A DNA stretch of 64,000 nt. Source: Escherichia coli (GTDB lineage: Bacteria; Pseudomonadota; Gammaproteobacteria; Enterobacterales; Enterobacteriaceae). The notes beneath the pieces were generated by a model that saw nothing but the letters and a program-made list of their open reading frames with translations, was not told where the DNA came from and did no database searches. Of the stretch, positions 1-64,000 are shown one piece after another. The position numbers and the translations under genes were made by a program. The stretch lies in the NCBI RefSeq assembly GCF_044324785.1, contig NZ_CP172127.1; one strand, written 5' to 3'. How positions within the stretch are numbered: position 1 is the first letter of the stretch; every line of letters begins with the position of its first letter.

Positions 1-203
1 AGGAAGGTCTGGCGCTGGTCGCGTTGATTGGCAATGACCTGTCAAAAGCCTGCGGCGTTGGCAAAGAGGTATTCGGCGTACTGGAACCGTTCAACATTCG
101 CATGATTTGTTACGGCGCATCCAGCCATAACCTGTGCTTCCTGGTGCCCGGCGAAGATGCCGAGCAGGTGGTGCAAAAACTGCATAGTAATTTGTTTGAG
201 TAA
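1..203 (+). CDS. lysC: Aspartokinase III, C-terminal fragment (5' end lies outside the window)
   Basis: In-frame translation ends ...CFLVPGEDAEQVVQKLHSNLFE with stop at 201-203, matching the LysC C-terminus; truncated by window edge. Confidence 0.8.
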   Translation, partial: EGLALVALIGNDLSKACGVGKEVFGVLEPFNIRMICYGASSHNLCFLVPGEDAEQVVQKLHSNLFE

Positions 204-455
204 ATACTGTATGGCCTGGAAGCTATATTTCGGGCCGTATTGATTTTCTTGTCACTATGCTCATCAATAAACGAGCCTGTACTCTGTTAACCAACGTCTT
301 TATCGGAGAATAATTGCCTTTAATTTTTTTATCTGCATCTCTAATTAATTATCGAAAGAGATAAATAGTTAAGAGAAGGCAAAATGAATATTATCAGTTC
401 TGCTCGCAAACGAATTCCCGTACACTGAACTCTCTGGCTCACTGAGGGCACCATC

Positions 456-728
456 ATGGCACTCCCCCGTATTACCCAAAAAGAGATGACTGAACGCGAG
501 CAGCGTGAACTTAAAACACTGCTGGATCGGGCGCGGATTGCGCATGGTCGCGTACTGACCAACTCCGAAACCAACAGCATTAAGAAAGAGTACATCGATA
601 AATTAATGGTCGAGCGTGAGGCTGAAGCGAAAAAAGCCCGCCAGTTAAAGAAAAAGCAGGCTTATAAACCGGATCCTGAGGCGTCATTTAGCTGGTCAGC
701 AAATACGTCGACGCGCGGCAGGCGCTGA
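456..728 (+). CDS. yjbD: DUF3811 family small basic protein
   Basis: 90-aa ORF MALPRITQKEMTEREQRELK...; conserved position between lysC and rluF. Confidence 0.75.
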   Translation: MALPRITQKEMTEREQRELKTLLDRARIAHGRVLTNSETNSIKKEYIDKLMVEREAEAKKARQLKKKQAYKPDPEASFSWSANTSTRGRR

Positions 729-1601
729 TTAACGCCCCTTCTTTTTACGCCCCGGCGAGGTAAAACGCTTACCGTTGGACGCCGGGCGACCGCCTTTTTC
801 CGCCGTTTTTTCCATCTTAACGACTGGACGTTTGATGCCTACCGTTTTCGGTTTGGCCTTCGCTTTAGGTTTTGCCTCGGAAGAGGAATTTTCAATGTGC
901 TTAAAGAGATCGATTAACTCATCGTCGGTTAAATCGCGCCACTCACCCAGCGGAATGCCGCTTAAGCTGACGTTCATAATGCGCGTACGTTCCAGCTTTT
1001 TCACTTCGTAACCAAAGTGCTCGCACATGCGACGAATCTGACGGTTCAGCCCCTGCACCAGGGTAATGCGGAAGACAAACGGCGCTTCTTTTTTGACTTT
1101 GCACTTTTTCGTCACCGTCCCGAGGATCGGCACCCCCGCCCCCATACCACGAATAAATTCATCGGTAATCGGTTTATCGACCGTCACCAGATACTCTTTC
1201 TCATGATCGTTACCCGCACGGAGGATCTTATTCACCAGATCGCCGTGATTGGTGAGGAAAATCAGCCCCTGAGAGTCTTTATCCAGGCGGCCAATCGGGA
1301 ACACGCGTTTGCTGTGGTTAACGAAATCGACAATGTTATCGCGCTCGCCATCTTCGGTGGTGCTGACAATACCGACGGGCTTGTTCAGGGCGATAAGTAC
1401 CAAATCTTCGGCTTCCCGAGGCTCAATCAACTGACCGTTTACTTTCACAACGTCGCCGGGTTTCACCTGATCGCCAATGGTGGCTCGCTTGCCATTAAGG
1501 AACACATTGCCTTGCTCGATATAGCGATCCGCTTCGCGGCGTGAGCAAATTCCGCTTTCGCTGATGTATTTATTTAAACGGACTGATGAGTCGGGCAGCA
1601 T
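729..1601 (-). CDS. rluF: 23S rRNA pseudouridine synthase RluF
   Basis: 290-aa ORF with S4 domain and RluA/RsuA-type pseudouridine synthase motifs ([10 protein letters not shown]). Confidence 0.9.
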
Positions 1602-1948
1602 AAATTCTCCTGTAAAACGCGGAATATACCGTACCTCTTAGCGGGGAAAAACAGGGTTATGCGGCAACGTCGAAATTAAATGTGATCTGCCACGCCTTTT
1701 ATCACAAAAGTGTCTCCGGAAGTACGATGCAAATTTGCCTGGCAAAATAAGGATAATCAACATATTACGAATCGCTGCACACCTGTGCTGATGACTACTA
1801 CGCAGAGAAACAAATGTGCAAGAGAAAGCGCTATTTCTCCCCATGCAAAGAGTGAAAAATCGCTTTGAAAGGCCATCATGATGGGGTTATATCAGATCAA
1901 GCGGTGAGAAAGCGTATTTGCACAAATGTGCAGAACCAGGAGGCGGCA

Positions 1949-2896
1949 ATGGAAAACAGTGACGATATCCGTTTGATTGTGAAGATTGCCCAACTCTATT
2001 ACGAACAGGATATGACGCAGGCGCAAATCGCGCGCGAACTGGGTATTTACCGCACCACCATCAGCCGCTTGCTTAAACGAGGCCGCGATCAGGGAATTGT
2101 CACCATCGCCATCAACTATGACTACAACGAAAATCTCTGGCTGGAGCAGCAACTGAAGCAAAAGTTTGGCCTGAAAGACGTTGTGGTGGTGTCGGGAAAT
2201 GATGAGGATGAAGAGACTCAACTGGCGATGATGGGGTTACACGGCGCGCAACTGCTGGATCGCTTGCTGGAGCCTGGCGATATTGTCGGTTTTTCCTGGG
2301 GTCGCGCGGTGAGCGCACTGGTTGAAAACTTGCCGCAGGCGGGGCAATCGCGGCAGTTAATCTGCGTACCAATTATTGGCGGACCGTCCGGTAAACTCGA
2401 AAGCCGCTATCATGTAAACACATTAACCTACAGCGCGGCAGCGAAGTTGAAAGGGGAATCGCATCTCGCGGATTTTCCGGCTCTACTGGATAACCCATTA
2501 ATTCGTAATGGGATCATGCAGTCTCAGCACTTTAAAACCATCTCTGCCTACTGGGATAATCTGGATGTCGCCCTGGTGGGAATTGGCTCACCGGCCATTC
2601 GCGACGGCGCTAACTGGCATGCGTTTTATGGTGGTGAAGAGAGTGACGACCTGAATGCCCGCCAGGTTGCTGGCGATATTTGCTCGCGCTTTTTTGATAT
2701 TCACGGCGCAATGGTTGAAACGAATATGAGCGAAAAAACACTCTCTATCGAAATGAATAAATTAAAGCAGGCGCGATATTCCATTGGCATTGCCATGAGC
2801 GAAGAAAAATACAGTGGAATTGTTGGTGCACTGCGTGGAAAATATATTAATTGTCTGGTAACGAATAGCAGCACAGCTGAACTATTACTGAAATAA
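1949..2896 (+). CDS. sorC: SorC-family transcriptional regulator of the sorbose operon
   Basis: 315 aa from ATG 1949 with AGGAGG RBS at 1937-1942; N-terminal HTH (MTQAQIARELGIYRTTISRLLKRG) plus sugar-phosphate binding domain; the ORF track's longer form uses an upstream TTG that I consider less likely. Confidence 0.8.
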   Translation: MENSDDIRLIVKIAQLYYEQDMTQAQIARELGIYRTTISRLLKRGRDQGIVTIAINYDYNENLWLEQQLKQKFGLKDVVVVSGNDEDEETQLAMMGLHGAQLLDRLLEPGDIVGFSWGRAVSALVENLPQAGQSRQLICVPIIGGPSGKLESRYHVNTLTYSAAAKLKGESHLADFPALLDNPLIRNGIMQSQHFKTISAYWDNLDVALVGIGSPAIRDGANWHAFYGGEESDDLNARQVAGDICSRFFDIHGAMVETNMSEKTLSIEMNKLKQARYSIGIAMSEEKYSGIVGALRGKYINCLVTNSSTAELLLK

Positions 2897-2965
2897 AAAT
2901 CTTCCCGATGTTTACCGTAATAAAAATTACGGCGGGTCCCTATTATCTAAAATCAGGAGTCTGTT

Positions 2966-3772
2966 ATGCAAACGTGGTTAAATTTGCAGGATAAAATCAT
3001 TATCGTCACCGGCGGCGCATCCGGTATTGGTCTGGCGATTGTAGAGGAATTATTAGCACAAGGCGCAAATGTACAGATGGTCGATATTCACGGTGGCGAT
3101 GGTCAATATGAAGGTCATAAAGGCTATCAGTTTTGGCCGACCGATATTTCCAGCGCCAAAGAGGTAAATCATACGGTAGCGGAAATTATCCAGCGTTTTG
3201 ATCGCATCGACGGTCTGGTCAATAACGCCGGGGTCAATTTCCCGCGTCTGCTGGTCGATGAGAAAGCGCCTGCCGGGCAGTATGAACTCAACGAAGCTGC
3301 ATTCGAAAAAATGGTCAATATCAACCAGAAAGGCGTTTTTCTGATGTCACAGGCGGTGGCGCGACAGATGGTCAAACAACATGATGGCGTGATTGTGAAT
3401 GTTTCCTCAGAAAGTGGACTGGAAGGCTCAGAAGGCCAAAGCTGTTACGCCGCGACCAAAGCCGCGCTTAATAGCTTCACGCGCTCCTGGTCGAAAGAGC
3501 TGGGTAAGCACGGTATCCGTGTGGTCGGTATCGCGCCGGGGATTCTGGAAAAAACAGGACTGCGCACGCCGGAATATGAAGAAGCGCTGGCGTGGACGCG
3601 CAATATCACCGTCGAGCAGCTGCGTGAAGGCTATACCAAAAATTCCATTCCTATTGGGCGCGCCGGAAGATTAGCAGAAGTGGCTGATTTTGTTTGTTAT
3701 CTGCTGTCTGAACGCGCCAGCTATATCACCGGAGTAACCACTAACATTGCAGGCGGCAAAACGCGCGGTTAA
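2966..3772 (+). CDS. sorD: Short-chain dehydrogenase, D-glucitol(sorbitol)-6-phosphate dehydrogenase type
   Basis: 268 aa; SDR Rossmann motif TGGASGIGLA and catalytic YAATKAA; second gene of the operon. Confidence 0.8.
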   Translation: MQTWLNLQDKIIIVTGGASGIGLAIVEELLAQGANVQMVDIHGGDGQYEGHKGYQFWPTDISSAKEVNHTVAEIIQRFDRIDGLVNNAGVNFPRLLVDEKAPAGQYELNEAAFEKMVNINQKGVFLMSQAVARQMVKQHDGVIVNVSSESGLEGSEGQSCYAATKAALNSFTRSWSKELGKHGIRVVGIAPGILEKTGLRTPEYEEALAWTRNITVEQLREGYTKNSIPIGRAGRLAEVADFVCYLLSERASYITGVTTNIAGGKTRG

Positions 3773-3781
3773 GGAGGCTTT

Positions 3782-4189
3782 ATGGTCAATGCCATTTTTT
3801 GCGCCCACGGCAAATTAGCCTGCGCCATGCTGGAATCGGTTCAGATGGTGTACGGCGATGCCAGGGTCGAGGCCGTTGAATTTGTGCCCGGCGAGAACGC
3901 CGGAGACATTGTGGCAAAGCTGGAGAAGTTAGTGAGCATTCACAATCATGACGAGTGGCTAATCGCCGTGGATTTACAGTGCGGCAGCCCGTGGAATGCG
4001 GCAGCGATGCTTGCGATGCGCAATCCTCGCCTGCGGGTAATCAGCGGCCTTTCTCTGCCGCTGGCGCTCGAACTGGTTGATAACCAGGACAGCATGAATG
4101 TTGATGAACTGTGTGAACACCTGACGCAAATCGCAAAGCAAACCTGCGTCGTCTGGAGACAGGTGGCAACAGCAGAGGAGGATTTCTGA
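3782..4189 (+). CDS. sorF: PTS mannose/sorbose-family EIIA component
   Basis: 135 aa; N-terminal AHG active-site histidine region typical of EIIA-Man; stop overlaps sorB start (ATGA). Confidence 0.8.
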   Translation: MVNAIFCAHGKLACAMLESVQMVYGDARVEAVEFVPGENAGDIVAKLEKLVSIHNHDEWLIAVDLQCGSPWNAAAMLAMRNPRLRVISGLSLPLALELVDNQDSMNVDELCEHLTQIAKQTCVVWRQVATAEEDF

Positions 4190-4683
4190 TGAACATTACG
4201 CTCGCCCGCATTGATGACCGCCTGATCCACGGCCAGGTCACTACCGTCTGGTCTAAAGTGGCTAACGCCCAGCGCATTATTATCTGCAATGACGAAGTTT
4301 ATAACGATGAAGTTCGCCGGACATTATTGCGTCAGGCTGCGCCACCGGGAATGAAGGTTAACGTGGTCAATATTGAAAAAGCCGTCGCGGTTTATCACAA
4401 CCCGCAATATCAGGACGAAACCGTTTTTTATCTTTTCACTCGCCCACAGGATGCCTTAGCGATGGTTCGCCAGGGGGTAAAAATAGGCACCCTGAATATT
4501 GGCGGCATGGCCTGGCGGCCCGGTAAAAAACAGTTAACCAAAGCGGTTTCATTAGATGATGATGATATTAACGCATTTCATGAGTTAAATAATCTTGGCG
4601 TCATACTGGATTTACGCGTCGTAGCGTCAGATCCCTCAATCAATATTATCGACAAAATAAACGAACAGTTAATCGCAAATTAA
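4189..4683 (+). CDS. sorB: PTS mannose/sorbose-family EIIB component
   Basis: 164 aa; RIDDRLIHGQV motif (phospho-His of EIIB-Man). Confidence 0.8.
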   Translation: MNITLARIDDRLIHGQVTTVWSKVANAQRIIICNDEVYNDEVRRTLLRQAAPPGMKVNVVNIEKAVAVYHNPQYQDETVFYLFTRPQDALAMVRQGVKIGTLNIGGMAWRPGKKQLTKAVSLDDDDINAFHELNNLGVILDLRVVASDPSINIIDKINEQLIAN

Positions 4684-4748
4684 ATAATAGCGCCTGTGTA
4701 CATATGCTTTAACAGGCAGGGATGACGACACTTAAAAGGTGACAAATC

Positions 4749-5546
4749 ATGGAAATAAGTACCCTACAAATCATTGCTATATTTCTTTTTTCCTGTATTG
4801 CCGGAATGGGCAGCGTGCTGGATGAATTTCAGACTCATCGCCCATTAATTGCCTGTACGGTGATTGGTTTAATTCTCGGTGATTTAAAAACCGGAATAAT
4901 ACTCGGTGGTACGCTGGAATTGATAGCTCTCGGCTGGATGAACGTCGGCGCGGCGCAATCTCCGGATTCCGCGCTCGCCAGCATTATCTCCGCCATTCTG
5001 GTTATCGTTGGTCAGCAAAGCATCGCCACCGGTATCGCCATCGCGTTGCCTGTGGCTGCTGCAGGCCAGGTACTGACGGTGTTTGCCCGCACCATCACCG
5101 TAGTGTTCCAGCACGCGGCGGATAAAGCAGCGGAAGAAGCACGGTTTCGCACTCTCGATATTCTGCATGTCTCCGCGCTTGGCGTGCAGGCGCTGCGCGT
5201 TGCTATTCCGGCACTAATTGTCTCGCTGTTCGTCAGCGCTGATATGGTGAGCAATATGCTGAGCGCCATTCCCGAATTTGTGACCCGTGGACTGCAGATT
5301 GCTGGCGGTTTTATCGTGGTGGTCGGTTACGCCATGGTGCTTCGCATGATGGGCGTGAAATATTTGATGCCTTTCTTTTTCCTCGGTTTCCTCGCAGGTG
5401 GCTACCTCGATCTCAGTCTGCTGGCGTTCGGTGGCGTCGGCGTGATCATGGCCCTGCTCTACATCCAGTTAAATCCACAGTGGCGTAAAGCTGAACCACA
5501 TCCCCAGACCACCACTATCACCGCCCTTGACCAACTTGATGATTAA
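4749..5546 (+). CDS. sorA: PTS mannose/sorbose-family EIIC permease
   Basis: 265 aa, strongly hydrophobic multi-pass membrane protein; operon position. Confidence 0.8.
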   Translation: MEISTLQIIAIFLFSCIAGMGSVLDEFQTHRPLIACTVIGLILGDLKTGIILGGTLELIALGWMNVGAAQSPDSALASIISAILVIVGQQSIATGIAIALPVAAAGQVLTVFARTITVVFQHAADKAAEEARFRTLDILHVSALGVQALRVAIPALIVSLFVSADMVSNMLSAIPEFVTRGLQIAGGFIVVVGYAMVLRMMGVKYLMPFFFLGFLAGGYLDLSLLAFGGVGVIMALLYIQLNPQWRKAEPHPQTTTITALDQLDD

Positions 5547-5556
5547 CGGAGCCATC

Positions 5557-6381
5557 ATGGAACAGAGAAAAATTACACGCAGCGATCTGGTGAGCATGTT
5601 TCTGCGCTCCAACCTGCAACAGGCGTCCTTCAACTTTGAACGCATTCATGGGCTGGGCTTTTGTTACGACATGATCCCCGCCATCAAACGACTTTACCCA
5701 TTAAAAGAGGATCAGGTTGCGGCGCTCAGGCGACACCTGGTGTTCTTCAATACCACGCCAGCCGTATGTGGCCCGGTCATCGGCGTCACTGCCGCCATGG
5801 AAGAGGCGCGGGCCAACGGCGCGGAAATTGATGACGGTACCATTAACGGCATCAAAGTCGGTCTGATGGGACCATTGGCAGGAGTTGGCGATCCACTGGT
5901 CTGGGGAACGCTGCGCCCGATTACCGCCGCGCTCGGCGCATCTCTGGCACTTTCGGGCAACATTCTCGGCCCGCTGCTGTTTTTCTTTATTTTCAATGCG
6001 GTGCGTCTGGCGATGAAGTGGTATGGCCTACAGCTCGGCTTTCGCAAAGGGGTGAATATCGTCAGCGATATGGGCGGGAATGTGCTGCAAAAACTCACCG
6101 AAGGCGCGTCGATTCTCGGACTGTTTGTGATGGGCGTGCTGGTGACCAAATGGACGTCAATCAACGTACCGTTGGTGGTTTCACAAACGCATGCCGCCGA
6201 TGGCTCCACCGTCACCATGACCGTGCAGAACATTCTCGACCAACTTTGCCCTGGTTTGCTGGCGCTCGGTCTGACGCTACTGATGGTTCGTCTGCTCAAC
6301 AAAAAAATTAACCCGGTATGGCTGATTTTCGCCCTGTTTGGCTTAGGGATTATCGGCAATGCGCTGGGCTTCCTGTCCTGA
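5557..6381 (+). CDS. sorM: PTS mannose/sorbose-family EIID permease
   Basis: 274 aa from ATG 5557 (MEQRKITRSDLV...); EIID-Man-like membrane protein; the ORF track start at 5527 would overlap the sorA 3' end. Confidence 0.8.
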   Translation: MEQRKITRSDLVSMFLRSNLQQASFNFERIHGLGFCYDMIPAIKRLYPLKEDQVAALRRHLVFFNTTPAVCGPVIGVTAAMEEARANGAEIDDGTINGIKVGLMGPLAGVGDPLVWGTLRPITAALGASLALSGNILGPLLFFFIFNAVRLAMKWYGLQLGFRKGVNIVSDMGGNVLQKLTEGASILGLFVMGVLVTKWTSINVPLVVSQTHAADGSTVTMTVQNILDQLCPGLLALGLTLLMVRLLNKKINPVWLIFALFGLGIIGNALGFLS

Positions 6382-6432
6382 TTCTTCGCCCCGGCACGAC
6401 TGCCGGGGCCATCGCTCAACATGAGGTGGTTT

Positions 6433-7662
6433 ATGAAAACAACAGCTCTGCGTCTTTATGGTAAACGTGATTTACGCCTGGAAACCTTTGATCTTCCTGA
6501 AATGCAGGAGGATGAAATCCTCGCGACGGTGGTCACTGACAGCCTGTGCCTCTCTTCCTGGAAAGAGGCCAACCTGGGTGAAAACCATAAAAAAGTACCC
6601 GACGATGTGGCGACCAACCCAATCATCATCGGCCACGAGTTTTGCGGCGATATTCTGGCCGTGGGTAAAAAGTGGCAGCACAAATTCCAGCCGGGTCAGC
6701 GTTATGTGATTCAGGCCAACCTGCAACTCCCCGACCGCCCGGACTGCCCCGGCTACTCCTTCCCGTGGGTGGGCGGCGAAGCCACGCATGTGGTTATCCC
6801 AAATGAGGTTATGGAACAAGATTGCCTGCTGGCATACGACGGCGAAACCTATTTTGAAGGCTCGCTGGTTGAACCGCTTTCCTGCGTGATTGGCGCGTTC
6901 AACGCCAACTATCATCTTCAGGAAGGTAGTTATAACCACACGATGGGGATTCGCCCGCAAGGGCGCACGCTGATCCTCGGCGGCACCGGACCAATGGGAC
7001 TGTTGGCGATTGATTATGCGCTGCATGGACCCGTTAACCCGTCGCTGCTCGTCATTACCGATACCGACAACGACAAATTGAGTTATGCGCGCAAGCACTA
7101 TCCATCAGAACCGCAAACACTGATTCATTATCTCAATGCCGCCGATGCAGCATTTGATACGTTAATGGCACTGAGTGGCGGTCACGGCTTCGATGATATT
7201 TTCGTCTTTGTGCCTAATGAAGGACTGGTGACTCTCGCCTCTTCCTTGCTGGCGACAGATGGTTGTCTGAATTTCTTCGCCGGACCGCAGGATAAGCACT
7301 TCAGCGCGCCAATTAATTTCTACGATGTGCATTATGCATTTACCCACTACGTGGGCACGTCAGGCGGCAATACCGACGACATGCGCGCAGCGGTCAAATT
7401 GATTGAAGAGAAAAAAGTGCAGGCCGCAAAAGTGGTAACACATATTCTTGGGCTGAATGCCGCGGGCGAAACCACGCTTGAATTGCCTGCCGTCGGCGGC
7501 GGCAAAAAGCTGGTGTATACAGGGAAATACCTGCCGCTGACGTCACTCACGCAGATTCAGGATCAAGCACTGGCGGCGATTCTGGCGCGTCATCAGGGGA
7601 TCTGGTCCGGTGAGGCGGAGCAATACCTGCTCGCCCATGCAGAAGCAATTTCCCATGATTAA
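6433..7662 (+). CDS. sorE: Zn-dependent dehydrogenase, L-sorbose-1-phosphate reductase type
   Basis: 409 aa from ATG 6433 (MKTTALRLYGKRD...); MDR/alcohol-dehydrogenase family with GHEFCG zinc motif; last gene of the operon. Confidence 0.75.
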   Translation: MKTTALRLYGKRDLRLETFDLPEMQEDEILATVVTDSLCLSSWKEANLGENHKKVPDDVATNPIIIGHEFCGDILAVGKKWQHKFQPGQRYVIQANLQLPDRPDCPGYSFPWVGGEATHVVIPNEVMEQDCLLAYDGETYFEGSLVEPLSCVIGAFNANYHLQEGSYNHTMGIRPQGRTLILGGTGPMGLLAIDYALHGPVNPSLLVITDTDNDKLSYARKHYPSEPQTLIHYLNAADAAFDTLMALSGGHGFDDIFVFVPNEGLVTLASSLLATDGCLNFFAGPQDKHFSAPINFYDVHYAFTHYVGTSGGNTDDMRAAVKLIEEKKVQAAKVVTHILGLNAAGETTLELPAVGGGKKLVYTGKYLPLTSLTQIQDQALAAILARHQGIWSGEAEQYLLAHAEAISHD

Positions 7663-7822
7663 TCGCGCTACTTAACTCTGCATGTCGCTGGCTGGTCGCC
7701 GCGGCAACTTCGCGACCTGATGTGCGGCTGATTGCAGAAGCGGCACAATGTGCACGAGAAGGATAAAAAACATCAGCGCCTTAAGGGGCGCTCAAATTGG
7801 TGGCAAAGTGCACATTGTTTAT

Positions 7823-7920
7823 GCCGGATGCGGAATGAAGCCTTATTCGGCCTACAAAATCGCGAAAATTCAAGACATTGCAATTAGCTTGTAGGCCTGA
7901 TAAGCGTAGCGCATCAGGCA
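7823..7920. repeat. REP/BIME-type palindromic units (two inverted REPs) downstream of sorE
   Basis: gccggatgcggaatgaagccttattcggcctac and gtaggcctgataagcgtagcgcatcaggca, typical REP consensus. Confidence 0.7.
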
Positions 7921-8043
7921 ATGCTGTGTTTGTCATCAGGCTCAACGCCCGGTGCAATACGTGACATCGTGAGCCATGTCAGTAAGTGGTTAAATTCGCA
8001 GTGGTAGCATGCCTTCCGTGATTTCTTACTAACCGGAGAAGTA

Positions 8044-8733
8044 ATGGAACTGCTTTTATTGAGTAACTCGACGCTGCCGGGTAAAGCCTGGCTGGAACAT
8101 GCACTGCCGCTAATTGCTGAACAGTTGCAGGGTCGCCGCTCAGCGGTGTTTATCCCTTTCGCTGGCGTAACGCAGACCTGGGATGATTACACAGCGAAAA
8201 CGGCTGCGGTTCTCGCTCCGCTGGGTGTTTCTGTCACCGGTATTCATAGCGTTGTCGATCCCGTTGCCGCGATTGAAAATGCTGAGATCGTGATTGTCGG
8301 CGGCGGTAATACTTTCCAGTTGCTGAAACAGTGCCGCGAGCGCGGGCTGCTGGCACCAATTACTGACGTGGTTAAACGTGGCGCGCTGTATATTGGCTGG
8401 AGCGCTGGCGCTAACCTTGCTTGCCCAACCATTCGTACCACCAACGATATGCCGATTGTCGATCCGCAAGGTTTCGATGCGCTGAATCTGTTCCCGTTGC
8501 AAATCAACCCGCACTTCACCAACGCGCTGCCGGAAGGCCATAAAGGTGAAACCCGTGAACAGCGTATTCGCGAACTGCTGGTCGTCGCGCCAGAACTCAC
8601 AATTATTGGTCTACCGGAAGGTAACTGGATCACAGTGAGTAAAGGTCACGCAACGCTGGGTGGCCCGAACACCACTTATGTGTTTAAGGCTGGTGAAGAA
8701 GCGGTTCCGCTGGAAGCGGGTCACCGTTTTTAA
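8044..8733 (+). CDS. pepE: Peptidase E (alpha-aspartyl dipeptidase)
   Basis: 229-aa [32 protein letters not shown]..., S51 peptidase. Confidence 0.9.
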
Positions 8734-8740
8734 ATGAATT

Positions 8741-8810
8741 GCCGGATGCATAATCCGGCATCTTGTTCATCGTGCCTGATGCGACGCTTTACGCGTCTTA
8801 TCAGGTCTAC
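8741..8810. repeat. REP elements between pepE and yjbB
   Basis: gccggatgcataatccggca ... gcctgatgcgacgctttacgcgtcttatcaggtctac. Confidence 0.65.
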
Positions 8811-8822
8811 AGGGTCACGGTA

Positions 8823-10454
8823 TTAATACTCGTCCCGTCCTTCGTCTTCATCCGGCTGTTCCAGCACACTGTAAGCCACCGAACAAAACAGCGAGTTCAG
8901 ACGCTGCATATCTCCCAGTAAGCCTAAATGTAGCGAACTGGTTTCAATGCTTTGCACGTTTTGCTGATGCAGGCGATCGACGTGAGCATGGGAATAACGG
9001 CGATTAAGAATGCGAAAACGATGCTTGCTGCGGCGCAAACGACGGGCGCTGGTAACATCGCCAGAGAAGAAAACCGACATTGCCAGTTTTAAATTACTGA
9101 GCAATTGCTCATAGAGCGCATCCAGTTCCTTCAAGCCATCAAGCGAAAATGCCCGCCGTGCTGCCAGCGATTTATCGGCAATTTCGCTCCCCATGCGCTC
9201 GACGATATCGGAGGCCTGTTCAAGGTTGAGCGACATTTCGATGATCTCCGCCCAGCGGCGCGACTCTTCCTCCGCCAGCTCTTCTTTTGGCATCCGCGCC
9301 AGATACAGCTTAATGGCGGTATAGAGAACGTTGATATCATCAGCCAGCTTACGCAGCTCTTTCTCCTGCCGTGGCTCGCCGTGCATCACTTTATTCAGCC
9401 CTTCCATCATCTGTTCCATGGCGTCGCCAATGCGCAGGGTTTCGCGGGCGGCGTTCGCCAGAGCAAGCGTGGGCGTATCCAGCGCGCTGACATCCAGATG
9501 TTTAGGCCGTAGCTGGGTATCCAGTTCCGGTTCATCGCGAATAATCGTTTTGCAAAACCGTGCCATCGGGTCAACAAATGGCAGCATGACCAGGCAACGT
9601 ACAAGGTTGTAGAAGACATGGAAATAGATCACCAGTTCCGCTTTTGGCAATGGCAACTTCCCCATTGTCTCTGCCAGCAAATGAACAAACGGCAGGATAA
9701 TCAGGCTACCCACCAGCTTAAACAGCAGACTACCCAGCGCGACACGGCGGGCTGCGGCATTGGCGGCACTGTTGTTGAGCATCGCCAGCAGGCCGGAACC
9801 GAGGTTAGCACCAATCACCAGACAGAGCGCCACGGGGAAGGAGATAATGCCTGCGGCGGTCAGAGTCGCGGTCAGCAGTACAGCAGCAAGGCTGGAGTAG
9901 CTGATAATGGCGAACATCGCGCCAATCAGCGCATCCAGCAGAATATCGCCGGTCAGCGAGGCAAAGATCACCTGAACGCCGTTTGCCTGGGTGATCGGCG
10001 TTACGGCCTGCACAATCAACTCCAGCGCCAGCAAAATCAGCCCAAGACCAATACCGACGCGGCCCAGTTGCCCGGCGCGTGACTGTTTGCGTCCGAGGAA
10101 AAAAATCACGCCGATAAAAATAAGTAACGGTGACAGCCAGGATAAGTCGAAGGTGAGAATACGCGCCATTAGCGCCGTCCCGACATCTGCACCCAGCACA
10201 ATCACCAGAGCCGGTGCGAGGGCAACCAAATCCTGAGCGACGAACGAGGTCACCAGCATGGTGGTGGCATTACTGCTCTGCACCAGTGCGGTAACGCCGA
10301 TCCCCGCGCAAAAGGCAAGCGGCTTCTTTTCGACGCTTCGGCTAAGAACAGTACGCAGACGCGCGCCGAAGACGCGCATTACGCCTGTTCGAACAATATG
10401 CGTCCCCCAGACCAACAGGGCGACGGCAGAAAGCAGGTGAAGCAGCGTTAACAC
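8823..10454 (-). CDS. yjbB: Na+/phosphate cotransporter family membrane protein
   Basis: 543 aa; hydrophobic N-terminal half plus PhoU-like C-terminal domain; conserved downstream of metH. Confidence 0.85.
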   Translation of the reverse strand: MLTLLHLLSAVALLVWGTHIVRTGVMRVFGARLRTVLSRSVEKKPLAFCAGIGVTALVQSSNATTMLVTSFVAQDLVALAPALVIVLGADVGTALMARILTFDLSWLSPLLIFIGVIFFLGRKQSRAGQLGRVGIGLGLILLALELIVQAVTPITQANGVQVIFASLTGDILLDALIGAMFAIISYSSLAAVLLTATLTAAGIISFPVALCLVIGANLGSGLLAMLNNSAANAAARRVALGSLLFKLVGSLIILPFVHLLAETMGKLPLPKAELVIYFHVFYNLVRCLVMLPFVDPMARFCKTIIRDEPELDTQLRPKHLDVSALDTPTLALANAARETLRIGDAMEQMMEGLNKVMHGEPRQEKELRKLADDINVLYTAIKLYLARMPKEELAEEESRRWAEIIEMSLNLEQASDIVERMGSEIADKSLAARRAFSLDGLKELDALYEQLLSNLKLAMSVFFSGDVTSARRLRRSKHRFRILNRRYSHAHVDRLHQQNVQSIETSSLHLGLLGDMQRLNSLFCSVAYSVLEQPDEDEGRDEY

Positions 10455-10616
10455 GAGTTCAGGTTCTCCTTATCGTTATATGTTCCTGAAGCAATTGAAT
10501 GACCAAAGGACCGGAAACACACTGACTGGCATCTTTACTGTGCCTTTTGACCTTCGTTTTTCCGGCTAAGATTATTCCAGCCTGATTCCAGTATAAGTGT
10601 TTCATATTAATAAAGA

Positions 10617-10641
10617 GACAGGGCACTCATTGAGCGCCCTG
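10617..10641 (-). terminator. Candidate intrinsic terminator downstream of metH
   Basis: Perfect inverted repeat acagggcactcattgagcgccctgt about 30 nt after the metH stop; the trailing tract is only weakly T-rich. Confidence 0.5.
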
Positions 10642-10673
10642 TTTGTTGTAAGGAAAAGTGACAGATTTGTGAA

Positions 10674-14357
<3,684 letters not shown>

Positions 14358-14518
14358 ACTTGCTCCCGACACGCTCAACCCAGATTTAATAAAAATTCAA
14401 CAAACCATACTGGCATAAACGCATCTGTGGTAAAAGCGACCACCACGCAACATGAGATTTGTTCAACATTAACTCATCGGATCAGTTCAGCAACTATTGC
14501 ATTAGCTAACAATAAAAA

Positions 14519-14533
14519 TGAAAATGATTTCCA
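14519..14533. promoter_or_regulatory. IclR autoregulatory operator in the iclR promoter
   Basis: Near-palindrome TGAAAATGATTTCCA about 25 nt upstream of the iclR ATG. Confidence 0.55.
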
Positions 14534-14556
14534 CGATACAGAAAAAGGAGACTGTC

Positions 14557-15381
14557 ATGGTCGCACCCATTCCCGCGAAACGCGGCAGAAAACCCGCCGT
14601 TGCCACCGCACCAGCGACTGGACAGGTTCAGTCTTTAACGCGTGGCCTGAAATTACTGGAGTGGATTGCCGAATCCAATGGCAGTGTGGCACTCACGGAG
14701 CTGGCGCAACAAGCCGGGTTACCCAATTCCACGACCCACCGCCTGCTAACCACGATGCAACAGCAGGGTTTCGTGCGTCAGGTTGGCGAACTGGGACACT
14801 GGGCAATCGGCGCACATGCCTTTATGGTCGGCAGCAGCTTTCTCCAGAGCCGTAATTTGTTAGCAATTGTTCACCCTATCCTGCGCAATCTAATGGAAGA
14901 GTCTGGCGAAACGGTCAATATGGCGGTGCTTGATCAAAGCGATCACGAAGCGATTATTATCGACCAGGTACAGTGTACCCACCTGATGCGAATGTCCGCG
15001 CCTATCGGCGGTAAATTACCTATGCACGCTTCCGGTGCGGGTAAAGCCTTTTTAGCCCAACTGAGCGAAGAACAGGTGACGAAGCTGCTGCACCGCAAAG
15101 GGTTACATGCCTATACCCACGCAACGCTGGTGTCTCCTGTGCATTTAAAAGAAGATCTCGCCCAAACGCGCAAACGGGGCTATTCATTTGACGATGAGGA
15201 ACATGCACTGGGGCTACGTTGCCTTGCAGCGTGTATTTTCGATGAGCACCGTGAACCGTTTGCCGCAATTTCTATTTCCGGACCGATTTCACGTATTACC
15301 GATGACCGCGTGACCGAGTTTGGCGCGATGGTGATTAAAGCGGCGAAGGAAGTGACGCTGGCGTACGGTGGAATGCGCTGA
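14557..15381 (+). CDS. iclR: Glyoxylate-shunt repressor IclR
   Basis: 274 aa from MVAPIPAKRGRKPAVATAPATGQVQSL...; IclR-type HTH plus effector domain. Confidence 0.95.
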   Translation: MVAPIPAKRGRKPAVATAPATGQVQSLTRGLKLLEWIAESNGSVALTELAQQAGLPNSTTHRLLTTMQQQGFVRQVGELGHWAIGAHAFMVGSSFLQSRNLLAIVHPILRNLMEESGETVNMAVLDQSDHEAIIIDQVQCTHLMRMSAPIGGKLPMHASGAGKAFLAQLSEEQVTKLLHRKGLHAYTHATLVSPVHLKEDLAQTRKRGYSFDDEEHALGLRCLAACIFDEHREPFAAISISGPISRITDDRVTEFGAMVIKAAKEVTLAYGGMR

Positions 15382-15697
15382 CTTTTTCTGGCGGGCAGAG
15401 GCAATATTCTGCCCATCATACCTGAGTGGCAATAGAATAAGGGTGTCTGTTAATCGCATTGATGCCAAAATAACTTAATGTCATACACTTCACACACTTT
15501 TATTAACTCAGTATTATTTTTAAACATCAAACCACTTAATTATTAACAAAATCGCAAGATCTCATTCCACCGAAACTTTTACGGCTGCATTATGAGATTG
15601 AGCGATTTATGATATTTCTTTACTTGTAATCATATTAAATTTTTTCACTGTTCTGATAGTTAAAATTCAAGACATCAATAAACAATGAGATATTTAA

Positions 15698-19598
<3,901 letters not shown>

Positions 19599-19637
19599 TT
19601 AATTCGCCCCTCGCCTTACGGAAAGGGGCGTTGGTTG

Positions 19638-20942
19638 TTAGAACTGCGATTCTTCGGTGGAGCCGGTCAGAGCAGTAACTGAAGACGTACCGCCCTGAAT
19701 AATGGTCGTCACTTTATCGAAATAACCTGTGCCCACTTCCTGCTGGTGAGAAACGAAGGTGTAACCATCTTTCGCGGCGGCGAATTCCGGTTGCTGCACT
19801 TTCTCAACATAGTGCTTCATACCTTCGCCCTGGGCATAGGCGTTTGCCAGGTCGAACATGTTGAACCACATGCTGTGGATGCCTGCCAGGGTGATGAACT
19901 GGAACTTGTAGCCCATATCCGACAGCTGCTGCTGGAAGCTGGCAATAGTTTTGTCGTCGAGGTTTTTCTGCCAGTTGAACGACGGCGAGCAGTTATAAGC
20001 CAGCAGTTTGCCCGGATATTTCGCGTGGATGGCTTGTGCAAAGCGACGCGCCAGTTCCAGGTCTGGCGTGGAGGTTTCACACCATACCAGGTCAGCATAT
20101 GGCGCATACGCCAGGCCACGGCTGATCGCTTGCTCAATGCCCGCATGAGTACGGAAGAAGCCTTCGCTGGTACGCTCGCCGGTAATAAATTCGCTGTCAT
20201 ACGGGTCGCAATCGGAGGTAATCAGATCCGCCGCATCGGCATCGGTTCGAGCAACCAGCAGGGTTGGAACGCCCGTCACGTCAGCTGCCAGACGCGCCGC
20301 GACCAGTTTCTGAATAGCTTCCTGAGTTGGCACCAGCACTTTGCCGCCCATGTGACCACATTTCTTCACTGATGCCAGCTGATCTTCGAAGTGAACTGCC
20401 GCTGCACCGGCTTCAATCATCGCTTTCATCAGTTCAAAGGCATTCAGGACACCGCCAAAACCGGCTTCCGCATCGGCAACGATCGGCAGGAAGTAATCCA
20501 CATAGCGCGGATCACCCGGCTCAATGCCCGCGGACCATTGGATCTGATCCGCACGGCGGAAGGTATTGTTGATCCGCTCCACCACCGCTGGCACCGAGTT
20601 TGCCGGATAGAGCGACTGATCCGGATACATGCTGGCCGCCAGGTTAGCGTCCGCCGCTACCTGCCATCCCGACAGATAGACCGCTTCAATACCCGCTTTC
20701 GCCTGTTGCAGCGCCTGACCGCCAGTCAGTGCACCGAGGCTGTTGATGTAGCCTTTTTTCGACTCGCCGTGCAGCAGACGCCACATTTTCGCCGCGCCCA
20801 GTTGCGCCAGGGTGCATTCAGGATTGACTGAACCGCGTAATTTCACCACATCTTCCGCGCTGTAGGGGCGAGTAATGCCTTCCCAACGCGGTTGAGTCCA
20901 CTCTTTCTGTAATTCTTCAATTTGTTGTGTACGGGTTTTCAT
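19638..20942 (-). CDS. aceA: Isocitrate lyase
   Basis: 434 aa from [27 protein letters not shown]...; catalytic KKCGH motif. Confidence 0.95.
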
Positions 20943-20971
20943 GTGCAGATGCTCCATAGTTATGTGGTGGT

Positions 20972-22573
20972 TTACGCTAACAGGCGGTAGCCTGGCAGGG
21001 TCAGGAAATCAATTAACTCATCGGAAGTGGTGATCTGTTCCATCAAGCGTGCGGCATCGTCAAAACGCCCCTGGGAGAATCGTTCTTCGCCCAGTTCGCT
21101 GGCAATGACTTTCATCTCTTCGCCCAGCATCTGGCGGAACAAGGCTTTGGTCACCGGTTTGCCATTGCTCAACGTTTTTTGATGATGGATCCACTGCCAG
21201 ATTGAGGTACGGGAAATTTCAGCCGTCGCCGCATCTTCCATCAGGCCATAAATCGGCACGCAGCCGTTGCCAGAGATCCATGCTTCGATGTACTGCACAG
21301 CCACGCGAATGTTGGCGCGCATACCTTCTTCGGTGCGTTCACCATCACAAGGTGCCAGCAGCTGATCGGCAGTAATCGGCGCGTCTTGTTCGCGCATCAC
21401 TTCAAGCTGATTTTTACGGGAGCCGAGAATGTCGTTGAATACCGCCATTGCCGTATCCGCAAGGCCTGGGTGGGCAATCCATGTACCATCGTGACCGTTA
21501 TTAGCTTCCAGCGATTTATCCGCTTTTACTTTGTTGAGCACCTGGTTATTGCGCTCTTCATCTTTGCTCGGAATAAATGCCGCCATACCGCCCATCGCAA
21601 AAGCACCGCGTTTATGGCAGGTTTTAATCAACAGGCGTGAGTAAGCATTCAGAAATGGTTTATCCATCGTCACTGCCTGTCTGTCTGGCAGGACGCGATC
21701 GGGATAGTTTTTCAACGTTTTGATATAACTGAAGATGTAATCCCAACGACCGCAGTTCAGACCAACAATATGGTCACGCAGCGCGTGAAGGATTTCATCC
21801 ATCTGGAACACGGCGGGCAGCGTTTCAATCAGCAACGTCGCCTTGATGGTGCCGCGCGGCAGATTAAAGCGATCTTCTGCATAGCTGAAGACTTCGCTCC
21901 ACCAGGCCGCTTCCTGCCAGGACTGGGTTTTCGGCAGATAGAAATAGGGACCACTGCCCTTTGCCAACAGTGCCTGATAGTTGTGGAAGAAATAGAGCGC
22001 AAAATCAAACAGGCTACCGGGGATTGCCTCACCACGCCAGGTGACATGTTTTTCCGGCAAGTGCAGACCGCGTACCCGACAAATCAACACCGCTGGATTG
22101 GGCTTGAGCTGATAAATTTTGCCTGCTTCATTGGTATAGCTGATGGTGCCGTTAACCGCATCGCGCAGGTTAATTTGCCCGTCGATCACTTTGTTCCAGT
22201 CTGGTGCCAGTGAATCTTCGAAATCGGCCATAAAGACTTTCACATTGGCGTTGAGCGCGTTGATCACCATCTTGCGCTCAACCGGGCCGGTAATCTCTAC
22301 CCGACGATCTTCTAAGTCCGCAGGAATCCCGCGAATTTTCCAGTCAGCATCACGAATGGAAGCTGTTTCCGAAATAAAATCAAGCAACGTTCCGTTATCG
22401 ATATCCTGCTGCTGCTGAATGCGCGCTGCCAGAAGTTTATTGCGTTGTGGCGTAAAATGCGTCACCAGCTCAGTCAGAAATTCTACCGCTTCGGCAGTAA
22501 GAATTTGCTTCTCCTGCTCGCCATACGGCCTTGTGAAAGCCAATTCATCGGTTGTTGTTGCCTGTTCACTCAT
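20972..22573 (-). CDS. aceB: Malate synthase A
   Basis: 533 aa from [20 protein letters not shown]...; ORF track shows a longer upstream extension. Confidence 0.95.
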
Positions 22574-22659
22574 CGTGCAGCTCCTCGTCATGGATCCGAA
22601 AACTTCCCACTGTGAACGAAGGATCGTTGTGCGCTTTTCGTTCAGCACAACTAAGACTA

Positions 22660-22700
22660 CTCATTTAAAATGCAAAATCAAAAACAATTTCCATTTTAAT
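22660..22700 (-). promoter_or_regulatory. aceBAK promoter region with IclR operator
   Basis: Reverse complement reads aatggaaattgtttttgattttgcattttaaatgag, an IclR-box-like sequence upstream of aceB. Confidence 0.55.
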
Positions 22701-22771
22701 TAAAAATATCTGATAACTTATTGATAACAATATGAATAAAATTTATTCACCTGCTGAGGTGTGTGTCGGAA

Positions 22772-22797
22772 ATAAAAAAGGCACCCGAAGGTGCCTG
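22772..22797 (-). terminator. Intrinsic terminator of metA
   Basis: Hairpin ggcaccttcgggtgcc followed by a T-tract on the minus strand, about 45 nt after the metA stop. Confidence 0.7.
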
Positions 22798-22840
22798 AGG
22801 TAAAGTGCTGAATCGCTTAACGATCGACTATCACAGAAGA

Positions 22841-23770
22841 TTAATCCAGCGTTGGGTTCATGTGCCGTAGATCGTATGGCGTGATCTGGTAGACGTAATA
22901 GTTGAGCCAGTTGGTAAACAGCAAATTACCGTGACTACGCCAGCTCGCTCGCGGTGTATTTTGCGGATCATTATGCGGGAAATAGTTATACGGTACATCC
23001 GGGTCTAGTCCGGCTTCCACATCGCGGAAAAACTCCTGCGCCAGCGTTTGCGCATCATATTCGGGATGGCCCGTCACAAAGGCAATGCGCTTATCTTTGC
23101 TGGCAAACAGATAGGCATCCCCTTCTTCTGTCTCCGCCAGAATTTCCAGATCGGTATAATCACGAATCAACGCTGCCGGAAAGTCAGCATAGCGCGAATG
23201 TGGTGCCAGGAATGAATCATCAAAGCCACGCGTCAGAAGCGCATGAGGATGGAGAATATGATGCTCGTAAACGCCAGAGAGTTTGTCGGTGCGGGTTTGC
23301 TTAGGAATGCCGTAGAGGATATTGAGCGCGGCCTGGACAGCCCAACAGACAAACAGCGTCGAGGTGACGTGATCTTTCGACCACTCCAGCACCTGTTTGA
23401 TCTGCGGCCAGTAAGCGACATCATTAAACTCCACCAGGCCCAGCGGCGCGCCGGTAACTATCAGACCGTCAAAGTTTTGTTCCTGAATATCTTCAAAGTT
23501 ACAGTAGAAGTTATTCAGATGCTCTGCGGGCGTGTTGCGCGATTCACGGGAATCGATGCGCAACAGCTGAATATCGACCTGCAAAGGTGAGTTTGAAAGC
23601 AGGCGCAGAAACTGATTTTCAGTTTCGATCTTCTTCGGCATCAGGTTAAGGATAAGCACCTTTAGCGGACGAATTTCCTGACCAGACGCGCGAGAAGTTG
23701 TCATCACAAAGACGTTTTCTTCACGCAAGAAATTGACGGCGGGTAGCTCGTCCGGCACACGAATCGGCAT
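22841..23770 (-). CDS. metA: Homoserine O-succinyltransferase
   Basis: 309-aa [48 protein letters not shown]... Confidence 0.95.
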
Positions 23771-23784
23771 AACCTGATTACCTC

Positions 23785-23825
23785 ACTACATACGCTTATA
23801 CGTTTAGACATCCAGATAGCTGAAG
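23785..23825 (-). promoter_or_regulatory. Possible tandem MetJ boxes in the metA leader
   Basis: Minus-strand sequence ggATGTCTaaACGTATaaGCGTAT gives three 8-mers resembling the AGACGTCT met-box consensus. Confidence 0.35.
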
Positions 23826-23926
23826 ATAACCAGAAAATTTGCCAATGTCGAGCCTGCATGTTGAAGGTGAGAAAGTTTCAAGGAAAAGACTACGTTAGAA
23901 TATAAGAATGACTAAAAGGAGAGAAA

Positions 23927-24370
23927 ATGGTTATTAGTATTCGCCGTTCACGGCATGAGGAAGGGGAGGAACTGGTTGCGATTTGGTGCCGTTCTGTCGA
24001 TGCCACTCACGATTTTTTATCAGCAGAGTATCGGGCCGAGCTGGAAGAGCTGGTGCGTTCCTTCCTGCCGGAAGCACCGTTGTGGGTCGCGGTTAATGAG
24101 CGGGATCAGCCAGTTGGGTTTATGCTGTTAAGTGGGCAGCATATGGATGCGCTTTTTATCGATCCTGATGCACGCGGCTGTGGCGTGGGCCGGATGCTGG
24201 TGGAACATGCGCTCTCGATGGCACCGGAACTGACAACCAATGTTAATGAGCAAAATAAGCAGGCTGTTGGGTTCTATAAGAAGATGGGTTTTAAGGTTAC
24301 GGGACGCTCTGAGGTGGACGATTTGGGGAAACCGTATCCGTTGCTGAATCTGGCGTATGTGGGGGGATAA
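23927..24370 (+). CDS. yjaB: GNAT-family N-acetyltransferase
   Basis: 147-aa ORF with acetyl-CoA binding motif (RGCGVGRMLVEHAL). Confidence 0.85.
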   Translation: MVISIRRSRHEEGEELVAIWCRSVDATHDFLSAEYRAELEELVRSFLPEAPLWVAVNERDQPVGFMLLSGQHMDALFIDPDARGCGVGRMLVEHALSMAPELTTNVNEQNKQAVGFYKKMGFKVTGRSEVDDLGKPYPLLNLAYVGG

Positions 24371-24400
24371 TGCGGATATTTACACTCGCCGCAACTCTTC

Positions 24401-24437
24401 GTAGGTCGGGTAAGACGCGCCTGCGTCGCATCCGGCC
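24401..24437. repeat. REP element between yjaB and the rRNA operon terminators
   Basis: gtaggtcgggtaagacgcgcctgcgtcgcatccggcc. Confidence 0.6.
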
Positions 24438-24454
24438 TTTTTCTGCACCAGCGC

Positions 24455-24483
24455 AAAAAGGCCCAGTCTTCCGACCGGGCCTT
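24455..24483 (-). terminator. rRNA operon distal terminator (T2-like)
   Basis: Reverse complement matches the rrnB T2 hairpin as I recall it; GC stem plus T-tract. Confidence 0.7.
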
Positions 24484-24616
24484 CTGCTTAATTTGATGCC
24501 TGGCAGTTTATGGCGGGCGTCCTGCCCGCCACCCTCCGGGCCGTTGCTTCGCAACGTTCAAATCCGCTCCCGGCGGATTTGTCCTACTCAGGAGAGCGTT
24601 CACCGACAAACAACAG

Positions 24617-24660
24617 ATAAAACAAAAGGCCCAGTCTTTCGACTGAGCCTTTTGTTTTAT
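24617..24660 (-). terminator. rRNA operon terminator T1
   Basis: Reverse complement ataaaacaaaaggctcagtcgaaagactgggccttttgttttat immediately 3' of 5S. Confidence 0.8.
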
Positions 24661-24663
24661 TTG

Positions 24664-24783
24664 ATGCCTGGCAGTTCCCTACTCTCGCATGGGGAGACCC
24701 CACACTACCATCGGCGCTACGGCGTTTCACTTCTGAGTTCGGCATGGGGTCAGGTGGGACCACCGCGCTACGGCCGCCAGGCA
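24664..24783 (-). rRNA. rrfE: 5S ribosomal RNA
   Basis: Reverse complement matches E. coli 5S over 120 nt (TGCCTGGCGGCCGTAGCGCGGTGGTCCCACCTGACCCCATGCCGAACTCAG...). Confidence 0.95.
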
Positions 24784-24875
24784 AATTCTGTTTCATCAGA
24801 CCGCTTCTGCGTTCTGATTTAATCTGTATCAGGCTGAAAATCTTCTCTCAATCCGCCAAAACAGCTTCGGCGTTG

Positions 24876-27781
<2,906 letters not shown>

Positions 27782-27974
27782 TCACAACCCGAAGATGTTT
27801 CTTTCGATTCATCATCGTGTTGCAAAAATTTGAGAGACTCACGAACAACTTTCGTTGTTCAGTGTTTCAATTTTCAGCTTGATCCAGATTTTTAAAGAGC
27901 AAATATCTCAAACATCACCCGAAGATGAGTTTTGAGATATCAAGGCAGGTGACTTTCACTCACAAACCAGCAAG

Positions 27975-28050
27975 TGGCGTCCCCTAGGGGATTCGAACCC
28001 CTGTTACCGCCGTGAAAGGGCGGTGTCCTGGGCCTCTAGACGAAGGGGAC
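27975..28050 (-). tRNA. gltV: tRNA-Glu(UUC) in the 16S-23S spacer
   Basis: Reverse complement GTCCCCTTCGTCTAGAGGCCCAGGACACCGCCCTTTCACGGCGGTAACAGGGGTTCGAATCCCCTAGGGGACGCCA. Confidence 0.95.
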
Positions 28051-28135
28051 GTATCAGTCTGCTTCGCAAGACGCCTTGCTTTTCACTTTCTATCAGACAA
28101 TCTGTGTGAGCACTACAAAGAACGCTTCTTTAAGG

Positions 28136-29677
<1,542 letters not shown>

Positions 29678-29807
29678 AAAAGTTTGATGCTCAAAGAATT
29701 AAACTTCGTAATGAATTACGTGTTCACTCTTGAGACTTGGTATTCATTTTTCGTCTTGCGACGTTAAGAATCCGTATCTTCGAGTGCCCACACAGATTGT
29801 CTGATAA

Positions 29808-29824
29808 ATTGTTAAAGAGCAGTT
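29808..29824 (-). promoter_or_regulatory. rrn leader boxA antitermination element
   Basis: Reverse complement contains TGCTCTTTAACAATTTA in the 16S leader. Confidence 0.6.
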
Positions 29825-29861
29825 GCGACGCGGCTTTCAGCTCACTATCGCGAGGTGGCGT

Positions 29862-29889
29862 ATATTACGCTTTCCTCTTTAAGAGTCAA
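29862..29889 (-). promoter_or_regulatory. rrn P2 promoter
   Basis: Minus-strand TTGACT(-35) N16 TAATAT(-10). Confidence 0.7.
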
Positions 29890-29972
29890 CCCTGAATTTC
29901 AGGATTTTTTCTCTTCAACCGAACCGGCTGTTTGTGTGAAGTGATTCACATCCGCCGTGTCGATGGAGGCGC

Positions 29973-30060
29973 ATTATAGGGAGTTCTCCGCAGGCCGCAA
30001 TAGAAAAATTGCAGAAAAATGACTGACTGCTGCATTCCCCAGCAAAACCCCGCTTTATAC
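29973..30060 (-). promoter_or_regulatory. rrn P1 promoter with upstream A/T-rich UP element region
   Basis: Minus-strand TTGCGG(-35) N16 TATAAT(-10), with an A/T-rich tract further upstream. Confidence 0.65.
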
Positions 30061-30171
30061 CTTTTTACGCACAGAGTTATCCACAATCATCAATGTAATT
30101 TCTGTATTTTTCCCACGGTAACCACTGTCAAAATTGTGATCACCATTGAAAGAGAAAAATTCGCGAGCGTT

Positions 30172-30187
30172 GCGCAAACGTTTTCGT
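30172..30187. promoter_or_regulatory. PurR operator (pur box) of purHD
   Basis: GCGCAAACGTTTTCGT, close to the palindromic consensus ACGCAAACGTTTGCGT, directly upstream of a TACAAT -10-like hexamer. Confidence 0.65.
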
Positions 30188-30294
30188 TACAATGCGGGCG
30201 AAAAATAAGGATGCCCCGTTAGGGGCGTTAGCTGAGTTTTTCGCGAAAAATTCAGCTAACGCTCTCTGTAATAGTCAAATCCAGGGGATTTACC

Positions 30295-31884
30295 ATGCAA
30301 CAACGTCGTCCAGTCCGCCGCGCTCTGCTCAGTGTTTCTGACAAAGCCGGTATCGTCGAATTCGCCCAGGCACTTTCCGCACGCGGTGTGGAGCTGCTGT
30401 CTACAGGGGGCACTGCCCGTCTGTTAGCAGAAAAAGGTCTGCCGGTAACCGAAGTTTCCGATTACACCGGTTTCCCGGAGATGATGGATGGACGCGTGAA
30501 GACCCTGCATCCGAAAGTACATGGTGGCATTCTGGGCCGTCGCGGCCAGGACGATGCCATTATGGAAGAACATCAGATCCAGCCTATCGATATGGTGGTT
30601 GTTAACCTGTATCCGTTCGCCCAGACCGTTGCCCGTGAAGGCTGCTCACTGGAAGATGCGGTTGAGAACATCGATATCGGCGGCCCAACGATGGTGCGCT
30701 CCGCCGCCAAGAACCATAAAGATGTCGCAATCGTGGTGAAGAGCAGCGACTACGACGCCATTATTAAAGAGATGGATGCCAACGAAGGATCGCTGACGCT
30801 TGCAACCCGTTTCGACCTTGCCATCAAAGCCTTCGAACACACTGCCGCCTACGACAGCATGATTGCGAACTACTTCGGCAGCATGGTTCCGGCTTACCAC
30901 GGTGAAAACAAAGAAGCCGCTGGTCGCTTCCCACGCACGCTGAACCTGAACTTCATTAAGAAGCAGGATATGCGTTACGGCGAGAACAGCCACCAGCAGG
31001 CTGCCTTCTATATAGAAGAGAATGTGAAAGAAGCCTCCGTTGCCACCGCAACCCAGGTTCAGGGTAAAGCCCTCTCTTATAACAACATCGCCGATACCGA
31101 TGCGGCGCTGGAGTGCGTGAAAGAGTTCGCCGAGCCGGCATGTGTGATTGTGAAGCACGCCAACCCTTGCGGCGTGGCTATCGGCCATTCCATTCTTGAT
31201 GCTTACGATCGCGCGTACAAAACCGACCCAACCTCCGCATTCGGCGGCATCATTGCCTTTAACCGCGAGCTGGATGCGGAAACCGCACAGGCCATCATTT
31301 CTCGTCAGTTTGTCGAAGTGATTATTGCGCCTTCCGCCAGCGAAGAAGCCCTGAAAATCACCGCCGCCAAGCAGAACGTACGCGTTCTGACCTGCGGTCA
31401 GTGGGGCGAGCGTGTTCCGGGTCTTGATTTCAAACGTGTTAACGGCGGTCTGCTGGTTCAGGATCGCGATCTGGGCATGGTCGGTGCAGAAGAACTGCGC
31501 GTCGTCACCAAACGTCAGCCGACCGAACAGGAACTGCGTGATGCGTTGTTCTGCTGGAAAGTGGCGAAGTTCGTGAAATCCAACGCCATTGTCTATGCCA
31601 AAAACAATATGACCATCGGTATTGGCGCAGGCCAGATGAGCCGCGTGTACTCCGCAAAAATCGCCGGTATTAAAGCGGCCGATGAAGGCCTGGAAGTGAA
31701 AGGTTCCTCGATGGCTTCTGACGCGTTCTTCCCGTTCCGCGACGGTATTGATGCCGCCGCCGCTGCGGGCGTGACCTGCGTAATCCAGCCTGGCGGTTCT
31801 ATCCGTGATGACGAAGTGATTGCCGCCGCCGACGAGCACGCTATTGCGATGCTCTTCACCGACATGCGCCACTTCCGCCATTAA
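30295..31884 (+). CDS. purH: Bifunctional AICAR transformylase / IMP cyclohydrolase
   Basis: 529-aa [43 protein letters not shown]... Confidence 0.95.
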
Positions 31885-31895
31885 TGGAGCGACAG

Positions 31896-33185
31896 ATGAA
31901 AGTATTAGTGATTGGTAACGGCGGGCGCGAGCACGCGCTGGCCTGGAAAGCGGCCCAGTCGCCGCTGGTTGAAACTGTTTTTGTTGCTCCGGGTAATGCA
32001 GGCACTGCGCTGGAACCCACACTGCAAAACGTCGCTATCGGCGTAACCGATATCCCGGCGCTGCTGGATTTCGCGCAAAACGAAAAGATCGATCTAACCA
32101 TCGTCGGCCCGGAAGCGCCGCTGGTGAAAGGCGTAGTGGATACCTTCCGCGCCGCCGGGCTGAAAATCTTCGGCCCAACCGCAGGTGCCGCGCAGCTGGA
32201 AGGCTCGAAAGCGTTTACCAAGGATTTCCTGGCCCGCCATCAGATCCCTACGGCGGAATACCAGAACTTCACCGAGGTAGAACCTGCGCTGGCGTATCTG
32301 CGTGAGAAAGGCGCGCCAATCGTCATTAAAGCTGACGGTCTGGCTGCCGGGAAAGGCGTTATCGTGGCGATGACGCAGGAAGAAGCGGAAGCGGCTGTTC
32401 ACGATATGCTGGCGGGCAACGCTTTTGGCGACGCGGGGCATCGCATCGTTATCGAAGAGTTCCTCGACGGCGAAGAAGCGAGCTTTATCGTGATGGTGGA
32501 CGGTGAGCATGTGCTGCCGATGGCCACCAGCCAGGATCACAAACGCGTAGGCGATAAAGATACCGGGCCGAACACCGGCGGGATGGGCGCTTACTCCCCT
32601 GCGCCAGTAGTGACCGATGAGGTTCATCAGCGCACGATGGAACGAATCATCTGGCCAACCGTGAAAGGCATGGCGGCAGAAGGCAACACCTACACCGGTT
32701 TTCTCTACGCGGGCCTGATGATCGACAAACAGGGCAATCCGAAGGTTATCGAATTTAACTGCCGCTTTGGCGATCCGGAAACCCAGCCGATTATGCTGCG
32801 CATGAAGTCCGATCTGGTTGAGCTCTGCCTGGCAGCCTGTGAAGGTACGCTTGACGAGAAAACGTCCGAGTGGGATGAACGCGCTTCTCTCGGCGTGGTG
32901 ATGGCTGCGGGTGGATATCCGGGCGATTACCGCACCGGCGATGTGATCCACGGCCTGCCGCTGGAAGAAGTGTCTGACGGCAAAGTGTTCCACGCGGGCA
33001 CGAAACTGGCGGATGACGAGCAGGTAGTGACCAGCGGCGGGCGCGTACTGTGCGTCACCGCGCTGGGTCATACTGTGGCAGAAGCGCAGAAACGCGCTTA
33101 TGCCTTAATGACCGATATCCATTGGGACGACTGCTTCTGCCGGAAAGATATCGGCTGGCGCGCTATCGAACGCGAGCAGAACTAA
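31896..33185 (+). CDS. purD: Phosphoribosylamine-glycine ligase
   Basis: 429 aa from MKVLVIGNGGREHALAWK...; ATP-grasp fold. Confidence 0.95.
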   Translation: MKVLVIGNGGREHALAWKAAQSPLVETVFVAPGNAGTALEPTLQNVAIGVTDIPALLDFAQNEKIDLTIVGPEAPLVKGVVDTFRAAGLKIFGPTAGAAQLEGSKAFTKDFLARHQIPTAEYQNFTEVEPALAYLREKGAPIVIKADGLAAGKGVIVAMTQEEAEAAVHDMLAGNAFGDAGHRIVIEEFLDGEEASFIVMVDGEHVLPMATSQDHKRVGDKDTGPNTGGMGAYSPAPVVTDEVHQRTMERIIWPTVKGMAAEGNTYTGFLYAGLMIDKQGNPKVIEFNCRFGDPETQPIMLRMKSDLVELCLAACEGTLDEKTSEWDERASLGVVMAAGGYPGDYRTGDVIHGLPLEEVSDGKVFHAGTKLADDEQVVTSGGRVLCVTALGHTVAEAQKRAYALMTDIHWDDCFCRKDIGWRAIEREQN

Positions 33186-34507
33186 CGCGACAGTTTTGCC
33201 AAGAGCGTTTTGCGCGTGATCCCTAACTGACGGGCGGCTTCGGTTTTGTTGCCGCCCGTTTTCTCCAGTGCCGCAAGAATCACCTCTTTTTCGACTTCCA
33301 CCAGCGGCTGAATATCCTGACTTTGTACCAGCGGGATCGGCGTACTCGCAATCGCCAGCGGCAGCTCGCGTTCGGAAATATATTCCCCGGTCAGCAGCAC
33401 CACCGCCCGTTCCACCGCGTTTTCCAGTTCACGAATATTTCCCGGCCAGTCGTAGTGAATCAGCAGATCCATCGCCTGGGGCGTAAAACCTTTTACCGCC
33501 TTGCGATTACGCTCGGCAAAGCGCTGAAGAAAATGGTTTGCCAGCAGAGGAATATCTTCCCGCCGCTGACGCAGCGACGGAACTTCAATCGCCACCACGT
33601 TCAGGCGATAGTAGAGATCCTGGCGAAAACGCCCGGCATTCACCTCTGCGGCAAGATCGCGATGAGTCGCCGCAATCAGCCGGACATCAACCGAGATGGT
33701 CTGGTTGCTGCCGACACGCTGAACTTCGCGCTCCTGAATCGCACGCAGCAGACGAACCTGCATCATCGGCGAGATATCGCCAATTTCATCGAGAAACAGC
33801 GTGCCGCCGTCCGCCTCAACAAAGCGCCCTTCCCGGCGTTTGTCGGCTCCGGTAAACGCCCCTTTTTCGTGACCGAACAATTCAGATTCCAGCAAGGATT
33901 CGTTGAGTGCCGCACAGTTGAGCGTTACCAGTGGTTTTTCACTCCGTGCGCTACTGGCGTGAATCGCCCTGGCGACCAGCTCTTTACCGGTGCCGGAATC
34001 GCCGTGGATCAGCACTGTGGCTTCCGATGGCGCGACGAGGGCGATTTCACTGAGCAGGTGTTGCATCGCCGGGCTTTTACCGACCATACCGAACTGGCTG
34101 GCAGACACCGCAGGCGTTTCAGCGTCAATACTGTGCGTATGCGCGAGCACCTTTTCCAGCGTCGCCTGCAGGTTATCGAAATCCAGCGGCTTGATGAGAT
34201 AATCCAGCGCCCCGGTTTTCAGTGCCTCTACCGCCGTCTCGACGCTGGAGTATGCGGTCATAATCAGTACCGGAATCGCCGGATTTAACGCTTTGATCTC
34301 TTTTAGCGTGGCAATGCCGTCCATCTCCGCCATTCGCACATCGCAAAGCACAAGATCAAAAACTCGCTCCCGCACCTGTTCCAGCGCCTGTCGCCCGCTG
34401 TTCGCCAGCGCGACGTTATAGCCCCAGCCGCGCAGTAAAGCCTGCAAAATAGTGCAGTGGCTAATGTCATCATCCACCACCAGAATATCGATATTATCGT
34501 GCGTCAT
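33182..34507 (-). CDS. zraR: Sigma-54-dependent response regulator ZraR (HydG)
   Basis: 441 aa; receiver domain, AAA+ sigma54-activator domain (GESGTGKE, GAFTGA) and C-terminal HTH. Confidence 0.95.
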
Positions 34508-35880
34508 CCTTGTGGGTCCTTACGCGTAATATTGACCGGAAGCCAGAGGGTGAACGTTGCGCCTTTTCCCTCCTGGCTTGCGACCTGAATTGTACCACCG
34601 TGTTGTTCAACAATATTATGCACGACCGCCAGCCCCAGTCCGGTACCTTCGGCTTTGGTGGTGAAGTACGGGGTGAAGATGGCTTCAAGCTGATCTGCCG
34701 CAATTCCCTTACCGCTGTCGGTAACGCTGATTTTCACGCCCGCGCCGCTTTCGCTGGCCGTCACGCTAATCACGCCATGCTGACCAATCGCCTGAATAGC
34801 ATTGAGATAGAGATTCAACAGGACCTGAGTCAGCCTGTCCGGATCGGCCTGAATTTCCGGTAATGTGTCGTTGGCGGTAAAGCGTAACTGGATCTCCCGG
34901 CTGTTTGCATCCTGGCTTACCAGCTGTAATGAGTGGTTAATCAGCGTGTTGAGATCCACCGCCTGCAAAGCCAGATGCGTTGGCTTGACCAGTTCCAGCA
35001 ACTCGCTTACCACGCGGTTTAAACGGTCGGCTTCTTTCGCCATCACCTGCGCCAGTTGATGCGCTTCTCCCCCTGCTGGCGCACGTTCGGCAAAGTATTT
35101 CGCCAGCCCTTTAATCGAGGAAAGTGGGTTACGGATTTCGTGGGCGACGCCTGCCGCAAGATGCCCCAGTGCCACCAGCTTCTCTTTGCGCTTCATTTCA
35201 TCCTGCAATAGCTGCCGCGAGCGCAGATATCGGCGATACCAGAAGAATGACAACACGCTTGCCAGCAAGACCGTCGCCAGAGCGAAGAGGATAATCAGGG
35301 TATTTCTCTGCTCACGATCCTCAGCACTCACAATGTTACTGGCGTCGAAAGCGATAAAAATTGCTTGTGGTGTCGCGGCATACTGCTGCATATGGCGCAT
35401 CCGGTGCATTCCAGCAGCAAACATCGGTTGAAACTGGCGATAAATTTCCAGAACAGGCTCGCCGTCTGCGCTATCGATCCGCCGCCACGCTTCTTCATCT
35501 CCCGGATGTAACTGCTGCATTTTCTGCGGGGAATAAAGCTGTTTTCCCACCATGCCGGAGTTGCTATGCATCACGATTGTTCCTTGTTCATCCGTGACCG
35601 CAAACCAACGTACACCAGGCTGCCCGGCCATTTCTTCCAGTAATGCCTGCTGCTGCGCATGATGCATGCGCATCCCCATGCCGACGCGCGAGCCGGATTC
35701 GAGAGCACGGATAAGTACACTGCCTTTTTCCAGCTGCGTTTGTCTGGCGGCGGCAGTCTCGCGCCCATAATCGCGAATCACTGTCACCGCAAACAGCCCC
35801 ACCAGCCCAACAATGACCACGGGGAGGATCGCGCTTAACCATTTAGCTAAGGAATCTTTAGAACGTTGCATAAAACGCAT
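34504..35880 (-). CDS. zraS: Sensor histidine kinase ZraS (HydH)
   Basis: 458 aa; transmembrane sensor, H-box (HEIRNPL) and ATPase domain; start overlaps the zraR... stop region. Confidence 0.9.
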   Translation of the reverse strand: MRFMQRSKDSLAKWLSAILPVVIVGLVGLFAVTVIRDYGRETAAARQTQLEKGSVLIRALESGSRVGMGMRMHHAQQQALLEEMAGQPGVRWFAVTDEQGTIVMHSNSGMVGKQLYSPQKMQQLHPGDEEAWRRIDSADGEPVLEIYRQFQPMFAAGMHRMRHMQQYAATPQAIFIAFDASNIVSAEDREQRNTLIILFALATVLLASVLSFFWYRRYLRSRQLLQDEMKRKEKLVALGHLAAGVAHEIRNPLSSIKGLAKYFAERAPAGGEAHQLAQVMAKEADRLNRVVSELLELVKPTHLALQAVDLNTLINHSLQLVSQDANSREIQLRFTANDTLPEIQADPDRLTQVLLNLYLNAIQAIGQHGVISVTASESGAGVKISVTDSGKGIAADQLEAIFTPYFTTKAEGTGLGLAVVHNIVEQHGGTIQVASQEGKGATFTLWLPVNITRKDPQG

Positions 35881-35911
35881 CTTCTTCTTTGCCTGCTCAT
35901 CCCTTTCTGAC

Positions 35912-35929
35912 AGCAGAAATCATGCCATC
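35912..35929 (-). promoter_or_regulatory. Sigma-54 promoter for zraSR
   Basis: Minus-strand TGGCATgatttCTGCT with GG-N10-GC spacing. Confidence 0.6.
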
Positions 35930-35978
35930 TTTTAGCAGCGCTTACCCTGCGCTGTAACACAAAGACTTAAGTTTCAAT

Positions 35979-36024
35979 GAGTAAAAATGACTCGCCACCC
36001 ACAGCAGGCGAGTCATTTTTACTC
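35979..36024. promoter_or_regulatory. ZraR upstream activator site: large inverted repeat
   Basis: gagtaaaaatgactcgcc-N10-ggcgagtcatttttactc, perfect 18-bp arms between the divergent sigma-54 promoters. Confidence 0.7.
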
Positions 36025-36065
36025 GTTTATCATGCCAGATTACCCGTCATATCAGCGTTTCGTTG

Positions 36066-36082
36066 TTGGCACGAAAGATGCA
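36066..36082 (+). promoter_or_regulatory. Sigma-54 promoter for zraP
   Basis: TGGCACgaaagaTGCA, near-consensus -24/-12 elements, about 35 nt upstream of the zraP ATG. Confidence 0.75.
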
Positions 36083-36117
36083 ATACCCAAAGTAAGACAA
36101 CCACTGGAGGATTAACC

Positions 36118-36543
36118 ATGAAACGGAACACGAAAATTGCCCTGGTGATGATGGCGCTTTCAGCAATGGCGATGGGATCGACATCTGCATTTGCTCACGG
36201 CGGACACGGGATGTGGCAACAAAATGCCGCGCCCTTGACCAGCGAACAACAAACAGCGTGGCAGAAAATCCATAATGACTTTTACGCTCAAAGCAGCGCA
36301 CTGCAACAGCAACTGGTGACGAAGCGTTATGAATACAATGCCCTGTTAGCCGCGAACCCACCGGATAGCAGCAAAATTAACGCGGTCGCCAAAGAGATGG
36401 AGGCTTTGCGTCAGTCGTTAGATGAGTTACGGGTGAAACGGGATATTGCGATGGCTGAAGCGGGTATTCCGCGCGGAGCCGGAATGGGCATGGGCTACGG
36501 CGGCTGCGGTGGTGGCGGTCATATGGGTATGGGCCACTGGTAA
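36118..36543 (+). CDS. zraP: Zinc-resistance-associated periplasmic chaperone ZraP
   Basis: 141 aa from MKRNTKIALVMMALSAMAMG... with GGAGG RBS; signal peptide; Gly/His/Met-rich C-terminus. Confidence 0.9.
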   Translation: MKRNTKIALVMMALSAMAMGSTSAFAHGGHGMWQQNAAPLTSEQQTAWQKIHNDFYAQSSALQQQLVTKRYEYNALLAANPPDSSKINAVAKEMEALRQSLDELRVKRDIAMAEAGIPRGAGMGMGYGGCGGGGHMGMGHW

Positions 36544-36544
36544 A

Positions 36545-37246
36545 TCAGAACGTTTTCTCGTTGGGTTGCCAGCGACAGAAATCAGAGTTTGCCACTAACA
36601 GTAATTGCGAACCTTCGGGCGCTTCCAGCCATGCCACGCTGACATCAACAGAAGAGCGGCTCTGGCGGCGCTCGATATGCGCTATCGCCTGCGAATCTAA
36701 ATCAGGTTTAATGGTTTGCCCTTCGCAGGTGGTCACGGTCTGTTCCATCGCATGCCAGCGCCCCTGGCGCAGCACGACTCTTCCCTGACGTAAGGCATCG
36801 CTAATCTGGCGGATCTGATCAGCACGATAACGGTATAAATCGATTTGGTCGTTAGAAAGCTGCTGCTTTTCCCCATCGGATTCACGTTGCATAAAGCTCA
36901 GATCGCCGCGATCGTCAAAACGCGCGCGAATGTTCACCGGCGGTTTGCTGTAAACATTGATATTGATGAGCGTGAGGTTATCGCCCTGCCAGCGATACTC
37001 TCGCGTCGTGGTATCGCCACTGCGCCACGGGCTAAACACGGCAAGCAGATGCACATTATCGCCACTGTCTTTTCGCCAGATGCGTACCGCGCCCTGGTCT
37101 TCAGCAAATCCACTGGCGGTAAAGGGAGGAAGTGAAGAGTTGTGACTACAGGCAGTGAGAAACAGAGCGCCAGCCAGCATCAATGATCGACGCCAGAAAG
37201 ACAAAAGGGGTGAAACCACCCCTTCGTTAAAACTGTTCACTGCCAC
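36545..37246 (-). CDS. yjaH: DUF1481 family protein
   Basis: 233-aa ORF; conserved neighbour of hupA. Confidence 0.75.
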   Translation of the reverse strand: MAVNSFNEGVVSPLLSFWRRSLMLAGALFLTACSHNSSLPPFTASGFAEDQGAVRIWRKDSGDNVHLLAVFSPWRSGDTTTREYRWQGDNLTLININVYSKPPVNIRARFDDRGDLSFMQRESDGEKQQLSNDQIDLYRYRADQIRQISDALRQGRVVLRQGRWHAMEQTVTTCEGQTIKPDLDSQAIAHIERRQSRSSVDVSVAWLEAPEGSQLLLVANSDFCRWQPNEKTF

Positions 37247-37252
37247 GCAATC

Positions 37253-37525
37253 TTACTTAACTGCGTCTTTCAGTGCCTTGCCAGAAACAAATGCCGGTAC
37301 GTTAGCTGCGGCAATTTTGATTTCTTTACCGGTCTGCGGGTTGCGGCCAGTACGCTCAGCGCGGTGGTTCACTTTGAAGGTACCGAAACCAACCAGTTGT
37401 ACAGCATCGCCTTCTTTCAGAGACTCAGTAATTGCAGCCAGAGTGGACTCCAGAGCAGCTTTAGCCTGGGTTTTGGACAGTTCTGCTTTCTCTGCAATTA
37501 CATCAATCAGTTGAGTCTTGTTCAT
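37253..37525 (-). CDS. hupA: Nucleoid protein HU-alpha
   Basis: 90-aa [93 protein letters not shown]. Confidence 0.97.
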
Positions 37526-37711
37526 AAGTTATCCTTACAATGTGTTTATCGCTTGCTAAGCATCGAGTGCGACGGAAATGCCAGAATAGCACTCTCCTGC
37601 ATACACGCACCGATAGCCACTTTTTTTCGCCCCCCAAATGTAGACCAGACGGGGGGCGAAAGGGAAGACTCCAGGTACGACAAATCAGGCGTTAAATCAC
37701 GTTTTCTGGTC

Positions 37712-38302
37712 TTATTGCTGAAAAATTATACCAATATTGCTCTCACCCGCCTCACGCAGGTCTGCCCTAAGGCCTTTTATCAGCTCGATATCGCGTTCTT
37801 CGCACTCAGCTAAAAGTCGGAATATTTCCCACTGAATATCCCATTCTTGCTCTACAGCTGGGTTTTCTTTGAGCTCTTCATCGCTCATTTCGCGACCAGC
37901 CTGAGTCATTTCCAGCATCGCAACGGTCGTGATGGAGGTCTTACTCACTTCCACCGCGTGTTCGAGCGTTTCACCACTCAAACGCGAATGGACCAGTTCA
38001 CTTAACGCCACGCATGCATCGATTGCCGGATAAACGCCGTACAGATCGAAATCGTCGGCTGAAGGAATCGCTTCTTCAAATTTCTCCAGTTGGCTGTCGA
38101 AATTTACTTTTGCGTCTTTAACGGTCAGCGTTTCCCAGATGAGATCGAGAATACGGCGGTAAATTTGCCCATCACCAAAACCGGTTTGCTGGCAGAACAT
38201 GGCGTAATTGGGGTACATGCGTTCGCATAAGCAAGCCATGAAAGTGACATGCTGCCAGCTTTCCAGGCGCTCCAGACGCAGATGAATTGGGTTTTGTAAC
38301 AT
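37712..38302 (-). CDS. yjaG: DUF416 family protein
   Basis: 196-aa ORF; conserved position between nfi and hupA. Confidence 0.8.
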   Translation of the reverse strand: MLQNPIHLRLERLESWQHVTFMACLCERMYPNYAMFCQQTGFGDGQIYRRILDLIWETLTVKDAKVNFDSQLEKFEEAIPSADDFDLYGVYPAIDACVALSELVHSRLSGETLEHAVEVSKTSITTVAMLEMTQAGREMSDEELKENPAVEQEWDIQWEIFRLLAECEERDIELIKGLRADLREAGESNIGIIFQQ

Positions 38303-38344
38303 GTTGAGTTCTCAAATACGGAAATTATCCGCAGTTTACCTGAA

Positions 38345-39016
38345 TTAGGGCTGATTTGCTGTATAGCGCACGAACGCCGGACGTTCCGAGGCCACCGCGT
38401 CCGCCCAGCGCGTTGGCTCCGGCAGACGATAGCCTTTCATGCAGCGTTGTACCCACGCCAGCGCGCTGTCCACGCTGACCCGATGGCCGGTAGTGATAAA
38501 CAACGGGTTACAGCGCGCTTTGCTGCGCCAGACCCAGGCCAGCTGCTCGCCTTTATCCATCAGAGGGGCCAGCGCGCCCGGTTCGCTGGAGAGCGGTTCG
38601 AATTTACCGCAGAGCCGTTTTTTCGCCACGCCAATGGTCGGCACATCCACCAGCAAACCAAAGTGGCTGGCGACGCCAAGACGGCGAGGATGCGAGATCC
38701 CGTGACCATCGACAAACACTAAATCCGGCTTTTGCGACAGCATCTCCCACGCTGCCAGCAGCGCAGGATATTCGCGGAAGGAAAGAAAACCTGGAATGTA
38801 AGGCATGGTGGTGGCGATGCGGGCCACTTTATACTCCACCAGCTCAAGCGAGGGGTATTTCAGCAGCACCATCGCCGCTCGCGTCACTTCTCCGCCCTGC
38901 TCAAACCCAACATCGGCTCCGGCGATCAGATCCGGCGGATCTTTATCGAGTCGATCCTCACGGATCACAGAAGAAGCCAGTTCAATTTGTTGAGCGCGTA
39001 ATGACGCGAGATCCAT
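38345..39016 (-). CDS. nfi: Endonuclease V
   Basis: 223-aa [43 protein letters not shown]... Confidence 0.92.
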
Positions 39017-39025
39017 AATCGCTCC

Positions 39026-40090
39026 TTAGCGGTGATATTGTTCAGACAAGCGATGCACTGCCTCCACAAACACGCCAGCATGTTCTGGCGGCACATCCTG
39101 ATGAATGCCGTGACCAAGGTTAAAGACATGACCTTCGCCGTGACCGAAACCTGCAAGTATAGTCGCTACTTCTTCTTCAATGCGGGCTGGCGGCGCGTAC
39201 AGCATCGACGGATCCATATTGCCCTGCAACGCGACTTTATTGCCCACGCGGCGGCGCGCATCGGCGATGTCCGTTGTCCAGTCGAGGCCCAGCGCATCGC
39301 AACCGGTTTCTGCCATTGCTTCCAGCCACTGTCCGCCGCCTTTGGTAAACAGCGTGACCGGTACGCGGCGACCGTCGTTTTCACGCAGTAAACCATCAAC
39401 AATTCTATGCATGTAATAGAGCGAGAACTGTTGATAATCGCGCCCGGTAAGCACGCCGCCCCAGGTGTCGAAAATCATCACTGCCTGAGCACCGGCTTTA
39501 ATCTGCGCATTCAGATACAAAGTGACGCTTTTCGCCAGTTTATCGAGTAGCGCGTGCAGCGCCTGCGGATCGGCATACATCATTTTTTTGATCACGGTGA
39601 AGGCTTTGCTGCTGCCGCCTTCCACCATATAGGTCGCCAGCGTCCACGGGCTGCCGGAAAAACCAATCAGCGGCACTTCGCCTTTCAGTTTGCGACGAAT
39701 GGTACGCACCGCGTTCATCACGTAACCCAGCTCATCTTCCGGGTCCGGAATTGGCAGTTTATCGACGTCGGCTTTGCAGGTGACTGGCGAGGTAAAACGC
39801 GGACCTTCTCCGGCTTCAAAATAGAGCCCTAACCCCATCGCGTCCGGCACGGTGAGGATATCGGAAAAGAGGATCGCCGCATCCAGCGGGTAGCGACGCA
39901 GCGGTTGCAAAGTCACTTCGCACGCCAGCTCGGCGTTTTTGCACAGCGACATAAAATCGCCCGCCTGGGCGCGCGTGGCTTTATATTCCGGTAGATAGCG
40001 ACCCGCCTGGCGCATCATCCATACTGGAGTGACATCAACGGGCTGGCGCAGCAGCGCCCGCAGATAACGATCGTTTTTAAGTTCGGTCAT
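39026..40090 (-). CDS. hemE: Uroporphyrinogen decarboxylase
   Basis: 354-aa [39 protein letters not shown]... Confidence 0.95.
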
Positions 40091-40129
40091 TTTGGCTGTT
40101 CCTTAGTGCGTCAGGCGGTCAGTGTATCA

Positions 40130-40903
40130 TCACTCATACTCTGCCCGACACATCGCCACCGTATCTTCTATCAGACGGCGCGCTACGGTGCCGGGCGGCG
40201 GGAGTAACGGCAAATCGTCATAGCGATACCAGTTCGCCTCGAGCAATTCTTTCGGGTCGATAACGATCTCGCCGCTGTCGTATTCTGCCATAAACGCGGT
40301 CATTAAAGACTGAGGAAACGGCCACGGCTGGGAAGTCACGTAACGCAAGTTTTTAACTTTAATTCCGCTCTCTTCCATCACTTCCCGCGCGACAGCCTGC
40401 TCGAGGGTTTCGCCCACTTCGACGAATCCGGCAAGTACCGTATGGACACCGTTACGATGGCGGGTATGCTGGGCGAGGAGGATCGAATCATCGCGACGGA
40501 TGGCAACAATAATGCAGGGGGCGATTTGCGGATAGTAACGCTCACGGCAATGGCTGCACAGCATCGCCCATTCGGTTTTGCTTGGATACATTTCATGCCC
40601 GCAGTAACCACAGTATTTATGCGATCGGTAAAACTCCGCCAGTTGCACGCCACGTCCGGCCAGTTGAAACAGCCCAACATCGAGATCAATGACCTGACGT
40701 ACCGACCCCATATCGTGACGACGCTGCTGTTGTATTAACCAAACAGGTTCCCCCTGCCATTCGCCGATTTGTATTGCGCGCTGACCCACAAGATCGAAAT
40801 TTGCCGCTTCGCCATATGGCAATTCTCCCTTCGGCAACCATAATTTTTGTTCATGGCTGACGACCCACCAGCCGTGATCTAATTTTTCAATTATACGATC
40901 CAT
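40130..40903 (-). CDS. nudC: NADH pyrophosphatase (Nudix hydrolase)
   Basis: 257 aa; zinc ribbon (CGYCGH...CSHC) and Nudix box ([22 protein letters not shown]). Confidence 0.92.
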
Positions 40904-40997
40904 AGCTCTTGCACTACCTTTGCATCACTGGCATGTTTAACATGGTTTTTACATTTCTCACTGAGCAGTTTTTGAATACAAACTTGCGGAGTCAATC

Positions 40998-41474
40998 ATG
41001 CTTAACCAGCTCGATAACCTGACGGAGCGCGTCAGAGGAAGTAACAAACTGGTTGATCGCTGGCTACATGTACGTAAGCATCTGCTCGTGGCTTACTACA
41101 ATCTGGTTGGCATTAAGCCTGGCAAAGAATCGTACATGAGGCTAAACGAAAAAGCCCTTGATGATTTTTGTCAGAGCCTGGTCGATTACTTGTCTGCCGG
41201 GCATTTCAGTATTTATGAGCGCATTCTTCATAAGCTGGAAGGCAACGGGCAACTCGCGCGCGCCGCGAAGATTTGGCCGCAACTCGAAGCCAATACCCAA
41301 CAGATTATGGATTACTACGATTCCAGCCTGGAAACCGCCATCGATCACGATAATTACCTTGAGTTTCAACAGGTTTTATCTGACATCGGCGAGGCGCTGG
41401 AAGCACGCTTTGTGCTGGAAGATAAGCTGATTCTGCTGGTGCTTGACGCCGCCCGCGTCAAACATCCTGCTTGA
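40998..41474 (+). CDS. rsd: Regulator of sigma D (anti-sigma-70)
   Basis: 158-aa ORF MLNQLDNLTERVRGSNKLVDRWLHVRKHLLVAYYNLVG... Confidence 0.92.
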   Translation: MLNQLDNLTERVRGSNKLVDRWLHVRKHLLVAYYNLVGIKPGKESYMRLNEKALDDFCQSLVDYLSAGHFSIYERILHKLEGNGQLARAAKIWPQLEANTQQIMDYYDSSLETAIDHDNYLEFQQVLSDIGEALEARFVLEDKLILLVLDAARVKHPA

Positions 41475-41504
41475 GTTCTGCGCTGTTAACGCGTAATTTA
41501 CATT

Positions 41505-41620
41505 CAACGCCCCGTTTGTGGGGGCTAATTTCTTGTCGGAGTGCCTTAACTGGCTGAGACCGTTTATTCGGGATCCGCGGAACCTGATCAGGCTAATACC
41601 TGCGAAGGGAACAAGAGTTA
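41505..41620 (+). promoter_or_regulatory. TPP (thi-box) riboswitch in the thiC leader
   Basis: Conserved thi-box elements ggggctaa..., CTGAGA, GGAACCTGATCAGGCTAATACCTGCGAAGGGA. Confidence 0.85.
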
Positions 41621-41704
41621 ATCTGCTATCGCATCGCCCCTGCGGCGATCGTCTCTTGCTTCATCCGTCGTCTGACAAGCCACGTCCTTAACTTTTTGGA
41701 ATGA

Positions 41705-44230
<2,526 letters not shown>

Positions 44231-44238
<8 letters not shown>

Positions 44239-44968
44239 CCGTGATTTTATGCGTTATAGCCGCCAAATCCTGCTCGACGATATCGCTCTTGACGGGCAGC
44301 AAAAACTGCTCGACAGCCAGGTGCTGATTATTGGTCTTGGCGGGCTGGGTACACCTGCTGCGCTGTACCTGGCGGGTGCTGGCGTCGGGACGCTGGTACT
44401 GGCAGATAACGACGATGTGCATTTAAGCAATCTGCAACGACAAATCCTCTTTACCACTGAAGATATCGATCGCCCGAAATCGCAGGTCAGCCAACAGCGA
44501 CTGACACAGTTGAATCCCGATATTCAACTGACAGCACTACAACAACGGTTAACGGGTGAGGCGCAAGCCGATGTGGTGCTCGACTGTACCGACAATATGG
44601 CGACTCGTCAGGAGATTAATACCGCCTGCGTGGCACTCAACACGCCGCTTATCACCGCCAGCGCGGTCGGATTTGGCGGTCAGTTGATGGTACTGACGCC
44701 GCCCTGGGAGCAGGGGTGTTACCGCTGCCTGTGGCCAGATAACCAGGAGCCTGAACGCAACTGCCGCACGGCGGGCGTGGTTGGCCCGGTGGTCGGGGTT
44801 ATGGGCACTTTGCAGGCACTGGAAGCCATTAAGTTATTAAGCGGTATAGAGACGCCTGCGGGAGAACTCCGACTGTTCGACGGTAAGTCGAGCCAGTGGC
44901 GCAGCCTGGCTTTGCGCCGCGCCAGTGGTTGCCCGGTATGCGGAGGAAGCAATGCAGATCCTGTTTAA
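44231..44968 (+). CDS. thiF: ThiS adenylyltransferase
   Basis: 245 aa from [15 protein letters not shown]...; E1-like Rossmann fold GLGGLG; the ORF track's longer form overlaps thiE. Confidence 0.9.
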
Positions 44969-45152
44969 CGATCAACCGATGCAGTGCGCCGCCGGGCAAA
45001 CGGTTCACGAACTACTGGAGCAACTCGACCAACGACAAGCGGGCGCGGCTCTGGCGATTAATCAGCAAATCGTCCCGCGTGAGCAGTGGGCGCAACATAT
45101 CGTGCAGGATGGCGACCAGATCCTGCTTTTTCAGGTTATTGCAGGGGGTTGA
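44952..45152 (+). CDS. thiS: Sulfur-carrier protein ThiS
   Basis: 66 aa [24 protein letters not shown]...[11 protein letters not shown] with C-terminal Gly-Gly. Confidence 0.92.
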
Positions 45153-45153
45153 G

Positions 45154-45924
45154 ATGTTACGTATTGCGGACAAAACGTTTGATTCACATCTGTTTACCGG
45201 CACCGGGAAATTCGCCTCTTCACAACTGATGGTGGAGGCGATCCGCGCTTCCGGCAGCCAGCTGGTGACACTGGCGATGAAACGCGTCAACTTGCGCCAG
45301 CACAACGACGCAATCCTCGAACCGCTTATCGCGGCGGGTGTGACCCTGCTGCCGAATACTTCCGGGGCGAAAACAGCGGAAGAAGCCATTTTCGCCGCCC
45401 ATCTGGCACGTGAAGCATTAGGCACAAACTGGCTAAAATTAGAGATTCACCCTGACGCCCGCTGGCTGTTGCCCGATCCCATCGAAACCCTGAAAGCCGC
45501 CGAAACGCTGGTACAACAGGGATTTGTCGTGCTGCCTTACTGCGGGGCCGATCCGGTATTGTGTAAACGTCTGGAAGAAGTCGGCTGTGCAGCGGTGATG
45601 CCGCTCGGCGCGCCGATTGGCTCGAATCAGGGACTGGAAACCCGCGCCATGCTGGAGATTATTATCCAGCAGGCCACCGTTCCGGTGGTTGTCGATGCTG
45701 GCATCGGCGTTCCCAGCCATGCCGCGCAGGCGCTGGAAATGGGGGCCGACGCGGTGTTAGTGAATACGGCGATTGCCGTCGCGGACGATCCCGTCAACAT
45801 GGCGAAGGCATTTCGTCTGGCGGTAGAAGCAGGCCTGCTGGCACGTCAGTCCGGACCGGGCAGCCGCAGTCATTTTGCTCATGCCACCAGCCCGCTGACT
45901 GGATTTCTGGAGGCATCGGCATGA
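45154..45924 (+). CDS. thiG: Thiazole synthase
   Basis: 256 aa from [20 protein letters not shown]... Confidence 0.92.
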
Positions 45925-47054
45925 AAACCTTCAGCGATCGCTGGCGACAACTGGACTGGGACGACATCCGCCTGCGTATCAACGGCAAAACGGCTGCTGA
46001 CGTAGAGCGGGCGCTAAATGCCTCGCAACTCACCCGCGACGATATGATGGCGCTGTTATCGCCAGCCGCCAGTGGCTATCTGGAACCACTGGCCCAACGG
46101 GCGCAGCGTCTGACCCGTCAGCGATTTGGCAACGTCGTCAGCTTCTACGTCCCGCTTTATCTTTCCAATCTTTGCGCTAACGACTGCACGTACTGCGGAT
46201 TTTCCATGAGCAATCGCATCAAGCGCAAAACGCTGGATGAAGCGGATATTGCCAGGGAAAGCGCCGCTATACGGGAGATGGGCTTTGAACATCTGCTATT
46301 AGTCACTGGTGAACATCAGGCGAAAGTGGGGATGGATTACTTTCGTCGTCATCTCCCTGCCCTGCGTGAACAGTTCTCTTCACTACAGCTGGAAGTGCAA
46401 CCGCTGGCGGAGGCGGAATACGCCGAGTTAAAGCAACTTGGTCTGGATGGCGTGATGGTTTATCAGGAGACATATCACGAGGCGACTTATGCCCGCCATC
46501 ATCTGAAAGGCAAAAAACAGGACTTCTTCTGGCGGCTGGAAACGCCGGATCGGCTGGGGCGTGCGGGGATTGATAAGATAGGCCTCGGCGCGCTAATTGG
46601 CCTTTCCGACAGCTGGCGCGTTGACTGCTATATGGTTGCCGAACATTTGCTATGGCTGCAACAGCATTACTGGCAAAGCCGCTACTCTGTCTCCTTCCCT
46701 CGTCTGCGTCCGTGTACTGGCGGCATTGAGCCGGCGTCGATTATGGATGAACGCCAGTTAGTGCAAACCATCTGCGCCTTCCGGCTGCTTGCACCGGAGA
46801 TTGAACTGTCACTCTCCACGCGGGAATCACCGTGGTTTCGCGATCGCGTTATTCCGCTGGCAATTAATAACGTCAGCGCTTTTTCGAAAACGCAGCCAGG
46901 GGGTTATGCCGACAATCACCCCGAGCTGGAACAGTTCTCACCACACGACGATCGCAGACCTGAAGCGGTTGCCGCCGCGTTAACCGCTCAGGGTTTGCAG
47001 CCGGTATGGAAAGACTGGGACAGCTATCTGGGACGCGCCTCGCAAAGGCCATGA
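45921..47054 (+). CDS. thiH: 2-iminoacetate synthase (tyrosine lyase), radical SAM
   Basis: 377-aa ORF; [10 protein letters not shown] radical-SAM motif. Confidence 0.92.
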
Positions 47055-47247
47055 GACAGAATGTAAGAACGTAAATTTATTCCGAGCCGCTACGGAAGAT
47101 GAAAAACGCAAGGTTGTTGAAAGCGTTGTGTTTTTTTATGGTAGTGCCGTCAGCAGGAATGTTGTCCAGGGCGAAAAGCTTCTTCCTCGTTTCGCCCTGC
47201 CTTTCTTAATATTTCCCGTGAAGACTTTGCCCTCTGAATAACTCCCA

Positions 47248-47276
47248 TAAAAAAACCCGCCGAAGCGGGTTTTTAC
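47248..47276 (-). terminator. Intrinsic terminator of the rplKAJL-rpoBC operon
   Basis: Minus-strand cgtaaaaacccgcttcggcgggttttttt hairpin plus U-tract, about 20 nt after the rpoC stop. Confidence 0.85.
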
Positions 47277-47295
47277 GTTATTTGCGGATTAACGA

Positions 47296-50200
47296 TTACT
47301 CGTTATCAGAACCGCCCAGACCTGCGTTCAGCAGTTCTGCCAGGCTGGCAGATGCGTCTTCTGCAGTCACCTGCGGTGCAGCCGGAGCTTCACCCGCAGC
47401 ACGGCGACGCATACGATCCTGGTGATACGCGTAACCGGTACCAGCCGGGATCAGACGACCCACGATAACGTTCTCTTTCAGGCCGCGCAGTTCGTCGCGT
47501 TTGCCCGCAACGGCTGCTTCGGTCAGCACGCGAGTGGTCTCCTGGAACGATGCCGCGGAGATGAAGGACTCGGTTGCCAGAGACGCTTTGGTGATACCCA
47601 GCAGATCGCGGGAGTAAGTTGCCCCCACTTTGCCGTTCGCTTCCAGTTCGCGGTTTGCGATCTTGACGCGAGAGTATTCAACCTGTTCGCCTTCCAGGAA
47701 GTCGGAGCTGCCCGCGTTAACGATGGTAGCTTTACGCAGCATCTGACGAACGATAACTTCGATGTGTTTATCGTTAATCTTAACGCCCTGCAGACGGTAT
47801 ACGTCCTGTACTTCGTTAACGATGTAACGAGTAACAGCATGAACACCACGCAGACGCAGAATGTCGTGCGGCGCTTCCGGACCGTCGGAAATTACGTCAC
47901 CACGTTCTACACGTTCACCTTCGAACACGTTGAGCTGACGCCATTTCGGAATCATCTCTTCGTACGGATCGCTACCGTCTACCGGGGTGATAACCAGACG
48001 ACGTTTACCTTTGGTTTCTTTACCGAAGGAAACGATACCGCTGATTTCAGCCAGGATTGCCGGCTCTTTCGGACGACGTGCTTCGAACAGGTCCGCAACG
48101 CGCGGCAGACCACCGGTGATGTCCTTGGTACCGCCGGATTCCTGCGGAATACGCGCCAGGGTGTCACCAGAGCTGATCTGTACGCCATCTTCCAGCTGAA
48201 CAATCGCTTTACCTGGCAGGAAGTACTGCGCAGGCATATCGGTACCCGGGATCAGAACGTCGTTACCCTGAGCATCAACGATTTTCAGTGCCGGACGCAG
48301 ATCTTTACCACCTGCGGTACGTTCTGCGGAATCCAGAACCACCAGCGAAGACAGACCGGTCAGTTCGTCGGTCTGACGCGTAATGGTCTGGCCGTCGATC
48401 ATGTCAGTAAAGCGTACAAAACCGCTTACTTCGGTGATAACCGGCATGGTGTGCGGGTCCCAGTTTGCAACGGTTTCGCCGCCAGCAACCTGTTCGCCAT
48501 CGCCTTTCGCCAGTACCGCACCGTAAGGTACTTTGTAGCTTTCTTTGGTACGACCGAATTCGTCGATCAGTTTCAGTTCGGTGTTACGGGAAGTGATAAC
48601 CAGTTTACCGCTGGAGTTCACAACCGACTTCACGTTGCTGAGCTTGATGCTACCTTTGTTTTTCACCTGGATGCTGGATTCAGCAGCCGCACGAGATGCC
48701 GCACCACCGATGTGGAACGTACGCATGGTCAGCTGTGTACCCGGTTCACCGATGGACTGTGCCGCGATAACACCGATTGCTTCACCTTTGTTGATGATGT
48801 GGCCACGCGCCAGGTCACGACCGTAGCAGTGCGCACATACACCAAAGTCGGTGTCACAAGATACAACAGAACGTACTTTAACCGCGTCGACAGAGTTCTC
48901 TTCCAGCAGGTCACACCACTGTTCGTGCAGCAGCGTGTTGCGCGGAACGAGGATATCAGCAGTACCCGGCTTCAGAACGTCTTCAGCAGTTACACGACCC
49001 AGTACGCGATCGCGCAGCGGCTCTTTAACGTCACCACCTTCGATAACCGGAGTCATCATGATACCTTCATGAGTACCACAATCGTCTTCGGTAACCACCA
49101 GGTCCTGCGCCACGTCAACCAGACGACGAGTCAGGTAACCGGAGTTCGCAGTTTTCAGTGCGGTATCCGCCAGACCTTTACGCGCACCGTGGGTGGAGAT
49201 GAAGTACTGGAGTACGTTCAGACCTTCACGGAAGTTCGCGGTGATTGGCGTTTCGATGATGGAGCCATCCGGCTTCGCCATCAGACCACGCATACCAGCA
49301 AGCTGACGAATCTGTGCCGCAGAACCACGCGCACCGGAGTCGGCCATCATGTAGATGCTGTTGAAGGAAACCTGCTTCTCTTCCTGACCGTCACGGTTAA
49401 TCACGGTTTCAGTTTGCAGGTTATCCATCATCGCTTTGGATACACGATCGTTCGCCGCAGCCCAGATATCGATAACTTTGTTGTAGCGTTCGCCCGCAGT
49501 TACCAGACCAGACTGGAACTGCTCCTGAATTTCAGCAACTTCTGCTTCTGCCTCGGAGATGATTTCGTGTTTCTTCTCCGGGATGACCATGTCATCGATA
49601 CCAACAGATGCACCAGAACGCGCTGCATAGGCAAAGCCGGTATACATGATCTGGTCCGCAAAAATAACAGTCGGTTTCAGACCGAGAATGCGGTAGCAGG
49701 TGTTCAGCATTTTGGAGATTGCTTTTTTACCCAGCGCCTGGTTGACGATGGAGTAAGGCAGACCTTTCGGTACAATCATCCACAGAATGGCACGGCCAAC
49801 AGTCGTGTCTTTCAGGCTGGTTTTCGCTACTAATTCACCGTTAGCATCTTTTTCATACTCGGTGATACGCACTTTAACGCGCGCATGCAGAGAAGCCAGA
49901 CCAGAGCGATACAGACGTTCTGCTTCTTTCGGGCCAGTCAGCACCATGCCTTCGCCTTTGGCGTTAACACAGTCACGGGTCATGTAGTACAGACCCAGTA
50001 CAACGTCCTGAGACGGAACGATGATTGGTTCGCCGTTCGCCGGGGACAGGATGTTGTTGGTAGACATCATCAGCGCACGCGCTTCCAGCTGGGCTTCCAG
50101 CGTCAGCGGTACGTGAACTGCCATCTGGTCACCATCGAAGTCGGCGTTATATGCCGCACAAACCAGCGGGTGCAGCTGGATAGCTTTACCTTCGATCAGT

Positions 50201-51519
50201 ACCGGTTCAAATGCCTGGATACCCAGACGGTGCAGAGTCGGTGCACGGTTCAGCAGTACCGGGTGTTCGCGGATAACTTCGTCCAGGATATCCCAAACGA
50301 CAGCTTCTTCGCGCTCAACCATTTTCTTCGCAGCTTTAATGGTGGTAGCAAGACCACGCAGTTCCAGCTTGCCGTAGATGAACGGTTTGAACAGCTCCAG
50401 CGCCATTTTCTTCGGCAGACCGCACTGATGCAGACGCAGGTATGGACCTACGGTGATTACAGAACGACCGGAGTAGTCAACACGCTTACCGAGCAGGTTC
50501 TGACGGAAACGACCCTGTTTACCTTTGATCATGTCGGCCAAAGATTTCAGAGGACGCTTGTTAGAACCGGTGATCGCACGACCGCGACGACCGTTATCCA
50601 GCAGGGCGTCTACCGCTTCCTGCAGCATACGTTTTTCGTTACGTACGATGATGTCCGGCGCAGCCAGATCCAGCAGACGTTTCAGACGGTTGTTACGGTT
50701 AATGACGCGACGATACAGATCGTTCAGGTCAGAAGTCGCGAAACGACCACCATCCAGCGGAACCAGCGGACGCAGATCTGGCGGCAGTACCGGCAGAACG
50801 GTCAGGATCATCCACTCTGGTTTGTTACCAGACTGAACGAACGCTTCCAGCAGTTTGATACGCTTGGTCAGCTTTTTACGCTTGGTTTCGGAGTTGGTTT
50901 CGTTCAGCTCTTCACGCAGCTGTTCGCACTCTTGCTCCAGATCCATGCTCTTCAGCAGGGCCTGAATTGCTTCCGCACCCATTTTCGCGTCGAATTCGTC
51001 ACCGAACTCTTCCAGCGCGTCCAGATACTGCTCTTCAGTCAGGATCTGCTGGCGTTCCAGGTTGGTCATACCGCCTTCAATAACCACATAGGATTCGAAG
51101 TACAGTACGCGTTCGATATCGCGCAGCGGCATATCGAGCAGCAGGCCGATACGGGACGGCAGCGATTTCAGGAACCAGATGTGCGCAGTCGGGGAAGCCA
51201 GTTCGATGTGGCCCATACGCTCACGGCGTACTTTAGTCTGGGTCACTTCAACGCCGCACTTCTCACAGATGACGCCACGGTGTTTCAGGCGCTTGTACTT
51301 ACCGCACAGGCACTCGTAATCTTTTACCGGCCCAAAGATACGGGCGCAGAAAAGGCCGTCACGTTCTGGTTTGAACGTACGGTAGTTGATGGTTTCCGGC
51401 TTTTTAACTTCACCGAAAGACCATGAACGGATCATGTCTGGCGAAGCCAGAGCAATTTTGATCGCATCAAACTCTTCGGTTTTAGTCTGCGCTTTCAGAA
51501 ACTTTAATAAATCTTTCAC
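47296..51519 (-). CDS. rpoC: RNA polymerase beta' subunit
   Basis: 1407-aa [67 protein letters not shown]...; catalytic NADFDGD. Confidence 0.98.
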
Positions 51520-51595
51520 GGATTTGCTCCCGTCGGAGTTAGCACAATCCGCTGCCGGGTTTTACCCCGACAGCAGTGACCTGTTTGAGCGAGAA

Positions 51596-54500
51596 TTACT
51601 CGTCTTCCAGTTCGATGTTGATACCCAGCGAACGAATCTCTTTCAACAATACGTTGAAGGATTCTGGCATGCCCGGCTCCATCTGATGGTTGCCGTCCAC
51701 GATGTTCTTATACATCTTGGTACGACCGTTCACGTCATCAGACTTAACGGTGAGCATTTCCTGCAGGGTGTATGCTGCGCCGTATGCTTCCAGCGCCCAC
51801 ACTTCCATCTCCCCGAAACGCTGACCACCGAACTGTGCCTTACCACCCAGCGGCTGCTGAGTAACCAGGCTGTAAGAACCGGTGGAACGCGCGTGCATCT
51901 TGTCGTCGACCAGGTGGTTCAGTTTCAGCATGTACATGTAACCAACGGTTACCGGACGTTCGAACTGTTCACCAGTGCGACCGTCGTACAGGCGGATCTG
52001 ACCAGAAGTCGGCAGGTCGCCAAGTTTCAGCAGCTCTTTAATTTCTGCTTCTTTCGCACCGTCGAACACCGGCGTTGCGATTGGCATACCTTTGCGCAGG
52101 TTTTCAGCCAGACGCATAACTTCTTCATCGCTGAAGGTACTCAGGTCAACTTTCTGACGAACGTCAGCGCCCAGATCGTACGCACGCTGGATGAATTCGC
52201 GCAGTTTCGCGACTTCTTGCTGCTGTTTCAGCATGGCGTTGATCTTGTCGCCGATACCTTTCGCAGCCATACCCAGGTGGGTTTCGAGGATCTGACCGAT
52301 GTTCATACGAGACGGTACGCCCAGCGGGTTCAGTACGATGTCTACCGGCGTACCGTTTTCATCGTAAGGCATATCTTCGATCGGGTTGATCTTAGAAATT
52401 ACACCCTTGTTACCGTGACGACCTGCCATCTTGTCACCAGGCTGGATACGGCGTTTAACCGCCAGATATACCTTAACAATCTTCAGCACGCCCGGTGCCA
52501 GATCGTCGCCCTGGGTGATTTTGCGGCGTTTCGCTTCGAGTTTCTTCTCAAACTCGTGTTTCAGTTCGTCATACTGCTCAGCCAGCTGTTCCAGCTGATT
52601 TTGTTTCTCTTCGTCGGTCAGGCCCAGCTCCAGCCAGCGATCGCGCGGCAGTTTGTCGAGCTTCTCAGCTTCAACGCCACCGGCTACCAGCACAGCACGG
52701 ATACGGCTGAACAGACCCGCTTCGAGGATCTGCAGTTCTTCAGACAGGTCTTTCTTCGCCTGTTTGAGCTGCATTTCTTCGATTTCCAGCGCACGTTTGT
52801 CTTTTTCTACGCCATCGCGAGTAAAGACCTGAACGTCGATAACCGTACCGGATACACCGTTTGGTACGCGCAGAGAAGAGTCTTTAACGTCAGACGCTTT
52901 CTCACCGAAGATCGCACGCAGCAGTTTTTCTTCTGGGGTCAGCTGGGTTTCACCTTTCGGCGTTACCTTACCAACCAGAATGTCGCCACCGGTTACTTCC
53001 GCACCAATGTAAACGATACCGGATTCATCCAGTTTGGAGAGCGCAGCTTCACCCACGTTCGGGATGTCAGCGGTGATCTCTTCTGGCCCCAGCTTGGTGT
53101 CACGGGACACACACGCCAGTTCCTGAATGTGGATGGTGGTGAAACGGTCTTCCTGAACAACACGCTCGGATACGAGGATGGAGTCTTCGAAGTTGTAACC
53201 ATTCCACGGCATGAACGCTACGCGCATGTTCTGACCCAGCGCCAGTTCACCGAGGTCGGTGGACGGACCGTCTGCCAGCACGTCGCCACGTTCAACCGGT
53301 TCACCCAGAGACACACACGGCATCTGGTTAATACAGGTGTTCTGGTTAGAACGGGTGTATTTGGTCAGGTTGTAGATGTCGATACCTGCTTCACCCGGAT
53401 ACATCTCGTCTTCGTTAACTTTGATAACGATACGGGAAGCATCCACGTACTGAACGACACCACCACGTTTAGCAACCGCAGTTACACCGGAGTCAACGGC
53501 AACAGCACGTTCCATACCAGTACCAACCAGCGGCTTATCAGCACGCAGAGTCGGAACGGCCTGACGTTGCATGTTCGCACCCATCAATGCACGGTTGGCG
53601 TCATCGTGTTCCAGGAACGGGATCAGGGACGCACCGACGGATACCACCTGCTGGGTGGATACGTCCATGTAGTCAACCTGGTCACGGCTGAACAAGCTGG
53701 ATTCGCCTTTGCTACGGCAAGTTACCAGGTCTTCTACGAAGTGGCCTTCTTCATCCAGGTTGGAGTTCGCCTGGGCGATAACGTAGTTGCCTTCTTCGAT
53801 AGCAGACAGGTAGTGAATTTCGTCAGTTACAACACCGTCGGTCACTTTACGATACGGAGTCTCAAGGAAGCCGTATTCGTTAGTCTGCGCGTATACAGAC
53901 AGGGAGTTGATCAGACCGATGTTCGGACCTTCAGGGGTTTCGATTGGACATACGCGACCGTAGTGAGTCGGGTGTACGTCTCGAACTTCGAAGCCTGCAC
54001 GTTCACGGGTCAGACCACCTGGGCCGAGTGCGGAGATACGACGTTTGTGCGTAATCTCAGACAGCGGGTTGTTCTGGTCCATAAACTGAGACAGCTGGCT
54101 GGAACCGAAGAACTCTTTCACTGCTGCAGAAATCGGCTTGGCGTTGATCATATCCTGAGGCATCAGGGTATCCAGATCGCCCAGAGACAGACGCTCTTTC
54201 ACCGCACGCTCTACACGTACCAGGCCAACGCGGAACTGGTTTTCCGCCATTTCGCCAACGGAACGGATACGACGGTTGCCGAGGTGGTCGATATCATCGA
54301 CTTCGCCTTTACCGTTACGGATATCAATGAGCTTTTTCATAACATCAATGATGTCGTCTTTGCTCAGGATACCGGAACCTTCGATTTCTTCGCGCAGCAG
54401 AGAACGGTTGAACTTCATACGACCAACCGCAGACAAGTCATAACGGTCTTCGGAGAAGAACAGGTTCTCGAACAGGCTTTCAGCTGCTTCACGAGTCGGC

Positions 54501-55624
54501 GGCTCGCCAGGGCGCATCATGCGGTAGATTTCTACCAGTGCGCTCAGACGGTCGTTAGTTGGGTCGACACGTAAGGTTTCAGAGATATATGGGCCGTGAT
54601 CCAGGTCGTTGGTGAACAGCGTTTCGATACGCTTGTGACCAGACTGGCTCAGCTTAGCCAGCAGATCCAGACTCAGCTCCATGTTCGCTGCGCAGATCAG
54701 CTCGCCGGTAGACTCATCAATATAGTCTTTAGCAACCACTTTACCTGCGATGTACTCAACCGGGACTTCGATCAGTTTGACGTCGTCTTTTTCCAGCTGG
54801 CGAATATGGCGCGCAGTAATACGGCGGCCTTTTTCTACGTACACTTTACCGTTAGCTTCGATGTCAAAAGATGCGGTTTCACCACGCAGGCGTTCCGGCA
54901 CCAGTTCCATCTGCAGCTTGTTATCACGGATTTCAAAGATAACTTTTTCAAAGAACAGGTCGAGGATCTGTTCAGTAGTGTAGTTCAGGGCGCGCAGAAT
55001 GATGGTCGCAGGCAGTTTACGGCGACGGTCGATACGTACGAACAGGTTGTCCTTCGGATCGAATTCGAAGTCCAGCCAGGAACCACGGTAAGGGATGATG
55101 CGCGCGTTATACAGCACTTTACCCGAAGAGTGGGTTTTACCTTTGTCGGAGTCAAAGAAGACGCCCGGACTACGGTGCAGCTGGGAAACGATAACGCGCT
55201 CAGTACCGTTGATAACAAAGGTACCGTTGTCAGTCATGAGCGGAATTTCGCCCATGTAGACTTCTTGTTCTTTAATGTCTTTTACGGTGCCTTCCGGCGC
55301 TTCGCGCTCATAGATCACCAGACGCAGTTTAACGCGCAGCGGTGCGGAATAGGTCACGCCACGGATTTGACATTCCTGGACGTCAAACACCGGTTCGCCA
55401 AGGCGGTAGCTGACGTATTGCAGCTCGGAATTACCGCTGTAGCTCTGAATCGGGAATACGGAACGGAAAGCAGCTTCCAGACCATACTGCCCTTCAGGAT
55501 CTTGCTCGATAAATTTCTGAAACGAGTCAAGCTGGATAGAAAGGAGATAAGGTACATCCAGAACTTGTGGACGTTTACCAAAATCCTTACGAATACGTTT
55601 TTTCTCGGTATAGGAGTAAACCAT
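51596..55624 (-). CDS. rpoB: RNA polymerase beta subunit
   Basis: 1342 aa from [38 protein letters not shown]...; ORF track extends 11 codons upstream. Confidence 0.98.
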
Positions 55625-55943
55625 AGGGTTCCTCAGCTCGCTGACAAGTCGACCCATCTGTCCATTGAGCGGACAGTTTGTGCAACACTATTTTGTTGAC
55701 CGGAAAATGGAACACTTTCCGCAATGCCTGTTGCTATCACGCTTAAACCATTTCATTGCGATTTACACAGAACGGGCGTCCTGTCGCAGTATATTAAGTC
55801 GTCGATAGAAACAAGCATTGAAAGGCACAGCAGTAGTCAAACAGTGTGAAACGCTACTGGCGCCTTACAGCGCAAAAAGGCTGGTGACTAAAAAGTCACC
55901 AGCCATCAGCCTGATTTCTCAGGCTGCAACCGGAAGGTTTGGC
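55625..55943 (-). promoter_or_regulatory. rplL-rpoB intercistronic region (attenuator / RNase III processing region)
   Basis: 319-nt non-coding spacer between rplL and rpoB; function assigned from knowledge of the operon, not from motifs resolved here. Confidence 0.5.
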
Positions 55944-56309
<366 letters not shown>

Positions 56310-56375
56310 TTAAATTGTTCCTGAATATCAGAATAAGTTTATACGTAAGCGAATGCGTTAAAAAGATAACTGCGA

Positions 56376-56873
56376 TTAAGCAGCTTCTTTCGCATCGCGT
56401 ACAGCAGCCAGAGTACGAACCAGTTTGCCAGCCGAAGCTTCTTTCATGGTTGCCATCAGGCGTGCAATTGCTTCTTCGTAGGTCGGCAGAGTTGCCAGGC
56501 GGTCGATCTGAGACGCCGGGATCAGCTCACCTTCAAAGGCAGCGGCTTTGACCTCAAATTTTGCATTCGCTTTCGCGAACTCTTTGAACAGACGAGCAGC
56601 AGCGCCCGGGTGTTCCATAGAGTATGCAATCAGGGTCGGACCAACAAACGCGTCTTTCAGGCACTCGAACGGAGTACCTTCAACAGCACGGCGCAGCAGG
56701 GTGTTACGAACAACACGCATGTATACGCCAGCTTCGCGACCTGCTTTACGCAGTTCAGTCATTTTATCTACAGTTACGCCACGGGAATCCGCAACTACTG
56801 CAGACAGCGCGCCTTTGGCTACTTCGCTGACTTCAGCAACAATCGCTTGTTTGTCTTGAAGATTTAAAGCCAT
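56376..56873 (-). CDS. rplJ: Ribosomal protein L10
   Basis: 165-aa [46 protein letters not shown]... Confidence 0.98.
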
Positions 56874-57285
56874 TAGCTTTGCTCCTGGATGTTTGCCAGA
56901 GAAAATCTCTGGAACTCACTTCACTCCTCCAAACGGAGAGAGCGTCTTAATTACGGTGAGCAGAAACAAGCCAGAATATAAAAGAATAATCTTAGCGTTC
57001 TGTCACCGTCTACGCAGGGGATTAAGTTTCTTGCGAAACTCCTGCGGTCTTCGACGGAGGCCTGGATAGGCCAGGCTCCAACGAACAAATCTTTTCTATC
57101 CGTCGCTATTCAGCTTGTGGCGGCGTTGGCTTCCTTCGTTCGCACCAGTCACATAGTTAGCTATGCTCCTGGCGACTCACTCAGTTGCCGCCTTGCCACA
57201 ACCCGAATATCTCGGATATACGTCTGCATTAAGCATTATACGTGGGGGTAAGATTGTAGACAAAATCACCGCCCACGTAAAGGCA
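56874..57285 (-). promoter_or_regulatory. rplJ leader (L10 promoter and L10-L12 autoregulatory leader region)
   Basis: About 410-nt untranslated leader between rplA and rplJ; role assigned from operon knowledge. Confidence 0.5.
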
Positions 57286-58485
<1,200 letters not shown>

Positions 58486-58580
58486 TTACGGGCAAGGCCC
58501 ATAAAAACAAAAGGCGCGAAATTGTATTCCAATCTCGCGCCTTGTGCAACGATTAAATCGCCGCTTTTTTGATCGCTGGG

Positions 58581-59126
58581 TTAGGCTTTTTCAACCTGGC
58601 TGAAGTCCAGCTCTACCGGGGTCGCACGACCGAAGATAGAAACAGACACTTTCAGACGAGACTTCTCGTAATCCACCTCTTCAACGACACCGTTGAAGTC
58701 AGCGAACGGACCATCATTAACACGGACCATTTCACCCGGTTCAAACAGCGTTTTCGGACGCGGCTTATCACCAACCTGCTGCAGGCGGTTCATAATCGCA
58801 TCGACTTCTTTATCGCTGATTGGCGCAGGACGATCGGAAGTACCGCCGATGAAGCCCATCACACGCGGTACGCTGCGCACCAGGTGCCAGCTCGCGTCGT
58901 TCATCACCATCTGAACGAGGACGTAGCCAGGGAAGAATTTGCGTTCGCTTTTGCGACGCTGACCGCCACGGATTTCAACCACTTCTTCGGTTGGTACCAT
59001 GACTTCACCAAACAAATCTTCCATGTTGTGTAATTTGATATGCTCACGCAGCGACGTTGCTACGCGGCCTTCAAAACCGGAAAACGCCTGAACGACGTAC
59101 CAGCGCTTTTTAGGAGCTTCAGACAT
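58581..59126 (-). CDS. nusG: Transcription termination/antitermination factor NusG
   Basis: 181-aa [43 protein letters not shown]... Confidence 0.97.
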
Positions 59127-59127
59127 C

Positions 59128-59511
59128 TCAGAACCTCAGGCCAGTGATAAAGGATACCAGGCGAACCAGAATACCATCCAGTCCCCACAGGATCAGTGAC
59201 ATTACTGCGGTAACCGCAGCCACAATCAGCGTGGTGTGCAATGTTTCCTGGCGAGTCGGCCAAATGACCTTACGGACTTCGGTACGCGCTTCACGGGCAA
59301 AAGCAACGGTAGCTTTACCTTTTGTCGTTAACAGCGCGACACCACCCGCTGCAGCAATCAGAATTACTACGGCCAGCGCACGCAGCGGCAGCATAATGTC
59401 GCGATAAAGGTAGTTGCCGACAATCGCCACCAGGAGCAATGCCACCACAACGACCCACTTCATCGCTTCCAGGCCGCGCCCGCTTCCTTGAGCTTCGGTA
59501 TTCGCACTCAT
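59128..59511 (-). CDS. secE: Preprotein translocase subunit SecE
   Basis: 127-aa hydrophobic [39 protein letters not shown]... Confidence 0.95.
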
Positions 59512-59684
59512 AAACCAACCTGTCAGAAGTATTCTACAAACATTTTCACCCCGCGATCGCGAGGCAAACCAAATCGAAACGCGTATTAGCTTTTCGGATT
59601 ATACGCCCTCAACAGAGCCTGTCTCAGCAATGATTATGACAAAGAAAATCACTGATGAGCCAGGTTCTGGTACGAAAGCGTGCA

Positions 59685-59710
59685 AAAAGGGCATCAAATG
59701 ATGCCCTTTT
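59685..59710 (-). terminator. Intrinsic terminator downstream of tufB
   Basis: Hairpin aaaagggcatcaaatgatgccctttt about 30 nt after the tufB stop. Confidence 0.75.
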
Positions 59711-59740
59711 AGTGCGCATTGCGTCAAATGTTATCGGCAA

Positions 59741-60961
<1,221 letters not shown>

Positions 60962-61039
60962 TCACCACATCAACCAGGCAACATGCCCGACTTGTTGAAT
61001 GCAATAAACAGAAGGAAAAAACAGGGAGGAGAAAAGAAG

Positions 61040-61115
61040 TGGTGCTGATAGGCAGATTCGAACTGCCGACCTCACCCTTACCAAGGGTGCGCTCTACCAA
61101 CTGAGCTATATCAGC
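61040..61115 (-). tRNA. thrT: tRNA-Thr(GGU)
   Basis: Reverse complement GCTGATATAGCTCAGTTGGTAGAGCGCACCCTTGGTAAGGGTGAGGTCGGCAGTTCGAATCTGCCTATCAGCACCA. Confidence 0.95.
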
Positions 61116-61121
61116 ACATCT

Positions 61122-61196
<75 letters not shown>

Positions 61197-61312
61197 ATCC
61201 TGGAACTCGGCTACCTGATTTTCATTCTGCACTGAATATCGAGAGAAGCTCTCTTTATTCGAGCCGGTAAGCGAACTTATCGTCTCGGGCTACGCCATCG
61301 CGTGGCCGAAAT

Positions 61313-61397
<85 letters not shown>

Positions 61398-61405
61398 GGA
61401 CTTGA

Positions 61406-61481
<76 letters not shown>

Positions 61482-61842
61482 ATCAAGTAGCGCGCATTCT
61501 ATGGAGACATGCGAGTTCATGCAACTAAAAAATTGCATAATTTGTTTTATTGGTCACATTTTATGCGACACGATGAAGAAACAGCCGAACGGAAGGCAGA
61601 TTAGCACACTTTTTCAACATCATTGTGCTCAACAATGCGCTCCTGCTAAACCATAATTCTTTTTATCAGATGGAATATCTGTCACATTGCTTTTCAACGA
61701 TAGCTTCCTGGGAGAGATTTTTTCTTATTATTCCTCCCCATCTGGTGTTACCCTCCTGCCCATTAACCCATTCAACAGAACTGTGACGCGCCATGGCAAA
61801 TATCGCTTTGCCGATAGAGCTATGACCGCCAGAAACATGCTT

Positions 61843-62793
61843 ATGAGTATAAAAGAGCAAACGTTAATGACGCCTTACCTACAGTTTGACCGCAACCAGT
61901 GGGCAGCTCTGCGTGATTCCGTACCTATGACGTTATCGGAAGATGAGATCGCCCGTCTCAAAGGTATTAATGAAGATCTCTCGTTAGAAGAAGTTGCCGA
62001 GATCTATTTACCTCTGTCACGTTTGCTGAACTTCTATATAAGCTCGAATCTGCGCCGTCAGGCAGTTCTGGAACAGTTTCTTGGTACCAACGGGCAACGC
62101 ATTCCTTACATTATCAGTATTGCTGGTAGTGTCGCGGTGGGGAAAAGTACAACCGCCCGTGTATTGCAGGCGCTATTAAGCCGTTGGCCGGAACATCGTC
62201 GTGTTGAACTGATCACTACAGATGGCTTCCTTCACCCTAATCAGGTTCTGAAAGAACGAGGTCTGATGAAGAAGAAAGGCTTCCCGGAATCGTATGATAT
62301 GCATCGCCTGGTGAAGTTTGTTTCCGATCTCAAATCCGGCGTGCCAAACGTTACAGCCCCTGTTTACTCGCATCTTATTTATGATGTGATCCCGGATGGA
62401 GATAAAACGGTTGTTCAGCCTGATATTTTAATTCTTGAAGGGTTAAATGTCTTACAGAGCGGGATGGATTATCCACACGATCCACATCATGTATTTGTTT
62501 CTGATTTTGTAGATTTTTCGATATATGTTGATGCACCGGAAGACTTACTTCAGACGTGGTATATCAACCGTTTCCTGAAATTCCGCGAAGGGGCTTTTAC
62601 AGACCCGGATTCCTATTTTCATAACTACGCGAAATTAACTAAAGAAGAAGCGATTAATACAGCCATGACGTTGTGGAAAGAGATCAACTGGCTGAACTTA
62701 AAGCAAAATATTCTACCTACTCGCGAGCGCGCCAGTTTAATCCTGACGAAAAGTGCTAATCATGCGGTAGAAGAGGTCAGACTACGCAAATAA
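61843..62793 (+). CDS. coaA: Pantothenate kinase (type I)
   Basis: 316 aa from [25 protein letters not shown]...; P-loop GSVAVGKST; ORF track shows an upstream in-frame extension. Confidence 0.95.
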
Positions 62794-62821
62794 TTTTCAG
62801 GGGAGCTAATGCTCCCCTATC

Positions 62822-63787
62822 TTATTTTTCCGCACTACGCAGGGATATTTCACCGCCCATCCAGGGTTTTATTATTCCATCCTGCTCAAGCAATAAAGCG
62901 CCCTGTTTGTCTATTCCGCGCGAAATGCCAAATATTTCTTTATCACCAATGATAAGTTTCACTGGGCGATTAATAAAATTATCCAGCTTTTCCCAGCGCG
63001 AAAGATAAGGTGCCAATCCTTCTTGCTCGAAGAGTTCCAGCGCCGCGCGTAATTCACGTATGAGCATGGCCGCCAACGTATTACGATCGAGATTGATTCC
63101 CGCTTCCTGCAGCGTGATCCACCCTTGATTAACGACACTCTCTTCAACACGACGCATTGCCATGTTGATCCCGGCACCAATGACTATTTGCGCCGCATCG
63201 CCGGTTTTGCCAGTTAGCTCCACAAGAATGCCTGCCAGCTTGCGATCCTGCAGATAGAGGTCATTAGGCCATTTAACACGAACTTTATCAGCACCCAGCT
63301 TGCGTAATACTTCCGCCATCACGATACCGATAACCAGACTTAAACCAATCGCCGCCGCCGGGCCTTGTTCCAGACGCCAGAACATCGACAAATATAAGTT
63401 TGCGCCAAAAGGCGAAAACCATTTCCGCCCCCGGCGACCACGGCCAGCCTGCTGGTATTCTGCAATGCAAGCATCGCCCGATTTAAGCTCTCCGATACGA
63501 TCAAGAAGGTACTGATTCGTGGAGTCAATCACTGGCAGCACGGCTACACTACCGCCATCCAGCTGACTCAATATCTGTTCTGCATTAAGTAACTGAATGG
63601 GCTCAGGCAGGCTGTATCCTTTACCCGGAACGGTAAAGACATCAACGCCCCAGTCACGCAGTGTCTGAATGTGTTTATTAATGGCCGCCCGGCTCATTCC
63701 TAACGTTTCACCCAACTGCTCACCAGAGTGAAATTCGCCATTCGCTAACAGCGCGATTAATTTCAGCGGAACGGTATTATCCTTCAT
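62822..63787 (-). CDS. birA: Biotin-protein ligase / biotin operon repressor BirA
   Basis: 321-aa [53 protein letters not shown]... Confidence 0.95.
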
Positions 63788-64000
63788 GAAATCGTCTCCA
63801 CTGCGCTAACTTCACCTGATGCACCAATAAAGCGAACTTCAGGCTCAAGCCAGACATTAAATTTTTCACCCACTTTTTGTCTTACATGGTGTGCCAGTTG
63901 CACCACATCTTCGCTTTTTGCATTGTCTTCATTAATGAGAACTAACGCCTGTTGACGGTGCACCGCTGCGCCCCCCATTTGCCCCCCTTTTAGCTGGCAC
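63784..64000 (-). CDS. murB: UDP-N-acetylenolpyruvoylglucosamine reductase, C-terminal fragment (5' end outside window)
   Basis: Translation ...[33 protein letters not shown] ending 4 nt into birA start; truncated by window edge. Confidence 0.85.

What the first reader, a model, noticed from the sequence alone, without database searches (positions are those of the whole stretch)
384..428. Unannotated 14-codon ORF with a Shine-Dalgarno-like sequence upstream of yjbD
ATG at 384 is preceded about 9 nt upstream by aagagaagg and encodes MNIISSARKRIPVH before a TGA at 426-428, ending 27 nt before the yjbD start. It could be a leader peptide or small protein, or simply chance. There is no support beyond the RBS-like spacing.
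Basis: seen in the sequence. Interest (0 to 1): 0.15.

Follow-up and report, generated by a model that had tools for sequence, protein, structure and literature searches.

The report
Chance mini-ORF over the yjbD promoter
The 14-codon reading frame upstream of E. coli yjbD is really there. It is no more than chance would give, it is missing from about 29% of E. coli genomes and from other enterobacteria, and it overlaps what looks like the yjbD promoter, so it is almost certainly not a gene or a leader peptide.

Summary
The ORF is exactly as described: ATG 384, MNIISSARKRIPVH, TGA 426-428, 27 nt before yjbD. It is identical in K-12 MG1655 and is not annotated there. Nothing lifts it above chance.

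- **Ribosome-binding site.** The Shine-Dalgarno (SD) match is moderate (-5.1 kcal/mol), and 11% of all ATGs in the window do as well. About 13% of shuffled copies of this intergenic region contain an equal or better ORF.
- **Conservation across 80 Enterobacteriaceae species.** The start codon sits in unalignable DNA (identity 0.09/0.06/0.28).
- **Conservation within Escherichia.** The start is lost (AGG, CAC), or the ORF stops at codon 10 (TGA/TAA), or the region is replaced.
- **Conservation within E. coli.** About 71% of 5,424 complete genomes are near the ATG haplotype. About 29% fall in identity classes whose sampled representatives carry AGG.
- **Substitution pattern.** Variants fall 6/4/3 on codon positions 1/2/3, which gives no coding signature.
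- **RNA structure.** No attenuator-like structure follows the ORF.

What is conserved is TTnC(C/T)(G/T)TACACTG (415-427). This block covers the ORF's last codons and stop, and lies 34-36 nt from the yjbD ATG in 74 of the 78 loci where a -10-like hexamer could be located. The yjbD SD (GAGG) is also conserved. I read the block as the yjbD -10 promoter element; that is an inference, because no start-site data could be reached. Verdict: an ordinary chance ORF.

The parts
384..428 (+). The 14-codon ORF (MNIISSARKRIPVH, TGA stop), in frame with yjbD. Judged a chance ORF with no selected function.
   Evidence: sequence and translation. (chance expectation). (no conservation of start, length or frame). 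(ATG/AGG polymorphism in E. coli).
371..379 (+). Purine-rich SD-like run aagagaagg. Its 3' end lies 4 nt before the ATG.
   Evidence: Duplex with the 16S 3' end is -5.1 kcal/mol, matched or beaten by 11% of all ATGs in the window. It changes to aagaagaga in the second E. coli haplotype. Cross-species identity is 0.03-0.29.
415..427 (+). Conserved block TTnC(C/T)(G/T)TACACTG. TACACT at 421-426 is inferred to be the -10 hexamer of the yjbD promoter. It overlaps the ORF's last four codons and its stop.
   Evidence: Per-column identity is 0.94-1.00 for 421-427 and 0.96-0.97 for T416 and C418 across 80 species. TACACT lies 34-36 nt from the yjbD ATG in 74 of the 78 loci where a -10-like hexamer could be located. 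Homology of rearranged E. coli and E. albertii loci resumes at about 412. The promoter role is inferred; no transcription start data could be reached.
444..448 (+). Shine-Dalgarno sequence of yjbD (GAGGG), 7 nt before the ATG.
   Evidence: Identity is 0.95-0.99 for GAGG across 80 species. Duplex energy is -6.1 kcal/mol.
456..728 (+). yjbD (DUF3811 protein, 90 aa), the downstream gene.
   Evidence: ORF. (annotation). (347 homologues, PF11656). The same protein accession, WP_001207638.1, occurs in all three upstream haplotypes.
209..250 (+). Terminator-like hairpin plus T-rich tail just after the lysC stop (203). It is the likely lysC terminator and would limit read-through into the ORF.
   Evidence: This is a consensus scan only: 1 found against 1.0 expected in shuffles.
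287..314 (+). Sigma-70 promoter-like match (TTAACC-16-AATAAT). It is the only predicted promoter that could put the ORF on an mRNA.
   Evidence: This is a consensus scan only: 1 found against 1.1 expected in shuffles. It lies in DNA that is absent from the second E. coli haplotype.

Best explanation
The 14-codon frame is a fortuitous ORF in the A+T-rich, fast-evolving DNA just upstream of the yjbD core promoter. It is neither a selected small-protein gene nor a leader peptide.

The functional elements in this stretch are a conserved -10-like hexamer TACACT (421-426, inside the conserved block 415-427) and the yjbD Shine-Dalgarno GAGGG (444-448). With TACACT as the -10 element, yjbD transcription would start near 433, giving a 5' UTR of about 22 nt. 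The ORF's ATG (384) would then lie about 50 nt upstream of the start site and would be absent from the main yjbD mRNA. The ORF's 'stop codon' is simply the T of the -10 hexamer plus the next two bases.

Any translation of the ORF would have to come from lysC read-through or from a weak upstream promoter, and would have no consequence.

Shown: the ORF exists; it is within chance expectation; its start, length and frame are not conserved; the conserved block and its fixed distance from yjbD.

Inferred: that the block is the promoter -10 element, and where transcription starts.
For: Chance:
- The SD is moderate (-5.1 kcal/mol), and 11% of window ATGs equal it.
- The window holds 82 comparable ORFs in 2 x 64 kb.
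- 12.9% of shuffled intergenic regions give such an ORF.

No conservation across genera (80 species):
- The ATG columns have identity 0.09/0.06/0.28 and the SD-like run 0.03-0.29.
- Positions 421-427 score 0.94-1.00 and GAGG 0.95-0.99.

No conservation within Escherichia:
- ATG becomes AGG in L005 and in E. coli L083, L084 and L085. It becomes CAC in L004.
- Codon 10, CGA, becomes TGA or TAA in L004, L005, L007, L008 and L085. The two outgroups that keep the ATG therefore encode only 9 residues.
- E. albertii (L003), L006 and E. coli L086 carry unrelated sequence upstream of about 412.
- Thirteen variant sites fall 6/4/3 on codon positions 1/2/3.

E. coli population:
- 3,701 + 167 of 5,424 genomes are near the window haplotype.
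- 1,336 + 115 are near the AGG haplotype.
- About 105 more are in a diverged class, and its one sampled member (L085) has AGG.
- The YjbD protein is identical (WP_001207638.1) in all haplotypes, so yjbD is maintained without the ORF.

The stop codon is not fixed:
- Position 428 is A in only 59% of species, otherwise mostly G, which gives TGG.
- A real TGA to TTA variant occurs in E. coli assemblies.

No regulatory architecture:
- RNA 375-480 folds worse than 198 of 200 shuffles (z +1.88).
- There is no terminator between the ORF and yjbD.
- There is no Rfam hit.

Promoter inference: TACACT lies 34-36 nt from the ATG in 74 of the 78 loci where a -10-like hexamer could be located. In divergent taxa the variants (TAGACT, TACATT) keep the T, A and final T that define a -10 hexamer.
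Against: - No transcription start site or ribosome-profiling data could be reached, so both the promoter position and the absence of translation are inferred.
- The -35 region is weak in E. coli (TTCTGC, 2 of 6). Across species it is barely better than control offsets (mean 2.73 against 2.41 matches). The conserved block could therefore be an operator or an RNA element instead.
- In the Enterobacter clade the CTG after TACA forms the 5' arm of a strong hairpin. That sits awkwardly with a start site 7 nt downstream of TACACT.
- The ATG is present in two outgroup Escherichia lineages (L007, L008), so it is not brand new.
- A promoter-like site at 287-314 could in principle place the ORF on a longer yjbD transcript.
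- The 29% figure rests on three sampled representatives of the identity classes below 95%.
Confidence: 0.8

Rival explanations
1. Translated but neutral 'proto-gene'. The ORF is transcribed at low level by lysC read-through or from the 287-314 promoter-like site, and ribosomes initiate at its ATG. It would be one of the hundreds of short, unconserved translated ORFs seen in E. coli, with no effect on fitness.
For: The SD-like run and ATG are adequate for initiation. A promoter-like site lies upstream. Stringer et al. (bioRxiv 10.1101/2021.07.02.450978) report about 400 novel translated ORFs in E. coli, most of them not under purifying selection. This ORF's polymorphism pattern fits that picture.
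Against: No translation data for this position could be reached; the stored supplement is cut at 1.13 Mb. The terminator-like hairpin after lysC and the inferred start site downstream of the ATG would keep its mRNA level low. In the predicted fold of 321-480 the SD-like run is paired.
Confidence: 0.13
2. E. coli-specific regulatory upstream ORF (leader peptide). Its translation would tune yjbD expression, for example by opening the mRNA around the yjbD SD or through ribosome re-initiation 27 nt downstream.
For: The ORF ends 16 nt before the yjbD SD and is on the same strand and in the same frame. Known regulatory uORFs can be this short.
Against: The start is missing in about 29% of E. coli genomes and in almost all other genera, while YjbD itself is unchanged. 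The length varies (9 or 14 codons) and the stop is lost in natural variants. There is no stable structure to be unmasked (z +1.88; 421-464 folds at -6.2 kcal/mol, z 0.2). There are no regulatory codon runs and no terminator. The ORF is probably upstream of the start site.
Confidence: 0.04
3. N-terminal extension of YjbD. The ATG at 384 would be an alternative yjbD start used through TGA read-through, or in strains that have lost the stop, giving a 114-residue isoform.
For: The ORF is in frame with yjbD. Public databases hold 113-114-residue versions starting MNIISSARKRIPVH. At least one of these reflects a real TGA to TTA change in E. coli assemblies.
Against: Being in frame has a 1-in-3 prior. 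One database 'fusion' (P0003) keeps TGA in its DNA and does not translate to the database protein under the standard bacterial code, consistent with the gene having been called under a code that reads TGA as Trp. The 24-residue extension is not conserved in any other genus. yjbD has its own highly conserved SD and ATG. The longer calls are what gene finders produce automatically once the stop is gone.
Confidence: 0.02

Closest known systems
Unconserved short translated ORFs ('pervasive translation' or proto-genes) in E. coli intergenic regions, as catalogued by Ribo-RET/Api-seq (Stringer et al., bioRxiv 10.1101/2021.07.02.450978)
   Same: Very short, ATG-initiated with a moderate SD, located in an intergenic region, and not under purifying selection. 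It is lineage-restricted and polymorphic.
   Different: Those ORFs have direct ribosome-occupancy evidence at both the start and the stop codon. None could be obtained for this ORF, and it probably lies upstream of the nearest transcription start.
Enterobacterial attenuation and regulatory leader peptides (trpL, thrL, hisL, pheL, ilvL, leuL, pyrL, tnaC, mgtL; from general knowledge)
   Same: A short ORF of about 14-30 codons immediately upstream of, and on the same strand as, a structural gene.
   Different: Those leader ORFs are conserved with their genes across Enterobacteriaceae. They carry diagnostic codon runs or arrest motifs, lie downstream of the promoter, and are followed by alternative hairpins or a terminator or Rho site. 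None of these holds here.
Sigma-70/sigma-S type core promoter (-10 hexamer TATAAT or TATACT), as a comparison for the conserved block 415-427
   Same: TACACT matches TATAAT at 4 of 6 positions and the sigma-S-favoured TATACT at 5 of 6, including the key T-12, A-11 and T-7. It sits at a fixed distance upstream of a conserved SD and ATG.
   Different: There is no convincing conserved -35 element and no TG extended -10. The additional conserved T416 and C418 are not explained by the standard model. No start site was mapped.

Membership tests
Transcription-attenuation / regulatory leader peptide | ORF start codon and reading frame conserved together with the downstream gene in related genera | tested here: not met
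   Across 80 yjbD loci the ATG columns show identity 0.09/0.06/0.28. Within Escherichia the start is lost or the ORF is truncated to 9 codons.
Transcription-attenuation / regulatory leader peptide | Terminator/antiterminator or other stable alternative structure between the leader ORF and the gene | tested here: not met
   No terminator-like site lies between 384 and 456. RNA 375-480 is less stable than 198 of 200 shuffles (z +1.88).
Transcription-attenuation / regulatory leader peptide | Run of regulatory codons or a known arrest motif in the peptide | tested here: not met
   MNIISSARKRIPVH has no run longer than two identical residues. Recognition of arrest motifs rests on general knowledge only.
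Transcription-attenuation / regulatory leader peptide | ORF lies within the 5' leader, downstream of the transcription start | not testable with these tools
   No start-site data could be reached. The conserved -10-like hexamer at 421-426 implies the opposite.
Functional bacterial small protein (50 aa or fewer) | Purifying selection on the coding frame (third-position bias, no nonsense or start-loss alleles at appreciable frequency) | tested here: not met
   Variants fall 6/4/3 on codon positions 1/2/3. There are two kinds of start loss and two kinds of premature stop. The AGG allele class covers about 27-29% of 5,424 genomes. A stop-loss TTA variant exists.
Functional bacterial small protein (50 aa or fewer) | Direct evidence of translation (ribosome profiling, tagging, mass spectrometry) | not testable with these tools
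   The Stringer et al. supplement is stored only up to 1.13 Mb on the plus strand. Other tables are not held. No paper in the library links yjbD to a small ORF.
Sigma-70-type promoter (for the conserved block 415-427) | -10 hexamer with T-12, A-11 and T-7 at a fixed position upstream of the gene | tested here: met
   TACACT is found in 74 of the 78 loci where a -10-like hexamer could be located (TAGACT x2, TACATT x1, TAAATT x1 in the others). In 74 of the 78 the hexamer lies 34-36 nt from the ATG. Identity is 0.96-1.00.
Sigma-70-type promoter (for the conserved block 415-427) | -35 hexamer 16-18 bp upstream | tested here: inconclusive
   The best match in E. coli is TTCTGC (2 of 6). The mean best match across species is 2.73, against 2.41 at control offsets. 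Many genera carry CTRTCM (3-4 of 6) at an 18 bp spacing.
Sigma-70-type promoter (for the conserved block 415-427) | Mapped transcription start about 7 nt downstream of the -10 element | not testable with these tools
   No TSS table covering K-12 4.23 Mb was readable.

The most novel reading that the evidence does not exclude
The ORF is a young, Escherichia-restricted, presence/absence-polymorphic translated upstream ORF. It would be a de novo 'proto-gene' caught in the act: ATG against AGG at the start, and CGA against TGA/TAA at codon 10. About 71% of E. coli genomes would carry the full 14-codon form, so natural alleles would offer a ready-made test of whether its translation affects yjbD.
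Probability: 0.1. Interest if true: 0.3.

Novelty: not a real feature. Interest (0 to 1): 0.04.

Why it matters
It matters little. The result removes a candidate from the small-protein and leader-peptide list, and it shows why an SD-like motif followed by a short ORF is weak evidence in A+T-rich promoter-proximal DNA.

The modestly useful by-products are:
- a sharply conserved promoter-like block in front of the uncharacterised gene yjbD (DUF3811);
- a clade-specific hairpin that masks the yjbD ribosome-binding site in Enterobacter-like genera;
- a three-haplotype picture of the lysC-yjbD junction in E. coli.

Tried and rejected
1. **Ribosome-profiling evidence.** The Stringer et al. supplement showed no hit for the peptide, the coordinates or yjbD. 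The stored copy stops at 1,134,978 on the plus strand, so this negative is uninformative. The Weaver et al. preprint has no stored supplement. The journal versions are not held. PMC8765459 turned out to be a different paper.

2. **Transcription start evidence.** Thomason 2015 is not held. The Kim 2012, Ettwiller 2016 and Yan 2018 supplements have no entry for 42316xx/42317xx, for the old-coordinate 42296xx/42297xx, or for yjbD; they are probably truncated. Conway 2014 has no stored supplement.

3. **Literature on yjbD.** There are only incidental mentions: a G-quadruplex screen and a C. elegans dauer screen.

4. **A natural 'fusion' as evidence that the upstream ATG is used.** P0003 (114 aa, VHW...TIIALPR) looked like a compensated pair of mutations. 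Its DNA keeps TGA and has ATC at the yjbD start, and it does not translate to the database protein under the standard code. The fusion is therefore not real; the likely cause is gene calling under a TGA=Trp code. This was rejected as evidence. Other members (P0122, L at the stop position) are real TGA to TTA variants. They show only that gene callers extend the ORF once the stop is gone.

5. **Other identities for the conserved block.** Rfam has no match. By inspection (my own knowledge, not a tool) it does not fit the sigma-32, sigma-E, sigma-54 or sigma-28 consensus, nor a LexA, CRP or TyrR box.

6. **Exact look-up of the 14-residue peptide** in the protein collection.

Full report
**Where the window comes from.** The window starts at the 3' end of lysC (stop at 203). 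This is followed by a 252-nt intergenic region, yjbD (456-728, + strand, a DUF3811 protein) and convergent rluF. It is an E. coli chromosome in the opposite orientation to K-12. Window position p corresponds to K-12 MG1655 coordinate 4,232,087 - p.

**Observation.**
- ATG 384-386 opens a frame reading MNIISSARKRIPVH and closing with TGA at 426-428. There are 27 nt between it and the yjbD ATG.
- The purine-rich aagagaagg is at 371-379. Its last G is only 4 nt from the ATG, a short spacing for an SD.
- K-12 MG1655 is identical across the ORF, with one difference in the whole intergenic region at window 295.
- Neither the curated K-12 record nor a PGAP annotation lists a gene there.

**Is it more than chance?** It is not.
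- The best duplex between the 16S 3' end and the 16 nt upstream of the ATG is -5.1 kcal/mol. The figure for yjbD is -6.1.
- Of the 1,925 ATGs on both strands of the window, 11% score at least as well.
- There are 82 ATG ORFs of 10-50 codons with an equal or better SD in the 2 x 64 kb.
- In 2,000 dinucleotide-preserving shuffles of 204-455 (with the real yjbD appended), 16.4% contain at least one such ORF of 10 or more codons, and 12.9% contain one of 14 or more codons.
- A reader scanning every intergenic region of a 64-kb window should expect to meet several of these.

**Conservation across Enterobacteriaceae.** An alignment of YjbD homologues was used to fetch 80 orthologous loci, one per species, from GTDB representative genomes. 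I aligned the 130 nt upstream of yjbD and scored each window position.
- The three start-codon columns have identity 0.09, 0.06 and 0.28. The SD-like run scores 0.03-0.29, in a region that is about 50% gaps.
- Conservation switches on abruptly at 415: T415 0.80, T416 0.96, C418 0.97, then T421 A422 C423 A424 C425 T426 G427 at 0.94-1.00.
- It reappears at the yjbD SD (G444 A445 G446 G447, 0.95-0.99) and at the ATG.
- Position 428, the last base of the ORF's TGA, is A in only 59% of species. It is mostly G elsewhere, giving TGG.
- The only part of the ORF that is conserved is therefore its last four codons. They are conserved as a DNA motif, TTnC(C/T)(G/T)TACACTG, and not as a stop codon.

**Conservation within Escherichia.**
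- *Cryptic lineages that keep the ATG.* Escherichia sp. E1V33 (L007) and E. whittamii (L008) keep it, but codon 10 is TGA or TAA, so the frame is 9 codons. A 1-nt deletion near the yjbD SD also removes the in-frame relationship.
- *Lineages without the ATG.* Escherichia sp. MOD1-EC7003 (L005) has AGG at the start and TAA at codon 10. L004 has CAC.
- *Lineages with unrelated upstream sequence.* E. albertii (L003) and L006 carry unrelated sequence upstream of about 412.
- *Substitution pattern.* Thirteen distinct variant sites in the 45 nt fall 6/4/3 on codon positions 1/2/3. They include two kinds of start loss and two kinds of nonsense change. There is no hint of purifying selection on a protein.

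**E. coli population.** I used the 111-nt query 360-470.
- Of 5,424 complete genomes, 3,701 are at least 99% identical to the window, 167 are at 95-99%, 1,440 are at 90-95% and 116 are at 80-90%.
- Representatives of the classes below 95% (L083, L084, L085) all carry AGG instead of ATG and aagaagaga instead of aagagaagg.
- Searching with the L083 version gives 1,336 genomes at 99% or better and 115 at 95-99%.
- About 71% of E. coli genomes therefore carry the ATG haplotype, and about 29% fall in classes whose sampled members have no start codon.
- The second haplotype comes with a three-gene island between lysC and yjbD, encoding a zeta-toxin family protein, a nucleotidyltransferase and a slipin.
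- A rarer third arrangement adds a PTS/DeoR island whose last gene ends 62 nt before yjbD. It replaces the ORF's 5' two-thirds.
- The YjbD protein accession is the same (WP_001207638.1) in all three arrangements. yjbD is therefore maintained whether or not the ORF is present.

**The in-frame 'fusions'.** Public protein sets contain 113-114-residue YjbD versions that begin MNIISSARKRIPVH.
- One of them (P0003, W at the stop position, I at the yjbD start) looked like a compensated fusion. Its contig keeps TGA and has ATC at the yjbD start, and it does not translate to the database protein under the standard code. The fusion is not real. The likely cause is gene calling under a code that reads TGA as Trp.
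- Another (P0122, L at the stop position) is a real TGA to TTA change, seen on at least 24 contigs.
- These cases show that the stop is not fixed, and that gene finders extend yjbD automatically once it is lost. They do not show that the upstream ATG is used.

**Regulatory architecture.**
- Nothing resembling an attenuator follows the ORF. No terminator-like site lies between 384 and 456.
- RNA 375-480 folds at -12.8 kcal/mol, worse than 198 of 200 shuffles (z +1.88).
- RNA 421-464 folds at -6.2 kcal/mol (z 0.2).
- The peptide has no codon run of the kind used by amino-acid attenuators.
- Rfam has no match in 1-1000 other than a chance RNase P fragment, at 12 bits against a threshold of 100.

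**What the conserved block most likely is.**
- A -10-like hexamer could be located in 78 of the loci. It reads TACACT in 74 of them, and in 74 of the 78 it lies 34-36 nt from the yjbD ATG.
- The variants in divergent taxa (TAGACT, TACATT) keep T-12, A-11 and T-7, the signature positions of a -10 hexamer.
- TACACT matches TATAAT at 4 of 6 positions and the sigma-S-type TATACT at 5 of 6 (consensus from general knowledge).
- In E. coli and E. albertii strains whose upstream DNA has been replaced, homology resumes at about 412. The unit that travels with yjbD is therefore this block plus the SD.
- I infer that it is the core promoter, with a start site near 433 and a 5' UTR of about 22 nt. The ORF's ATG would then lie about 50 nt upstream of the transcript.
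- Caveats: the -35 is weak (TTCTGC, 2 of 6, in E. coli). Across species the best -35 match (2.73) barely exceeds control offsets (2.41), although many genera have CTRTCM at an 18 bp spacing. T416 and C418 are unexplained. No start-site table could be read.
- A consensus scan finds one promoter-like site upstream (287-314) and a lysC terminator-like hairpin (209-240). Both are at the frequency expected by chance.

**Comparison with known systems.**
- As a leader peptide, the ORF fails every testable defining feature: conservation, regulatory codons, alternative structures, and probably position relative to the promoter.
- As a functional small protein, it fails the conservation and selection tests. 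Translation could not be tested.
- Its closest analogue is the large class of short, unconserved ORFs that ribosome profiling finds translated in E. coli, which their discoverers judge to be mostly not under purifying selection (Stringer et al.). Even membership of that class is unproven here, because the stored supplementary table stops at 1.13 Mb.

**Verdict.**
- The leader-peptide and small-protein readings are not supported.
- The residual probability lies mainly with neutral low-level translation (about 0.13) and very little with a regulatory uORF (about 0.04).
- Interest is low.

Noticed in passing
window 415-427 (and the same position in L003-L082): A sharply conserved motif TTnC(C/T)(G/T)TACACTG lies 34-36 nt upstream of the yjbD ATG in nearly all of the 80 Enterobacteriaceae species, while everything further upstream is unalignable. 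It is probably the -10 promoter element of the uncharacterised gene yjbD. The conserved T416 and C418 and the weak -35 are unexplained, so it could also be an operator.
   Followed up: partly
L055:2971-2998 and the equivalent positions in L056-L080 (Enterobacter, Lelliottia, Leclercia, Pseudescherichia, Huaxiibacter and related genera): In this clade the yjbD 5' region forms a near-perfect 11-bp hairpin, CTGAAGCCTCC...GGAGGCTTCAG, that buries the Shine-Dalgarno sequence (-20.8 kcal/mol, z -4.9, 0 of 200 shuffles as stable). One A-U to G-C compensatory pair occurs in L076. E. coli, Citrobacter, Klebsiella and Salmonella lack it (z 0.2 to 1.6). It may be a translational switch or thermometer. 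Its 5' arm starts inside the conserved TACACTG.
   Followed up: partly
between window 203 and about 412; loci L090 and L091: The lysC-yjbD junction is an insertion hot spot in E. coli. About 27% of complete genomes carry a three-gene island here (zeta-toxin family protein, nucleotidyltransferase, slipin). A rarer type adds a PTS transporter / HAD hydrolase / DeoR island abutting yjbD. In other genera REP-like elements or a different upstream gene sit at the same point.
   Followed up: partly
window 328-365: There is an imperfect 38-bp palindrome (TTTATCTGCATCTCTAATT / AATTATCGAAAGAGATAAA, 74% complementary, no spacer) in the A+T-rich DNA upstream of the ORF. It is partly retained in the second E. 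coli haplotype. It could be a protein-binding site. In the predicted RNA fold it pairs with the ORF's SD-like run.
   Followed up: no
proteins P0003 and P0121-P0127; loci L089 and L092: Public protein collections hold 113-114-residue 'YjbD' entries that begin with the mini-ORF. One (P0003) keeps TGA in its DNA and does not translate to the database protein under the standard code, which suggests it was called under a TGA=Trp code. Some are real stop-loss variants (TGA to TTA; also Cys and Trp versions). One GenBank K-12 entry (CQR83404.1, 113 aa) simply skips the stop codon.
   Followed up: partly
hit H15 (NZ_CM184353.1): One E. coli strain has an IS1A element inserted within the lysC-yjbD-rluF stretch matched by window 150-760.
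   Followed up: no
window 1865-2896 and beyond; L091 9671-15384: Unlike K-12, where pepE follows rluF, this window carries a SorC-type sugar-binding regulator beyond rluF. A related strain with the same regulator carries a full sorbose-type PTS operon ending in sorE at that position. This is a second variable island flanking the small yjbD-rluF unit.
   Followed up: no

Follow-up and report, generated by a model that had tools for sequence, protein, structure and literature searches.

Roughly 6.4 kb separates rluF (729–1601, minus strand) from pepE (8044–8733, plus strand) in the 64,000-nucleotide stretch of Escherichia coli DNA analyzed here (the window), an interval that spans exactly 6,442 bp (1602–8043). 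K-12 MG1655, as the original prediction had stated, has no sor genes at this position and only 211 bp between pepE and rluF. The locus raises the questions of what the additional DNA encodes, whether it works, and whether it was gained by this lineage or lost from K-12. We find that it is the chromosomal L-sorbose utilization operon sorCDFBAME of E. coli and that it is intact in this strain; taken as a whole, we are highly confident that the best explanation is a known and intact sor operon that is ancestral at this site and was lost from K-12.

Seven intact plus-strand ORFs are tightly packed between 1949 and 7662 in the order sorC-D-F-B-A-M-E. The operon is headed by sorC (1949–2896, 315 aa), which encodes a SorC-family regulator, followed by sorD (2966–3772, 268 aa), encoding an SDR-type D-glucitol-6-phosphate dehydrogenase. 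Four genes for a mannose-family PTS come next: sorF (EIIA; 3782–4189, 135 aa), sorB (EIIB-Sor; 4189–4683, 164 aa), whose first nucleotide is the last of the sorF stop codon, sorA (EIIC; 4749–5546, 265 aa), and sorM (EIID; 5557–6381, 274 aa). The last gene, sorE (6433–7662, 409 aa), encodes an L-sorbose-1-phosphate reductase of the MDR superfamily; its longest ORF starts at 6421, and we adopted the start annotated by PGAP and kept in relatives. The intergenic spacers from sorC to sorE measure 69, 9, −1, 65, 10, and 51 bp, in agreement with the co-directional and closely spaced arrangement predicted from the sequence. The order of genes in the window is rluF-sor-pepE-yjbB-metH, as it is in strain N3, and in CE10 iclR adjoins metH, placing the operon near metH and iclR; Wehmeier et al. 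(1992) are said to have mapped the sor genes of EC3132 to the same neighborhood. Other E. coli sor operons occupy the same rluF-sor-pepE-yjbB-metH-iclR locus and show only allelic differences from the window.

Profile searches bear out the predicted family of each product. SorC combines N-terminal helix-turn-helix models (residues 12–53) with a C-terminal PF04198 sugar-binding domain (residues 59–316, 270.6 bits). SorD matches NF004817, "sorbitol-6-phosphate dehydrogenase subunit", at 498.8 bits against a cut-off of 304, and carries the motifs TGGASGIG (15), NNAG (86), and YAATK (161). All four PTS components exceed their curated cut-offs: SorF (TIGR00824, 145 bits, cut-off 98), SorB (TIGR00854, 223 bits, cut-off 164), SorA (TIGR00822, 423 bits, cut-off 340), and SorM (TIGR00828, 472 bits, cut-off 293), and a phosphorylatable histidine is present in both IIA (His9, within a CAHG motif) and IIB (His14, within RIDDRLIHGQ). 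This four-component organization with His-phosphorylated IIA and IIB is shared with the E. coli mannose PTS (manXYZ) and the aga PTS. However, ManX is a fusion of IIA and IIB, which are two distinct proteins in the window, the window proteins score below the cut-offs of the ManX, AgaF, AgaV, AgaW, and AgaE equivalog models, and the PTS genes are linked to those for SorE, SorD, and SorC rather than to man or aga genes. SorE scores 30.4 with Pfam ADH_N (cut-off 23.5) and 29.6 with ADH_zinc_N, slightly below the cut-off of 31.8, and contains Cys39, GHE at 67, EPLS at 147, and GTGPMG at 184. Because no curated NCBIfam model passes its cut-off for SorE, its assignment rests on orthology: the protein is identical at 409/409 residues to WP_000858558.1 of ST131, named sorE by PGAP, and this same accession in strain N3 is a 100% tblastn match to the window SorE. 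PGAP labels the same genes, among them "sorE: L-sorbose 1-phosphate reductase", in loci that are identical or nearly so.

The closest described counterpart is the sorCDFBAME operon of Klebsiella pneumoniae, reportedly characterized by Sprenger & Lengeler in 1984 and by Wohrl et al. in 1990, whose seven genes correspond to those of the window in identity and order; the gene lengths in the window presumably approximate the published Klebsiella sizes. We compared SorC and SorB directly with K. pneumoniae proteins of known structure, and each proved 87% identical over its full length (SorC, 274/315 residues to PDB 2W48; SorB, 139/160 residues to IIB-Sor, PDB 1NRZ), while the other five proteins, compared with genomes of the Klebsiella oxytoca group, are 78–96% identical. 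The expected orthology to Klebsiella Sor is thereby upheld, as is the expected gene order, since C-D-F-B-A-M-E recurs in Klebsiella, Raoultella, and Citrobacter loci. In Klebsiella oxytoca-group and Raoultella genomes, the operon likewise lies between rluF and pepE. Protein divergence between Klebsiella and the window is 5–25%, with SorF (75–80% identical) the most diverged. The comparison of the five proteins other than SorC and SorB also drew on a published CFT073 table, which gives 82–97% similarity (PMC2831201).

The pathway put forward in the original prediction, comprising PTS uptake followed by the SorE and SorD reactions, agrees with that given in the literature (PMC13410766). In this scheme, the mannose-family PTS would import L-sorbose and release L-sorbose-1-phosphate inside the cell, with phosphoryl groups relayed by EI and HPr from PEP to SorF (IIA) and SorB (IIB), and with SorA and SorM (IIC and IID) as the membrane pair. 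SorE would then reduce L-sorbose-1-phosphate to D-glucitol-6-phosphate, which SorD would oxidize to D-fructose-6-phosphate for entry into glycolysis. SorC is expected to repress the operon when sorbose is missing and to activate it when sorbose is present, a dual regulation reportedly described by Wohrl et al. in 1990, and would act through conserved TGCACA-N2-TGTGCA palindromes upstream of sorC.

Within the regulatory region (1637–1948, plus strand), several blocks proved invariant or nearly so when 18 loci, representing at least eight genera, were aligned. These comprise a CRP-like left half-site, AAATGTGATCT (1678–1688); a −10-like GATAAT (1752–1757), where the columns A.AATCA are invariant; a near-palindrome, TGCACACCTGTGCT (1776–1789); GGGGTTATATCAGATC (1883–1898); a perfect palindrome, TGCACAAATGTGCA (1919–1932), which we propose as the SorC operator; and a GGAGG ribosome-binding site (1939–1943). 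A promoter scan of 1602–1948 found no consensus sigma-70 promoter, and the palindrome motif shows no statistical enrichment over the window (3 occurrences vs 3.6 expected, allowing up to 2 mismatches), so that it is invariance across genera that points to the palindrome. We infer from this conservation a candidate promoter and a putative SorC operator upstream of sorC.

Immediately downstream of sorE, the spacer contains a feature that the original prediction had missed, a relic of sdhL (7655–7766, plus strand) that precedes the repetitive element described below. This shikimate-dehydrogenase-like sequence of the HI0607 class aligns as two collinear blocks with the E. whittamii locus L005. Its ATG overlaps the sorE stop (ATGATTAA); other genera have an 8-nt overlap of sdhL with sorE, and in Klebsiella and Raoultella the overlapping sdhL-like gene is intact. 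In relatives the intact protein matches the SdhL (HI0607) class, PDB 1NPY, from end to end (E = 6e-113), and the gene beside the sor operon of ST648 is induced by sorbose (PMC12817954). In the window, by contrast, 700 bp corresponding to L005 11281–11980 are absent between 7712 and 7713, joining codons 1–19 out of frame to the final 17 codons, and codon 7 is a stop (TAA). An intact sdhL would encode some 270 aa and have the SDH fold; with only 112 bp left, a codon 7 stop, and a frameshifting deletion, the remnant is no longer a gene. The same deletion junction occurs in 2,643 E. coli genomes, including ST131 and Nissle 1917, whereas 177 E. coli genomes, like most enterobacterial sor loci, retain an intact sdhL.

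The system is a known one, as had been stated at the outset: many E. coli strains use this operon to grow on L-sorbose, and others have cloned a homologous operon from E. coli (PMC2831201) or made knock-outs and knock-ins of such operons (PMC12817954). In CFT073 the sor genes are c4981–c4987, and a cloned fragment carrying them allowed DH5alpha to grow on L-sorbose (PMC2831201); the cloning primers match the window at 1607–1630 and 7663–7692 with zero mismatches. During exposure of ST131 and ST648 to L-sorbose, the seven sor genes showed the top log2 fold change among differentially expressed genes, and sor knock-out and knock-in strains (ST131, ST10) were altered in competitive fitness (PMC12817954). 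The nearest complete genome to the window, that of strain N3, is 99.2% identical over 10.5 kb, most others being about 97.5% identical.

It is nevertheless conceivable that the operon is cryptic or non-functional here, or carries a different ketose or hexose, and that the strain is phenotypically Sor-negative. Sorbose genotype and phenotype sometimes disagree in E. coli, and the Klebsiella glucitol-6-phosphate dehydrogenase has been reported to be temperature sensitive (PMC2831201); in addition, an eighth gene, sdhL, is destroyed in the window. The details of the locus speak otherwise. All seven sor ORFs are full length with their catalytic motifs, the encoded proteins share 97–100% identity with their counterparts in ST131, Nissle 1917, and CE10, including strains shown to use sorbose, and the regulatory region is 99.7–100% identical to that of other sor-positive E. 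coli. The loss of sdhL also carries little weight, as the growth-conferring CFT073 fragment ends at 7692 and its primer GCTACTTAA has the same relic sequence with the codon 7 stop, implying that sdhL is unnecessary for growth on sorbose. We therefore regard a Sor-negative phenotype as very improbable. A missense or regulatory defect may be present in this strain's operon, SorM and SorD each departing from the ST131 proteins at 4–5 residues, but the conserved gene content suggests that the strain should grow on L-sorbose.

Comparison with K-12-type genomes delimits the variable DNA. Homology to the empty site extends from the left to position 1636 (164/166 identical), so that 1602–1636 of the left spacer is shared, and resumes in the pepE-proximal spacer (7954–8043, plus strand; 90 bp, 95.6% identical), which presumably holds the pepE promoter and ribosome-binding site. 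In place of the intervening 6,317 bp (1637–7953), K-12-type genomes carry 80–86 bp of unrelated filler. The sor operon is present in 2,865 of 5,426 complete E. coli genomes, about half, and the empty allele in 2,557 (∼47%). The view of the locus as strain-variable therefore stands, although the variable part is 1637–7953 and not the whole spacer, and it is best read as a loss from K-12-type strains rather than as an addition to this one.

This direction of change is suggested by the wider distribution of the locus, which we take to mark the operon as an old resident of the rluF-pepE interval in Enterobacteriaceae. The arrangement yjbD-rluF-sorCDFBAME-(sdhL)-pepE-yjbB is found in E. whittamii, other Escherichia, Pseudocitrobacter, Citrobacter, Klebsiella, Raoultella, and Enterobacter, and the portion from sorA to yjbB is present on a truncated contig of E. 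albertii; the Cedecea sor locus gave no match to pepE. In Citrobacter, Klebsiella, Raoultella, and Enterobacter, the nucleotide identity of the sor genes to the window (74–86%) is similar to that of the flanks (79–88%). Moreover, one near-identical empty allele accounts for the 2,557 sor-negative genomes, with at least 99% identity in 2,549 of them, arguing that K-12 lost the operon. The ancestral operon would originally have possessed an eighth, translationally coupled gene, sdhL, and E. coli would have reduced it in two ways: a 700-bp deletion that destroyed sdhL, giving the state of the window and of ∼49% of complete genomes, and a deletion of ∼6.3–6.9 kb that removed everything, giving the K-12 type (∼47%).

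The converse reading takes the 6.3-kb segment for a metabolic islet that arrived by horizontal transfer and entered an empty, K-12-like rluF-pepE spacer in this strain's ancestor. It draws on the absence of the segment from about half of E. coli genomes, and a 2026 paper leaves the "acquisition" of the operon an open question (PMC13410766). We consider such a gain very unlikely: the operon keeps its position and orientation in at least eight genera, its genes have diverged to the same extent as the flanks, it occurs at this site in E. albertii, E. whittamii, and other non-coli Escherichia, and the empty allele hardly varies, in keeping with a single recent deletion. It is chiefly the derived phylogroups A and B1 that lack the operon, which is present in >86% of genomes of every other phylogroup (PMC12817954). 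Nor does the segment resemble a genomic island. As predicted, its edges have no IS, integrase, or tRNA; there is no mobility ORF, and neither spacer (347 and 381 bp) has room to encode an IS or integrase. The proposed search for direct repeats at the edges returned neither direct nor inverted flanking repeats and no target duplication, and the GC content of the variable segment (0.514) does not deviate from that of the rest of the window (0.523).

Two observations do count against a simple loss and also lend the gain reading some support. First, 80 bp of the empty allele is absent from present E. coli sor-positive alleles, such that neither state is trivially derived from the other, and part of this filler is nearer to Citrobacter and Klebsiella than the sor-positive Escherichia haplotype is. 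Second, in Pseudocitrobacter the sor genes are 86–93% identical to the window at the nucleotide level, compared with 80–82% for pepE and yjbB, hinting that the block can move by homologous recombination. Because of the private filler and the closer Pseudocitrobacter sor genes, some inter-lineage recombination has occurred at the locus, in addition to the loss from K-12 that we favor.

The right side of the operon had been described as bounded by a REP/BIME cluster. A BIME is indeed present (7822–7922, inverted repeat I16), consisting of two inverted REPs (∼7822–7857 and 7889–7922) able to pair, but it is single rather than a cluster, and it sits within the variable segment and is not a boundary common with K-12. 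It is missing from the CE10 allele. The element has a predicted folding energy of −59.3 kcal/mol (z = −2.6), and E. coli genomes contain a median of 20 copies of it.

The interval between rluF and pepE encodes an L-sorbose operon, sorCDFBAME; the seven co-directional genes that the original prediction placed here were all found, on the plus strand and with families as it described. The 3' end of lysC opens the window, yjbD (456–728, plus strand) and rluF (729–1601, minus strand) then precede the operon, and pepE (8044–8733, plus strand) and then yjbB (8823–10454, minus strand) follow it. The identities of yjbD, rluF and pepE come from NCBIfam equivalog models. Within the operon, sorC (1949–2896) encodes an HTH protein with a PF04198 sugar-binding domain (270 bits), and the product of sorD (2966–3772) scores 499 bits with NF004817, "sorbitol-6-phosphate dehydrogenase subunit" (cut-off 304). 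The IIA, IIB, IIC and IID components are encoded by sorF (3782–4189), sorB (4189–4683), sorA (4749–5546) and sorM (5557–6381), respectively, each scoring above cut-off in a mannose/fructose/sorbose TIGRFAM, and sorE (6433–7662) encodes an MDR-type dehydrogenase whose ADH_N match lies above cut-off and whose ADH_zinc_N match lies slightly below it. The longest sorE ORF extends from 6421; we took 6433 as the start because it is the PGAP start in identical loci and is conserved in E. whittamii and Raoultella. From sorC to sorE, the intergenic spacers measure 69, 9, −1, 65, 10 and 51 bp. The phosphorylation motifs of SorF (His9) and SorB (His14) are present, as are TGGASGIG, NNAG and YAATK in SorD and Cys39, GHE, EPLS and GTGPMG in SorE.

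End-to-end alignment of SorC with its K. pneumoniae counterpart (PDB 2W48) gives 274 identical residues of 315, and SorB shares 139 of 160 residues with K. pneumoniae IIB-Sor (PDB 1NRZ). RefSeq E. coli genomes label the equivalent block "sorE: L-sorbose 1-phosphate reductase" plus PTS subunits, and the Sor proteins of an ST131 strain, Nissle 1917 and CE10 show 97–100% identity to the window's. Furthermore, the published primers used to clone a CFT073 sor fragment that gives DH5alpha growth on L-sorbose (PMC2831201) both match without mismatch, one over 30 of 30 nt at 7663–7692 and the other over 24 nt at 1607–1630, which places the validated fragment at window 1602–7692. The published pathway, in which PTS uptake yields sorbose-1-P that is reduced to D-glucitol-6-P and subsequently oxidized, giving D-fructose-6-P (PMC13410766), is the one originally predicted. 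In ST131 and ST648 given L-sorbose, PMC12817954 places the seven sor genes at the top by log2 fold change among differentially expressed genes, and reports altered competitive fitness for sor knock-out and knock-in strains. In high-risk lineages, the operon has been tied to both fitness and virulence (PMC13410766, PMC12817954). Orthology, annotation, exact primer matches and the published pathway thus support the earlier verdict: this is an already known system, experimentally validated in E. coli, and its intact presence in the window strain is a useful annotation rather than a discovery.

SorC is reportedly both a positive and a negative regulator, to go by the title of Wohrl et al. 1990. 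An alignment of the rluF–sorC spacer from 18 loci revealed several invariant blocks: AAATGTGATCT at 1678–1688, where the left CRP half-site is good and the right one poor; CACAAAAGTG; GCAA.TTTG; a −10-like A.AATCA, with GATAAT at 1752–1757; GCACA-N3-GTGC at 1777–1788; CAAATGTGCAA; GGGGTTATATCAGATC at 1883–1898; and TGCACAAATGTGCA at 1919–1932, a perfect palindrome directly 5' of the sorC RBS. We propose the TGCACA/TGTGCA palindromes as candidate SorC operators. Because TGCACA-N2-TGTGCA was not enriched across the window, this motif is retained solely as a conservation-based operator candidate. A consensus promoter scan of the region upstream of sorC returned no promoter.

The use of L-sorbose classically varies among E. 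coli strains. As stated in the original prediction, K-12 has only a short intergenic region here, with 211 bp between pepE and rluF in MG1655. Homology between the window and this empty site stops at 1636 and restarts at 7954, and hence the variable segment spans 1637–7953 (6,317 bp). Among 5,426 complete E. coli genomes, 2,865 carry the operon, scored as at least 80% of window 1–10500, and 2,557 carry the K-12-type filler, which is at least 99% identical in 2,549 of them. Together the two classes account for 5,422 genomes; the rluF–pepE site has essentially two alleles, and the sor-negative genomes are all explained by one that hardly varies.

We next considered whether the operon was gained or lost at this site, scanning for SorE in one genome per GTDB species and mapping flanking proteins onto the matches. 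The order yjbD-rluF-sorCDFBAME-...-pepE-yjbB recurs in E. whittamii, other non-coli Escherichia, Pseudocitrobacter, several Citrobacter, the Klebsiella oxytoca group, Raoultella and Enterobacter. Cedecea keeps the gene order without a full pepE match, and the incomplete E. albertii contig covers sorA to yjbB only. Nucleotide identity to the window in Citrobacter, Klebsiella, Raoultella and Enterobacter is 74–86% for the sor genes and 79–88% for the flanks (lysC, yjbD, rluF, pepE, yjbB and metH), a divergence that, by sequence identity, is as vertical descent predicts. The variable segment also lacks the marks of an island. Its GC content is 0.514, against 0.523 for the remainder of the window; a tRNA scan of 1–12,000 was empty; an Rfam scan of 1–10,500 gave only a sub-threshold naRNA4/REP match 3' of pepE; and the spacers at the operon edges (347 and 381 bp) are too short to accommodate a mobility gene, in agreement with the original prediction. 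The direct-repeat check it had suggested, run over 1500–8150 for direct and inverted repeats, gave chance-level short matches only, with no pair joining the two junctions. Finally, according to PMC12817954, over 86% of genomes carry the operon in each phylogroup except A (9.6%) and B1 (12.1%). From cross-genus order, matching divergence, absence of island signatures and phylogroup distribution, we conclude that the rluF–pepE site held the operon ancestrally and that K-12-type strains lost it, a single deletion allele accounting for its absence in them. The conclusion is relevant to how strains "acquired" sor, a question that one fitness and virulence paper terms open.

One feature of the empty allele sits poorly with simple excision from a present-day sor-positive haplotype. 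Bases 1–35 and 116–211 of its 211-bp spacer match sor-positive alleles, the latter stretch best matching the BIME-less CE10 allele, and the intervening 80 bp (bases 36–115; 2267–2346 in L002, the K-12-type locus) occur in the empty allele alone. We rejected the idea that this filler is a scrambled sor remnant, since blastn-short against the window and CE10 matches only the two edges. The first half of the private stretch is nearer to the rluF-proximal spacer of Citrobacter and Klebsiella than to the Escherichia/Pseudocitrobacter sor-positive haplotype, and the deletion allele is therefore not simply derived from a present sor-positive allele. Pseudocitrobacter is 86–93% identical to the window in the sor genes and 80–82% in pepE and yjbB; a recent sor transfer between Pseudocitrobacter and Escherichia was rejected, as sor identity is only mildly above that of the flanks and not decisive. 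Together with the filler's affinities, these identities indicate that some recombination between lineages has probably shaped the left edge.

In E. whittamii, Raoultella and almost all other enterobacterial sor loci, sorE is followed by a 270-aa ORF whose ATG overlaps the sorE stop by 8 nt (ATGATTAA). Its product matches H. influenzae HI0607 (SdhL, PDB 1NPY) end to end (E = 6e-113); intact copies lie at 11223–12035 of the E. whittamii locus (L005) and 8943–9755 of the CE10 locus (L085). The window retains a relic of this gene: 7655–7712 corresponds to sdhL codons 1–19, with a TAA at codon 7, and 7713–7766, in a different frame, to the final 17 codons plus the stop, 700 bp being gone between 7712 and 7713 (L005 11281–11980). 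The same junction is shared by 2,643 E. coli genomes, ST131, Nissle 1917 and ATCC 25922 among them, and the missing 700 bp is present in 177, such as CE10, where PGAP names the product "shikimate 5-dehydrogenase". The E. coli site thus exists in three discrete states: eight genes, seven genes plus the sdhL relic, or empty. In the available portion of PMC12817954, sdhL adjoins the operon in ST648 and is sorbose-induced, and ST131 is given as without it. To that portion we add the cross-genus conservation of sdhL, its overlap with sorE and the relic in "absent" strains: in other genera sdhL is a conserved eighth operon gene rather than an ST648-specific neighbor, and in most sor-positive E. coli it is a stump. 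These details, with the ancestral site, single deletion allele and three-state locus, are small refinements that published work partly foreshadows. Because the CFT073 clone ends within the relic yet confers growth, sdhL is dispensable for sorbose catabolism.

To our knowledge, the SdhL class has no known physiological role. We tentatively suggest, as a possibility we consider less likely than not, that the ancestral enterobacterial sor operon had eight genes, the last an SdhL-class gene translationally coupled to sorE through ATGATTAA, conserved in Escherichia, Pseudocitrobacter, Citrobacter, Klebsiella, Raoultella, Enterobacter and Serratia, and serving a sorbose-linked role. SdhL might, for instance, have an L-sorbose-related ketohexose or cyclitol as its substrate; the Gluconobacter 5-ketofructose reductase (PDB 7COK), also an SDH-family enzyme, is said to make L-sorbose. 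Most E. coli, including the window strain, would then have fixed the 700-bp deletion relic, the function being unneeded for growth on sorbose. If true, this would provide the first metabolic context for the SdhL class.

The sorE–pepE spacer (7663–8043) had been described as holding a REP/BIME cluster that bounds the operon on the right. A BIME is indeed present, although it is a single element (7822–7922, two inverted REP units) 3' of the sdhL relic, which shares the spacer. Its predicted fold is stable, and the median genome carries it at 20 places. Its position within the variable segment and its absence from the CE10 allele show that it does not mark a boundary. The sole strong terminator-like hairpin (7775–7792) is partly made of the BIME-bearing insert; we rejected it as a terminator, since it is found on the minus strand only and is not conserved in the CE10 allele. 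Terminator-like sites in the consensus scan were at chance level (9 found, 7.2 expected).

Several observations concern other sor loci. Partial tblastn matches to SorE in E. albertii (L042) and Escherichia sp. MOD1-EC7003 (L044), and to SorD in "E. coli" SCPM-O-B-8794 (L008), suggest pseudogenized sor genes in some non-coli Escherichia, with sdhL intact there. In several Citrobacter and Klebsiella spallanzanii (L011, L014, L023, L033, L047), the sorE–pepE gap reaches 4–9 kb, with extra genes between the sor/sdhL block and pepE; the operon's right side seems to be a recurrent insertion point. More distant sor-like clusters occur in Gilliamella (within L038–L048), where sorB-A-M-E precedes a sorC-like gene with no sorD or sorF match nearby at the thresholds applied, and in Enterococcus (L034, L036), with the order C-D-(F?)-B-A-M-E and 40–73% amino acid identity.

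The flanks vary as well. Some E. coli carry, between lysC and yjbD, about 3.4 kb of zeta-toxin family, nucleotidyltransferase-domain and slipin-family genes (846–3732 in both L003 and L004, 1–1215 in the CE10 locus; none at window 204–455). This trio occurs with or without the sor operon and looks like a small toxin or defense module. Between the convergent yjbD and rluF stops, K-12-type genomes hold a GC-rich palindromic element of 132 bp (L002 1227–1358; CCCTCACCCTAACCC...GGGGCGAGGGGAC) that looks BoxC-like; the window lacks it and has the two stops directly adjoining at 728|729. Just 3' of pepE, 8740–8807 forms a hairpin and REP-like element (Rfam naRNA4, 40 bits against a gathering score of 59.5). 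Two small hypothetical genes lie between yjbB and metH in CE10 (L085 12459–13271) and Nissle 1917 (L088 9986–10798).

What the first reader, a model, noticed from the sequence alone, without database searches (positions are those of the whole stretch)
1811..1948. Candidate operator: repeated AAATGTGCA motif and perfect palindrome in the sorC leader
TGCACAAATGTGCA (1919-1932) is a perfect 6-bp-arm inverted repeat lying 17 nt upstream of the sorC ATG, just before the AGGAGG RBS. The half-motif AAATGTGCA recurs at 1812-1820 and a related AAATGTGATC at 1676-1685. The position suits an autoregulatory SorC operator or an mRNA hairpin near the RBS. It also bears on start-codon choice, since the ORF track's upstream TTG start would translate through the palindrome.
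Basis: seen in the sequence. Interest (0 to 1): 0.25.

Follow-up and report, generated by a model that had tools for sequence, protein, structure and literature searches.

The report
Conserved SorC operator of sorbose operon
The palindrome in front of the E. coli sorbose-operon regulator gene sorC is real, is the best-conserved element of that control region, and is very probably the previously undescribed DNA site where SorC binds to control its own operon; this is an ordinary kind of bacterial switch.

Summary
The window is E. coli (lysC-yjbD-rluF | sorCDFBAME | pepE-yjbB-metH). TGCACAAATGTGCA lies at 1919-1932, and ACAAATGTGCA repeats at 1810-1820 and 1922-1932, as reported.

In 41 enterobacterial sorC loci from about 12 genera, TTGCACAwATGTGCA is invariant 30-34 nt before the start codon and is the most conserved 14-mer of the region. 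These are nGCACAnnnGTGCn at 1776-1789, the half-site at 1807-1821 (a full palindrome in Kluyvera), and a weak CACAAAAGTG at 1703-1712. Their spacing is fixed at 31 and 112 bp.

GCAC-N4-GTGC occurs 80 times in the 41 upstream regions and never in 267 kb of flanks. Firmicutes regulators with the same recognition helix carry the same palindrome before sorbitol-PTS operons; a different helix goes with a different palindrome. The 5-N6-5 geometry equals the B. subtilis DeoR half-operator.

The palindrome is therefore very probably a SorC operator at about +19 to +33 of a weak conserved promoter. The RNA-hairpin reading is unsupported, and the ATG at 1949 is the start. It is a new member of a known kind, of modest interest.

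The parts
1918..1933 (.). S4, the proximal operator: TTGCA-CAAATG-TGCAG (core TGCACAAATGTGCA 1919-1932, centre 1925.5).
   Evidence: Invariant as TTGCACAwATGTGCA in 41 of 41 enterobacterial loci. It is the most conserved 14-mer of the region. The same palindrome occurs before Firmicutes regulators with the same recognition helix.
1806..1821 (.). S3, the middle site: aGAAACAAATGTGCAa (centre 1813.5). Only the right half, CAAATGTGCAA, is conserved in most genera. It is a full palindrome, TGCACAAACGTGCAA, in Kluyvera. It lies 112 bp from S4 (101 bp in Kluyvera).
   Evidence: CAAATGTGCAA is at least 90% conserved.
1776..1789 (.). S2, the distal site: TGCACACCTGTGCT (centre 1782.5). The arms GCACA/GTGC are conserved and the centre is free. 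It lies 31 bp from S3 and 143 bp from S4. It is absent in Kluyvera.
1701..1714 (.). S1, a possible weak fourth site: ATCACAAAAGTGTC, with a conserved CACAAAAGTG core (centre 1707.5), next to the CRP-like site.
   Evidence: The block is conserved at 75% or more. It lacks the outer G/C of the dyad, so the assignment is tentative.
1678..1699 (.). CRP-like site AAATGTGATCTGCCACGCCTTT. The left half matches the consensus 11 of 11, and the whole site 16 of 22.
   Evidence: TGTGATC is invariant, and the C.C and CTTT positions are conserved in non-Kluyvera loci. Matches to the consensus are 12-18 of 22 at -271 to -276 wherever the site was the scan's top hit (28 of 35 non-Kluyvera loci). The consensus was recalled from general knowledge.
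1744..1767 (+). IHF-like site: an A/T tract followed by the core AATCAACATATTA, which matches WATCAANNNNTTR (1755-1767).
   Evidence: An exact core match sits at the same position in 28 of 35 non-Kluyvera loci, against 2 matches in 265 kb of flanks.
1728..1739 (.). Conserved block TGCAAATTTGCC (TGCAAnTTTGcc), function unknown.
1845..1893 (+). Predicted sor promoter. It has A-rich UP-like blocks (AAA 1846-1848, GAAAAAT 1853-1859), the -35 hexamer TTGAAA at 1865-1870, a 17-bp spacer, and the -10 hexamer TATATC at 1888-1893. The predicted start is near 1900. The conserved block GGGGTTATATCAGATCA spans 1883-1899.
   Evidence: It is the top sigma-70 PWM hit of 1650-1948, and the same position is top or near top in other genera. 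It is the second most conserved block. The strict consensus scan found no promoter, so it is weak. The transcription start has not been mapped.
1938..1951 (+). Shine-Dalgarno AGGAGG (1938-1943) and the sorC start codon ATG (1949-1951).
1949..2896 (+). sorC, 315 aa, with a sigma70_r4-like HTH plus the Sugar-bind domain. It is the predicted binder of S1-S4.
   Evidence: Pfam PF04198 at 1.4e-80 plus PF04545. E-value 1.9e-183 to K. pneumoniae SorC 2W48, with residues 1-46 identical.

Best explanation
The palindrome (S4, 1918-1933) is the strongest of three or four binding sites for SorC, the regulator encoded immediately downstream. Each site is a dyad of the form TTGCA-N6-TGCAA, read by a dimer of SorC helix-turn-helix domains. 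This is the same reading geometry as the B. subtilis DeoR left half-operator, TTGAA-N6-TTCAA.

S4 lies between the predicted weak promoter (TTGAAA-17-TATATC, start near 1900) and the ribosome-binding site. SorC bound there without inducer would block promoter escape or elongation. It would thereby repress sorCDFBAME, including its own gene.

The upstream sites S3 (about -86) and S2 (about -117) are held at fixed distances from S4. They are the likely second anchors of the SorC tetramer, which would enclose the promoter in a 112- or 143-bp loop. With sorbose present, they are the likely positions from which SorC activates the weak promoter. A CRP-like site and an IHF-like bend site further upstream would assist.

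What is shown: the sites, their conservation and spacing, their link to this type of recognition helix, and their position upstream of the start codon and next to the RBS. What is inferred: that SorC is the binder, the transcription start, looping, the activation geometry, and the roles of CRP and IHF. The confidence given (0.8) is for the core claim that the palindrome is a SorC operator; the looping and activation details are less certain (see full report).
For: 1. The palindrome is invariant in 41 of 41 sorC loci whose proteins are 70-100% identical, while neighbouring bases vary. It is the top-ranked 14-mer of the region.
2. GCAC-N4-GTGC occurs 80 times in 41 x 300 bp of upstream sequence and 0 times in 267 kb of flanks.
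3. S2-S4 is 143 bp and S3-S4 is 112 bp wherever the scan detected the sites: S2-S4 in all 35 non-Kluyvera loci, S3-S4 in the 23 where S3 scored. No indels fall between S2 and S4 in the alignment of these loci. The single Kluyvera indel is 11 bp, about one helical turn.
4. The SorC DNA-binding domain (residues 1-46) is identical between E. coli and K. pneumoniae. It aligns to B. subtilis DeoR, and the DeoR base-contacting residues R34 and R39 correspond to SorC R35 and R40.
5. The DeoR left half-operator ATTGAACAAAATTTCAAT has the same 5-N6-5 layout, and its half-site TTGAACA differs from TTGCACA at one base.
6. There is independent cross-phylum support. Seven Firmicutes loci encode regulators with the helix (I/Q)YRTTISR(L/M)LKK; six are next to sorbitol-type (gut) genes and one, L053, is next to a different PTS. 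Together they carry 12 hits with up to 1 mismatch in 54 kb, against 0.04 expected, and all are intergenic. Several lie 24-31 nt before the regulator's start codon, just ahead of the RBS, as in E. coli.
7. Of the two regulators fetched with the helix INRTTVSKYLKK/R, L050 carries CGTCACAAATGTGACG instead, and neither has a TGCACA..TGTGCA hit.
8. SorC is reported to activate with sorbose and repress without it (Wohrl et al. 1990, as cited in PMC12817954). The SorC tetramer presents two separated pairs of DNA-binding domains (de Sanctis 2009, as described in PMC2943609).
Against: No binding experiment or transcription-start mapping is available here. The -10 hexamer TATATC lacks the usual final T, and the strict consensus scan found no promoter. 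My PWM score of 10.26 is below the 95th percentile of shuffles, 10.95.

No partner site lies about 2 helical turns from S4, unlike the DeoR (39-bp) and CggR (45-bp) operators. The nearest pair, S2-S3, is 31 bp apart. At 10.5 bp per turn, 112 bp and 143 bp are 10.7 and 13.6 turns, so S4 is not in phase with S2 and S3.

The CRP-like site would lie near -211, too far for classical CRP activation. The enterobacterial loci are phylogenetically related, so the counts are not independent events. The early Klebsiella papers (Wohrl 1990; Wehmeier and Lengeler 1994) could not be read, so they may already mention these repeats.
Confidence: 0.8

Rival explanations
1. S4 works alone as a simple repressor roadblock, and S2/S3 (with S1) are separate activator sites. 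There is no loop between them, and the SorC tetramer is not needed to bridge sites.
For: In several Firmicutes loci a single palindrome in the leader or over the -35 hexamer is the only site seen near the regulator gene. The S3-S4 and S2-S4 distances are non-integral numbers of turns at 10.5 bp per turn. The CggR operator also sits downstream of the start, at +32 to +77.
Against: The S2-S3-S4 distances are invariant across genera, and the Kluyvera indel is 11 bp, which suggests the sites interact. DeoR half-operators bind only when both are present. The fixed distance could equally reflect an activator-to-promoter constraint alone.
Confidence: 0.35
2. The palindrome acts in the mRNA. A hairpin next to the Shine-Dalgarno sequence would modulate translation or stability of sorC.
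For: The transcript could form a 5-8 bp stem with a 4-nt loop (-8.1 kcal/mol for 1912-1940, z -2.0). In Klebsiella-type leaders the stem reaches the first bases of AGGAG.
Against: The 62- and 63-nt leaders fold no better than shuffles (z -0.9, +0.8, -0.03, -1.0). Both arms are invariant, so there is no covariation. No Rfam family matches. The same motif occurs at S2 and S3 upstream of the predicted promoter, and over -35/spacer regions in Clostridium loci, where it cannot act as this hairpin. The motif tracks the regulator's recognition helix.
Confidence: 0.04
3. The palindrome is the site of another transcription factor (not SorC), or is conserved for a non-regulatory reason such as part of the mobile sor island.
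For: No direct SorC-DNA data exist. The whole control region travels with the sor island, whose left boundary is near 1636.
Against: The motif is found only next to SorC-type regulators in unrelated genomes from two phyla, whose upstream regions are too divergent to be aligned with E. coli's. It changes when the regulator's helix changes. The only other GCAC-N4-GTGC in the 64-kb window is inside 23S rRNA.
Confidence: 0.05

Closest known systems
B. subtilis DeoR operator of dra-nupC-pdp (SorC/DeoR subclass; structures 7BHY and 8R7Y; PMC11229326)
   Same: The regulator has the same architecture, a sigma70_r4-like HTH plus the Sugar-bind domain (E 4.3e-40 to 8R7Y). The dyad layout is the same, TTGAA-N6-TTCAA against TTGCA-N6-TGCAA. 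The contacted half-site TTGAACA differs from TTGCACA at one base. A full palindrome is combined with a repeat of its 3' half, as S4 or S2 is with S3. The contact arginines are conserved.
   Different: The DeoR operator is one compact 39-bp unit at -60 to -21, overlapping the promoter, with half-operators about 2 turns apart. The sor sites are spread over about 230 bp at spacings of 31, 75 and 112 bp, and the strongest site lies downstream of the predicted start. DeoR is only a repressor, and its gene lies outside the regulated operon.
B. subtilis CggR operator of the gapA operon (SorC/CggR subclass)
   Same: The regulator is the first gene of its own operon. The operator lies in the transcribed leader (+32 to +77) and acts after initiation. 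The tetramer binds cooperatively and is modulated by a sugar phosphate.
   Different: CggR has a different DNA-binding domain (a winged helix), a different motif (CGGGAC-N6-TGTC direct repeats), a single compact 45-bp operator, and no activation.
Loop-forming sugar regulators of E. coli (AraC O2-I1, GalR OE-OI, E. coli DeoR)
   Same: Multiple operators flank the promoter at fixed distances. In ara, CRP sites sit in the same control region, and AraC both represses and activates.
   Different: The protein families are unrelated. Looping at sor is only inferred from spacing conservation.
E. coli LsrR (SorC family) at the lsrR-lsrA intergenic region
   Same: It belongs to the same family and the same HTH subclass, and is a tetramer (E 6.3e-29).
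   Different: Its recognition helix differs (LTRLKVSRLLEKG in the alignment). Its binding-site sequence could not be retrieved here, so it was not compared.

Membership tests
Operator of a SorC/DeoR-subclass regulator | The adjacent regulator has an N-terminal sigma70_r4-like HTH plus a C-terminal Sugar-bind (PF04198) domain. | tested here: met
   Pfam PF04198 at 1.4e-80 and PF04545 at 7.6e-07. E-value 1.9e-183 to SorC 2W48 and 4.3e-40 to DeoR 8R7Y.
Operator of a SorC/DeoR-subclass regulator | A dyad-symmetric site with 5-bp arms separated by about 6 bp, read by a dimer of DNA-binding domains. | tested here: met
   TTGCA-CAAATG-TGCAG at 1918-1933 compared with the DeoR left half-operator ATTGAACAAAATTTCAAT.
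Operator of a SorC/DeoR-subclass regulator | Base-contacting residues of the recognition helix are conserved with the solved DeoR-DNA complex. | tested here: met
   DeoR R34 and R39 (native numbering) align with SorC R35 and R40. Other contacts were not examined.
Operator of a SorC/DeoR-subclass regulator | Two half-operators about 2 helical turns apart form one compact 39-45 bp operator for a tetramer. | tested here: not met
   No conserved partner lies 21-23 bp from S4, S3 or S2. The nearest pair, S2-S3, is 31 bp apart, and S3-S4 is 112 bp. The architecture therefore differs from DeoR and CggR.
Operator of a SorC/DeoR-subclass regulator | The motif co-occurs with, and co-varies with, the regulator across genomes. 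| tested here: met
   41 of 41 enterobacterial loci carry it. Seven of seven Firmicutes loci with the same helix carry it, with 12 hits against 0.04 expected. Of the two loci with an altered helix, L050 has an altered dyad, and neither has a TGCACA..TGTGCA hit.
Operator of a SorC/DeoR-subclass regulator | Sequence-specific binding by the purified regulator, modulated by the effector. | not testable with these tools
   This needs EMSA or footprinting. No published SorC-DNA data were found in the library.
CRP (cAMP receptor protein) site, for 1678-1699 | A 22-bp site with TGTGA-N6-TCACA. | tested here: inconclusive
   The left half matches 11 of 11, the right half 5 of 11, and the total is 16 of 22. 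The key positions TGTGA and C.C are conserved. The consensus was taken from general knowledge, not from a curated matrix.
CRP (cAMP receptor protein) site, for 1678-1699 | Centred at -41.5 to about -92.5 relative to the regulated start. | tested here: not met
   The centre, 1688.5, is about -211 from the predicted start near 1900. CRP could act only through DNA bending or looping, or from an unrecognised upstream promoter.
IHF site, for 1744-1767 | The core WATCAANNNNTTR with an A/T-rich tract upstream. | tested here: met
   AATCAACATATTA is preceded by AAAATAAGGAT. The core is exact in 28 of 35 loci, against 2 matches in 265 kb of background. Binding was not tested.
cis-regulatory RNA hairpin or known RNA family | A structure more stable than shuffled sequence, covariation, or an Rfam match. 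| tested here: not met
   Leader z-scores run from -1.0 to +0.8. There is no variation in the arms. No relevant Rfam match was found.

The most novel reading that the evidence does not exclude
The sor control region is a two-state nucleoprotein switch for a SorC-family tetramer. Without sorbose the tetramer bridges the leader site S4 and the upstream site S3 or S2, enclosing the promoter in a 112- or 143-bp repression loop. With inducer it lets go of S4 and, from S3/S2, activates the weak promoter. The IHF-bent DNA would fold the distant CRP/S1 module back onto the promoter; S1 and S3 lie 52-54 bp either side of the IHF core. This would be an AraC-like 'light switch' in an unrelated family. 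It would explain how the founding SorC protein, unlike DeoR and CggR, both represses and activates.
Probability: 0.25. Interest if true: 0.55.

Novelty: new member of a known kind. Interest (0 to 1): 0.35.

Why it matters
SorC gives its name to a large family of sugar-responsive regulators, yet no DNA target for it turned up in the reachable literature. A 2010 paper states that DeoR was the only family member besides CggR with an identified site. A 2024 structural paper still works only with DeoR and CggR operators. None of the 8 million papers searched contains the palindrome.

A precise, testable operator (TTGCA-N6-TGCAA), a site map and a helix-to-motif correspondence would let the existing SorC crystal structure be interpreted on DNA. 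They would guide promoter-fusion and EMSA experiments. They would also allow regulon prediction for the many sorbitol and sorbose PTS operons in Enterobacterales and Firmicutes.

The sor operon is currently of interest as a fitness and virulence marker of high-risk E. coli lineages. For annotation, the result fixes the sorC start at 1949.

Tried and rejected
1. Upstream promoter 'P1' around GATAAT 1752-1757. It was rejected because the -35 is poor or the spacing wrong, and because the conserved bases there fit an IHF core exactly.
2. A sigma-54 promoter reading of TTGCA. There is no GG 10 bp upstream, and that region is not conserved.
3. A second half-operator 21-23 bp from S4, S3 or S2, as in DeoR and CggR. 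Nothing conserved was found.
4. The strict promoter and terminator scan found nothing in 1550-2000.
5. An Rfam scan of 1550-2050 gave only a chance snoRNA hit at E 0.96.
6. The small ORFs in the region (TTG 1865 extension; 1641-1844 on the minus strand) have no Pfam match. The extension is broken by stops in other genera.
7. Literature. The 1992 J Bacteriol E. coli sor paper and the LsrR JBC paper are not held. Two apparent 'SorC' hits were only 'Sorcerer II' references. The recent sor papers contain no promoter or operator data.
8. I first read the Kluyvera site at -131 as the orthologue of S2, moved by 42 bp. The alignment shows it is S3, moved by an 11-bp deletion.
9. The third GCAC-N4-GTGC in the window (26242) lies inside 23S rRNA and is chance.

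Full report
**Context.** The window is an E. coli chromosome segment. It runs from the 3' end of lysC through yjbD and rluF (minus strand, start at 1601) to a seven-gene sorbose operon. The operon comprises sorC 1949-2896, an SDR gene 2966-3772, PTS IIA, IIB, IIC and IID genes, and sorE 6421-7662. It is followed by pepE, yjbB and metH. The 347-bp rluF-sorC spacer is present in 2872 of 5426 complete E. coli genomes. A sor-negative genome matches only its first 35 nt, so the sor island begins near 1636 and carries its own control region.

**Check of the observation.**
- TGCACAAATGTGCA is at 1919-1932, with 6-bp perfect arms and a 2-bp AA centre.
- Sixteen nt separate it from the ATG at 1949, and AGGAGG is at 1938-1943.
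- AAATGTGCA recurs at 1812-1820. The shared repeat is 11 nt, ACAAATGTGCA, at 1810-1820 and 1922-1932.
- The 'related AAATGTGATC' is at 1678-1687, two bases off the stated coordinates.
- Window statistics alone are weak. The 9-mer occurs 2 times against 1.0 expected. The dyad with up to 1 mismatch occurs 2 times against 0.24 expected.

**Comparative evidence in Enterobacterales.** A scan of one genome per species with a SorC alignment returned 44 loci. Of these, 41 are enterobacterial, with proteins 70-100% identical. They come from Escherichia, Pseudocitrobacter, Citrobacter, Klebsiella, Raoultella, Enterobacter, Mangrovibacter, Pantoea, Erwinia, Cedecea, Entomohabitans and Kluyvera.
- In all 41, TTGCACAwATGTGCA sits 30-34 nt before the start codon, while the bases on both sides vary.
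- In the alignment, the 14-bp window starting at 1918 or 1919 is the most conserved of 1675-1948. Its majority fraction is 0.996 against a regional mean of 0.754.
- S2 (1776-1789) has the form nGCACAnnnGTGCn. Its arms are conserved and its centre is free, the signature of a dimer-read dyad.
- S3 (1806-1821) keeps only the right half, CAAATGTGCAA, in most genera. It is a full palindrome, TGCACAAACGTGCAA, in Kluyvera.
- S1 (CACAAAAGTG, 1703-1712) is a weaker possible site.
- GCAC-N4-GTGC occurs 80 times in the 41 x 300-bp upstream regions and not once in 267 kb of flanking sequence.
- S2-S4 is 143 bp in every non-Kluyvera locus. S3-S4 is 112 bp wherever S3 was detected (23 of the 35 loci). No indels fall between S2 and S4 in the alignment of these loci.
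- Kluyvera lacks everything upstream of S3 and has one 11-bp deletion between S3 and the -35 hexamer.
- The loci are related, so these are not independent counts. Even so, invariance and fixed spacing amid substitutions show constraint.

**Other conserved elements**.
- 1678-1699, AAATGTGATCTGCCACGCCTTT, matches the CRP consensus in its left half (11 of 11; 16 of 22 overall). Conservation falls on TGTGA, C.C and TTT.
- 1755-1767, AATCAACATATTA, matches the IHF core WATCAANNNNTTR, with an A/T tract upstream. The match is exact in 28 of 35 non-Kluyvera loci, against 2 in 265 kb of background.
- 1728-1739, TGCAAnTTTGCC, is conserved and unexplained.
- A rough sigma-70 matrix, with frequencies recalled from memory, ranks TTGAAA(1865)-17-TATATC(1888) first in 1650-1948. 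The same position is first or near first in other genera.
- The surrounding block GGGGTTATATCAGATCA (1883-1899) is the second most conserved stretch.
- The promoter is weak. The strict scan finds nothing, and the score of 10.26 is below the 95th percentile of shuffles.
- A weak promoter suits an activator-dependent operon. With a start near 1900, S4 lies at +19 to +33, S3 near -86, S2 near -117, the IHF core at -145 to -133, S1 near -192, and the CRP-like site near -211.

**Link to the protein.** SorC has a sigma70_r4-like HTH plus the Sugar-bind domain. Residues 1-46 are identical to K. pneumoniae SorC (2W48), which matches an invariant operator. The protein aligns over its full length with B. 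subtilis DeoR (8R7Y, E 4.3e-40).

The DeoR left half-operator used for the crystal structure, ATTGAACAAAATTTCAAT, is TTGAA-N6-TTCAA. S4 is TTGCA-N6-TGCAG, and TGCAA in several strains. The contacted DeoR half-site TTGAACA differs from TTGCACA at one base. The DeoR arginines reported to touch bases, R34 and R39, align with SorC R35 and R40.

**Independent cross-phylum test.** A Clostridium arbusti homologue (38% identical) has the recognition helix LGIYRTTISRLLKK, against LGIYRTTISRLLKR in E. coli. It carries TTCACAAATGTGCA over the -35 and spacer of a near-consensus promoter.

Six more Firmicutes regulators with this helix were then fetched. Including C. arbusti, six of the seven sit next to sorbitol-type (gut) genes such as GutM, EII-GUT and SDR, and one sits before another PTS. 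All carry the palindrome:
- Metabacillus has TGCACATATGTGCA 31 nt before the ATG, directly ahead of the RBS.
- Tepidimicrobium has TGCACAAACGTGCA at -29, plus a perfect copy in the leader of the divergent gene.
- Thermoanaerobacterium has three sites.
- C. akagii has sites before the regulator, SDR and gutM genes.
- C. botulinum has a perfect copy.
- Paenibacillus has copies at -24 and before the PTS gene.

In total there are 12 hits with up to 1 mismatch in 54 kb, against 0.04 expected, and all are intergenic. Two regulators with a different helix (INRTTVSKYLKK or INRTTVSKYLKR) have no such hit. One of them carries CGTCACAAATGTGACG instead. The motif therefore follows the helix, not the genome or the exact target genes.

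**Rivals.**
- RNA hairpin. The stem is short, and leaders fold no better than shuffles (z -0.9, +0.8, -0.03, -1.0; the isolated 29-mer gives z -2.0). There is no covariation and no Rfam match. The same motif also occurs outside the predicted transcript and over promoters.
- Another protein or a non-regulatory repeat. This is contradicted by the exclusive association with SorC-type regulators in two phyla. The only other core match in the window lies inside 23S rRNA.
- Roadblock without looping remains a serious alternative for the mechanism.

**Start codon.** Homologues are 315-317 aa. In 15 of 41 loci an in-frame stop lies 12 codons upstream of the conserved Glu2 codon, within 36 nt of the coding start. 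The 28-aa extension from TTG 1865 has no family match. The ATG at 1949 is therefore the start in E. coli; Klebsiella-type genes start two codons earlier.

**Mechanism and confidence.**
- I put about 0.85 on S4 being a SorC binding site.
- I put about 0.7 on S4 mediating repression and autoregulation from a leader position. This resembles the CggR operator at +32 to +77, and matches the reported dual role of SorC.
- I put about 0.6 on S2/S3 being SorC sites used for activation, for cooperative anchoring, or for both.
- I put about 0.3 on a promoter-enclosing loop.
- I put about 0.5 each on real CRP and IHF involvement.
- Against membership in the DeoR/CggR type of compact operator: no partner lies about 2 turns from any site. 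The sor arrangement is dispersed, at 31, 75 and 112 bp.

**Novelty.** Library searches found no description of a SorC operator. A 2010 paper says DeoR was the only other family member with an identified site. The early Klebsiella papers and RegPrecise could not be consulted. The element is an operator of a known family with a familiar dyad, so I rate it a new member of a known kind. It is useful and testable, but not surprising.

Noticed in passing
window 1728-1739: A conserved block TGCAAATTTGCC (TGCAAnTTTGcc across genera) lies between the weak S1 site and the IHF-like core. It reads like two outward-facing TGCAA/TTGCA half-sites but has no assigned function.
   Followed up: partly
window 1883-1899: The 17-bp block GGGGTTATATCAGATCA around the predicted -10 hexamer is almost invariant across genera. 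That is far more than a -10 hexamer needs. It contains a Dam GATC at 1895-1898, near the predicted transcription start.
   Followed up: no
L050 2941-2956; L051 2930-2965: Firmicutes gut-operon regulators with the recognition helix INRTTVSKYLKK/R lack TGCACA..TGTGCA. L050 has CGTCACAAATGTGACG instead. The central CACAAATGTG is shared and the outer bases change with the helix, which suggests a specificity code for this subfamily.
   Followed up: partly
L046-L049, L050-L052: The closest Firmicutes relatives of SorC sit in glucitol/sorbitol PTS operons (GutM, EII-GUT, an SDR dehydrogenase, transaldolase), not next to mannose-type sorbose PTS genes. The same operator therefore serves different transporter families.
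   Followed up: partly
window about 1602-1636: Only the first 35 nt after rluF match a sor-negative E. coli genome. The left edge of the sor island is therefore near 1636, and the whole CRP/IHF/SorC control region is part of the island. The island is present in 2872 of 5426 complete genomes.
   Followed up: partly
window 24666-29677, minus strand: This is a complete rRNA operon: 5S, 23S, the StyR-44 element in the spacer, a tRNA, and 16S. The only other GCAC-N4-GTGC in the window (26242) lies inside the 23S gene and is a chance match.
   Followed up: yes
window 1822-1830 and 1906-1914: GAGAAAGCG is repeated exactly, once just after S3 and once just before S4. It is conserved only within the Escherichia/Pseudocitrobacter clade, so it is probably not functional.
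   Followed up: partly
L013-L045 versus window 1933-1951: In Klebsiella, Citrobacter and Raoultella-type loci the Shine-Dalgarno AGGAG overlaps the last base of the palindrome (TGTGCAGGAG), and the start is two codons earlier. In the Escherichia clade a separate AGGAGG lies 5 nt further downstream.
   Followed up: no

What the first reader, a model, noticed from the sequence alone, without database searches (positions are those of the whole stretch)
24371..24663. No yjaA gene between yjaB and the rRNA operon
As I recall the K-12 map, yjaA (about 127 aa, the Clermont phylogroup-typing marker) lies between yjaB and rrfE. Here only 293 bp separate the yjaB stop from the 5S gene, occupied by a REP element and rrnB-like T2/T1 terminators, with no plausible ORF. 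That would make this a yjaA-negative lineage (phylogroups such as B1, D or E rather than A or B2). The sorbose operon is consistent with a non-K-12 background.
Basis: partly seen in the sequence, partly recalled or inferred. Interest (0 to 1): 0.3.

Follow-up and report, generated by a model that had tools for sequence, protein, structure and literature searches.

The report
yjaA-less junction behind ribosomal operon rrnE
This E. coli-like sequence lacks the small typing-marker gene yjaA behind the rrnE ribosomal RNA operon and has only terminators and a repeat element there, an ordinary arrangement shared by about half of all complete E. coli genomes.

Summary
yjaB ends at 24370 and the mature 5S rRNA 3' end is at 24664. 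The 293 bp between them hold a REP element, a T2-like hairpin, a 5S-3'-end-like relic and a T1 hairpin, and no real ORF.

K-12 has 520 bp here: its own single terminator plus yjaA. The two versions share no homology between the 5S end and the yjaB stop.

No trace of yjaA exists anywhere in the 64 kb. Among 5,426 complete E. coli genomes, 2,793 have the contiguous yjaB-5S junction and 2,594 have yjaA. These two sets are almost exact complements.

The nearest genome at this locus, strain N3, has no yjaA anywhere. In-window typing gives arpA-positive (exact 400-bp amplicon), which rules out B2 and F, and the E-specific arpA primers mismatch at their 3' ends. The sorbose operon is also absent from K-12.

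yjaA sits at the same site in Phytobacter and Kosakonia, and strain HH45 has a decayed copy, so loss is the likelier direction. E. whittamii carries a K-12-like yjaA segment in a ~93% identical background, which points to haplotype exchange by recombination.

This is the already known polymorphism behind Clermont typing. Interest is low.

The parts
23927..24370 (+). yjaB (GNAT lysine acetyltransferase). It converges on the rrnE operon. This is a divergent allele: 93.9% nt identity to K-12, 95.0% to SE11, 99.8% to N3.
24371..24663 (.). The 293-bp spacer that takes the place of the 520 bp of K-12 (single rrnE terminator, yjaA and the yjaA-yjaB intergenic region). It shows no homology to the K-12 version.
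24401..24432 (-). REP element (imperfect palindrome GATGCGACGC..GCGTCTTACCCGACCTAC).
   Evidence: single consensus match, 0 expected; for the fold; aligned with the SE11 and N3 REPs
24453..24487 (-). T2-like intrinsic terminator hairpin plus U-tract, the distal one of the tandem pair. Its flanks are identical to K-12 rrnB T2, but the stem-loop sequence differs and resembles T1.
24488..24616 (-). T1-T2 spacer. It begins with a copy of the 5S 3' end (direct repeat 24456-24508 / 24624-24676, 89%) and is nearly identical to the K-12 rrnB T1-T2 spacer.
24617..24660 (-). T1 terminator: a 20-bp stem directly after the 5S gene.
24664..24783 (-). 5S rRNA gene of the rrnE-type operon (16S, tRNA-Glu, 23S, 5S, downstream of purHD).
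17864..18263 (.). In-silico aceK-arpA Clermont amplicon. Both primers match exactly and the product is 400 bp, so the window is arpA-positive. The arpA ORF is 15698-17884 (+).
1865..7662 (+). Sorbose utilisation operon (regulator, SDR oxidoreductase, PTS IIA/IIB/IIC/IID, sorE) between rluF and pepE. It is absent from K-12.

Best explanation
The window carries the common yjaA-null haplotype of the junction behind rRNA operon rrnE. The order is yjaB, one REP element, then the multi-copy rrn 3'-end module (T2 hairpin, 5S-like relic, T1 hairpin), then the 5S gene.

Shown: the spacer contains no yjaA and no other gene. The rrnE transcript ends at two tandem intrinsic terminators instead of the single K-12 rrnE terminator. 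The same architecture occurs in about 51% of complete E. coli genomes.

Inferred:
1. yjaA is old at this site and the null haplotype arose by loss, through deletion or replacement of the rrnE-distal flank. The likely route is turnover or gene conversion of the rrn 3' flank from an rrnB-type operon end.
2. Both haplotypes have since been moved between lineages, and even between species, by homologous recombination anchored in the conserved rrn operon on one side and in yjaB-metA on the other. This would explain the patchy phylogroup distribution that Clermont typing exploits.

The genome is therefore expected to type as yjaA-negative and arpA-positive.
For: - Absence: the alignment with K-12 loses homology exactly at the 5S 3' end and at the yjaB stop. 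No yjaA signal exists in the window.
- Population: 2,793 of 5,426 genomes have the contiguous yjaB-5S junction and 2,594 have yjaA, with a median of one place per genome. Places for the chimeric query add up exactly (8,715 = 6,115 + 2,600), and N3 gains no place from yjaA.
- Same architecture: SE11 and N3 share it, with the T2-T1 part 98.7% identical in SE11.
- Module is multi-copy: it is present in 4,412 genomes, median 3 places per genome, with 3 places in a K-12 derivative. It is nearly identical to K-12 rrnB T1-T2.
- Loss direction: yjaA occupies the same position (yjaB, convergent yjaA, terminator, 5S) in Phytobacter diazotrophicus (66% aa) and Kosakonia (65% aa). Strain HH45 has a 5'-truncated, frameshifted yjaA remnant behind a different terminator hairpin.
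- Recombination: E. whittamii differs from K-12 by 0.9% from the 5S gene through yjaA and yjaB to the metA promoter, but by about 6.7% from metA onward.
Against: - Several outgroups lack yjaA: Salmonella arizonae and diarizonae, Citrobacter, Phytobacter massiliensis, and three non-coli Escherichia lineages. S. diarizonae has the same REP-T2-relic-T1 layout at 92% identity. The null state is therefore also old, and an ancestral empty site with a later gain is not excluded.
- The two haplotypes share no sequence inside the interval, so no deletion breakpoints or conversion tracts can be demonstrated.
- The isolate's whole genome was not available. N3 is a close proxy only at this locus (98.3% over 30000-47200).
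Confidence: 0.8

Rival explanations
1. The empty site is ancestral. The window keeps the original rrnE end (REP plus tandem terminators), and yjaA with its own terminator was inserted later in the ancestor of K-12-like haplotypes and then spread by recombination.
For: Most sampled relatives lack yjaA at this site: Salmonella, Citrobacter, P. massiliensis, Escherichia sp. E1V33, MOD1-EC7003 and SCPM-O-B-8794. S. diarizonae shares the REP-T2-relic-T1 layout at 92% identity. The E. whittamii segment shows that the yjaA haplotype can move laterally.
Against: yjaA lies at exactly the same position and orientation in Phytobacter diazotrophicus and Kosakonia, with divergence of 65-66% aa. That is what an old orthologue would show, given that YjaB is 77-78% identical in those genera. 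HH45 shows yjaA decaying in place.
Confidence: 0.17
2. yjaA is not lost but sits elsewhere in this isolate's genome, so the strain would still type yjaA-positive.
For: The whole genome was not available. A few genomes have up to 3 yjaA places and one copy is on a plasmid.
Against: There is no yjaA in the 64 kb. N3 has none anywhere. Carriers (2,594) and genomes with the null junction (2,793) sum to 5,387 of 5,426, and carriers have a median of one place per genome.
Confidence: 0.02
3. The junction is an assembly artefact, such as a collapse or mis-join at the repeated rrn operon end.
For: The T1-T2 module and the 5S gene are multi-copy repeats, and draft assemblies break here.
Against: The same contiguous junction, including the unique REP-to-yjaB joint, is found in 2,793 complete genomes and base-for-base in SE11 and N3.
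Confidence: 0.01

Closest known systems
Clermont phylotyping marker yjaA (presence/absence polymorphism; triplex 2000, quadruplex 2013)
   Same: The window is the yjaA-absent state at the canonical locus. The published yjaA primers match K-12 exactly and have no site in the window within 4 mismatches.
   Different: Nothing differs in kind. The typing literature treats yjaA as a plus/minus marker, whereas here the replacing sequence (REP plus tandem terminators) was read out.
E. coli K-12 rrnB T1-T2 tandem terminator region
   Same: The T1 hairpin, the T1-T2 spacer and the T2 flanks are nearly identical to K-12 rrnB. The module lies directly after the 5S gene.
   Different: It sits behind rrnE, not rrnB. 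The T2 stem-loop has another sequence (GGCCCGGTC/GACTGGGCC instead of GGCCATCC/GGATGGCC). A REP and yjaB follow it instead of murB.
K-12 rrnE distal end (single terminator, yjaA, yjaB)
   Same: The flanks are the same: the 5S gene on one side and yjaB-metA-aceBAK-arpA on the other, in the same order and orientation.
   Different: The 520-bp interval is replaced by an unrelated 293-bp interval with no yjaA and a different terminator set.
REP (repetitive extragenic palindromic) elements
   Same: It matches the consensus, is an imperfect palindrome, and lies between convergent transcription units.
   Different: It is a single copy rather than a BIME pair. It folds no better than shuffled sequence (z 0.14), which is usual for such short G+C-rich elements.

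Membership tests
YjaA family stress response protein (NCBIfam NF041448) | An ORF of about 127 aa matching the family model, located between rrfE and yjaB | tested here: not met
   K-12 YjaA scores 177 bits, but the spacer ORFs match no family. tblastn of YjaA against the whole window gives a best E-value of 3.5.
Clermont yjaA-negative genotype | No yjaA.1b/yjaA.2b amplicon | tested here: met
   Both primers match K-12 exactly. Neither has a site within 4 mismatches in the window. This was tested only on the 64 kb that includes the canonical locus.
Clermont yjaA-negative genotype | yjaA absent from the whole genome of the isolate | not testable with these tools
   Only the window is available. 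The proxy N3 has no yjaA and the population counts are complementary.
Phylogroups B1 / D / E (arpA-positive, yjaA-negative profiles) | arpA amplicon of 400 bp with AceK.f/ArpA1.r | tested here: met
   Exact primer sites at 18244-18263 and 17864-17883 give a 400-bp product. The primers are corroborated by the EzClermont table.
Phylogroups B1 / D / E (arpA-positive, yjaA-negative profiles) | chuA and TspE4.C2 status, which separate A, B1 and D/E | not testable with these tools
   Neither locus lies in the window, and no primer sites were found.
Phylogroup E | E-specific arpA allele (ArpAgpE.f/r, 301 bp) | tested here: not met
   The sites lie 301 bp apart, but both primers mismatch at their 3'-terminal base. 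EzClermont does not tolerate variation in the last 5 bases of a primer.
rrnB-type tandem T1-T2 terminator module | A strong hairpin plus U-tract directly after the 5S gene (T1), and a second hairpin plus U-tract about 170 nt downstream (T2) | tested here: met
   T1 is -30.9 kcal/mol and T2 is -32.2 kcal/mol, and no shuffle folded as well as either. The module is near-identical to K-12 rrnB except for the T2 stem-loop. Termination activity itself was not tested.
REP element | Match to the REP consensus and an imperfect palindrome in an intergenic position | tested here: met
   One consensus match at 24401-24432, with 0 expected by chance. The hairpin is predicted.

The most novel reading that the evidence does not exclude
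The rrnE-distal junction may be a recombination hot spot. The conserved rRNA operon and yjaB-metA would act as anchors that shuttle whole yjaA-plus or yjaA-null haplotypes between phylogroups and across species borders. E. whittamii carries a ~99% K-12-like 5S-yjaA-yjaB segment in a ~93% background. rrn 3'-flank conversion may repeatedly erode yjaA, as in the HH45 remnant. If so, the classical marker yjaA reports local recombination history rather than clonal descent, and this would predict specific Clermont mis-assignments.
Probability: 0.45. Interest if true: 0.3.

Novelty: already known. Interest (0 to 1): 0.1.

Why it matters
The practical value is small. It tells an annotator that the missing yjaA is real and not an error. 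It shows the strain would type yjaA-negative and arpA-positive, so it is not B2 or F. It also shows the sequence comes from a non-K-12, sorbose-positive background. The side observations give a mechanistic reason why yjaA is distributed patchily across phylogroups. They are an old syntenic yjaA in other genera, a decaying copy in HH45, and an interspecies import in E. whittamii. None of this changes any established view.

Tried and rejected
- A literature search for a description of the rrnE-yjaA-yjaB junction found nothing specific. A search for the N3 accession CP031609 found no paper.
- My first REP pattern had the wrong internal spacing and gave no match. The corrected pattern worked.
- The terminator scan missed T2, probably because its stem extension consumes part of the U-tract. 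Folding recovered it.
- The chimeric yjaB+yjaA query first looked as if N3 might hold yjaA, because N3 gave 2 places. A yjaB-only control showed that the second place belongs to yjaB.
- Assigning a phylogroup by nearest complete genomes failed. Nothing exceeds 98.5% identity in the right half of the window, and N3 is close only in the left half.
- E. albertii was uninformative because its contig ends 27 bp after yjaB. E. fergusonii and the E. coli species representative were not returned by the scan.
- The 150-aa ORF at 24370-24822 and the 85-aa ORF at 24297-24554 were considered as possible genes. They were rejected because they match no family and overlap the terminators, the REP and the 5S gene.

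Full report
**1. The observation**

The window shows the E. coli gene order aceK, aceA, aceB (20972-22648, -), metA (22841-23770, -), yjaB (23927-24370, +). Next comes a complete rRNA operon on the minus strand: 5S, 23S, tRNA-Glu and 16S. purHD follows. This is the rrnE neighbourhood of K-12.

The yjaB product matches the NCBIfam YjaB equivalog at 277 bits. Rfam places the 5S gene at 24666-24781. Reading the sequence puts the mature 3' end (…GCCAGGCAU) at 24664.

**2. What the 293 bp contain**

On the rrn strand, going outward from the 5S gene:
- T1 is a 20-bp hairpin with a U-rich tail at 24617-24660, -30.9 kcal/mol, z -8.3.
- A spacer follows that begins with a copy of the 5S 3' end. The direct repeat 24456-24508 / 24624-24676 is 89% identical.
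- T2 is a second hairpin plus U-tract at 24453-24487, -32.2 kcal/mol, z -5.4.
- A single REP element lies at 24401-24432. It is the only match to the REP consensus in the window, with none expected by chance.

From the 5S gene to the 5' flank of T2 the sequence is almost identical to the K-12 rrnB T1-T2 region. Only the T2 stem-loop differs.

The mechanical 150-aa ORF at 24370-24822 runs through the REP, both terminators and antisense across the 5S gene. It matches no protein family, so it is not a gene.

**3. Comparison with K-12**

K-12 MG1655 has rrfE (4213040-4213159), yjaA (b4011, 4213234-4213617, same strand as rrnE), yjaB (b4012, opposite strand) and metA.

The pairwise alignment is collinear through the 5S gene and through yjaB. 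It loses all homology exactly between the 5S 3' end and the yjaB stop codon. K-12 has 520 bp there: a different, single terminator hairpin (-23.8 kcal/mol), yjaA, and a 62-bp intergenic region. The window has the unrelated 293 bp.

This is a replacement-type polymorphism, not a clean deletion with visible breakpoints. tblastn and sensitive blastn with K-12 yjaA find nothing in the whole 64 kb (best E-values 3.5 and 0.24).

**4. How common it is, and whether yjaA could be elsewhere**

| Measure (5,426 complete RefSeq E. coli genomes) | Count |
|---|---|
| Contiguous yjaB-to-5S junction covering at least 80% of the query | 2,793 (51.5%) |
| Any blastn match to yjaA (median one place per genome) | 2,594 (47.8%) |
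| Sum of the two classes | 5,387 |

Genomes with the null junction therefore do not, as a rule, keep yjaA elsewhere.

SE11 and the O103:H2 and O121 strains listed show the same junction. The SE11 spacer aligns with the window throughout. The T2-T1 part is 98.7% identical, and the REP part has a 10-bp indel and substitutions.

The isolate's own genome is not available, so I used the closest complete genome at this locus as a proxy. This is strain N3, which is 99.1% identical over 8000-24370 and 99.8% in yjaB. A chimeric yjaB+yjaA query gives N3 two places in both megablast and blastn modes. yjaB alone also gives two. The collection totals add up exactly (8,715 = 6,115 + 2,600). N3 therefore has no yjaA anywhere.

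**5. Typing information inside the window**

arpA lies next to aceK and is present (15698-17884). The quadruplex primers AceK.f and ArpA1.r match exactly and give the published 400-bp product at 17864-18263. The primer sequences are corroborated by the EzClermont table.

From established knowledge of the Clermont 2013 scheme, arpA is missing from B2 and F. Those two phylogroups are therefore excluded independently of yjaA.

The E-specific arpA primers have sites 301 bp apart, but both mismatch at the 3'-terminal base. That predicts a negative reaction and disfavours phylogroup E.

Phylogroup A is not excluded by a missing yjaA, because A strains with the profile + - - - exist. chuA and TspE4.C2 lie outside the window.

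By similarity, the window has no close relative among the complete genomes. The best match over 30000-47200 is 98.5% (for example PCN033), with N3 at only 98.3%. Over 8000-24370 every genome except N3 is at or below 97.9%. The phylogroup therefore stays open, and the lineage looks rare or mosaic.

The sorbose operon (1865-7662) lies between rluF and pepE here and in N3. Those two genes are adjacent in K-12. The "non-K-12 background" remark holds.

**6. Direction of the change**

A scan of one genome per species with the window's YjaB returned the junction from 14 relatives. I read the sequence downstream of yjaB in each.

| State at the junction | Taxa |
|---|---|
| yjaA present, same place and orientation | E. 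whittamii (100% aa to K-12), Phytobacter diazotrophicus (66% aa), Kosakonia sp. S29 (65% aa) |
| yjaA absent, REPs and terminators only | Escherichia sp. E1V33, Escherichia sp. MOD1-EC7003, a ~92% identical Escherichia lineage labelled E. coli SCPM-O-B-8794, two Citrobacter, Salmonella arizonae and diarizonae, Phytobacter massiliensis |

S. diarizonae even has the same REP-T2-relic-T1 layout, at 92% identity to the window. Both states are therefore old.

I favour loss, at about 0.65 against 0.25-0.3 for gain, for two reasons:
- The Phytobacter and Kosakonia copies are syntenic and about as diverged as an orthologue should be. YjaB is 77-78% identical in those genera.
- E. coli HH45 shows decay in place. 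Its yjaA remnant is 5'-truncated and frameshifted, and it lies behind a different, T2-like terminator hairpin.

The T2-relic-T1 module occurs at a median of three places per genome, and three times in a K-12 derivative. Donors for conversion of the rrnE 3' flank are therefore always at hand. This step is an inference, and no conversion tract can be demonstrated.

**7. Exchange of haplotypes**

E. whittamii Sa2BVA5 differs from K-12 at 11 positions in the roughly 1,200 bp from the 5S gene through yjaA and yjaB to the metA promoter (0.9%). From metA onward the divergence is about 6.7%.

The sharp step lies between the yjaB-metA intergenic region and the 5' end of metA. It is the signature of an imported segment whose other end lies in or beyond the rRNA operon.

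yjaB itself is unusually diverse within E. coli. The window is 93.9% identical to K-12 and 95.0% to SE11, and K-12 is 96.6% identical to SE11.

Both facts fit the idea that the junction haplotypes move by homologous recombination. That would explain why yjaA presence does not follow a single clade.

**8. Comparison with what is known, and verdict**

The presence or absence of yjaA is the long-known basis of the Clermont triplex and quadruplex PCR schemes. The tandem T1-T2 terminators and REP elements are textbook features.

The window is a normal member of the yjaA-null class. Nothing here is new in kind. The finding is correct, ordinary and already known, and its interest is low.

The only mildly novel thread is the evidence for recombination-driven shuffling, and possibly rrn-flank-driven erosion, of this typing marker. 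Testing it would need the population-scale analysis described under next steps.

Noticed in passing
L005 (E. whittamii Sa2BVA5) 3001-4035 versus L001 (K-12) 600-3001: E. whittamii is about 99% identical to K-12 from the 5S gene through yjaA and yjaB to the metA promoter (11 differences in 1,200 bp), but only about 93% from metA onward. This looks like an interspecies import of the yjaA-plus haplotype.
   Followed up: partly
L031 (E. coli HH45, NZ_CP116411) 1432-1827: A third junction state: a 5'-truncated, frameshifted yjaA pseudogene (89% identical to K-12) sits directly behind a T2-like terminator hairpin. In the collection, 7 of the 2,594 yjaA-matching genomes cover less than 80% of the gene.
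   Followed up: partly
window 8000-24370 versus 30000-47200: The window has no close relative among 5,426 complete E. coli genomes. N3 is 99.1% identical in the left part, and all others are at or below 97.9%. In the right part the best match is 98.5% and N3 drops to 98.3%. The lineage is rare and locally mosaic.
   Followed up: partly
window 23927-24370 (yjaB); N3 and roughly 690 extra places in E. coli genomes: A megablast search with yjaB alone gives 6,115 places in 5,425 genomes, with two in N3. Some genomes therefore carry a second yjaB-like stretch. Its location and nature were not examined.
   Followed up: no
L003 (N3) 3001-3477: The N3 yjaB has a 1-nt deletion in the G-run just before the stop codon. 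RefSeq therefore annotates it as 477 nt instead of 444 nt, running into the REP.
   Followed up: no
window 1865-7662: A seven-gene sorbose operon (regulator, SDR oxidoreductase, PTS IIA-IID, sorE) is inserted between rluF and pepE. In K-12 these two genes are 211 bp apart.
   Followed up: yes
L004, L009, L011, L012, L013, L014, L015, L016 downstream of yjaB: The rrn-distal flank varies widely among Enterobacteriaceae. It can have zero, one or two REPs, and a single or tandem terminator with a 5S-like relic, with or without yjaA. Phytobacter diazotrophicus combines yjaA with a 5S-like relic beyond the first terminator hairpin.
   Followed up: partly
window 27789-27897, 55878-55939, 41527-41627: Rfam gathering-level hits were found to StyR-44 (next to the 23S gene), P26 (rplL-rpoB region) and the thiC TPP riboswitch. 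These are the expected features of this region.
   Followed up: no

Follow-up and report, generated by a model that had tools for sequence, protein, structure and literature searches.

The 617-bp interval at positions 29678–30294 of the window, the 64,000-nucleotide stretch of Escherichia coli DNA analysed in this work, is almost certainly the known divergent control region between purHD and the rRNA operon next to purH, which is rrnE by position. The rrnE–purHD region is known and well studied, and the operon appears intact and ordinary. What is new here is the family-wide conservation of a double DnaA box between the two promoters, together with the pattern of its spacing, and we regard both as a modest lead and not as a discovery. 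Of the protein-binding sites documented between the two promoters, this double DnaA box is the strongest, and it was overlooked by the first-pass annotation. Maps of the region that hold only Fis, the UP element and PurR are therefore out of date, since they lack the very strong DnaA site located between the promoters. The features of the interval and of the adjoining operon are collected in Table 1.

Table 1. Positions in the window of the rrn operon, the divergent control region and the purH leader, with the basis of each assignment
Feature	Position	Strand	Basis or conservation
yjaB	23927–24370	+	beyond the rrnB-type terminator region
5S rRNA	24666–24781	−	full-length Rfam match
23S rRNA	24877–27781	−	full-length Rfam match
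tRNA-Glu(UUC), 16S–23S spacer	27975–28050	− (rrn operon)	ARAGORN
16S rRNA gene	28136–29677	−	full-length Rfam match
16S leader from P1 and P2	29678–29853	−	boxA-to-16S part nearly invariant; 7/7 K-12 rrn leaders
rrn P2 (−35 TTGACT 29889–29884, 16-nt spacer, −10 TAATAT 29867–29862)	29862–29889	−	consensus scan
Footprint: P1, UP element and upstream block	29957–30060		high conservation
rrn P1 core	29964–30000	−	identical to K-12 rrnE P1; conservation 0.9–1.0 in 97 sequences
Putative UP element (−40 to −60 of P1)	30004–30024	−	76% A+T; moderately to highly conserved
Conserved block upstream of the UP element	30025–30060	−	conservation 0.7–1.0 in 97 sequences
Double DnaA box	30065–30085	+	identical to K-12 ChIP-seq site
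Footprint: DnaA boxes	30065–30085		high conservation
Spacer of variable length, non-conserved	30086–30147	.	conservation 0–0.4; unalignable between genera
purHD promoter	30148–30193	+	PUR box, conserved −10, A-tract; cross-species footprint
Footprint: A-tract, PUR box and −10	30148–30193		high conservation
Structured purH 5′ UTR, predicted	30213–30262	+	inverted repeat, RNA fold, cross-lineage folding
Small hairpin AAATCC-AGG-GGATTT over the Shine-Dalgarno region, followed by the purH ATG at 30295	30277–30297	+	
Footprint: purH 5′ UTR leader stems and ribosome-binding region			high conservation

The divergent control region and the rrn operon

The 16S rRNA gene on the minus strand covers the whole of its Rfam model (positions 1–1533 of 1533), and on the plus strand the ORF list gives a 529-aa open reading frame starting at 30295 and then one of 433 aa, which are purH and purD by the K-12 annotation of the equivalent genes. 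With the 16S 5′ end at 29677 and the purH start at 30295, positions 29678–30294 are therefore exactly the 617-bp intergenic region. The first-pass annotation had described minus-strand rrn P1 and P2 promoters and a plus-strand purH promoter with its pur box as sharing this one region, and had named an alignment with the K-12 rrnE upstream sequence as the way to check it. All of these elements were located, and end-to-end alignment with the 614-bp purH–rrsE intergenic region of K-12 MG1655 gave 606 identical columns among 617 (98.2%), with none of the 11 differing columns in the P1 core, the P2 hexamers, boxA, the DnaA boxes, the PUR box or the purH −10. The view of the region as the expected arrangement beside an intact rRNA operon was likewise borne out by the full-length 16S gene and by functional cores identical to those of K-12; it amounts to an annotation sanity check that the rRNA operon beside purH is intact and has normal promoters, and nothing beyond. 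By megablast, 5,409 of 5,426 complete E. coli genomes contain at least 80% of the interval, with 99.7% for the top match and 100% for none.

P1 consists of a near-consensus −35 TTGCGG (30000–29995), a 16-nt spacer, a consensus −10 TATAAT (29978–29973) and the GC-rich discriminator GCGCCTCC (29972–29965), which is invariant across the species compared and is followed by the A at 29964, the putative +1 by homology to rrnB P1. Alignment of the upstream regions of the seven K-12 rrn operons places the P1 core CTCCCTATAATGCGCC and the P2 hexamers in all seven, and upstream of the P1 −35 the sequence becomes operon-specific and the window matches rrnE. P2, the second sigma-70 promoter, lies ~110–120 bp downstream of P1, aligns with the P2 of K-12 rrnE, rrnH and rrnD, and by the same kind of homology would start transcripts near 29854. 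Among the loci listed, 97 distinct sequences of other species conserve both the P1 core and P2. A generic sigma-70 scan of the interval returned one site (P2), against 1.0 expected from shuffles, and missed P1; the promoter calls therefore rest on homology. Upstream of P1, the A+T-rich segment would act as an UP element by analogy with the rrn P1 literature, and the block adjoining it, which is peculiar to rrnE among the seven K-12 rrn operons, fits a predicted Fis site I, expected at about −72 of P1.

The 16S leader read on the minus strand contains a boxB-like hairpin (29851–29825) and boxA TGCTCTTTAACAA (29821–29809), and boxB/boxA leaders have a role in antitermination. The tandem promoters, namely P1, sensitive to growth rate and ppGpp and dependent on the UP element and Fis, and P2, would thus drive the 16S gene through this leader. 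Within 29678–30294, Rfam 15 gave no match at the gathering level. At permissive thresholds the Yersinia ‘sRNA’ family Ysr197 matched 29799–30033 on the minus strand, below its gathering score (111.8 bits vs 167), across P1, P2 and the beginning of the 16S leader. We rejected this match as a separate sRNA gene and read it as rrn-leader homology, and the family itself may have been built on rrn leader transcripts.

The mechanical ORF list also holds a 67-codon ORF on the plus strand at 30019–30222, and it is scarcely credible that this is a real gene inside the intergenic region. The frame runs over the UP element, the DnaA boxes, the indel-rich non-conserved spacer and the PUR box, the spacer inside it differs by 0 to 95 bp between species, and in K-12 nothing is annotated at its position; it was rejected on these grounds.

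In its P2/boxB segment the window is nearer to rrnH and rrnD of K-12 than to the rrnE of that strain, a pattern consistent with exchange among rrn copies. This segment carries two substitutions, 29881 G>T just after the P2 −35 and 29847 C>T in the boxB stem, that never occur together in the 5,426 complete E. coli genomes, among which the best 91-nt match over the region of both reaches 98.9%. The former is also found at rrnD of strain 042, and the latter replaces C-G by U·G at one pair of the boxB stem, which stays paired.

At the other end of the operon, the ~190 nt after the 5S gene are almost the same as the K-12 rrnB T1/T2 terminator region, and unrelated intergenic sequence comes next. 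The rrnE-type upstream region and the rrnB-like terminators together indicate an operon that is of rrnE type at its 5′ end and of rrnB type at its 3′ end, and the window operon thus differs from K-12 rrnE in ending with rrnB-type T1/T2 and without yjaA. The latter gene is not frameshifted, as was considered, but simply absent downstream of the 5S gene (24180–24665, minus strand). The presence or absence of yjaA is a marker in Clermont phylogrouping, and the window probably comes from an ordinary yjaA-negative lineage. As a separate observation, the rrn operon next to purH in E. coli M10 (locus L002) has a tRNA-Ile/tRNA-Ala spacer, whereas the window and K-12 both carry a tRNA-Glu spacer at this operon; strains thus differ in the spacer type at this locus, consistent with recombination among rrn copies.

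The double DnaA box and its spacing across species

The double DnaA box, TTACGCACA-gag-TTATCCACA, combines a 7/9 box and a consensus box with 3 bp between them, and it occupies −101 to −121 relative to the P1 +1 and −135 to −115 relative to the inferred purH start. In a 2024 study, the K-12 purH site showed 124-fold ChIP-seq enrichment, among the strongest in the genome, and ChIP-qPCR of mutants indicated that both boxes and the 2–3-bp spacing are needed for DnaA binding (PMC11317965). Among the seven K-12 rrn upstream regions, a consensus DnaA box occurs at rrnE alone. The 64-kb window holds two exact DnaA boxes vs 0.37 expected, and the second one (TTATCCACA, plus strand) is located at 62469–62477, ~1 kb beyond a four-tRNA cluster at 61043–61481.

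For the cross-species comparison in Enterobacteriaceae and Erwiniaceae, a codon-degenerate pattern of the PurH N-terminus yielded at least 120 loci in species-level genomes. The exact P1 core is present in at least 98 loci, 273–397 bp from the purH ATG, and most contigs among the loci listed end 250–650 bp upstream of purH, as is expected where an assembly breaks at an rrn operon; the divergent purH–rrn arrangement is therefore widespread in the two families. When the DnaA 9-mer was searched for with one Y substitution allowed at positions 2 and 4, a TTATCCACA-like 9-mer was found in 119 of the 121 loci listed, and a second box stands 3 bp upstream of it in nearly all the flanks shown for these 119 loci. 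The footprint in Table 1 was derived from 97 distinct sequences from the loci listed.

The two sides of the double box differ in how their distances behave. Toward the rRNA operon, the DnaA box lies 108 bp from the P1 −10 in 98 of the 99 loci listed. Toward purH, the loci listed group by the interval separating the DnaA box and the PUR box into classes of 44–46 bp (73 loci), 56 bp (one locus), 98–99 bp (seven loci, the window among them), 108–110 bp (33 loci), 120 bp (three loci) and 140 bp (one locus), so that the spacer changes by 0, 11, 54, 64, 75 and 95 bp between species. Of the helical periods tried, from 7 to 15 bp, 10.6 bp fitted these classes best, and the phase concentration at 10.5 bp was R = 0.95 (P about 5e-4 against uniform phases), a post hoc statistic on six length classes that are not phylogenetically independent. 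The spacer sequences are at near-random identity between genera, and this, together with the phased length classes, suggests that the length and not the sequence of the spacer is under selection. In the short form, which most of the loci listed have, the boxes are at about −81 to −61 of the purH start, and in Escherichia they stand five turns further away.

Long spacers in Klebsiella, Raoultella and Kluyvera contain in their middle the motif CTATATAG or TATA(A/T)AGG (loci L029, L068, L043, L057, L115, L077 and L006). The same motif appears again at the expanded apex of the leader hairpin in Pantoea (L012, L053 and L031) and the window lacks it; it may represent a −10-like element or an inserted small palindrome.

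Based on these findings, we tentatively propose that the double DnaA box regulates purH and/or rrnE P1 in a phase-dependent manner, a reading to which we give a minority chance. DnaA bound at the double box would most likely modulate purH and possibly rrnE P1, and both divergent promoters may share the box as a helically phased upstream element. If this is true, DnaA would couple purine synthesis, and perhaps one rRNA operon, to the status of the replication initiator in Enterobacteriaceae and Erwiniaceae.

It is also possible, if on the whole doubtful, that the double box has no transcriptional role and is merely a high-affinity chromosomal site that titrates DnaA. The 2024 study measured binding and not the expression of purH or rrnE (PMC11317965), and a 2025 study described the titration of DnaA by chromosomal boxes enriched near oriC and counted purH in that region (PMC12371093). 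However, a pure titration site would not need fixed and phased spacing, whereas the box, retained in 119 of the 121 loci listed, keeps its 108 bp from the P1 −10 and shifts relative to purH only in ~10.6-bp steps, with the intervening sequence free to drift.

A further alternative, which we consider unlikely, is that the box serves rrnE P1 and not purH, and so links the rRNA operon to the replication initiator. The invariance of the box–P1 distance could be taken in this way, as could the lack of such a box in the other six K-12 rrn upstream regions and the location of the box at −101 to −121 of P1, roughly where site II for Fis falls in rrnB, at about −102. But the invariant distance may be a by-product of constraint on the UP/Fis region in between, the conservation of helical phase points to coupling with purH, and at −81 to −61 of the purH start, its location in most of the species listed, the box would have a position typical of an upstream regulator. 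For phase-dependent regulation of purH and/or rrnE P1 by DnaA, the cross-species spacing pattern offers a prediction, cheap to test, on which of the two, purH or rrnE P1, is a target of DnaA, if either is.

The purHD promoter, its PurR operator and the purH leader

The purHD promoter on the plus strand comprises an A-tract (30150–30161) at an UP-like position, a candidate −35 region GAGCGT (30165–30170), the PUR box GCGCAAACGTTTTCGT (30172–30187) and, directly adjoining it, the near-consensus −10 TACAAT (30188–30193). The very weak −35 leaves the assignment of the promoter to depend on the PUR box, the A-tract and the conserved −10, and no purH entry was found in the TSS supplements searched. 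The PUR box is a 16-bp imperfect palindrome with a central CG that agrees with the PurR consensus ACGCAAACGTTTGCGT at 14 of 16 positions (2 mismatches) and is its sole match at ≤3 mismatches in the 64-kb window. Lying 108–123 bp upstream of the purH ATG, inside the promoter, it abuts the −10; it is nearly invariant, and PUR box and TA(C/A)AAT are contiguous in ~110 distinct sequences from the loci listed. Its reverse complement is the ChIP-chip-supported purH–purD site ACGAAAACGTTTGCGC of K-12, where PurR binding was seen only with adenine added, and PurR sites are generally located between −35 and −10 (PMC3159470). Repression of purHD by RbsR has also been reported (review PMC10912719). Since the operator takes up the −35/−10 spacer and directly adjoins the −10, PurR carrying hypoxanthine or guanine would occupy the spacer up to the −10 and exclude RNA polymerase.

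The statement of the first-pass annotation that the A/T-rich activator region upstream of rrn abuts the PurR operator did not stand. Counted from P1, the UP element is at −40 to −60 and the PUR box at −208 to −223, and the 147-bp gap between the two holds the conserved block, the double DnaA box and the 62-bp non-conserved stretch. The A-tract next to the operator keeps with the purH promoter in every species among the loci listed, whatever the spacer length, and is therefore better read as part of the purH promoter.

It is quite improbable that the P1 activator region, with its UP element and Fis sites, nevertheless reaches the PurR operator and that Fis and PurR binding are physically coupled. 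Such a reach would accommodate the five Fis sites previously assigned to ‘rrnE’ and the formation of more than eight complexes of Fis with a probe of roughly 500 bp described by Maeda et al. (PMC4696680), as well as weak Fis-consensus matches at −170, −191, −197 and −208 of P1, and in the short-spacer species the purH A-tract would come to about −135 to −145 from P1. However, matches at 8/11 arise by chance at 2.8 per 200 bp, and a scan of the interval with the Fis consensus GNNYRWWWWWYRNNC gave no match at 10/11 and 8/11 matches at the background rate. Moreover, the 147 bp separating the UP element from the PUR box include a stretch, 30086–30147, that is non-conserved and variable in length, and the A-tract travels with the purH promoter and not with P1. 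In W3110, the strain of Maeda et al., rrnD and rrnE are exchanged by inversion, which makes their ‘rrnE’ label ambiguous.

From the position of the −10, the purH transcript would start near 30200, giving a 95-nt leader with a long stable hairpin and then a small hairpin over the ribosome-binding site. On the plus strand, hairpin 1, GCCCC-GTTA-GGGGC, is at 30213–30226, and hairpin 2, at 30225–30262, is a 38-nt near-perfect palindrome with 19-nt arms that are 95% complementary; the fold of the leader RNA has a z-score of −4.7. Among close relatives the covariation in hairpin 2 is weak, most pairs being invariant, and one hairpin pair appears as CG, GC and AU, yet is unpaired in 21 sequences. The long hairpin forms at the same place in every lineage folded, with an apex that differs in sequence and length and is wholly different in Pantoea, Erwinia, Mixta, Cedecea, Shimwellia and Tatumella; even in Tatumella, where the sequence is unrelated, a long hairpin still folds at the purH leader position. 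In the small hairpin, all six pairs are invariant in 58 sequences from the loci listed. On these modelled folds, the long purHD leader hairpin may control mRNA stability or translation, and the small one would be expected to affect purH translation. No discussion of a purH leader hairpin was found in the literature searched, and the structured leader, too, is a modest lead and not a discovery.

Several other candidates around the leader were rejected. A terminator-like hairpin on the minus strand (30226–30213) has a trailing T-run that is not conserved, for example in Klebsiella, and makes more sense on the plus strand, as hairpin 1 of the purH leader. A mini-ORF from the ATG at 30211 has an AAGG directly abutting that ATG, and its frame and length are not conserved. 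The permissive Rfam match to mir-725 at 30217–30275 is at chance level (23.8 bits vs a gathering score of 76). An RNase III site in the purH leader was likewise set aside, as the sole purH–rrsE entry in the main-text RNase III table of PMC5371410, at K-12 position 4207874 (~29953 in the window), is assigned there to rrsE.

Comparison with known systems

The closest known counterpart is the K-12 MG1655 purH–rrsE region (NC_000913.3, 4207533–4208146), which has the same flanking genes in the same orientation and is identical to the window in the P1 core, the UP region, the P2 hexamers, boxA, the DnaA boxes, the PUR box, the purH −10 and the leader. Compared with it, the window is 3 bp longer and carries substitutions in the spacer (30126 and 30111), the conserved block (30048), the P2 spacer (29881) and the boxB hairpin (29847 and 29842–29833). 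The K-12 rrnD–yrdA and rrnC–yieP regions likewise have tandem P1 and P2 promoters, an operon-specific upstream region and a divergent neighbour, but beyond the P1 core their upstream regions have no sequence in common with that of the window operon, and neither has a consensus DnaA box within 480 bp.

The purH operator resembles the other PurR operators of the pur regulon in its 16-bp length, its central CG and its position between −35 and −10, and nothing about it is distinctive. Double DnaA boxes, in which the 9-mers are 2–3 bp apart, have been described at polA, DARS2, nrdA and purH, and the window sequence is the same as the published purH site (PMC11317965). Unlike its comparators at polA, DARS2 and nrdA, the purH double box stands between two divergent promoters, one of which is an rRNA P1.

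What the first reader, a model, noticed from the sequence alone, without database searches (positions are those of the whole stretch)
35881..36117. Compact divergent sigma-54 control region of zraP and zraSR with an 18-bp-arm palindrome
Within 237 bp the sequence shows a near-consensus sigma-54 promoter toward zraP (TGGCAC-N5-TGCA, 36066-36082), a second GG-N10-GC element on the other strand toward zraS (35912-35929), and between them a perfect inverted repeat gagtaaaaatgactcgcc/ggcgagtcatttttactc (35979-36024), which is the expected ZraR enhancer. This is a known architecture, reported here because every element is directly visible and intact.
Basis: partly seen in the sequence, partly recalled or inferred. 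Interest (0 to 1): 0.2.

Follow-up and report, generated by a model that had tools for sequence, protein, structure and literature searches.

The report
Known zraP–zraSR sigma-54 control region
This is the well-characterised E. coli switch region where the zinc/envelope-stress regulator ZraR binds a shared enhancer between two back-to-back sigma-54 promoters; it is intact and ordinary, and the "18-bp palindrome" is two conserved 15-bp ZraR sites plus a rare strain-specific base change.

Summary

- **Locus:** the 237-bp zraS–zraP spacer (35881-36117) of an E. coli-like genome, 97-98% identical to K-12, 042 and N3.
- **Promoters:** PzraP (TTGGCACGAAAGATGCA, 36066-36082, +) and PzraS (ATGGCATGATTTCTGCT, 35928-35912, −) match the sigma-54 ChIP-seq motifs published for K-12. 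PzraS is identical; PzraP differs by one spacer base.
- **Palindrome:** 35979-35996/36007-36024 is perfect and is the longest perfect inverted repeat in the 64-kb window.
- **Functional units:** footprinting across 16 sequences (Escherichia, Citrobacter, Salmonella, Kosakonia, [Enterobacter] lignolyticus) shows two 15-bp cores, GRGTAAAAATGACYC and its inverse. They lie exactly 31 bp (three helical turns) apart in every sequence. The loop and inner arm extensions vary.
- **18-bp arm:** the perfect arm depends on one base. K-12 has 17 bp, and the exact 68-bp enhancer stretch occurs in only 11 of 5,426 complete E. coli genomes.
- **ZraR binding:** the strongest published K-12 ZraR ChIP-exo peak maps inside the palindrome.

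Verdict: already known, low interest.

By-products: an 11-bp (one-turn) indel between site 2 and PzraP, unexplained conserved blocks upstream of PzraS, and a sharply bounded dimorphic ZraS sensor-domain cassette.

The parts
33182..34507 (-). zraR: sigma-54-dependent response regulator (bEBP), 441 aa, with the GAFTGA motif
   Evidence: ORF. Pfam gives Response_reg, Sigma54_activat, AAA_lid_14 and HTH_8. It is 99% identical to K-12 ZraR, and the C-terminal HTH is identical.
34504..35880 (-). zraS: sensor histidine kinase, 458 aa. The start may instead be the fourth-codon ATG at 35871.
   Evidence: ORF. Pfam gives HisKA and HATPase_c. It is 85% identical to K-12 ZraS, and the divergence is confined to the periplasmic domain. 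Strains 042 and N3 have ATA at the first ATG.
35901..35901 (-). Predicted zraS transcription start (12 nt downstream of the -12 C; 21-nt leader). This is inferred, not measured.
   Evidence: Geometry. PMC4591121 uses the same convention (TSS 19 bp from the motif centre, distance 21).
35912..35928 (-). PzraS sigma-54 promoter ATGGCATGATTTCTGCT (GG at 35926-25, GC at 35914-13)
   Evidence: Identical to K-12 ChIP-seq motif OS39. Identity in the 9 non-Escherichia sequences is 0.93.
35942..35963 (.). Two conserved blocks of unknown role (TACCCTG at 35942-49; ACACAAA at 35957-63), at -41 to -62 from the predicted zraS TSS
   Evidence: Identity in non-Escherichia sequences is 0.76 and 0.86, against 0.43 for the surrounding stretch. 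There is no significant IHF-like site.
35979..35993 (+). ZraR enhancer site 1, GAGTAAAAATGACTC (consensus GRGTAAAAATGACYC); centre 35986, i.e. -85 from the zraS TSS and -107 from the zraP TSS
   Evidence: 0.93 identity outside Escherichia. K-12 ZraR ChIP-exo peak_9 overlaps it.
35994..36009 (.). 16-bp inter-site spacer. Its length is fixed but its sequence is variable. It includes the inner arm extensions GCC/GGC and the 10-nt 'loop'.
   Evidence: The loop has 0.36 identity and the left extension 0.52 outside Escherichia. Spacer length is 16 in 16 of 16 sequences.
36010..36024 (-). ZraR enhancer site 2, an inverted copy of site 1 (GAGTCATTTTTACTC on +); centre 36017, i.e. -76 from the zraP TSS and -116 from the zraS TSS
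   Evidence: 0.97 identity outside Escherichia. The ChIP-exo peak overlaps it.
36066..36082 (+). PzraP sigma-54 promoter TTGGCACGAAAGATGCA (GG at 36068-69, GC at 36080-81)
   Evidence: K-12 OS38 differs only at spacer base 36074. Identity outside Escherichia is 0.88.
36093..36093 (+). Predicted zraP transcription start (25-nt leader). This is inferred, not measured.
   Evidence: Geometry. PMC4591121 uses the same convention, distance 25.
36106..36111 (+). zraP Shine-Dalgarno sequence GGAGGA
   Evidence: Read from the sequence. GAGGA is invariant in the 12-sequence alignment.
36118..36543 (+). zraP: periplasmic CpxP-like chaperone and feedback modulator, 141 aa
   Evidence: ORF (the mechanical ORF extends upstream to 35977). 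Pfam gives Metal_resist. Homologues are named ZraP.

Best explanation
This is the shared bidirectional enhancer-promoter region of the ZraPSR envelope-stress/zinc system.

Proposed mechanism:
- ZraS senses periplasmic Zn/Pb or envelope stress and phosphorylates ZraR.
- ZraR dimers occupy two near-identical 15-bp sites (35979-35993 and 36010-36024). The sites are in inverted orientation, 31 bp centre to centre, so both lie on the same face of the helix.
- From these sites ZraR assembles into an AAA+ oligomer.
- By DNA looping over about 75-115 bp, its GAFTGA loops contact sigma-54 holoenzyme waiting in closed complex at PzraP (36066-36082) and at the divergent PzraS (35928-35912).
- ATP hydrolysis opens the promoters, giving strong induction of zraP and weaker positive autoregulation of zraSR. 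ZraP then feeds back negatively on the system.

Shown here: the sequence elements, their conservation, their fixed spacing, and the domain content of the three genes.

Taken from published K-12 and Salmonella data: sigma-54 and ZraR occupancy, and ZraR-dependent expression.

Inferred: transcription start points, oligomer assembly, looping, and the assumption that this allele behaves like K-12.
For: - Gene identity and synteny.
- Promoters: identical or near-identical to the K-12 sigma-54 ChIP-seq motifs (PSSM scores 12.3 and 11.4). RpoN holoenzyme gSELEX gives a peak in the zraP/zraS spacer. The Salmonella ChIP-chip motifs TGGCACGGAAGATGCAAG and TGGCATGATCTCTGCTTA are the same sequences I found in the Salmonella locus.
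- ZraR binding: gSELEX found the zraP/zraSR spacer as the single high-affinity target, in 81 of 86 clones. ChIP-exo peak_9 (signal-to-noise 73) at K-12 4,201,786-4,201,818 maps to window 35988-36020, within the palindrome.
- Expression: in a zraR knockout under ZnCl2, zraP falls by log2 -12.7 and zraS by log2 -3.2.
- Phylogenetic footprint in 16 sequences: the cores and promoters keep 0.88-0.97 identity outside Escherichia, against 0.34-0.43 for the intervening DNA.
- Spacing: the site-to-site distance is 31 bp in 16 of 16 sequences. The distance from site 2 to PzraP differs by 11 bp, about one helical turn, between Escherichia (51; E. albertii 50) and all other genera (62), which preserves helical phase.
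- No sigma-70-like promoter is found in the region.
Against: - No experiment was done on this allele.
- The transcription starts are predicted from motif geometry, not measured.
- The original HydG footprint paper (Leonhartsberger et al. 2001, J Mol Biol 307:93) is not in the held library. Its description, 'two inverted repeats separated by a 14-bp spacer', is quoted from my memory only. It does fit 16-bp repeats here.
- The sigma-54 motif pattern by itself occurs at chance frequency in the window.
- A second K-12 ChIP-exo peak at the zraP start codon (window 36108-36133) is not explained by the two-site model.
- The conserved blocks at 35942-35963 have no assigned function.
Confidence: 0.93

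Rival explanations
1. The 46-bp palindrome acts as a nucleic-acid structure, such as a transcribed RNA hairpin, terminator, attenuator or small RNA, or a supercoil-driven DNA cruciform, rather than as protein-binding sites.
For: It is predicted to fold very stably as a single strand: -20.8 kcal/mol, z = -8.8. In this strain the arms are perfect over 18 bp.
Against: - It lies upstream of both predicted transcription starts, so neither sigma-54 transcript contains it.
- There is no sigma-70-like promoter, no terminator-like stem with a T-run, and no Rfam family above noise.
- Across genera, complementarity between the arms is not maintained. All 9 non-Escherichia sequences have at least one non-Watson-Crick position, including C·A mismatches in four Citrobacter sequences. 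Changes within site 1 are often symmetrical instead (GGGT...ACCC), as expected for a dimer-binding site.
- The loop and the inner stem extension are the least conserved parts, which is the opposite of a hairpin selected for stability.
Confidence: 0.02
2. The palindrome, or part of it, is primarily the site of a different regulator (for example CpxR via its GTAAA pentamers, Fis or IHF), and ZraR acts elsewhere in the spacer.
For: - Each core contains GTAAA, the CpxR half-site.
- ZraPSR and Cpx are reported as functionally linked, and zraP expression changes in a baeR knockout.
- The conserved blocks at 35942-35963 show that something besides the two cores is under constraint.
Against: - The strongest ZraR ChIP-exo peak is centred in the palindrome, and gSELEX with pure ZraR selects this spacer.
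- The GTAAA pentamers are inverted and 31 bp apart, not direct repeats with the N5 spacing that CpxR needs.
- IHF-like matches are at chance level: 4 observed against 2.7 expected.
- The ZraR HTH and the cores are co-conserved.
Confidence: 0.03
3. Only PzraP is a working promoter. The minus-strand GG-N10-GC element is a non-productive sigma-54 binding site, and zraSR is transcribed otherwise.
For: - The motif pattern alone is at chance frequency.
- Sigma-54 occupancy at zraS is lower (fold-above-threshold score 9, against 39 for zraP).
- ZraR dependence of zraS is much weaker than that of zraP (log2 -3.2 against -12.7), and it is absent without Zn.
Against: - The 17-nt motif is invariant or nearly so across five genera (0.93 identity), whereas the surrounding DNA is not.
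- It is a sigma-54 ChIP site in both K-12 and Salmonella.
- zraS expression is ZraR-dependent under Zn.
- No sigma-70-like promoter is detected.
Confidence: 0.04
4. The palindrome is a chance feature or the remnant of a mobile element (MITE or IS terminal repeat).
For: Long perfect inverted repeats are typical of mobile-element ends.
Against: - It occurs as a single copy per genome (median 1 place per genome in 5,414 genomes).
- There is no other copy in the window.
- It sits at the same syntenic position with fixed spacing in five genera.
- The chance expectation is about 4e-5.
Confidence: 0.01

Closest known systems
E. coli K-12 zraP-zraSR (hydHG) intergenic region (Leonhartsberger et al. 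2001; RegulonDB promoters zraPp and zraSp)
   Same: The spacer is 237 bp in both. PzraS is identical and both 15-bp ZraR cores are identical. All spacings and the flanking genes are the same.
   Different: There are eight substitutions in the spacer:
- 35935: G here, T in K-12.
- 35965: A here, G in K-12.
- 35996: C here, T in K-12. This lengthens the perfect arm from 17 to 18 bp.
- 36001: A here, G in K-12. This lies in the loop.
- 36062: G here, A in K-12.
- 36064: T here, C in K-12.
- 36074: A here, G in K-12. This lies in the PzraP -24/-12 spacer.
- 36089: A here, G in K-12.

The adjacent zraS carries the other sensor-domain allele class.
NtrC enhancer of glnAp2 (two strong NtrC dimer sites about 32 bp apart, upstream of a sigma-54 promoter); stated from general knowledge
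   Same: There are two dyad-symmetric sites three helical turns apart. They serve as an assembly platform for an NtrC-family AAA+ oligomer that activates by looping.
   Different: Here the enhancer is closer to its promoters (site centres at -76/-107 and -85/-116), and it serves two divergent promoters at once. The site sequence also differs: GRGTAAAAATGACYC, with an invariant A5 tract.
norR-norVW and atoDAEB bEBP control regions (NorR with three sites in a divergent spacer; AtoC with paired inverted 20-bp sites)
   Same: The bEBP gene lies next to its target. Multiple inverted-repeat enhancer sites sit in a short spacer next to a sigma-54 promoter (PMC2831303 abstract; PMC3118216).
   Different: In norR-norVW only one of the divergent promoters is sigma-54-dependent (general knowledge). 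Here both are. There are two sites here rather than three.

Membership tests
Sigma-54 (-24/-12) promoter | GG and GC dinucleotides separated by exactly 10 nt, within a TGGCAC-N5-TTGCW context | tested here: met
   PzraP is TGGCAC-GAAAG-ATGCA and PzraS is TGGCAT-GATTT-CTGCT. Each has one deviation in one or both hexamer/pentamer blocks.
Sigma-54 (-24/-12) promoter | Intergenic position, oriented toward a gene, with a short leader | tested here: met
   The predicted starts are 25 nt upstream of the zraP ATG and 21 nt upstream of the zraS ATG. PMC4591121 gives the same values.
Sigma-54 (-24/-12) promoter | More frequent than chance as a bare motif | tested here: not met
   There are 19 matches against 20.4 expected in the window. 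The motif alone does not discriminate; context and conservation do.
Sigma-54 (-24/-12) promoter | Occupancy by sigma-54 holoenzyme and rpoN-dependent transcription | not testable with these tools
   Published for the same or near-identical K-12 sequence by ChIP-seq and gSELEX, and for the Salmonella orthologues.
Sigma-54 (-24/-12) promoter | Experimentally mapped transcription start 12 nt downstream of the GC element | not tested
   Only predicted starts are available. The published 'distance' values are also predictions.
Sigma-54 (-24/-12) promoter | Evolutionary conservation of the element relative to flanking non-coding DNA | tested here: met
   Identity outside Escherichia is 0.93 (PzraS) and 0.88 (PzraP), against 0.34-0.43 for the flanks.
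bEBP upstream enhancer (UAS) for ZraR | Paired dyad-symmetric sites on the same helical face, upstream of the -24 element | tested here: met
   There are two inverted 15-bp cores, each with an outer GAGT/ACTC dyad. They are 31 bp centre to centre in 16 of 16 sequences, and 51-62 bp from the GG elements.
bEBP upstream enhancer (UAS) for ZraR | Cognate activator with REC, an AAA+ sigma-54-interaction domain (GAFTGA) and a Fis-type HTH, encoded nearby | tested here: met
   Pfam domains. GAFTGA is visible in the translation. The protein is 99% identical to K-12 ZraR.
bEBP upstream enhancer (UAS) for ZraR | Direct binding of ZraR to these bases | not testable with these tools
   The K-12 ChIP-exo peak maps to window 35988-36020. 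gSELEX supports the same spacer. The original footprint paper is not held.
bEBP upstream enhancer (UAS) for ZraR | Helical-phase dependence between enhancer and promoter | tested here: inconclusive
   A natural 11-bp indel (51 against 62 bp) is consistent with phase conservation, but it is a single evolutionary event.
ZraPSR three-component system | zraP (CpxP-like, Metal_resist) divergent from the zraS-zraR operon, in the purD...yjaH-hupA synteny | tested here: met
Intrinsic terminator or known RNA family (rival) | GC-rich stem followed by a T-run, or a match to an Rfam model | tested here: not met
   There are no terminator-like sites. The only Rfam hits are noise: E = 0.3-0.7, scores of about 20 bits against gathering thresholds of 50-54.
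Dispersed repeat or mobile-element end (rival) | Multiple copies per genome | tested here: not met
   The median is 1 place per genome. The only copies in the window are the two arms.

The most novel reading that the evidence does not exclude
The enhancer may be functionally asymmetric. On the zraS side only, the DNA between site 1 and the promoter has a fixed length (59-60 bp) and carries two blocks conserved across five genera (TACCCTG at 35942-49 and ACACAAA at 35957-63, at -41 to -62). On the zraP side, the corresponding DNA is unconserved and tolerates an 11-bp indel. An undescribed architectural or regulatory factor, or a sequence-dependent bend, could therefore tune sensor/regulator expression separately from zraP. 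The secondary ZraR ChIP-exo peak over the zraP start codon could likewise mark a third, weak ZraR contact.
Probability: 0.15. Interest if true: 0.35.

Novelty: already known. Interest (0 to 1): 0.1.

Why it matters
For the finding itself, very little. It re-identifies a textbook-level bEBP/sigma-54 divergent control region that is also widely used as a Zn/Pb biosensor promoter.

The checks add some modest value:
1. They define the ZraR site as a 15-bp core, GRGTAAAAATGACYC, with an obligatory 31-bp inverted pairing across Enterobacteriaceae. A 2016 Salmonella review still lists the ZraR enhancer sequence as 'not known'.
2. They show that the long perfect palindrome is incidental.
3. They flag a possible extra control element upstream of PzraS.
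4. They flag a two-allele ZraS sensor cassette, which could matter to anyone extrapolating K-12 ZraS signalling or biosensor behaviour to other E. coli strains.

Tried and rejected
- **Original HydG footprint paper:** I looked for it (PMID 11243806). It is not held. Four literature searches and reads of eleven papers found no open text giving the footprint sequence. I used ChIP-exo coordinates from a supplement instead.
- **Motif statistics:** these cannot support the promoters on their own, because the match count is at chance level.
- **IHF site:** I tested for one between the enhancer and the promoters and rejected it: 4 weak matches against 2.7 in shuffles.
- **CpxR box:** the CpxR-like GTAAG-N5-CTAAA (35946..35932, minus strand) is an 8/10 match, but it is not conserved outside Escherichia and has a chance probability of about 0.2 (my own reading of the alignment). 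Rejected as evidence.
- **RNA element, terminator or sigma-70 promoter:** none found.
- **Hairpin-type covariation between the arms:** not supported.
- **Orphan -24-like element:** a second copy of ATCATGCCA at 36029-36037 looked like one, but it has no GC at the -12 position and is restricted to Escherichia. It is treated as incidental.
- **Solved structure for the ZraS sensor domain:** none found by sequence. My first attempt was out of frame.
- **Source strain:** N3 and 042 share the exact enhancer but differ by about 2% across the locus, so the source strain is not among the complete genomes searched.

Full report
**Observation**

The window carries zraR (33182-34507, −), zraS (34504-35880, −) and zraP (36118-36543, +), separated by a 237-bp spacer at 35881-36117.

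- PzraP, TTGGCACGAAAGATGCA, lies at 36066-36082 (+), with GG-N10-GC.
- PzraS, ATGGCATGATTTCTGCT, lies at 35928..35912 (−), also with GG-N10-GC.
- The perfect inverted repeat GAGTAAAAATGACTCGCC / GGCGAGTCATTTTTACTC lies at 35979-35996 / 36007-36024, with a 10-nt spacer.

The only slip is notational. The zraP element is TGGCAC-N5-ATGCA, i.e. N6 before TGCA, not N5.

The palindrome is far beyond chance. It is the longest perfect inverted repeat in the 64 kb, where about 4e-5 are expected, and its fold z-score is -8.8.

The sigma-54 pattern is not beyond chance on its own. There are 19 matches against 20.4 expected, and the other two exact matches sit inside aceA (antisense) and rpoB.

**Identity of the locus**

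Pfam gives REC + Sigma54_activat + AAA_lid + HTH_8 for ZraR, HisKA + HATPase_c for ZraS, and Metal_resist for ZraP. GAFTGA is visible in the ZraR translation. ZraR is 99% identical to K-12 ZraR, with an identical C-terminal HTH.

Synteny (purD-zraR-zraS-zraP-yjaH-hupA-yjaG-nfi-hemE) matches K-12 and strains 4621, 042 and N3. The spacer is present in 5,420 of 5,426 complete E. coli genomes at 90-99% identity. The window is a natural E. coli variant about 2% diverged from its nearest complete genomes in this locus.

**Comparison with K-12**

The spacer is 237 bp in both. PzraS and both 15-bp cores are identical. PzraP differs only at 36074, in the spacer between -24 and -12.

K-12 has T where the window has C at 35996, so K-12's perfect arm is 17 bp. 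The exact 68-bp stretch around the palindrome is found in only 11 of 5,426 genomes. The '18-bp perfect arm' is therefore a rare strain-level feature, not the conserved unit.

**Published occupancy**

- Sigma-54 ChIP-seq in K-12 lists TTGGCACGGAAGATGCA (zraP) and ATGGCATGATTTCTGCT (zraS) as sites OS38 and OS39, with predicted start-to-gene distances of 25 and 21 bp (PMC4591121). These are the same numbers I derive here.
- RpoN holoenzyme gSELEX gives a peak in the zraP/zraS spacer (PMC8743547).
- Salmonella ChIP-chip reports TGGCACGGAAGATGCAAG and TGGCATGATCTCTGCTTA (PMC3844500). Those are exactly the motifs I located in a Salmonella contig.
- For ZraR, gSELEX found this spacer as the single high-affinity target (PMC8249747).
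- The ChIP-exo supplement of PMC7657598 gives the strongest ZraR peak at K-12 4,201,786-4,201,818. With the K-12 cores at 4,201,782-4,201,827, the peak maps to window 35988-36020, inside the palindrome.
- The same study reports that a zraR knockout under Zn lowers zraP by log2 12.7 and zraS by log2 3.2.

The original footprint paper is not in the held library. From memory, its abstract describes 'two inverted repeats separated by a 14-bp spacer'. That fits 16-bp repeats (35979-35994 / 36009-36024) around a 14-bp spacer here.

**Phylogenetic footprinting**

I collected orthologous spacers from E. coli E69 and SCPM, E. whittamii, E. albertii, Escherichia sp. MOD1, five Citrobacter, C. rodentium, Salmonella, Kosakonia and [Enterobacter] lignolyticus.

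Mean identity to the window in the nine non-Escherichia sequences:

| Element | Identity |
|---|---|
| PzraS | 0.93 |
| Site 1 | 0.93 |
| Site 2 | 0.97 |
| PzraP | 0.88 |
| Palindrome loop | 0.36 |
| Left inner arm extension | 0.52 |
| Site 2 to PzraP stretch | 0.34 |
| PzraS to site 1 stretch | 0.43 |

The site consensus is GRGTAAAAATGACYC, with an invariant A5 tract.

The centre-to-centre distance of the two sites is 31 bp in all 16 sequences, although the 16 intervening bases vary freely. That is about three helical turns, so both sites face the same side.

The distance from site 2 to the GG of PzraP is 51 bp in Escherichia (50 in E. albertii) and 62 bp in every other genus. This is an 11-bp, one-turn difference that keeps the helical phase.

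Complementarity between the arms is not maintained outside Escherichia. Every non-Escherichia sequence has at least one non-Watson-Crick position, and four have C·A mismatches. In four sequences, site 1 changes symmetrically within itself (GGGT...ACCC). This argues for two protein-binding dyads rather than a selected hairpin.

**Mechanism**

The best-supported mechanism, at 0.93 confidence, runs as follows. Phospho-ZraR dimers bind the two cores, centred at -76/-107 from the predicted zraP start at 36093 and at -85/-116 from the predicted zraS start at 35901. They oligomerise, loop to the sigma-54 closed complexes at both divergent promoters, and drive open-complex formation by ATP hydrolysis. 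ZraP then provides negative feedback.

The elements, their conservation and their spacing are shown here. Occupancy and ZraR dependence come from published work on K-12 and Salmonella. Start sites, looping and oligomer assembly are inferred from general NtrC-family knowledge.

**Rivals**

- A transcribed hairpin, terminator or small RNA is disfavoured. The palindrome lies upstream of both starts, there is no sigma-70-like promoter or terminator, there is no Rfam match above noise, and the conservation pattern is wrong.
- A mobile-element remnant is excluded by its single-copy, syntenic conservation.
- A different regulator at the palindrome is unlikely given ChIP-exo and gSELEX.
- IHF-like matches are at chance level.
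- PzraS as a non-productive site is unlikely given its conservation, ChIP signal and Zn/ZraR-dependent expression.

**Unexplained residue**

1. Two blocks between PzraS and site 1 (TACCCTG at 35942-49; ACACAAA at 35957-63) are conserved across genera at 0.76 and 0.86. No factor is assigned to them.
2. A second K-12 ZraR ChIP-exo peak maps to window 36108-36133, over the zraP ribosome-binding site and start codon. GATTAACCATGAAAC at 36110-36124 matches the core at only 10 of 15 positions (my own reading of the sequence, not a tool result). The peak may be a looping cross-link.

**Verdict**

The system is already known, and interest is low at 0.1. The main corrections are that the conserved functional unit is a pair of 15-bp sites at a fixed 31-bp spacing, and that the 18-bp perfection is a rare single-base accident.

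Noticed in passing
window 35300-35775 (zraS codons ~36-194, periplasmic sensor domain): ZraS is a mosaic relative to K-12. The flanks are 93-98% identical at nucleotide level, but a sharply bounded ~475-nt cassette is only 45-77% identical, which gives 58% amino-acid identity and a 7-aa length difference. E. coli is dimorphic: 4,183 genomes carry the window-like 151-aa class, 1,236 carry the K-12-like 158-aa class, and none fall in the 80-95% identity band. The K-12 class is shared with E. whittamii (92%) and E. albertii (83%). The two classes are as far from each other as from Salmonella or Citrobacter. There is no solved structure by sequence. The laboratory reference K-12 therefore carries the minority sensor allele. 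I did not check whether this is documented.
   Followed up: partly
window 35942-35949 and 35957-35963: The blocks TACCCTG and ACACAAA between PzraS and ZraR site 1 (at -41 to -62 from the predicted zraS start) are conserved across five genera at 0.76 and 0.86, against a 0.43 background. The matching zraP-side stretch is unconserved. There is no IHF consensus, and a CpxR-like 8/10 match on the minus strand is not conserved. Their function is unknown.
   Followed up: partly
window 36025-36065 versus loci L008-L016: Escherichia lacks 11 bp, about one helical turn, between ZraR site 2 and PzraP relative to Citrobacter, Salmonella, Kosakonia and [Enterobacter] lignolyticus (51 against 62 bp). The sequence here is otherwise unconserved. 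This is consistent with selection on helical phase only.
   Followed up: yes
window 36108-36133: A second published K-12 ZraR ChIP-exo peak (peak_8, signal-to-noise 34) maps onto the zraP Shine-Dalgarno and start codon, at +15 to +40. GATTAACCATGAAAC at 36110-36124 matches the ZraR core at 10 of 15 positions. It could be a weak third site or a cross-link through the DNA loop.
   Followed up: partly
window 35869-35880 (zraS start): E. coli 042 and N3 have ATA in place of the annotated first ATG of zraS (C to T at 35878), and E. albertii has a 2-bp gap there. The fourth-codon ATG (35871-35869) is preserved and is preceded by AAGAAGAAG. The true start may be M4, which would make the leader 30 nt rather than 21 nt.
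   Followed up: partly
window 35977-36117: The mechanical ORF list extends zraP in frame upstream to an ATG at 35977 (188 aa), running through the enhancer and promoter. Database entries of 174-186 aa for ZraP (for example P0001, P0004, P0005) appear to be this mis-annotated extension, since the predicted start at 36093 lies downstream of it.
   Followed up: partly
window 36029-36037 versus 35919-35927: There is a 9-bp direct repeat, ATCATGCCA. The second copy gives an orphan TGGCAT (-24-like) on the minus strand just beyond site 2, with no GC at the -12 position. It is found only in Escherichia, next to the 11-bp indel.
   Followed up: partly
window 20589-20603 (+) and 52486-52500 (-): There are two further exact TGGCAC-N6-TGC matches. 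One is antisense inside aceA and one is sense inside rpoB. Neither gene name appears in the main text of the K-12 sigma-54 ChIP-seq paper. They are probably chance matches.
   Followed up: partly
window 24617-24660: This is the second-longest perfect inverted repeat in the window: ATAAAACAAAAGGC / GCCTTTTGTTTTAT, with 14-bp arms and a 16-nt loop. I did not examine its context.
   Followed up: no

What the first reader, a model, noticed from the sequence alone, without database searches (positions are those of the whole stretch)
37600..37660. C6/G6 hairpin with flanking T-tract in the yjaG-hupA spacer
ccccccaaatgtagaccagacgggggg forms a 6-bp pure G:C stem. On the plus strand it is preceded by a T7 tract, and on the minus strand (the direction of yjaG and hupA) it is followed by A-rich sequence rather than a U-tract. 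It is therefore not a canonical terminator for yjaG and might act as a terminator for antisense readthrough or as a protein-binding or processing site upstream of hupA.
Basis: seen in the sequence. Interest (0 to 1): 0.15.

Follow-up and report, generated by a model that had tools for sequence, protein, structure and literature searches.

The report
The hupA promoter, not a hairpin element
The G:C-rich inverted repeat between yjaG and hupA in E. coli is real, but it is simply the already-mapped core promoter of the HU-alpha gene (its "loop" is the -10 box and transcription starts inside its second arm), and the pairing itself is not conserved in related bacteria, so the finding is ordinary.

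Summary
Window 37625-37661 carries an 11-bp perfect inverted repeat (plus one G·T), longer than the 6 bp reported, with T7 on the plus strand, in the E. coli yjaG-hupA spacer. The interpretation mostly fails. The published hupA start site (-105 from the ATG) is window 37630 on the minus strand, the last G of the G6 run. Salmonella 5'UTR cloning oligos start at the homologous G. The "loop" therefore holds the -10 hexamer TACATT, the C-rich arm lies in the 18-bp promoter spacer, and the G-rich arm is the discriminator, +1 and first transcribed bases. hupA mRNA cannot contain the hairpin. In 78 Enterobacteriaceae genomes the -10 hexamer is invariant and the loop 99.8% identical, against 50% at yjaG four-fold sites. 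The arms are less conserved (68-93%). There are 0 compensatory changes in 12 pairs. Hairpin energy runs from -24.4 (E. coli, the strongest) to -7.6 kcal/mol. In Kluyvera and Pluralibacter a consensus scan calls TTCACA-18-TACATT at the same place. Neither strand has a 3' U-tract, published Term-seq lists no 3' end there on either strand, Rfam has no match, and the sequence is single-copy. Verdict: the known sigma70 promoter hupAp, with incidental complementarity. Interest is low.

The parts
37661..37666 (-). -35 hexamer of hupAp, TTCCCT (3 of 6 matches in E. coli; TTCACA, 5 of 6, in Kluyvera and Pluralibacter)
   Evidence: It lies 18 bp upstream of the -10 hexamer. The scanner calls TTCACA-18-TACATT at the homologous position in L037 and L047.
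37643..37660 (-). 18-bp promoter spacer, TTCGCCCCCCGTCTGGTC, which contains most of the 5' arm of the inverted repeat
   Evidence: Geometry relative to the mapped TSS. The C-run is 93% identical and GTCTGGTC is invariant across 78 genomes.
37650..37661 (-). 5' arm of the inverted repeat, TTTCGCCCCCCG (-31 to -20)
   Evidence: The outer TTTCG is only 68% identical across genera.
37637..37642 (-). -10 hexamer TACATT (-12 to -7), inside the 'loop' of the hairpin
   Evidence: Position relative to the TSS. It is 100% invariant in 78 genomes and is called by the scanner in orthologues.
37631..37636 (-). Discriminator TGGGGG (-6 to -1), the first half of the 3' arm
   Evidence: The G-run carries uncompensated substitutions (GGAGGG, GGGAGG, GGAAGG, GGTAGG, GTGGGG) in many genera.
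37630..37630 (-). hupA transcription start (+1, G), equal to U00096.3 position 4200176
   Evidence: PMC2760140 lists the TSS at -105, both as the known value and in its own mapping. Salmonella 5'UTR oligos begin at GCGAAAAAAGTGG. The coordinate link comes from hupA ATG = 4200281.
37625..37636 (-). 3' arm of the inverted repeat, TGGGGGGCGAAA (-6 to +6), split by the transcription start
37621..37627 (-).
   Evidence: Nearly invariant across genera.
37526..37630 (-). hupA 5' UTR, 105 nt, 97% identical across Enterobacteriaceae. Its 5' end is predicted to be unpaired.
   Evidence: The RaiZ/ProQ target region next to the start codon is described in PMC5391140.
37253..37525 (-). hupA coding sequence (HU-alpha)
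37712..38302 (-). yjaG coding sequence, the upstream gene on the same strand
37204..37225 (-). The true intrinsic terminator of hupA (9-bp stem followed by a T-tract), for contrast
   Evidence: Terminator scan. A strong Term-seq 3' end at 4200605 has this sequence.

Best explanation
The inverted repeat is the core of hupAp, the known sigma70 promoter of hupA. On the minus strand the layout is: -35 TTCCCT, an 18-bp spacer holding the C-rich arm, -10 TACATT inside the 'loop', discriminator TGGGGG, +1 G at window 37630, then CGAAAAAAA as the first transcribed bases. The last two together make the G-rich arm. RNA polymerase holoenzyme binds this DNA as a duplex and melts roughly -11 to +2. The hupA mRNA begins inside the 3' arm, so it never contains the hairpin. 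The complementarity between the C-rich spacer and the G-rich discriminator and start is incidental and strongest in Escherichia. Selection acts on the primary sequence, not on pairing. Shown here: the position of the TSS relative to the repeat, the conservation pattern, the absence of covariation, and the absence of terminator features and of listed 3' ends. Inferred from general knowledge of sigma70 promoters (Haugen 2006; Feklistov 2006; own knowledge): the G at -5 on the non-template strand probably contacts sigma region 1.2 and helps a promoter with weak hexamers. The weak -35 fits the reported dependence on activators (Fis, CRP; Claret 1996 as cited).
For: PMC2760140 lists hupA p1 at -105 as the known TSS (Kohno 1990; Claret 1996) and at -105 in its own directed mapping. 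Position -105 is the last G of the G6 run, which puts TACATT at -12 to -7. Oligos JVO-08607 and JVO-10450 for the Salmonella hupA 5' UTR begin at GCGAAAAAAGTGGCTATCG, the homologous G. The scanner calls a single promoter, TTCACA-18-TACATT (9 of 12), at the homologous position in Kluyvera L037 and Pluralibacter L047. Across 78 genomes the -10 hexamer is 100% invariant and the loop 99.8% identical. The arms score 68% (outer 5' arm), 93% (C-run) and 87.5% (G-run). The neutral baseline at yjaG four-fold sites is 50%. There are 0 compensatory changes in 12 pairs. Paired cells are 81.0% against a shuffle mean of 81.2%. Hairpin energy varies from -24.4 to -7.6 kcal/mol among genera with the same promoter. 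The terminator scan finds nothing here. The Term-seq lists show no 3' end on either strand between 4196488 and 4200253. Rfam has no credible match. The sequence is single-copy in 5420 of 5426 E. coli genomes.
Against: I could not read Kohno 1990 or Claret 1996, so the TSS comes from a secondary table plus the Salmonella oligo design. Genome-wide TSS supplements gave nothing: one paper is not held and two had no rows for this locus. In E. coli the hexamers are weak (7 of 12) and the consensus scan does not call the promoter. An 11-bp perfect repeat is rare by chance (0.3 per shuffled window), so 'incidental' rests on the comparative data and not on statistics within E. coli. The C6 run and GTCTGGTC in the spacer are more conserved than known sigma70 contacts require, which is unexplained. 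hupA is reported as activated by DNA relaxation, so the G+C-rich discriminator does not behave like the fis or rRNA type.
Confidence: 0.93

Rival explanations
1. RNA hairpin in read-through transcripts. Transcription from nfi or yjaG runs through the spacer, so the full stem-loop forms in a long yjaG-hupA RNA. There it could act as a pause site, a processing site or a stability element. It could also sequester the region without terminating.
For: No intrinsic terminator is found between yjaG and hupA, and the Term-seq lists show no 3' end there, so read-through is plausible. The RNA stem is very stable in E. coli (-26.6 kcal/mol).
Against: There are no compensatory changes, and the stem is broken in many genera. 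The central C:G pair is lost in 12 of 33 distinct sequences, and energy falls to -7.6 kcal/mol. The loop is more conserved than the stem, the opposite of a structural RNA. No 3' end or processing product is listed at the site, and Rfam has no match. Read-through itself was not demonstrated here.
Confidence: 0.04
2. DNA-level structure. On supercoiled DNA, or in the single-stranded bubble, the repeat extrudes as a cruciform or hairpin across the core promoter. This would occlude or modulate hupAp. HU prefers cruciform and distorted DNA, so it could be the sensor for autogenous control of hupA.
For: The repeat has 11 perfect pairs in E. coli, and the DNA hairpins are -14.0 and -13.3 kcal/mol with z of -4.8 and -3.9. 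HU's preference for cruciform DNA is in the literature (Pinson 1999, cited). Autogenous control is the title claim of Kohno 1990 (own knowledge; paper not read).
Against: The 13-15 nt unpaired centre is large, which makes cruciform extrusion unfavourable (established knowledge of cruciform energetics; not computed here). Complementarity is not maintained in Salmonella, Klebsiella, Kluyvera and others, which have the same promoter and an HU protein. No direct evidence of extrusion or of an HU footprint was found.
Confidence: 0.02
3. Terminator or roadblock for antisense (plus-strand) transcription entering from the hupA side.
For: The stem is stable on the plus strand (-25.6 kcal/mol).
Against: On the plus strand the T7 tract lies 5' of the stem, and AAAGGGAAG follows it. 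The loop is 15 nt. The terminator scan finds nothing. The Term-seq lists show no plus-strand (MG1655 minus-strand) 3' end. The pairing is not conserved.
Confidence: 0.01

Closest known systems
hupAp, the mapped sigma70 promoter of E. coli hupA (Kohno 1990; Claret & Rouviere-Yaniv 1996; RegulonDB entry as tabulated in PMC2760140)
   Same: It is the same DNA. The TSS at -105 falls at window 37630, the -10 hexamer TACATT lies in the 'loop', and the -35 hexamer sits 18 bp upstream.
   Different: Nothing differs. The only addition is the remark that its spacer and its discriminator plus start region happen to be complementary in Escherichia.
Intrinsic (Rho-independent) terminators
   Same: A G+C-rich stem-loop in an intergenic region downstream of a gene (yjaG).
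   Different: There is no U-tract 3' of the stem on either strand. The loop is 13-15 nt rather than 3-8. No mapped 3' end exists. The real hupA terminator at 37204-37225 shows what one looks like in this window.
Promoters with G+C-rich discriminators (rrnB P1, tyrT, fis), which are stringently controlled and need negative supercoiling
   Same: Five of the six bases between the -10 hexamer and +1 are G:C pairs. hupA is a growth-phase-regulated, Fis-activated gene.
   Different: The non-template strand is G-rich with G at -5, not C as in rrnB P1. The discriminator is 6 nt, not 8, and the spacer 18 bp, not 16. hupA is reported as activated by DNA relaxation, the opposite of fis. No ppGpp response data were found for it.
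Cruciform or hairpin promoters and structure-specific HU binding sites
   Same: An inverted repeat spans a promoter, and the gene product, HU, prefers distorted DNA.
   Different: The central spacer is long, the complementarity is not conserved, and there is no evidence of extrusion.

Membership tests
sigma70 promoter (hupAp) | An experimentally mapped transcription start immediately downstream | tested here: met
   PMC2760140 lists the TSS at -105 as the known value and in its own mapping. That position is window 37630. Salmonella 5'UTR oligos start at the homologous G.
sigma70 promoter (hupAp) | A -10 hexamer with A at position 2 and T at position 6, ending 5-8 nt before +1 | tested here: met
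   TACATT lies at -12 to -7. It is invariant in 78 genomes.
sigma70 promoter (hupAp) | A -35 hexamer 16-18 bp upstream of the -10 hexamer | tested here: inconclusive
   E. coli has TTCCCT, only 3 of 6, and the scanner does not call it. The orthologous TTCACA (5 of 6) with an 18-bp spacer is called in L037 and L047.
Intrinsic terminator | A G+C-rich stem with a short (3-8 nt) loop | tested here: not met
   The stem is G+C-rich but the loop is 13-15 nt. It is not reported by the scan.
Intrinsic terminator | A U-tract immediately 3' of the stem on the transcribed strand | tested here: not met
   The minus strand has AAAAAAAG after the stem. The plus strand has AAAGGGAAG.
Intrinsic terminator | A transcript 3' end mapped at the site | tested here: not met
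   The Adams 2021 Term-seq lists go from 4196488 or 4196185 directly to 4200389 or 4200253. Nothing is listed at 4200145-4200182 on either strand. Only two condition lists were seen.
Conserved structured RNA element | Base pairs maintained by compensatory substitutions | tested here: not met
   0 of 12 pairs show a change on both sides. Paired cells are 81.0% against a shuffle mean of 81.2%.
Conserved structured RNA element | A match to a curated RNA family | tested here: not met
   The only Rfam match is mir-4716 at E = 8.9, 16 bits against a gathering score of 76.
Dispersed repeat (REP/BIME, ERIC and similar) | Many copies per genome | tested here: not met
   One copy in the window. Median of one place per genome in 5420 E. 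coli genomes.
Stringent or supercoiling-dependent promoter with a G+C-rich discriminator | G+C-rich sequence between the -10 hexamer and +1 | tested here: met
   TGGGGG, 5 of 6 G:C.
Stringent or supercoiling-dependent promoter with a G+C-rich discriminator | Activity that needs high negative supercoiling, or is inhibited by ppGpp/DksA | tested here: not met
   The literature reports hupA as activated by DNA relaxation (PMC8301835). No ppGpp data for hupA were found. This rests on the literature only; there is no experiment here.
Cruciform-forming regulatory repeat | A perfect inverted repeat with a short central spacer, maintained in relatives | tested here: not met
   It is perfect in E. coli but has a 13-15 nt centre. 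Complementarity is lost in many genera. Extrusion itself cannot be tested with these tools.

The most novel reading that the evidence does not exclude
In Escherichia specifically, the unusually perfect 11-bp repeat spanning -31 to +6 of hupAp could form a cruciform, or a hairpin in the non-template strand. HU itself, which prefers such structures, might recognise it. That would give a structure-based autoregulatory or supercoiling-sensing switch on the gene for a protein that constrains supercoils. This might relate to the reported activation of hupA by DNA relaxation.
Probability: 0.03. Interest if true: 0.45.

Novelty: already known. Interest (0 to 1): 0.06.

Why it matters
It matters little beyond correct annotation. 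A strong G:C hairpin in an intergenic spacer invites a terminator or RNA-element reading. Here it is the long-known hupA promoter, and treating it as an RNA structure would be an error. There are two small useful points. First, an inverted repeat whose loop is more conserved than its stem is a simple diagnostic that the 'hairpin' is really something else. Second, the hupA promoter and its 105-nt leader are under very strong purifying selection across Enterobacteriaceae (97-100% identity against 50% at neutral sites), including spacer bases with no known sigma70 contact.

Tried and rejected
- **Terminator on either strand:** rejected. No 3' U-tract, a large loop, no scan hit and no Term-seq 3' end.
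- **Known RNA family:** rejected. The Rfam E-value scan gave only noise.
- **Dispersed repeat:** rejected. The sequence is single-copy.
- **Conserved RNA or DNA structure:** rejected. No covariation, and the stem is less conserved than the loop.
- **Palindromic operator for a dimeric regulator:** considered and rejected. The two arms are not co-conserved: outer 5' arm 68%, outer 3' arm 98%. Arm centres about 26 bp apart are also atypical.
- **CRP site search with TGTGA-N6-TCACA:** found no good site upstream of the promoter. CGTGAtttaacGCCTG, centred near -63.5, matches only about 5 of 10. The only hit at 6 of 10 or better lies in the 5' UTR. The published CRP and Fis sites could not be located, because Claret 1996 is not held.
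- **sigma54-like motif in the 5' UTR:** not reported in the sigma54 ChIP-seq paper, so treated as chance.
- **Independent genome-wide TSS and operon tables:** attempts failed. Thomason 2015 is not held. The Ettwiller 2016 and Yan 2018 supplements had no rows for this locus. The Conway 2014 and Dar 2018 supplements are not held.
- **Equating the G-rich discriminator with fis or rRNA-type supercoiling dependence:** rejected after finding that hupA is reported as relaxation-activated.

Full report
**Locus.** The window is Escherichia coli. The 451 bases around the finding are 100% identical to many complete E. coli chromosomes, annotated yjaG and hupA. The local gene order is zraS / zraP / yjaH / hupA / yjaG / nfi / hemE. 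yjaG (37712-38302) and hupA (37253-37525) are both on the minus strand and are separated by a 186-bp spacer.

- On the plus strand the sequence reads T7 (37621-37627), CG, C6 (37630-37635), a 15-nt centre, G6 (37651-37656), CG, AAA.
- The perfect inverted repeat is 11 bp (37625-37635 with 37651-37661), plus a G·T closing pair.
- Predicted RNA energies are -26.6 kcal/mol on the minus strand and -25.6 on the plus strand for 61 nt, with z of about -3. DNA energies are -14.0 and -13.3 kcal/mol, with z of -4.8 and -3.9.
- Perfect 11-bp repeats with a loop of 20 nt or less occur 0.3 times per dinucleotide-shuffled window. The real window has seven such loci.
- The element is unique in the window and single-copy in 5420 of 5426 E. 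coli genomes, so it is not a REP-like repeat.
- Rfam gives only noise.
- Neither strand has a U-tract 3' of the stem, and the terminator scan reports only the true hupA terminator at 37204-37225.

**What it is.** Mendoza-Vargas et al. 2009 (PMC2760140) tabulate hupA p1 with a known TSS at -105 from the start codon, citing Kohno 1990 and Claret 1996. Their own directed mapping gives an identical -105. Counting from the ATG at 37525, -105 is window 37630 on the minus strand, the last G of the G6 run. This gives the following layout, all on the minus strand:

| Element | Sequence | Position relative to +1 | Window coordinates |
|---|---|---|---|
| -35 candidate | TTCCCT | -36 to -31 | 37666..37661 |
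| Spacer (18 bp) | TTCGCCCCCCGTCTGGTC | -30 to -13 | 37660..37643 |
| -10 hexamer | TACATT | -12 to -7 | 37642..37637 |
| Discriminator | TGGGGG | -6 to -1 | 37636..37631 |
| Start | G | +1 | 37630 |

The 5' arm of the 'hairpin' therefore lies in the promoter spacer. The 'loop' carries the -10 element. The 3' arm is the discriminator, the start site and the first six transcribed bases.

**Independent support for the start site.**
- Smirnov et al. 2017 (PMC5391140) cloned the Salmonella hupA 5' UTR with sense oligos that begin at GCGAAAAAAGTGGCTATCG, the homologue of the same G.
- In Kluyvera (L037) and Pluralibacter (L047) the E. coli TTCCCT is TTCACA. There the consensus scanner calls exactly one promoter in the spacer, TTCACA-18-TACATT (9 of 12), at the homologous position.
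- hupA mRNA therefore starts GCGAAAAAAAGUGG and cannot contain the stem-loop. Its 5' end is predicted to be unpaired.

**Comparative test of the structure.** YjaG was used to fetch 80 Enterobacteriaceae loci, and 78 yielded a yjaG-hupA spacer. The length is 186 bp in nearly all of them. Conservation is that of a promoter plus leader, not of a hairpin:

| Region | Mean pairwise identity |
|---|---|
| -10 hexamer | 100% (invariant) |
| 14-nt 'loop' | 99.8% |
| 105-nt 5' UTR | 97% |
| C-run | 93% |
| G-run | 87.5% |
| Outer 5' arm (TTTCG) | 68% |
| yjaG-proximal 45 nt | 80% |
| yjaG four-fold degenerate sites (baseline) | 50%, none invariant |

A pair-by-pair count on 33 distinct sequences shows no pair with a change on both sides. 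Every departure from E. coli breaks a pair. The central C:G is lost in 12 of 33 sequences through GGAGGG, GGAAGG, GGTAGG and similar alleles. Overall pairing of 81.0% equals the column-shuffle mean of 81.2%. Predicted stability of the 46-nt segment runs continuously from -24.4 kcal/mol (Escherichia, the strongest of all) through -12.8 (Salmonella arizonae and diarizonae) and -12.3 (Kluyvera) to -7.6. Even one E. coli genome (L003) carries the uncompensated GGAGGG allele. The complementarity is therefore not under detectable selection.

**Transcript ends.** The supplementary Term-seq lists of Adams et al. 2021 (PMC7815308) fix hupA ATG at U00096.3 position 4200281, so the repeat is at 4200145-4200182. 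In the two condition lists seen, consecutive entries on both strands jump from 4196488 or 4196185 to 4200389 or 4200253. The only nearby 3' ends are these:
- a weak one in the 5' UTR at 4200253, which is window 37553;
- one inside hupA at 4200389;
- the strong hupA terminator at 4200605.

**Mechanism.**
- *Shown:* the repeat coincides with the core promoter, the TSS splits the 3' arm, and selection is on sequence rather than on pairing.
- *Inferred from established sigma70 promoter biology (own knowledge: Haugen et al. 2006; Feklistov et al. 2006):* the non-template G two bases downstream of the -10 hexamer is the favourable contact for sigma region 1.2. It may compensate for hexamers that match only 7 of 12.
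- *Inferred from the literature:* the poor -35 fits the reported activation by Fis, and by CRP (citing Claret 1996).
- *Caveat:* the G+C-rich discriminator should not be read as fis or rRNA-like. A review of supercoiling transcriptomics lists hupA as activated by DNA relaxation, unlike fis and hupB. I found no ppGpp data for hupA.

**Rivals.**
- *RNA hairpin in yjaG read-through transcripts.* This is possible in principle, because no terminator separates the genes. It lacks covariation, and I could not document read-through.
- *Cruciform recognised by HU.* This is the most novel reading left. The long unpaired centre and the loss of complementarity in genera with the same promoter weigh against it.
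- *Antisense terminator.* This is excluded by sequence and by the Term-seq lists.

**Limits.**
- Kohno 1990 and Claret 1996 are not held, so the TSS is taken from a secondary table and supported by the Salmonella oligo design and the orthologue promoter calls.
- Several genome-wide TSS and operon supplements were unavailable or had no rows for this locus.
- The sampling is confined to Enterobacteriaceae, because only the 80 best loci are returned.
- The invariance of the spacer bases GTCTGGTC and of most of the C-run is unexplained.

**Verdict.** This is a real sequence feature that is already explained. It is the known hupA promoter, with incidental self-complementarity that is strongest in Escherichia. 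Novelty: already known. Interest: low.

Noticed in passing
window 35979-36024 and 36068-36083: An 18-bp perfect inverted repeat, GAGTAAAAATGACTCGCC-n10-GGCGAGTCATTTTTACTC, lies upstream of zraP. It is followed by TGGCACgaaagATGCA. This looks like the ZraR enhancer site and the sigma54 promoter of zraP (recalled from memory, not tested).
   Followed up: partly
window 37568-37583, minus strand (hupA 5' UTR, about +48 to +63): TGGCATttccgTCGCA has the GG-N10-GC spacing of a sigma54 -24/-12 element (9 of 12 to TGGCACG-N4-TTGCA). Its GG and GC are invariant across genera, but so is nearly all of the UTR. The E. coli sigma54 ChIP-seq paper never mentions hupA, so this is probably chance.
   Followed up: partly
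window 37553, minus strand (U00096.3 4200253): The Adams 2021 Term-seq lists a weak 'orphan' 3' end inside the hupA 5' UTR, 28 nt before the ATG, in one condition. It lies close to the region that pairs with the RaiZ sRNA in Salmonella.
   Followed up: no
window 37643-37650, minus strand (-20 to -13 of hupAp): The promoter-spacer bases GTCTGGTC are invariant in 78 genomes, and the adjacent C6 run is 93% identical. This is more conservation than known sigma70 contacts explain. A regulator site overlapping the core promoter is possible.
   Followed up: no
window 37526-37630, minus strand: The whole 105-nt hupA leader is 97% identical across Enterobacteriaceae genera, against 50% at yjaG four-fold sites. 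The yjaG-hupA spacer length is fixed at 186 bp in nearly all 78 genomes.
   Followed up: partly
L039 (CACSKA010000020.1): This record is titled 'Chryseobacterium sp. 18061', yet it carries an Enterobacteriaceae yjaG-hupA locus. Its spacer is identical to that of Citrobacter sp. 18056 (L036) from the same project. The assembly is probably mislabelled or contaminated.
   Followed up: no
L005 (Escherichia sp. MOD1-EC7003), first 15 bases after the yjaG stop: A 15-bp deletion at the yjaG-proximal end of the spacer gives 171 bp instead of 186. The promoter and leader are intact.
   Followed up: no
window 18319-18349, 24618-24659, 30225-30262, 55879-55904, 59685-59710: These are the other perfect inverted repeats of 11 bp or more with loops of 20 nt or less in the window. 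They are probably terminators or operators and were not examined.
   Followed up: no
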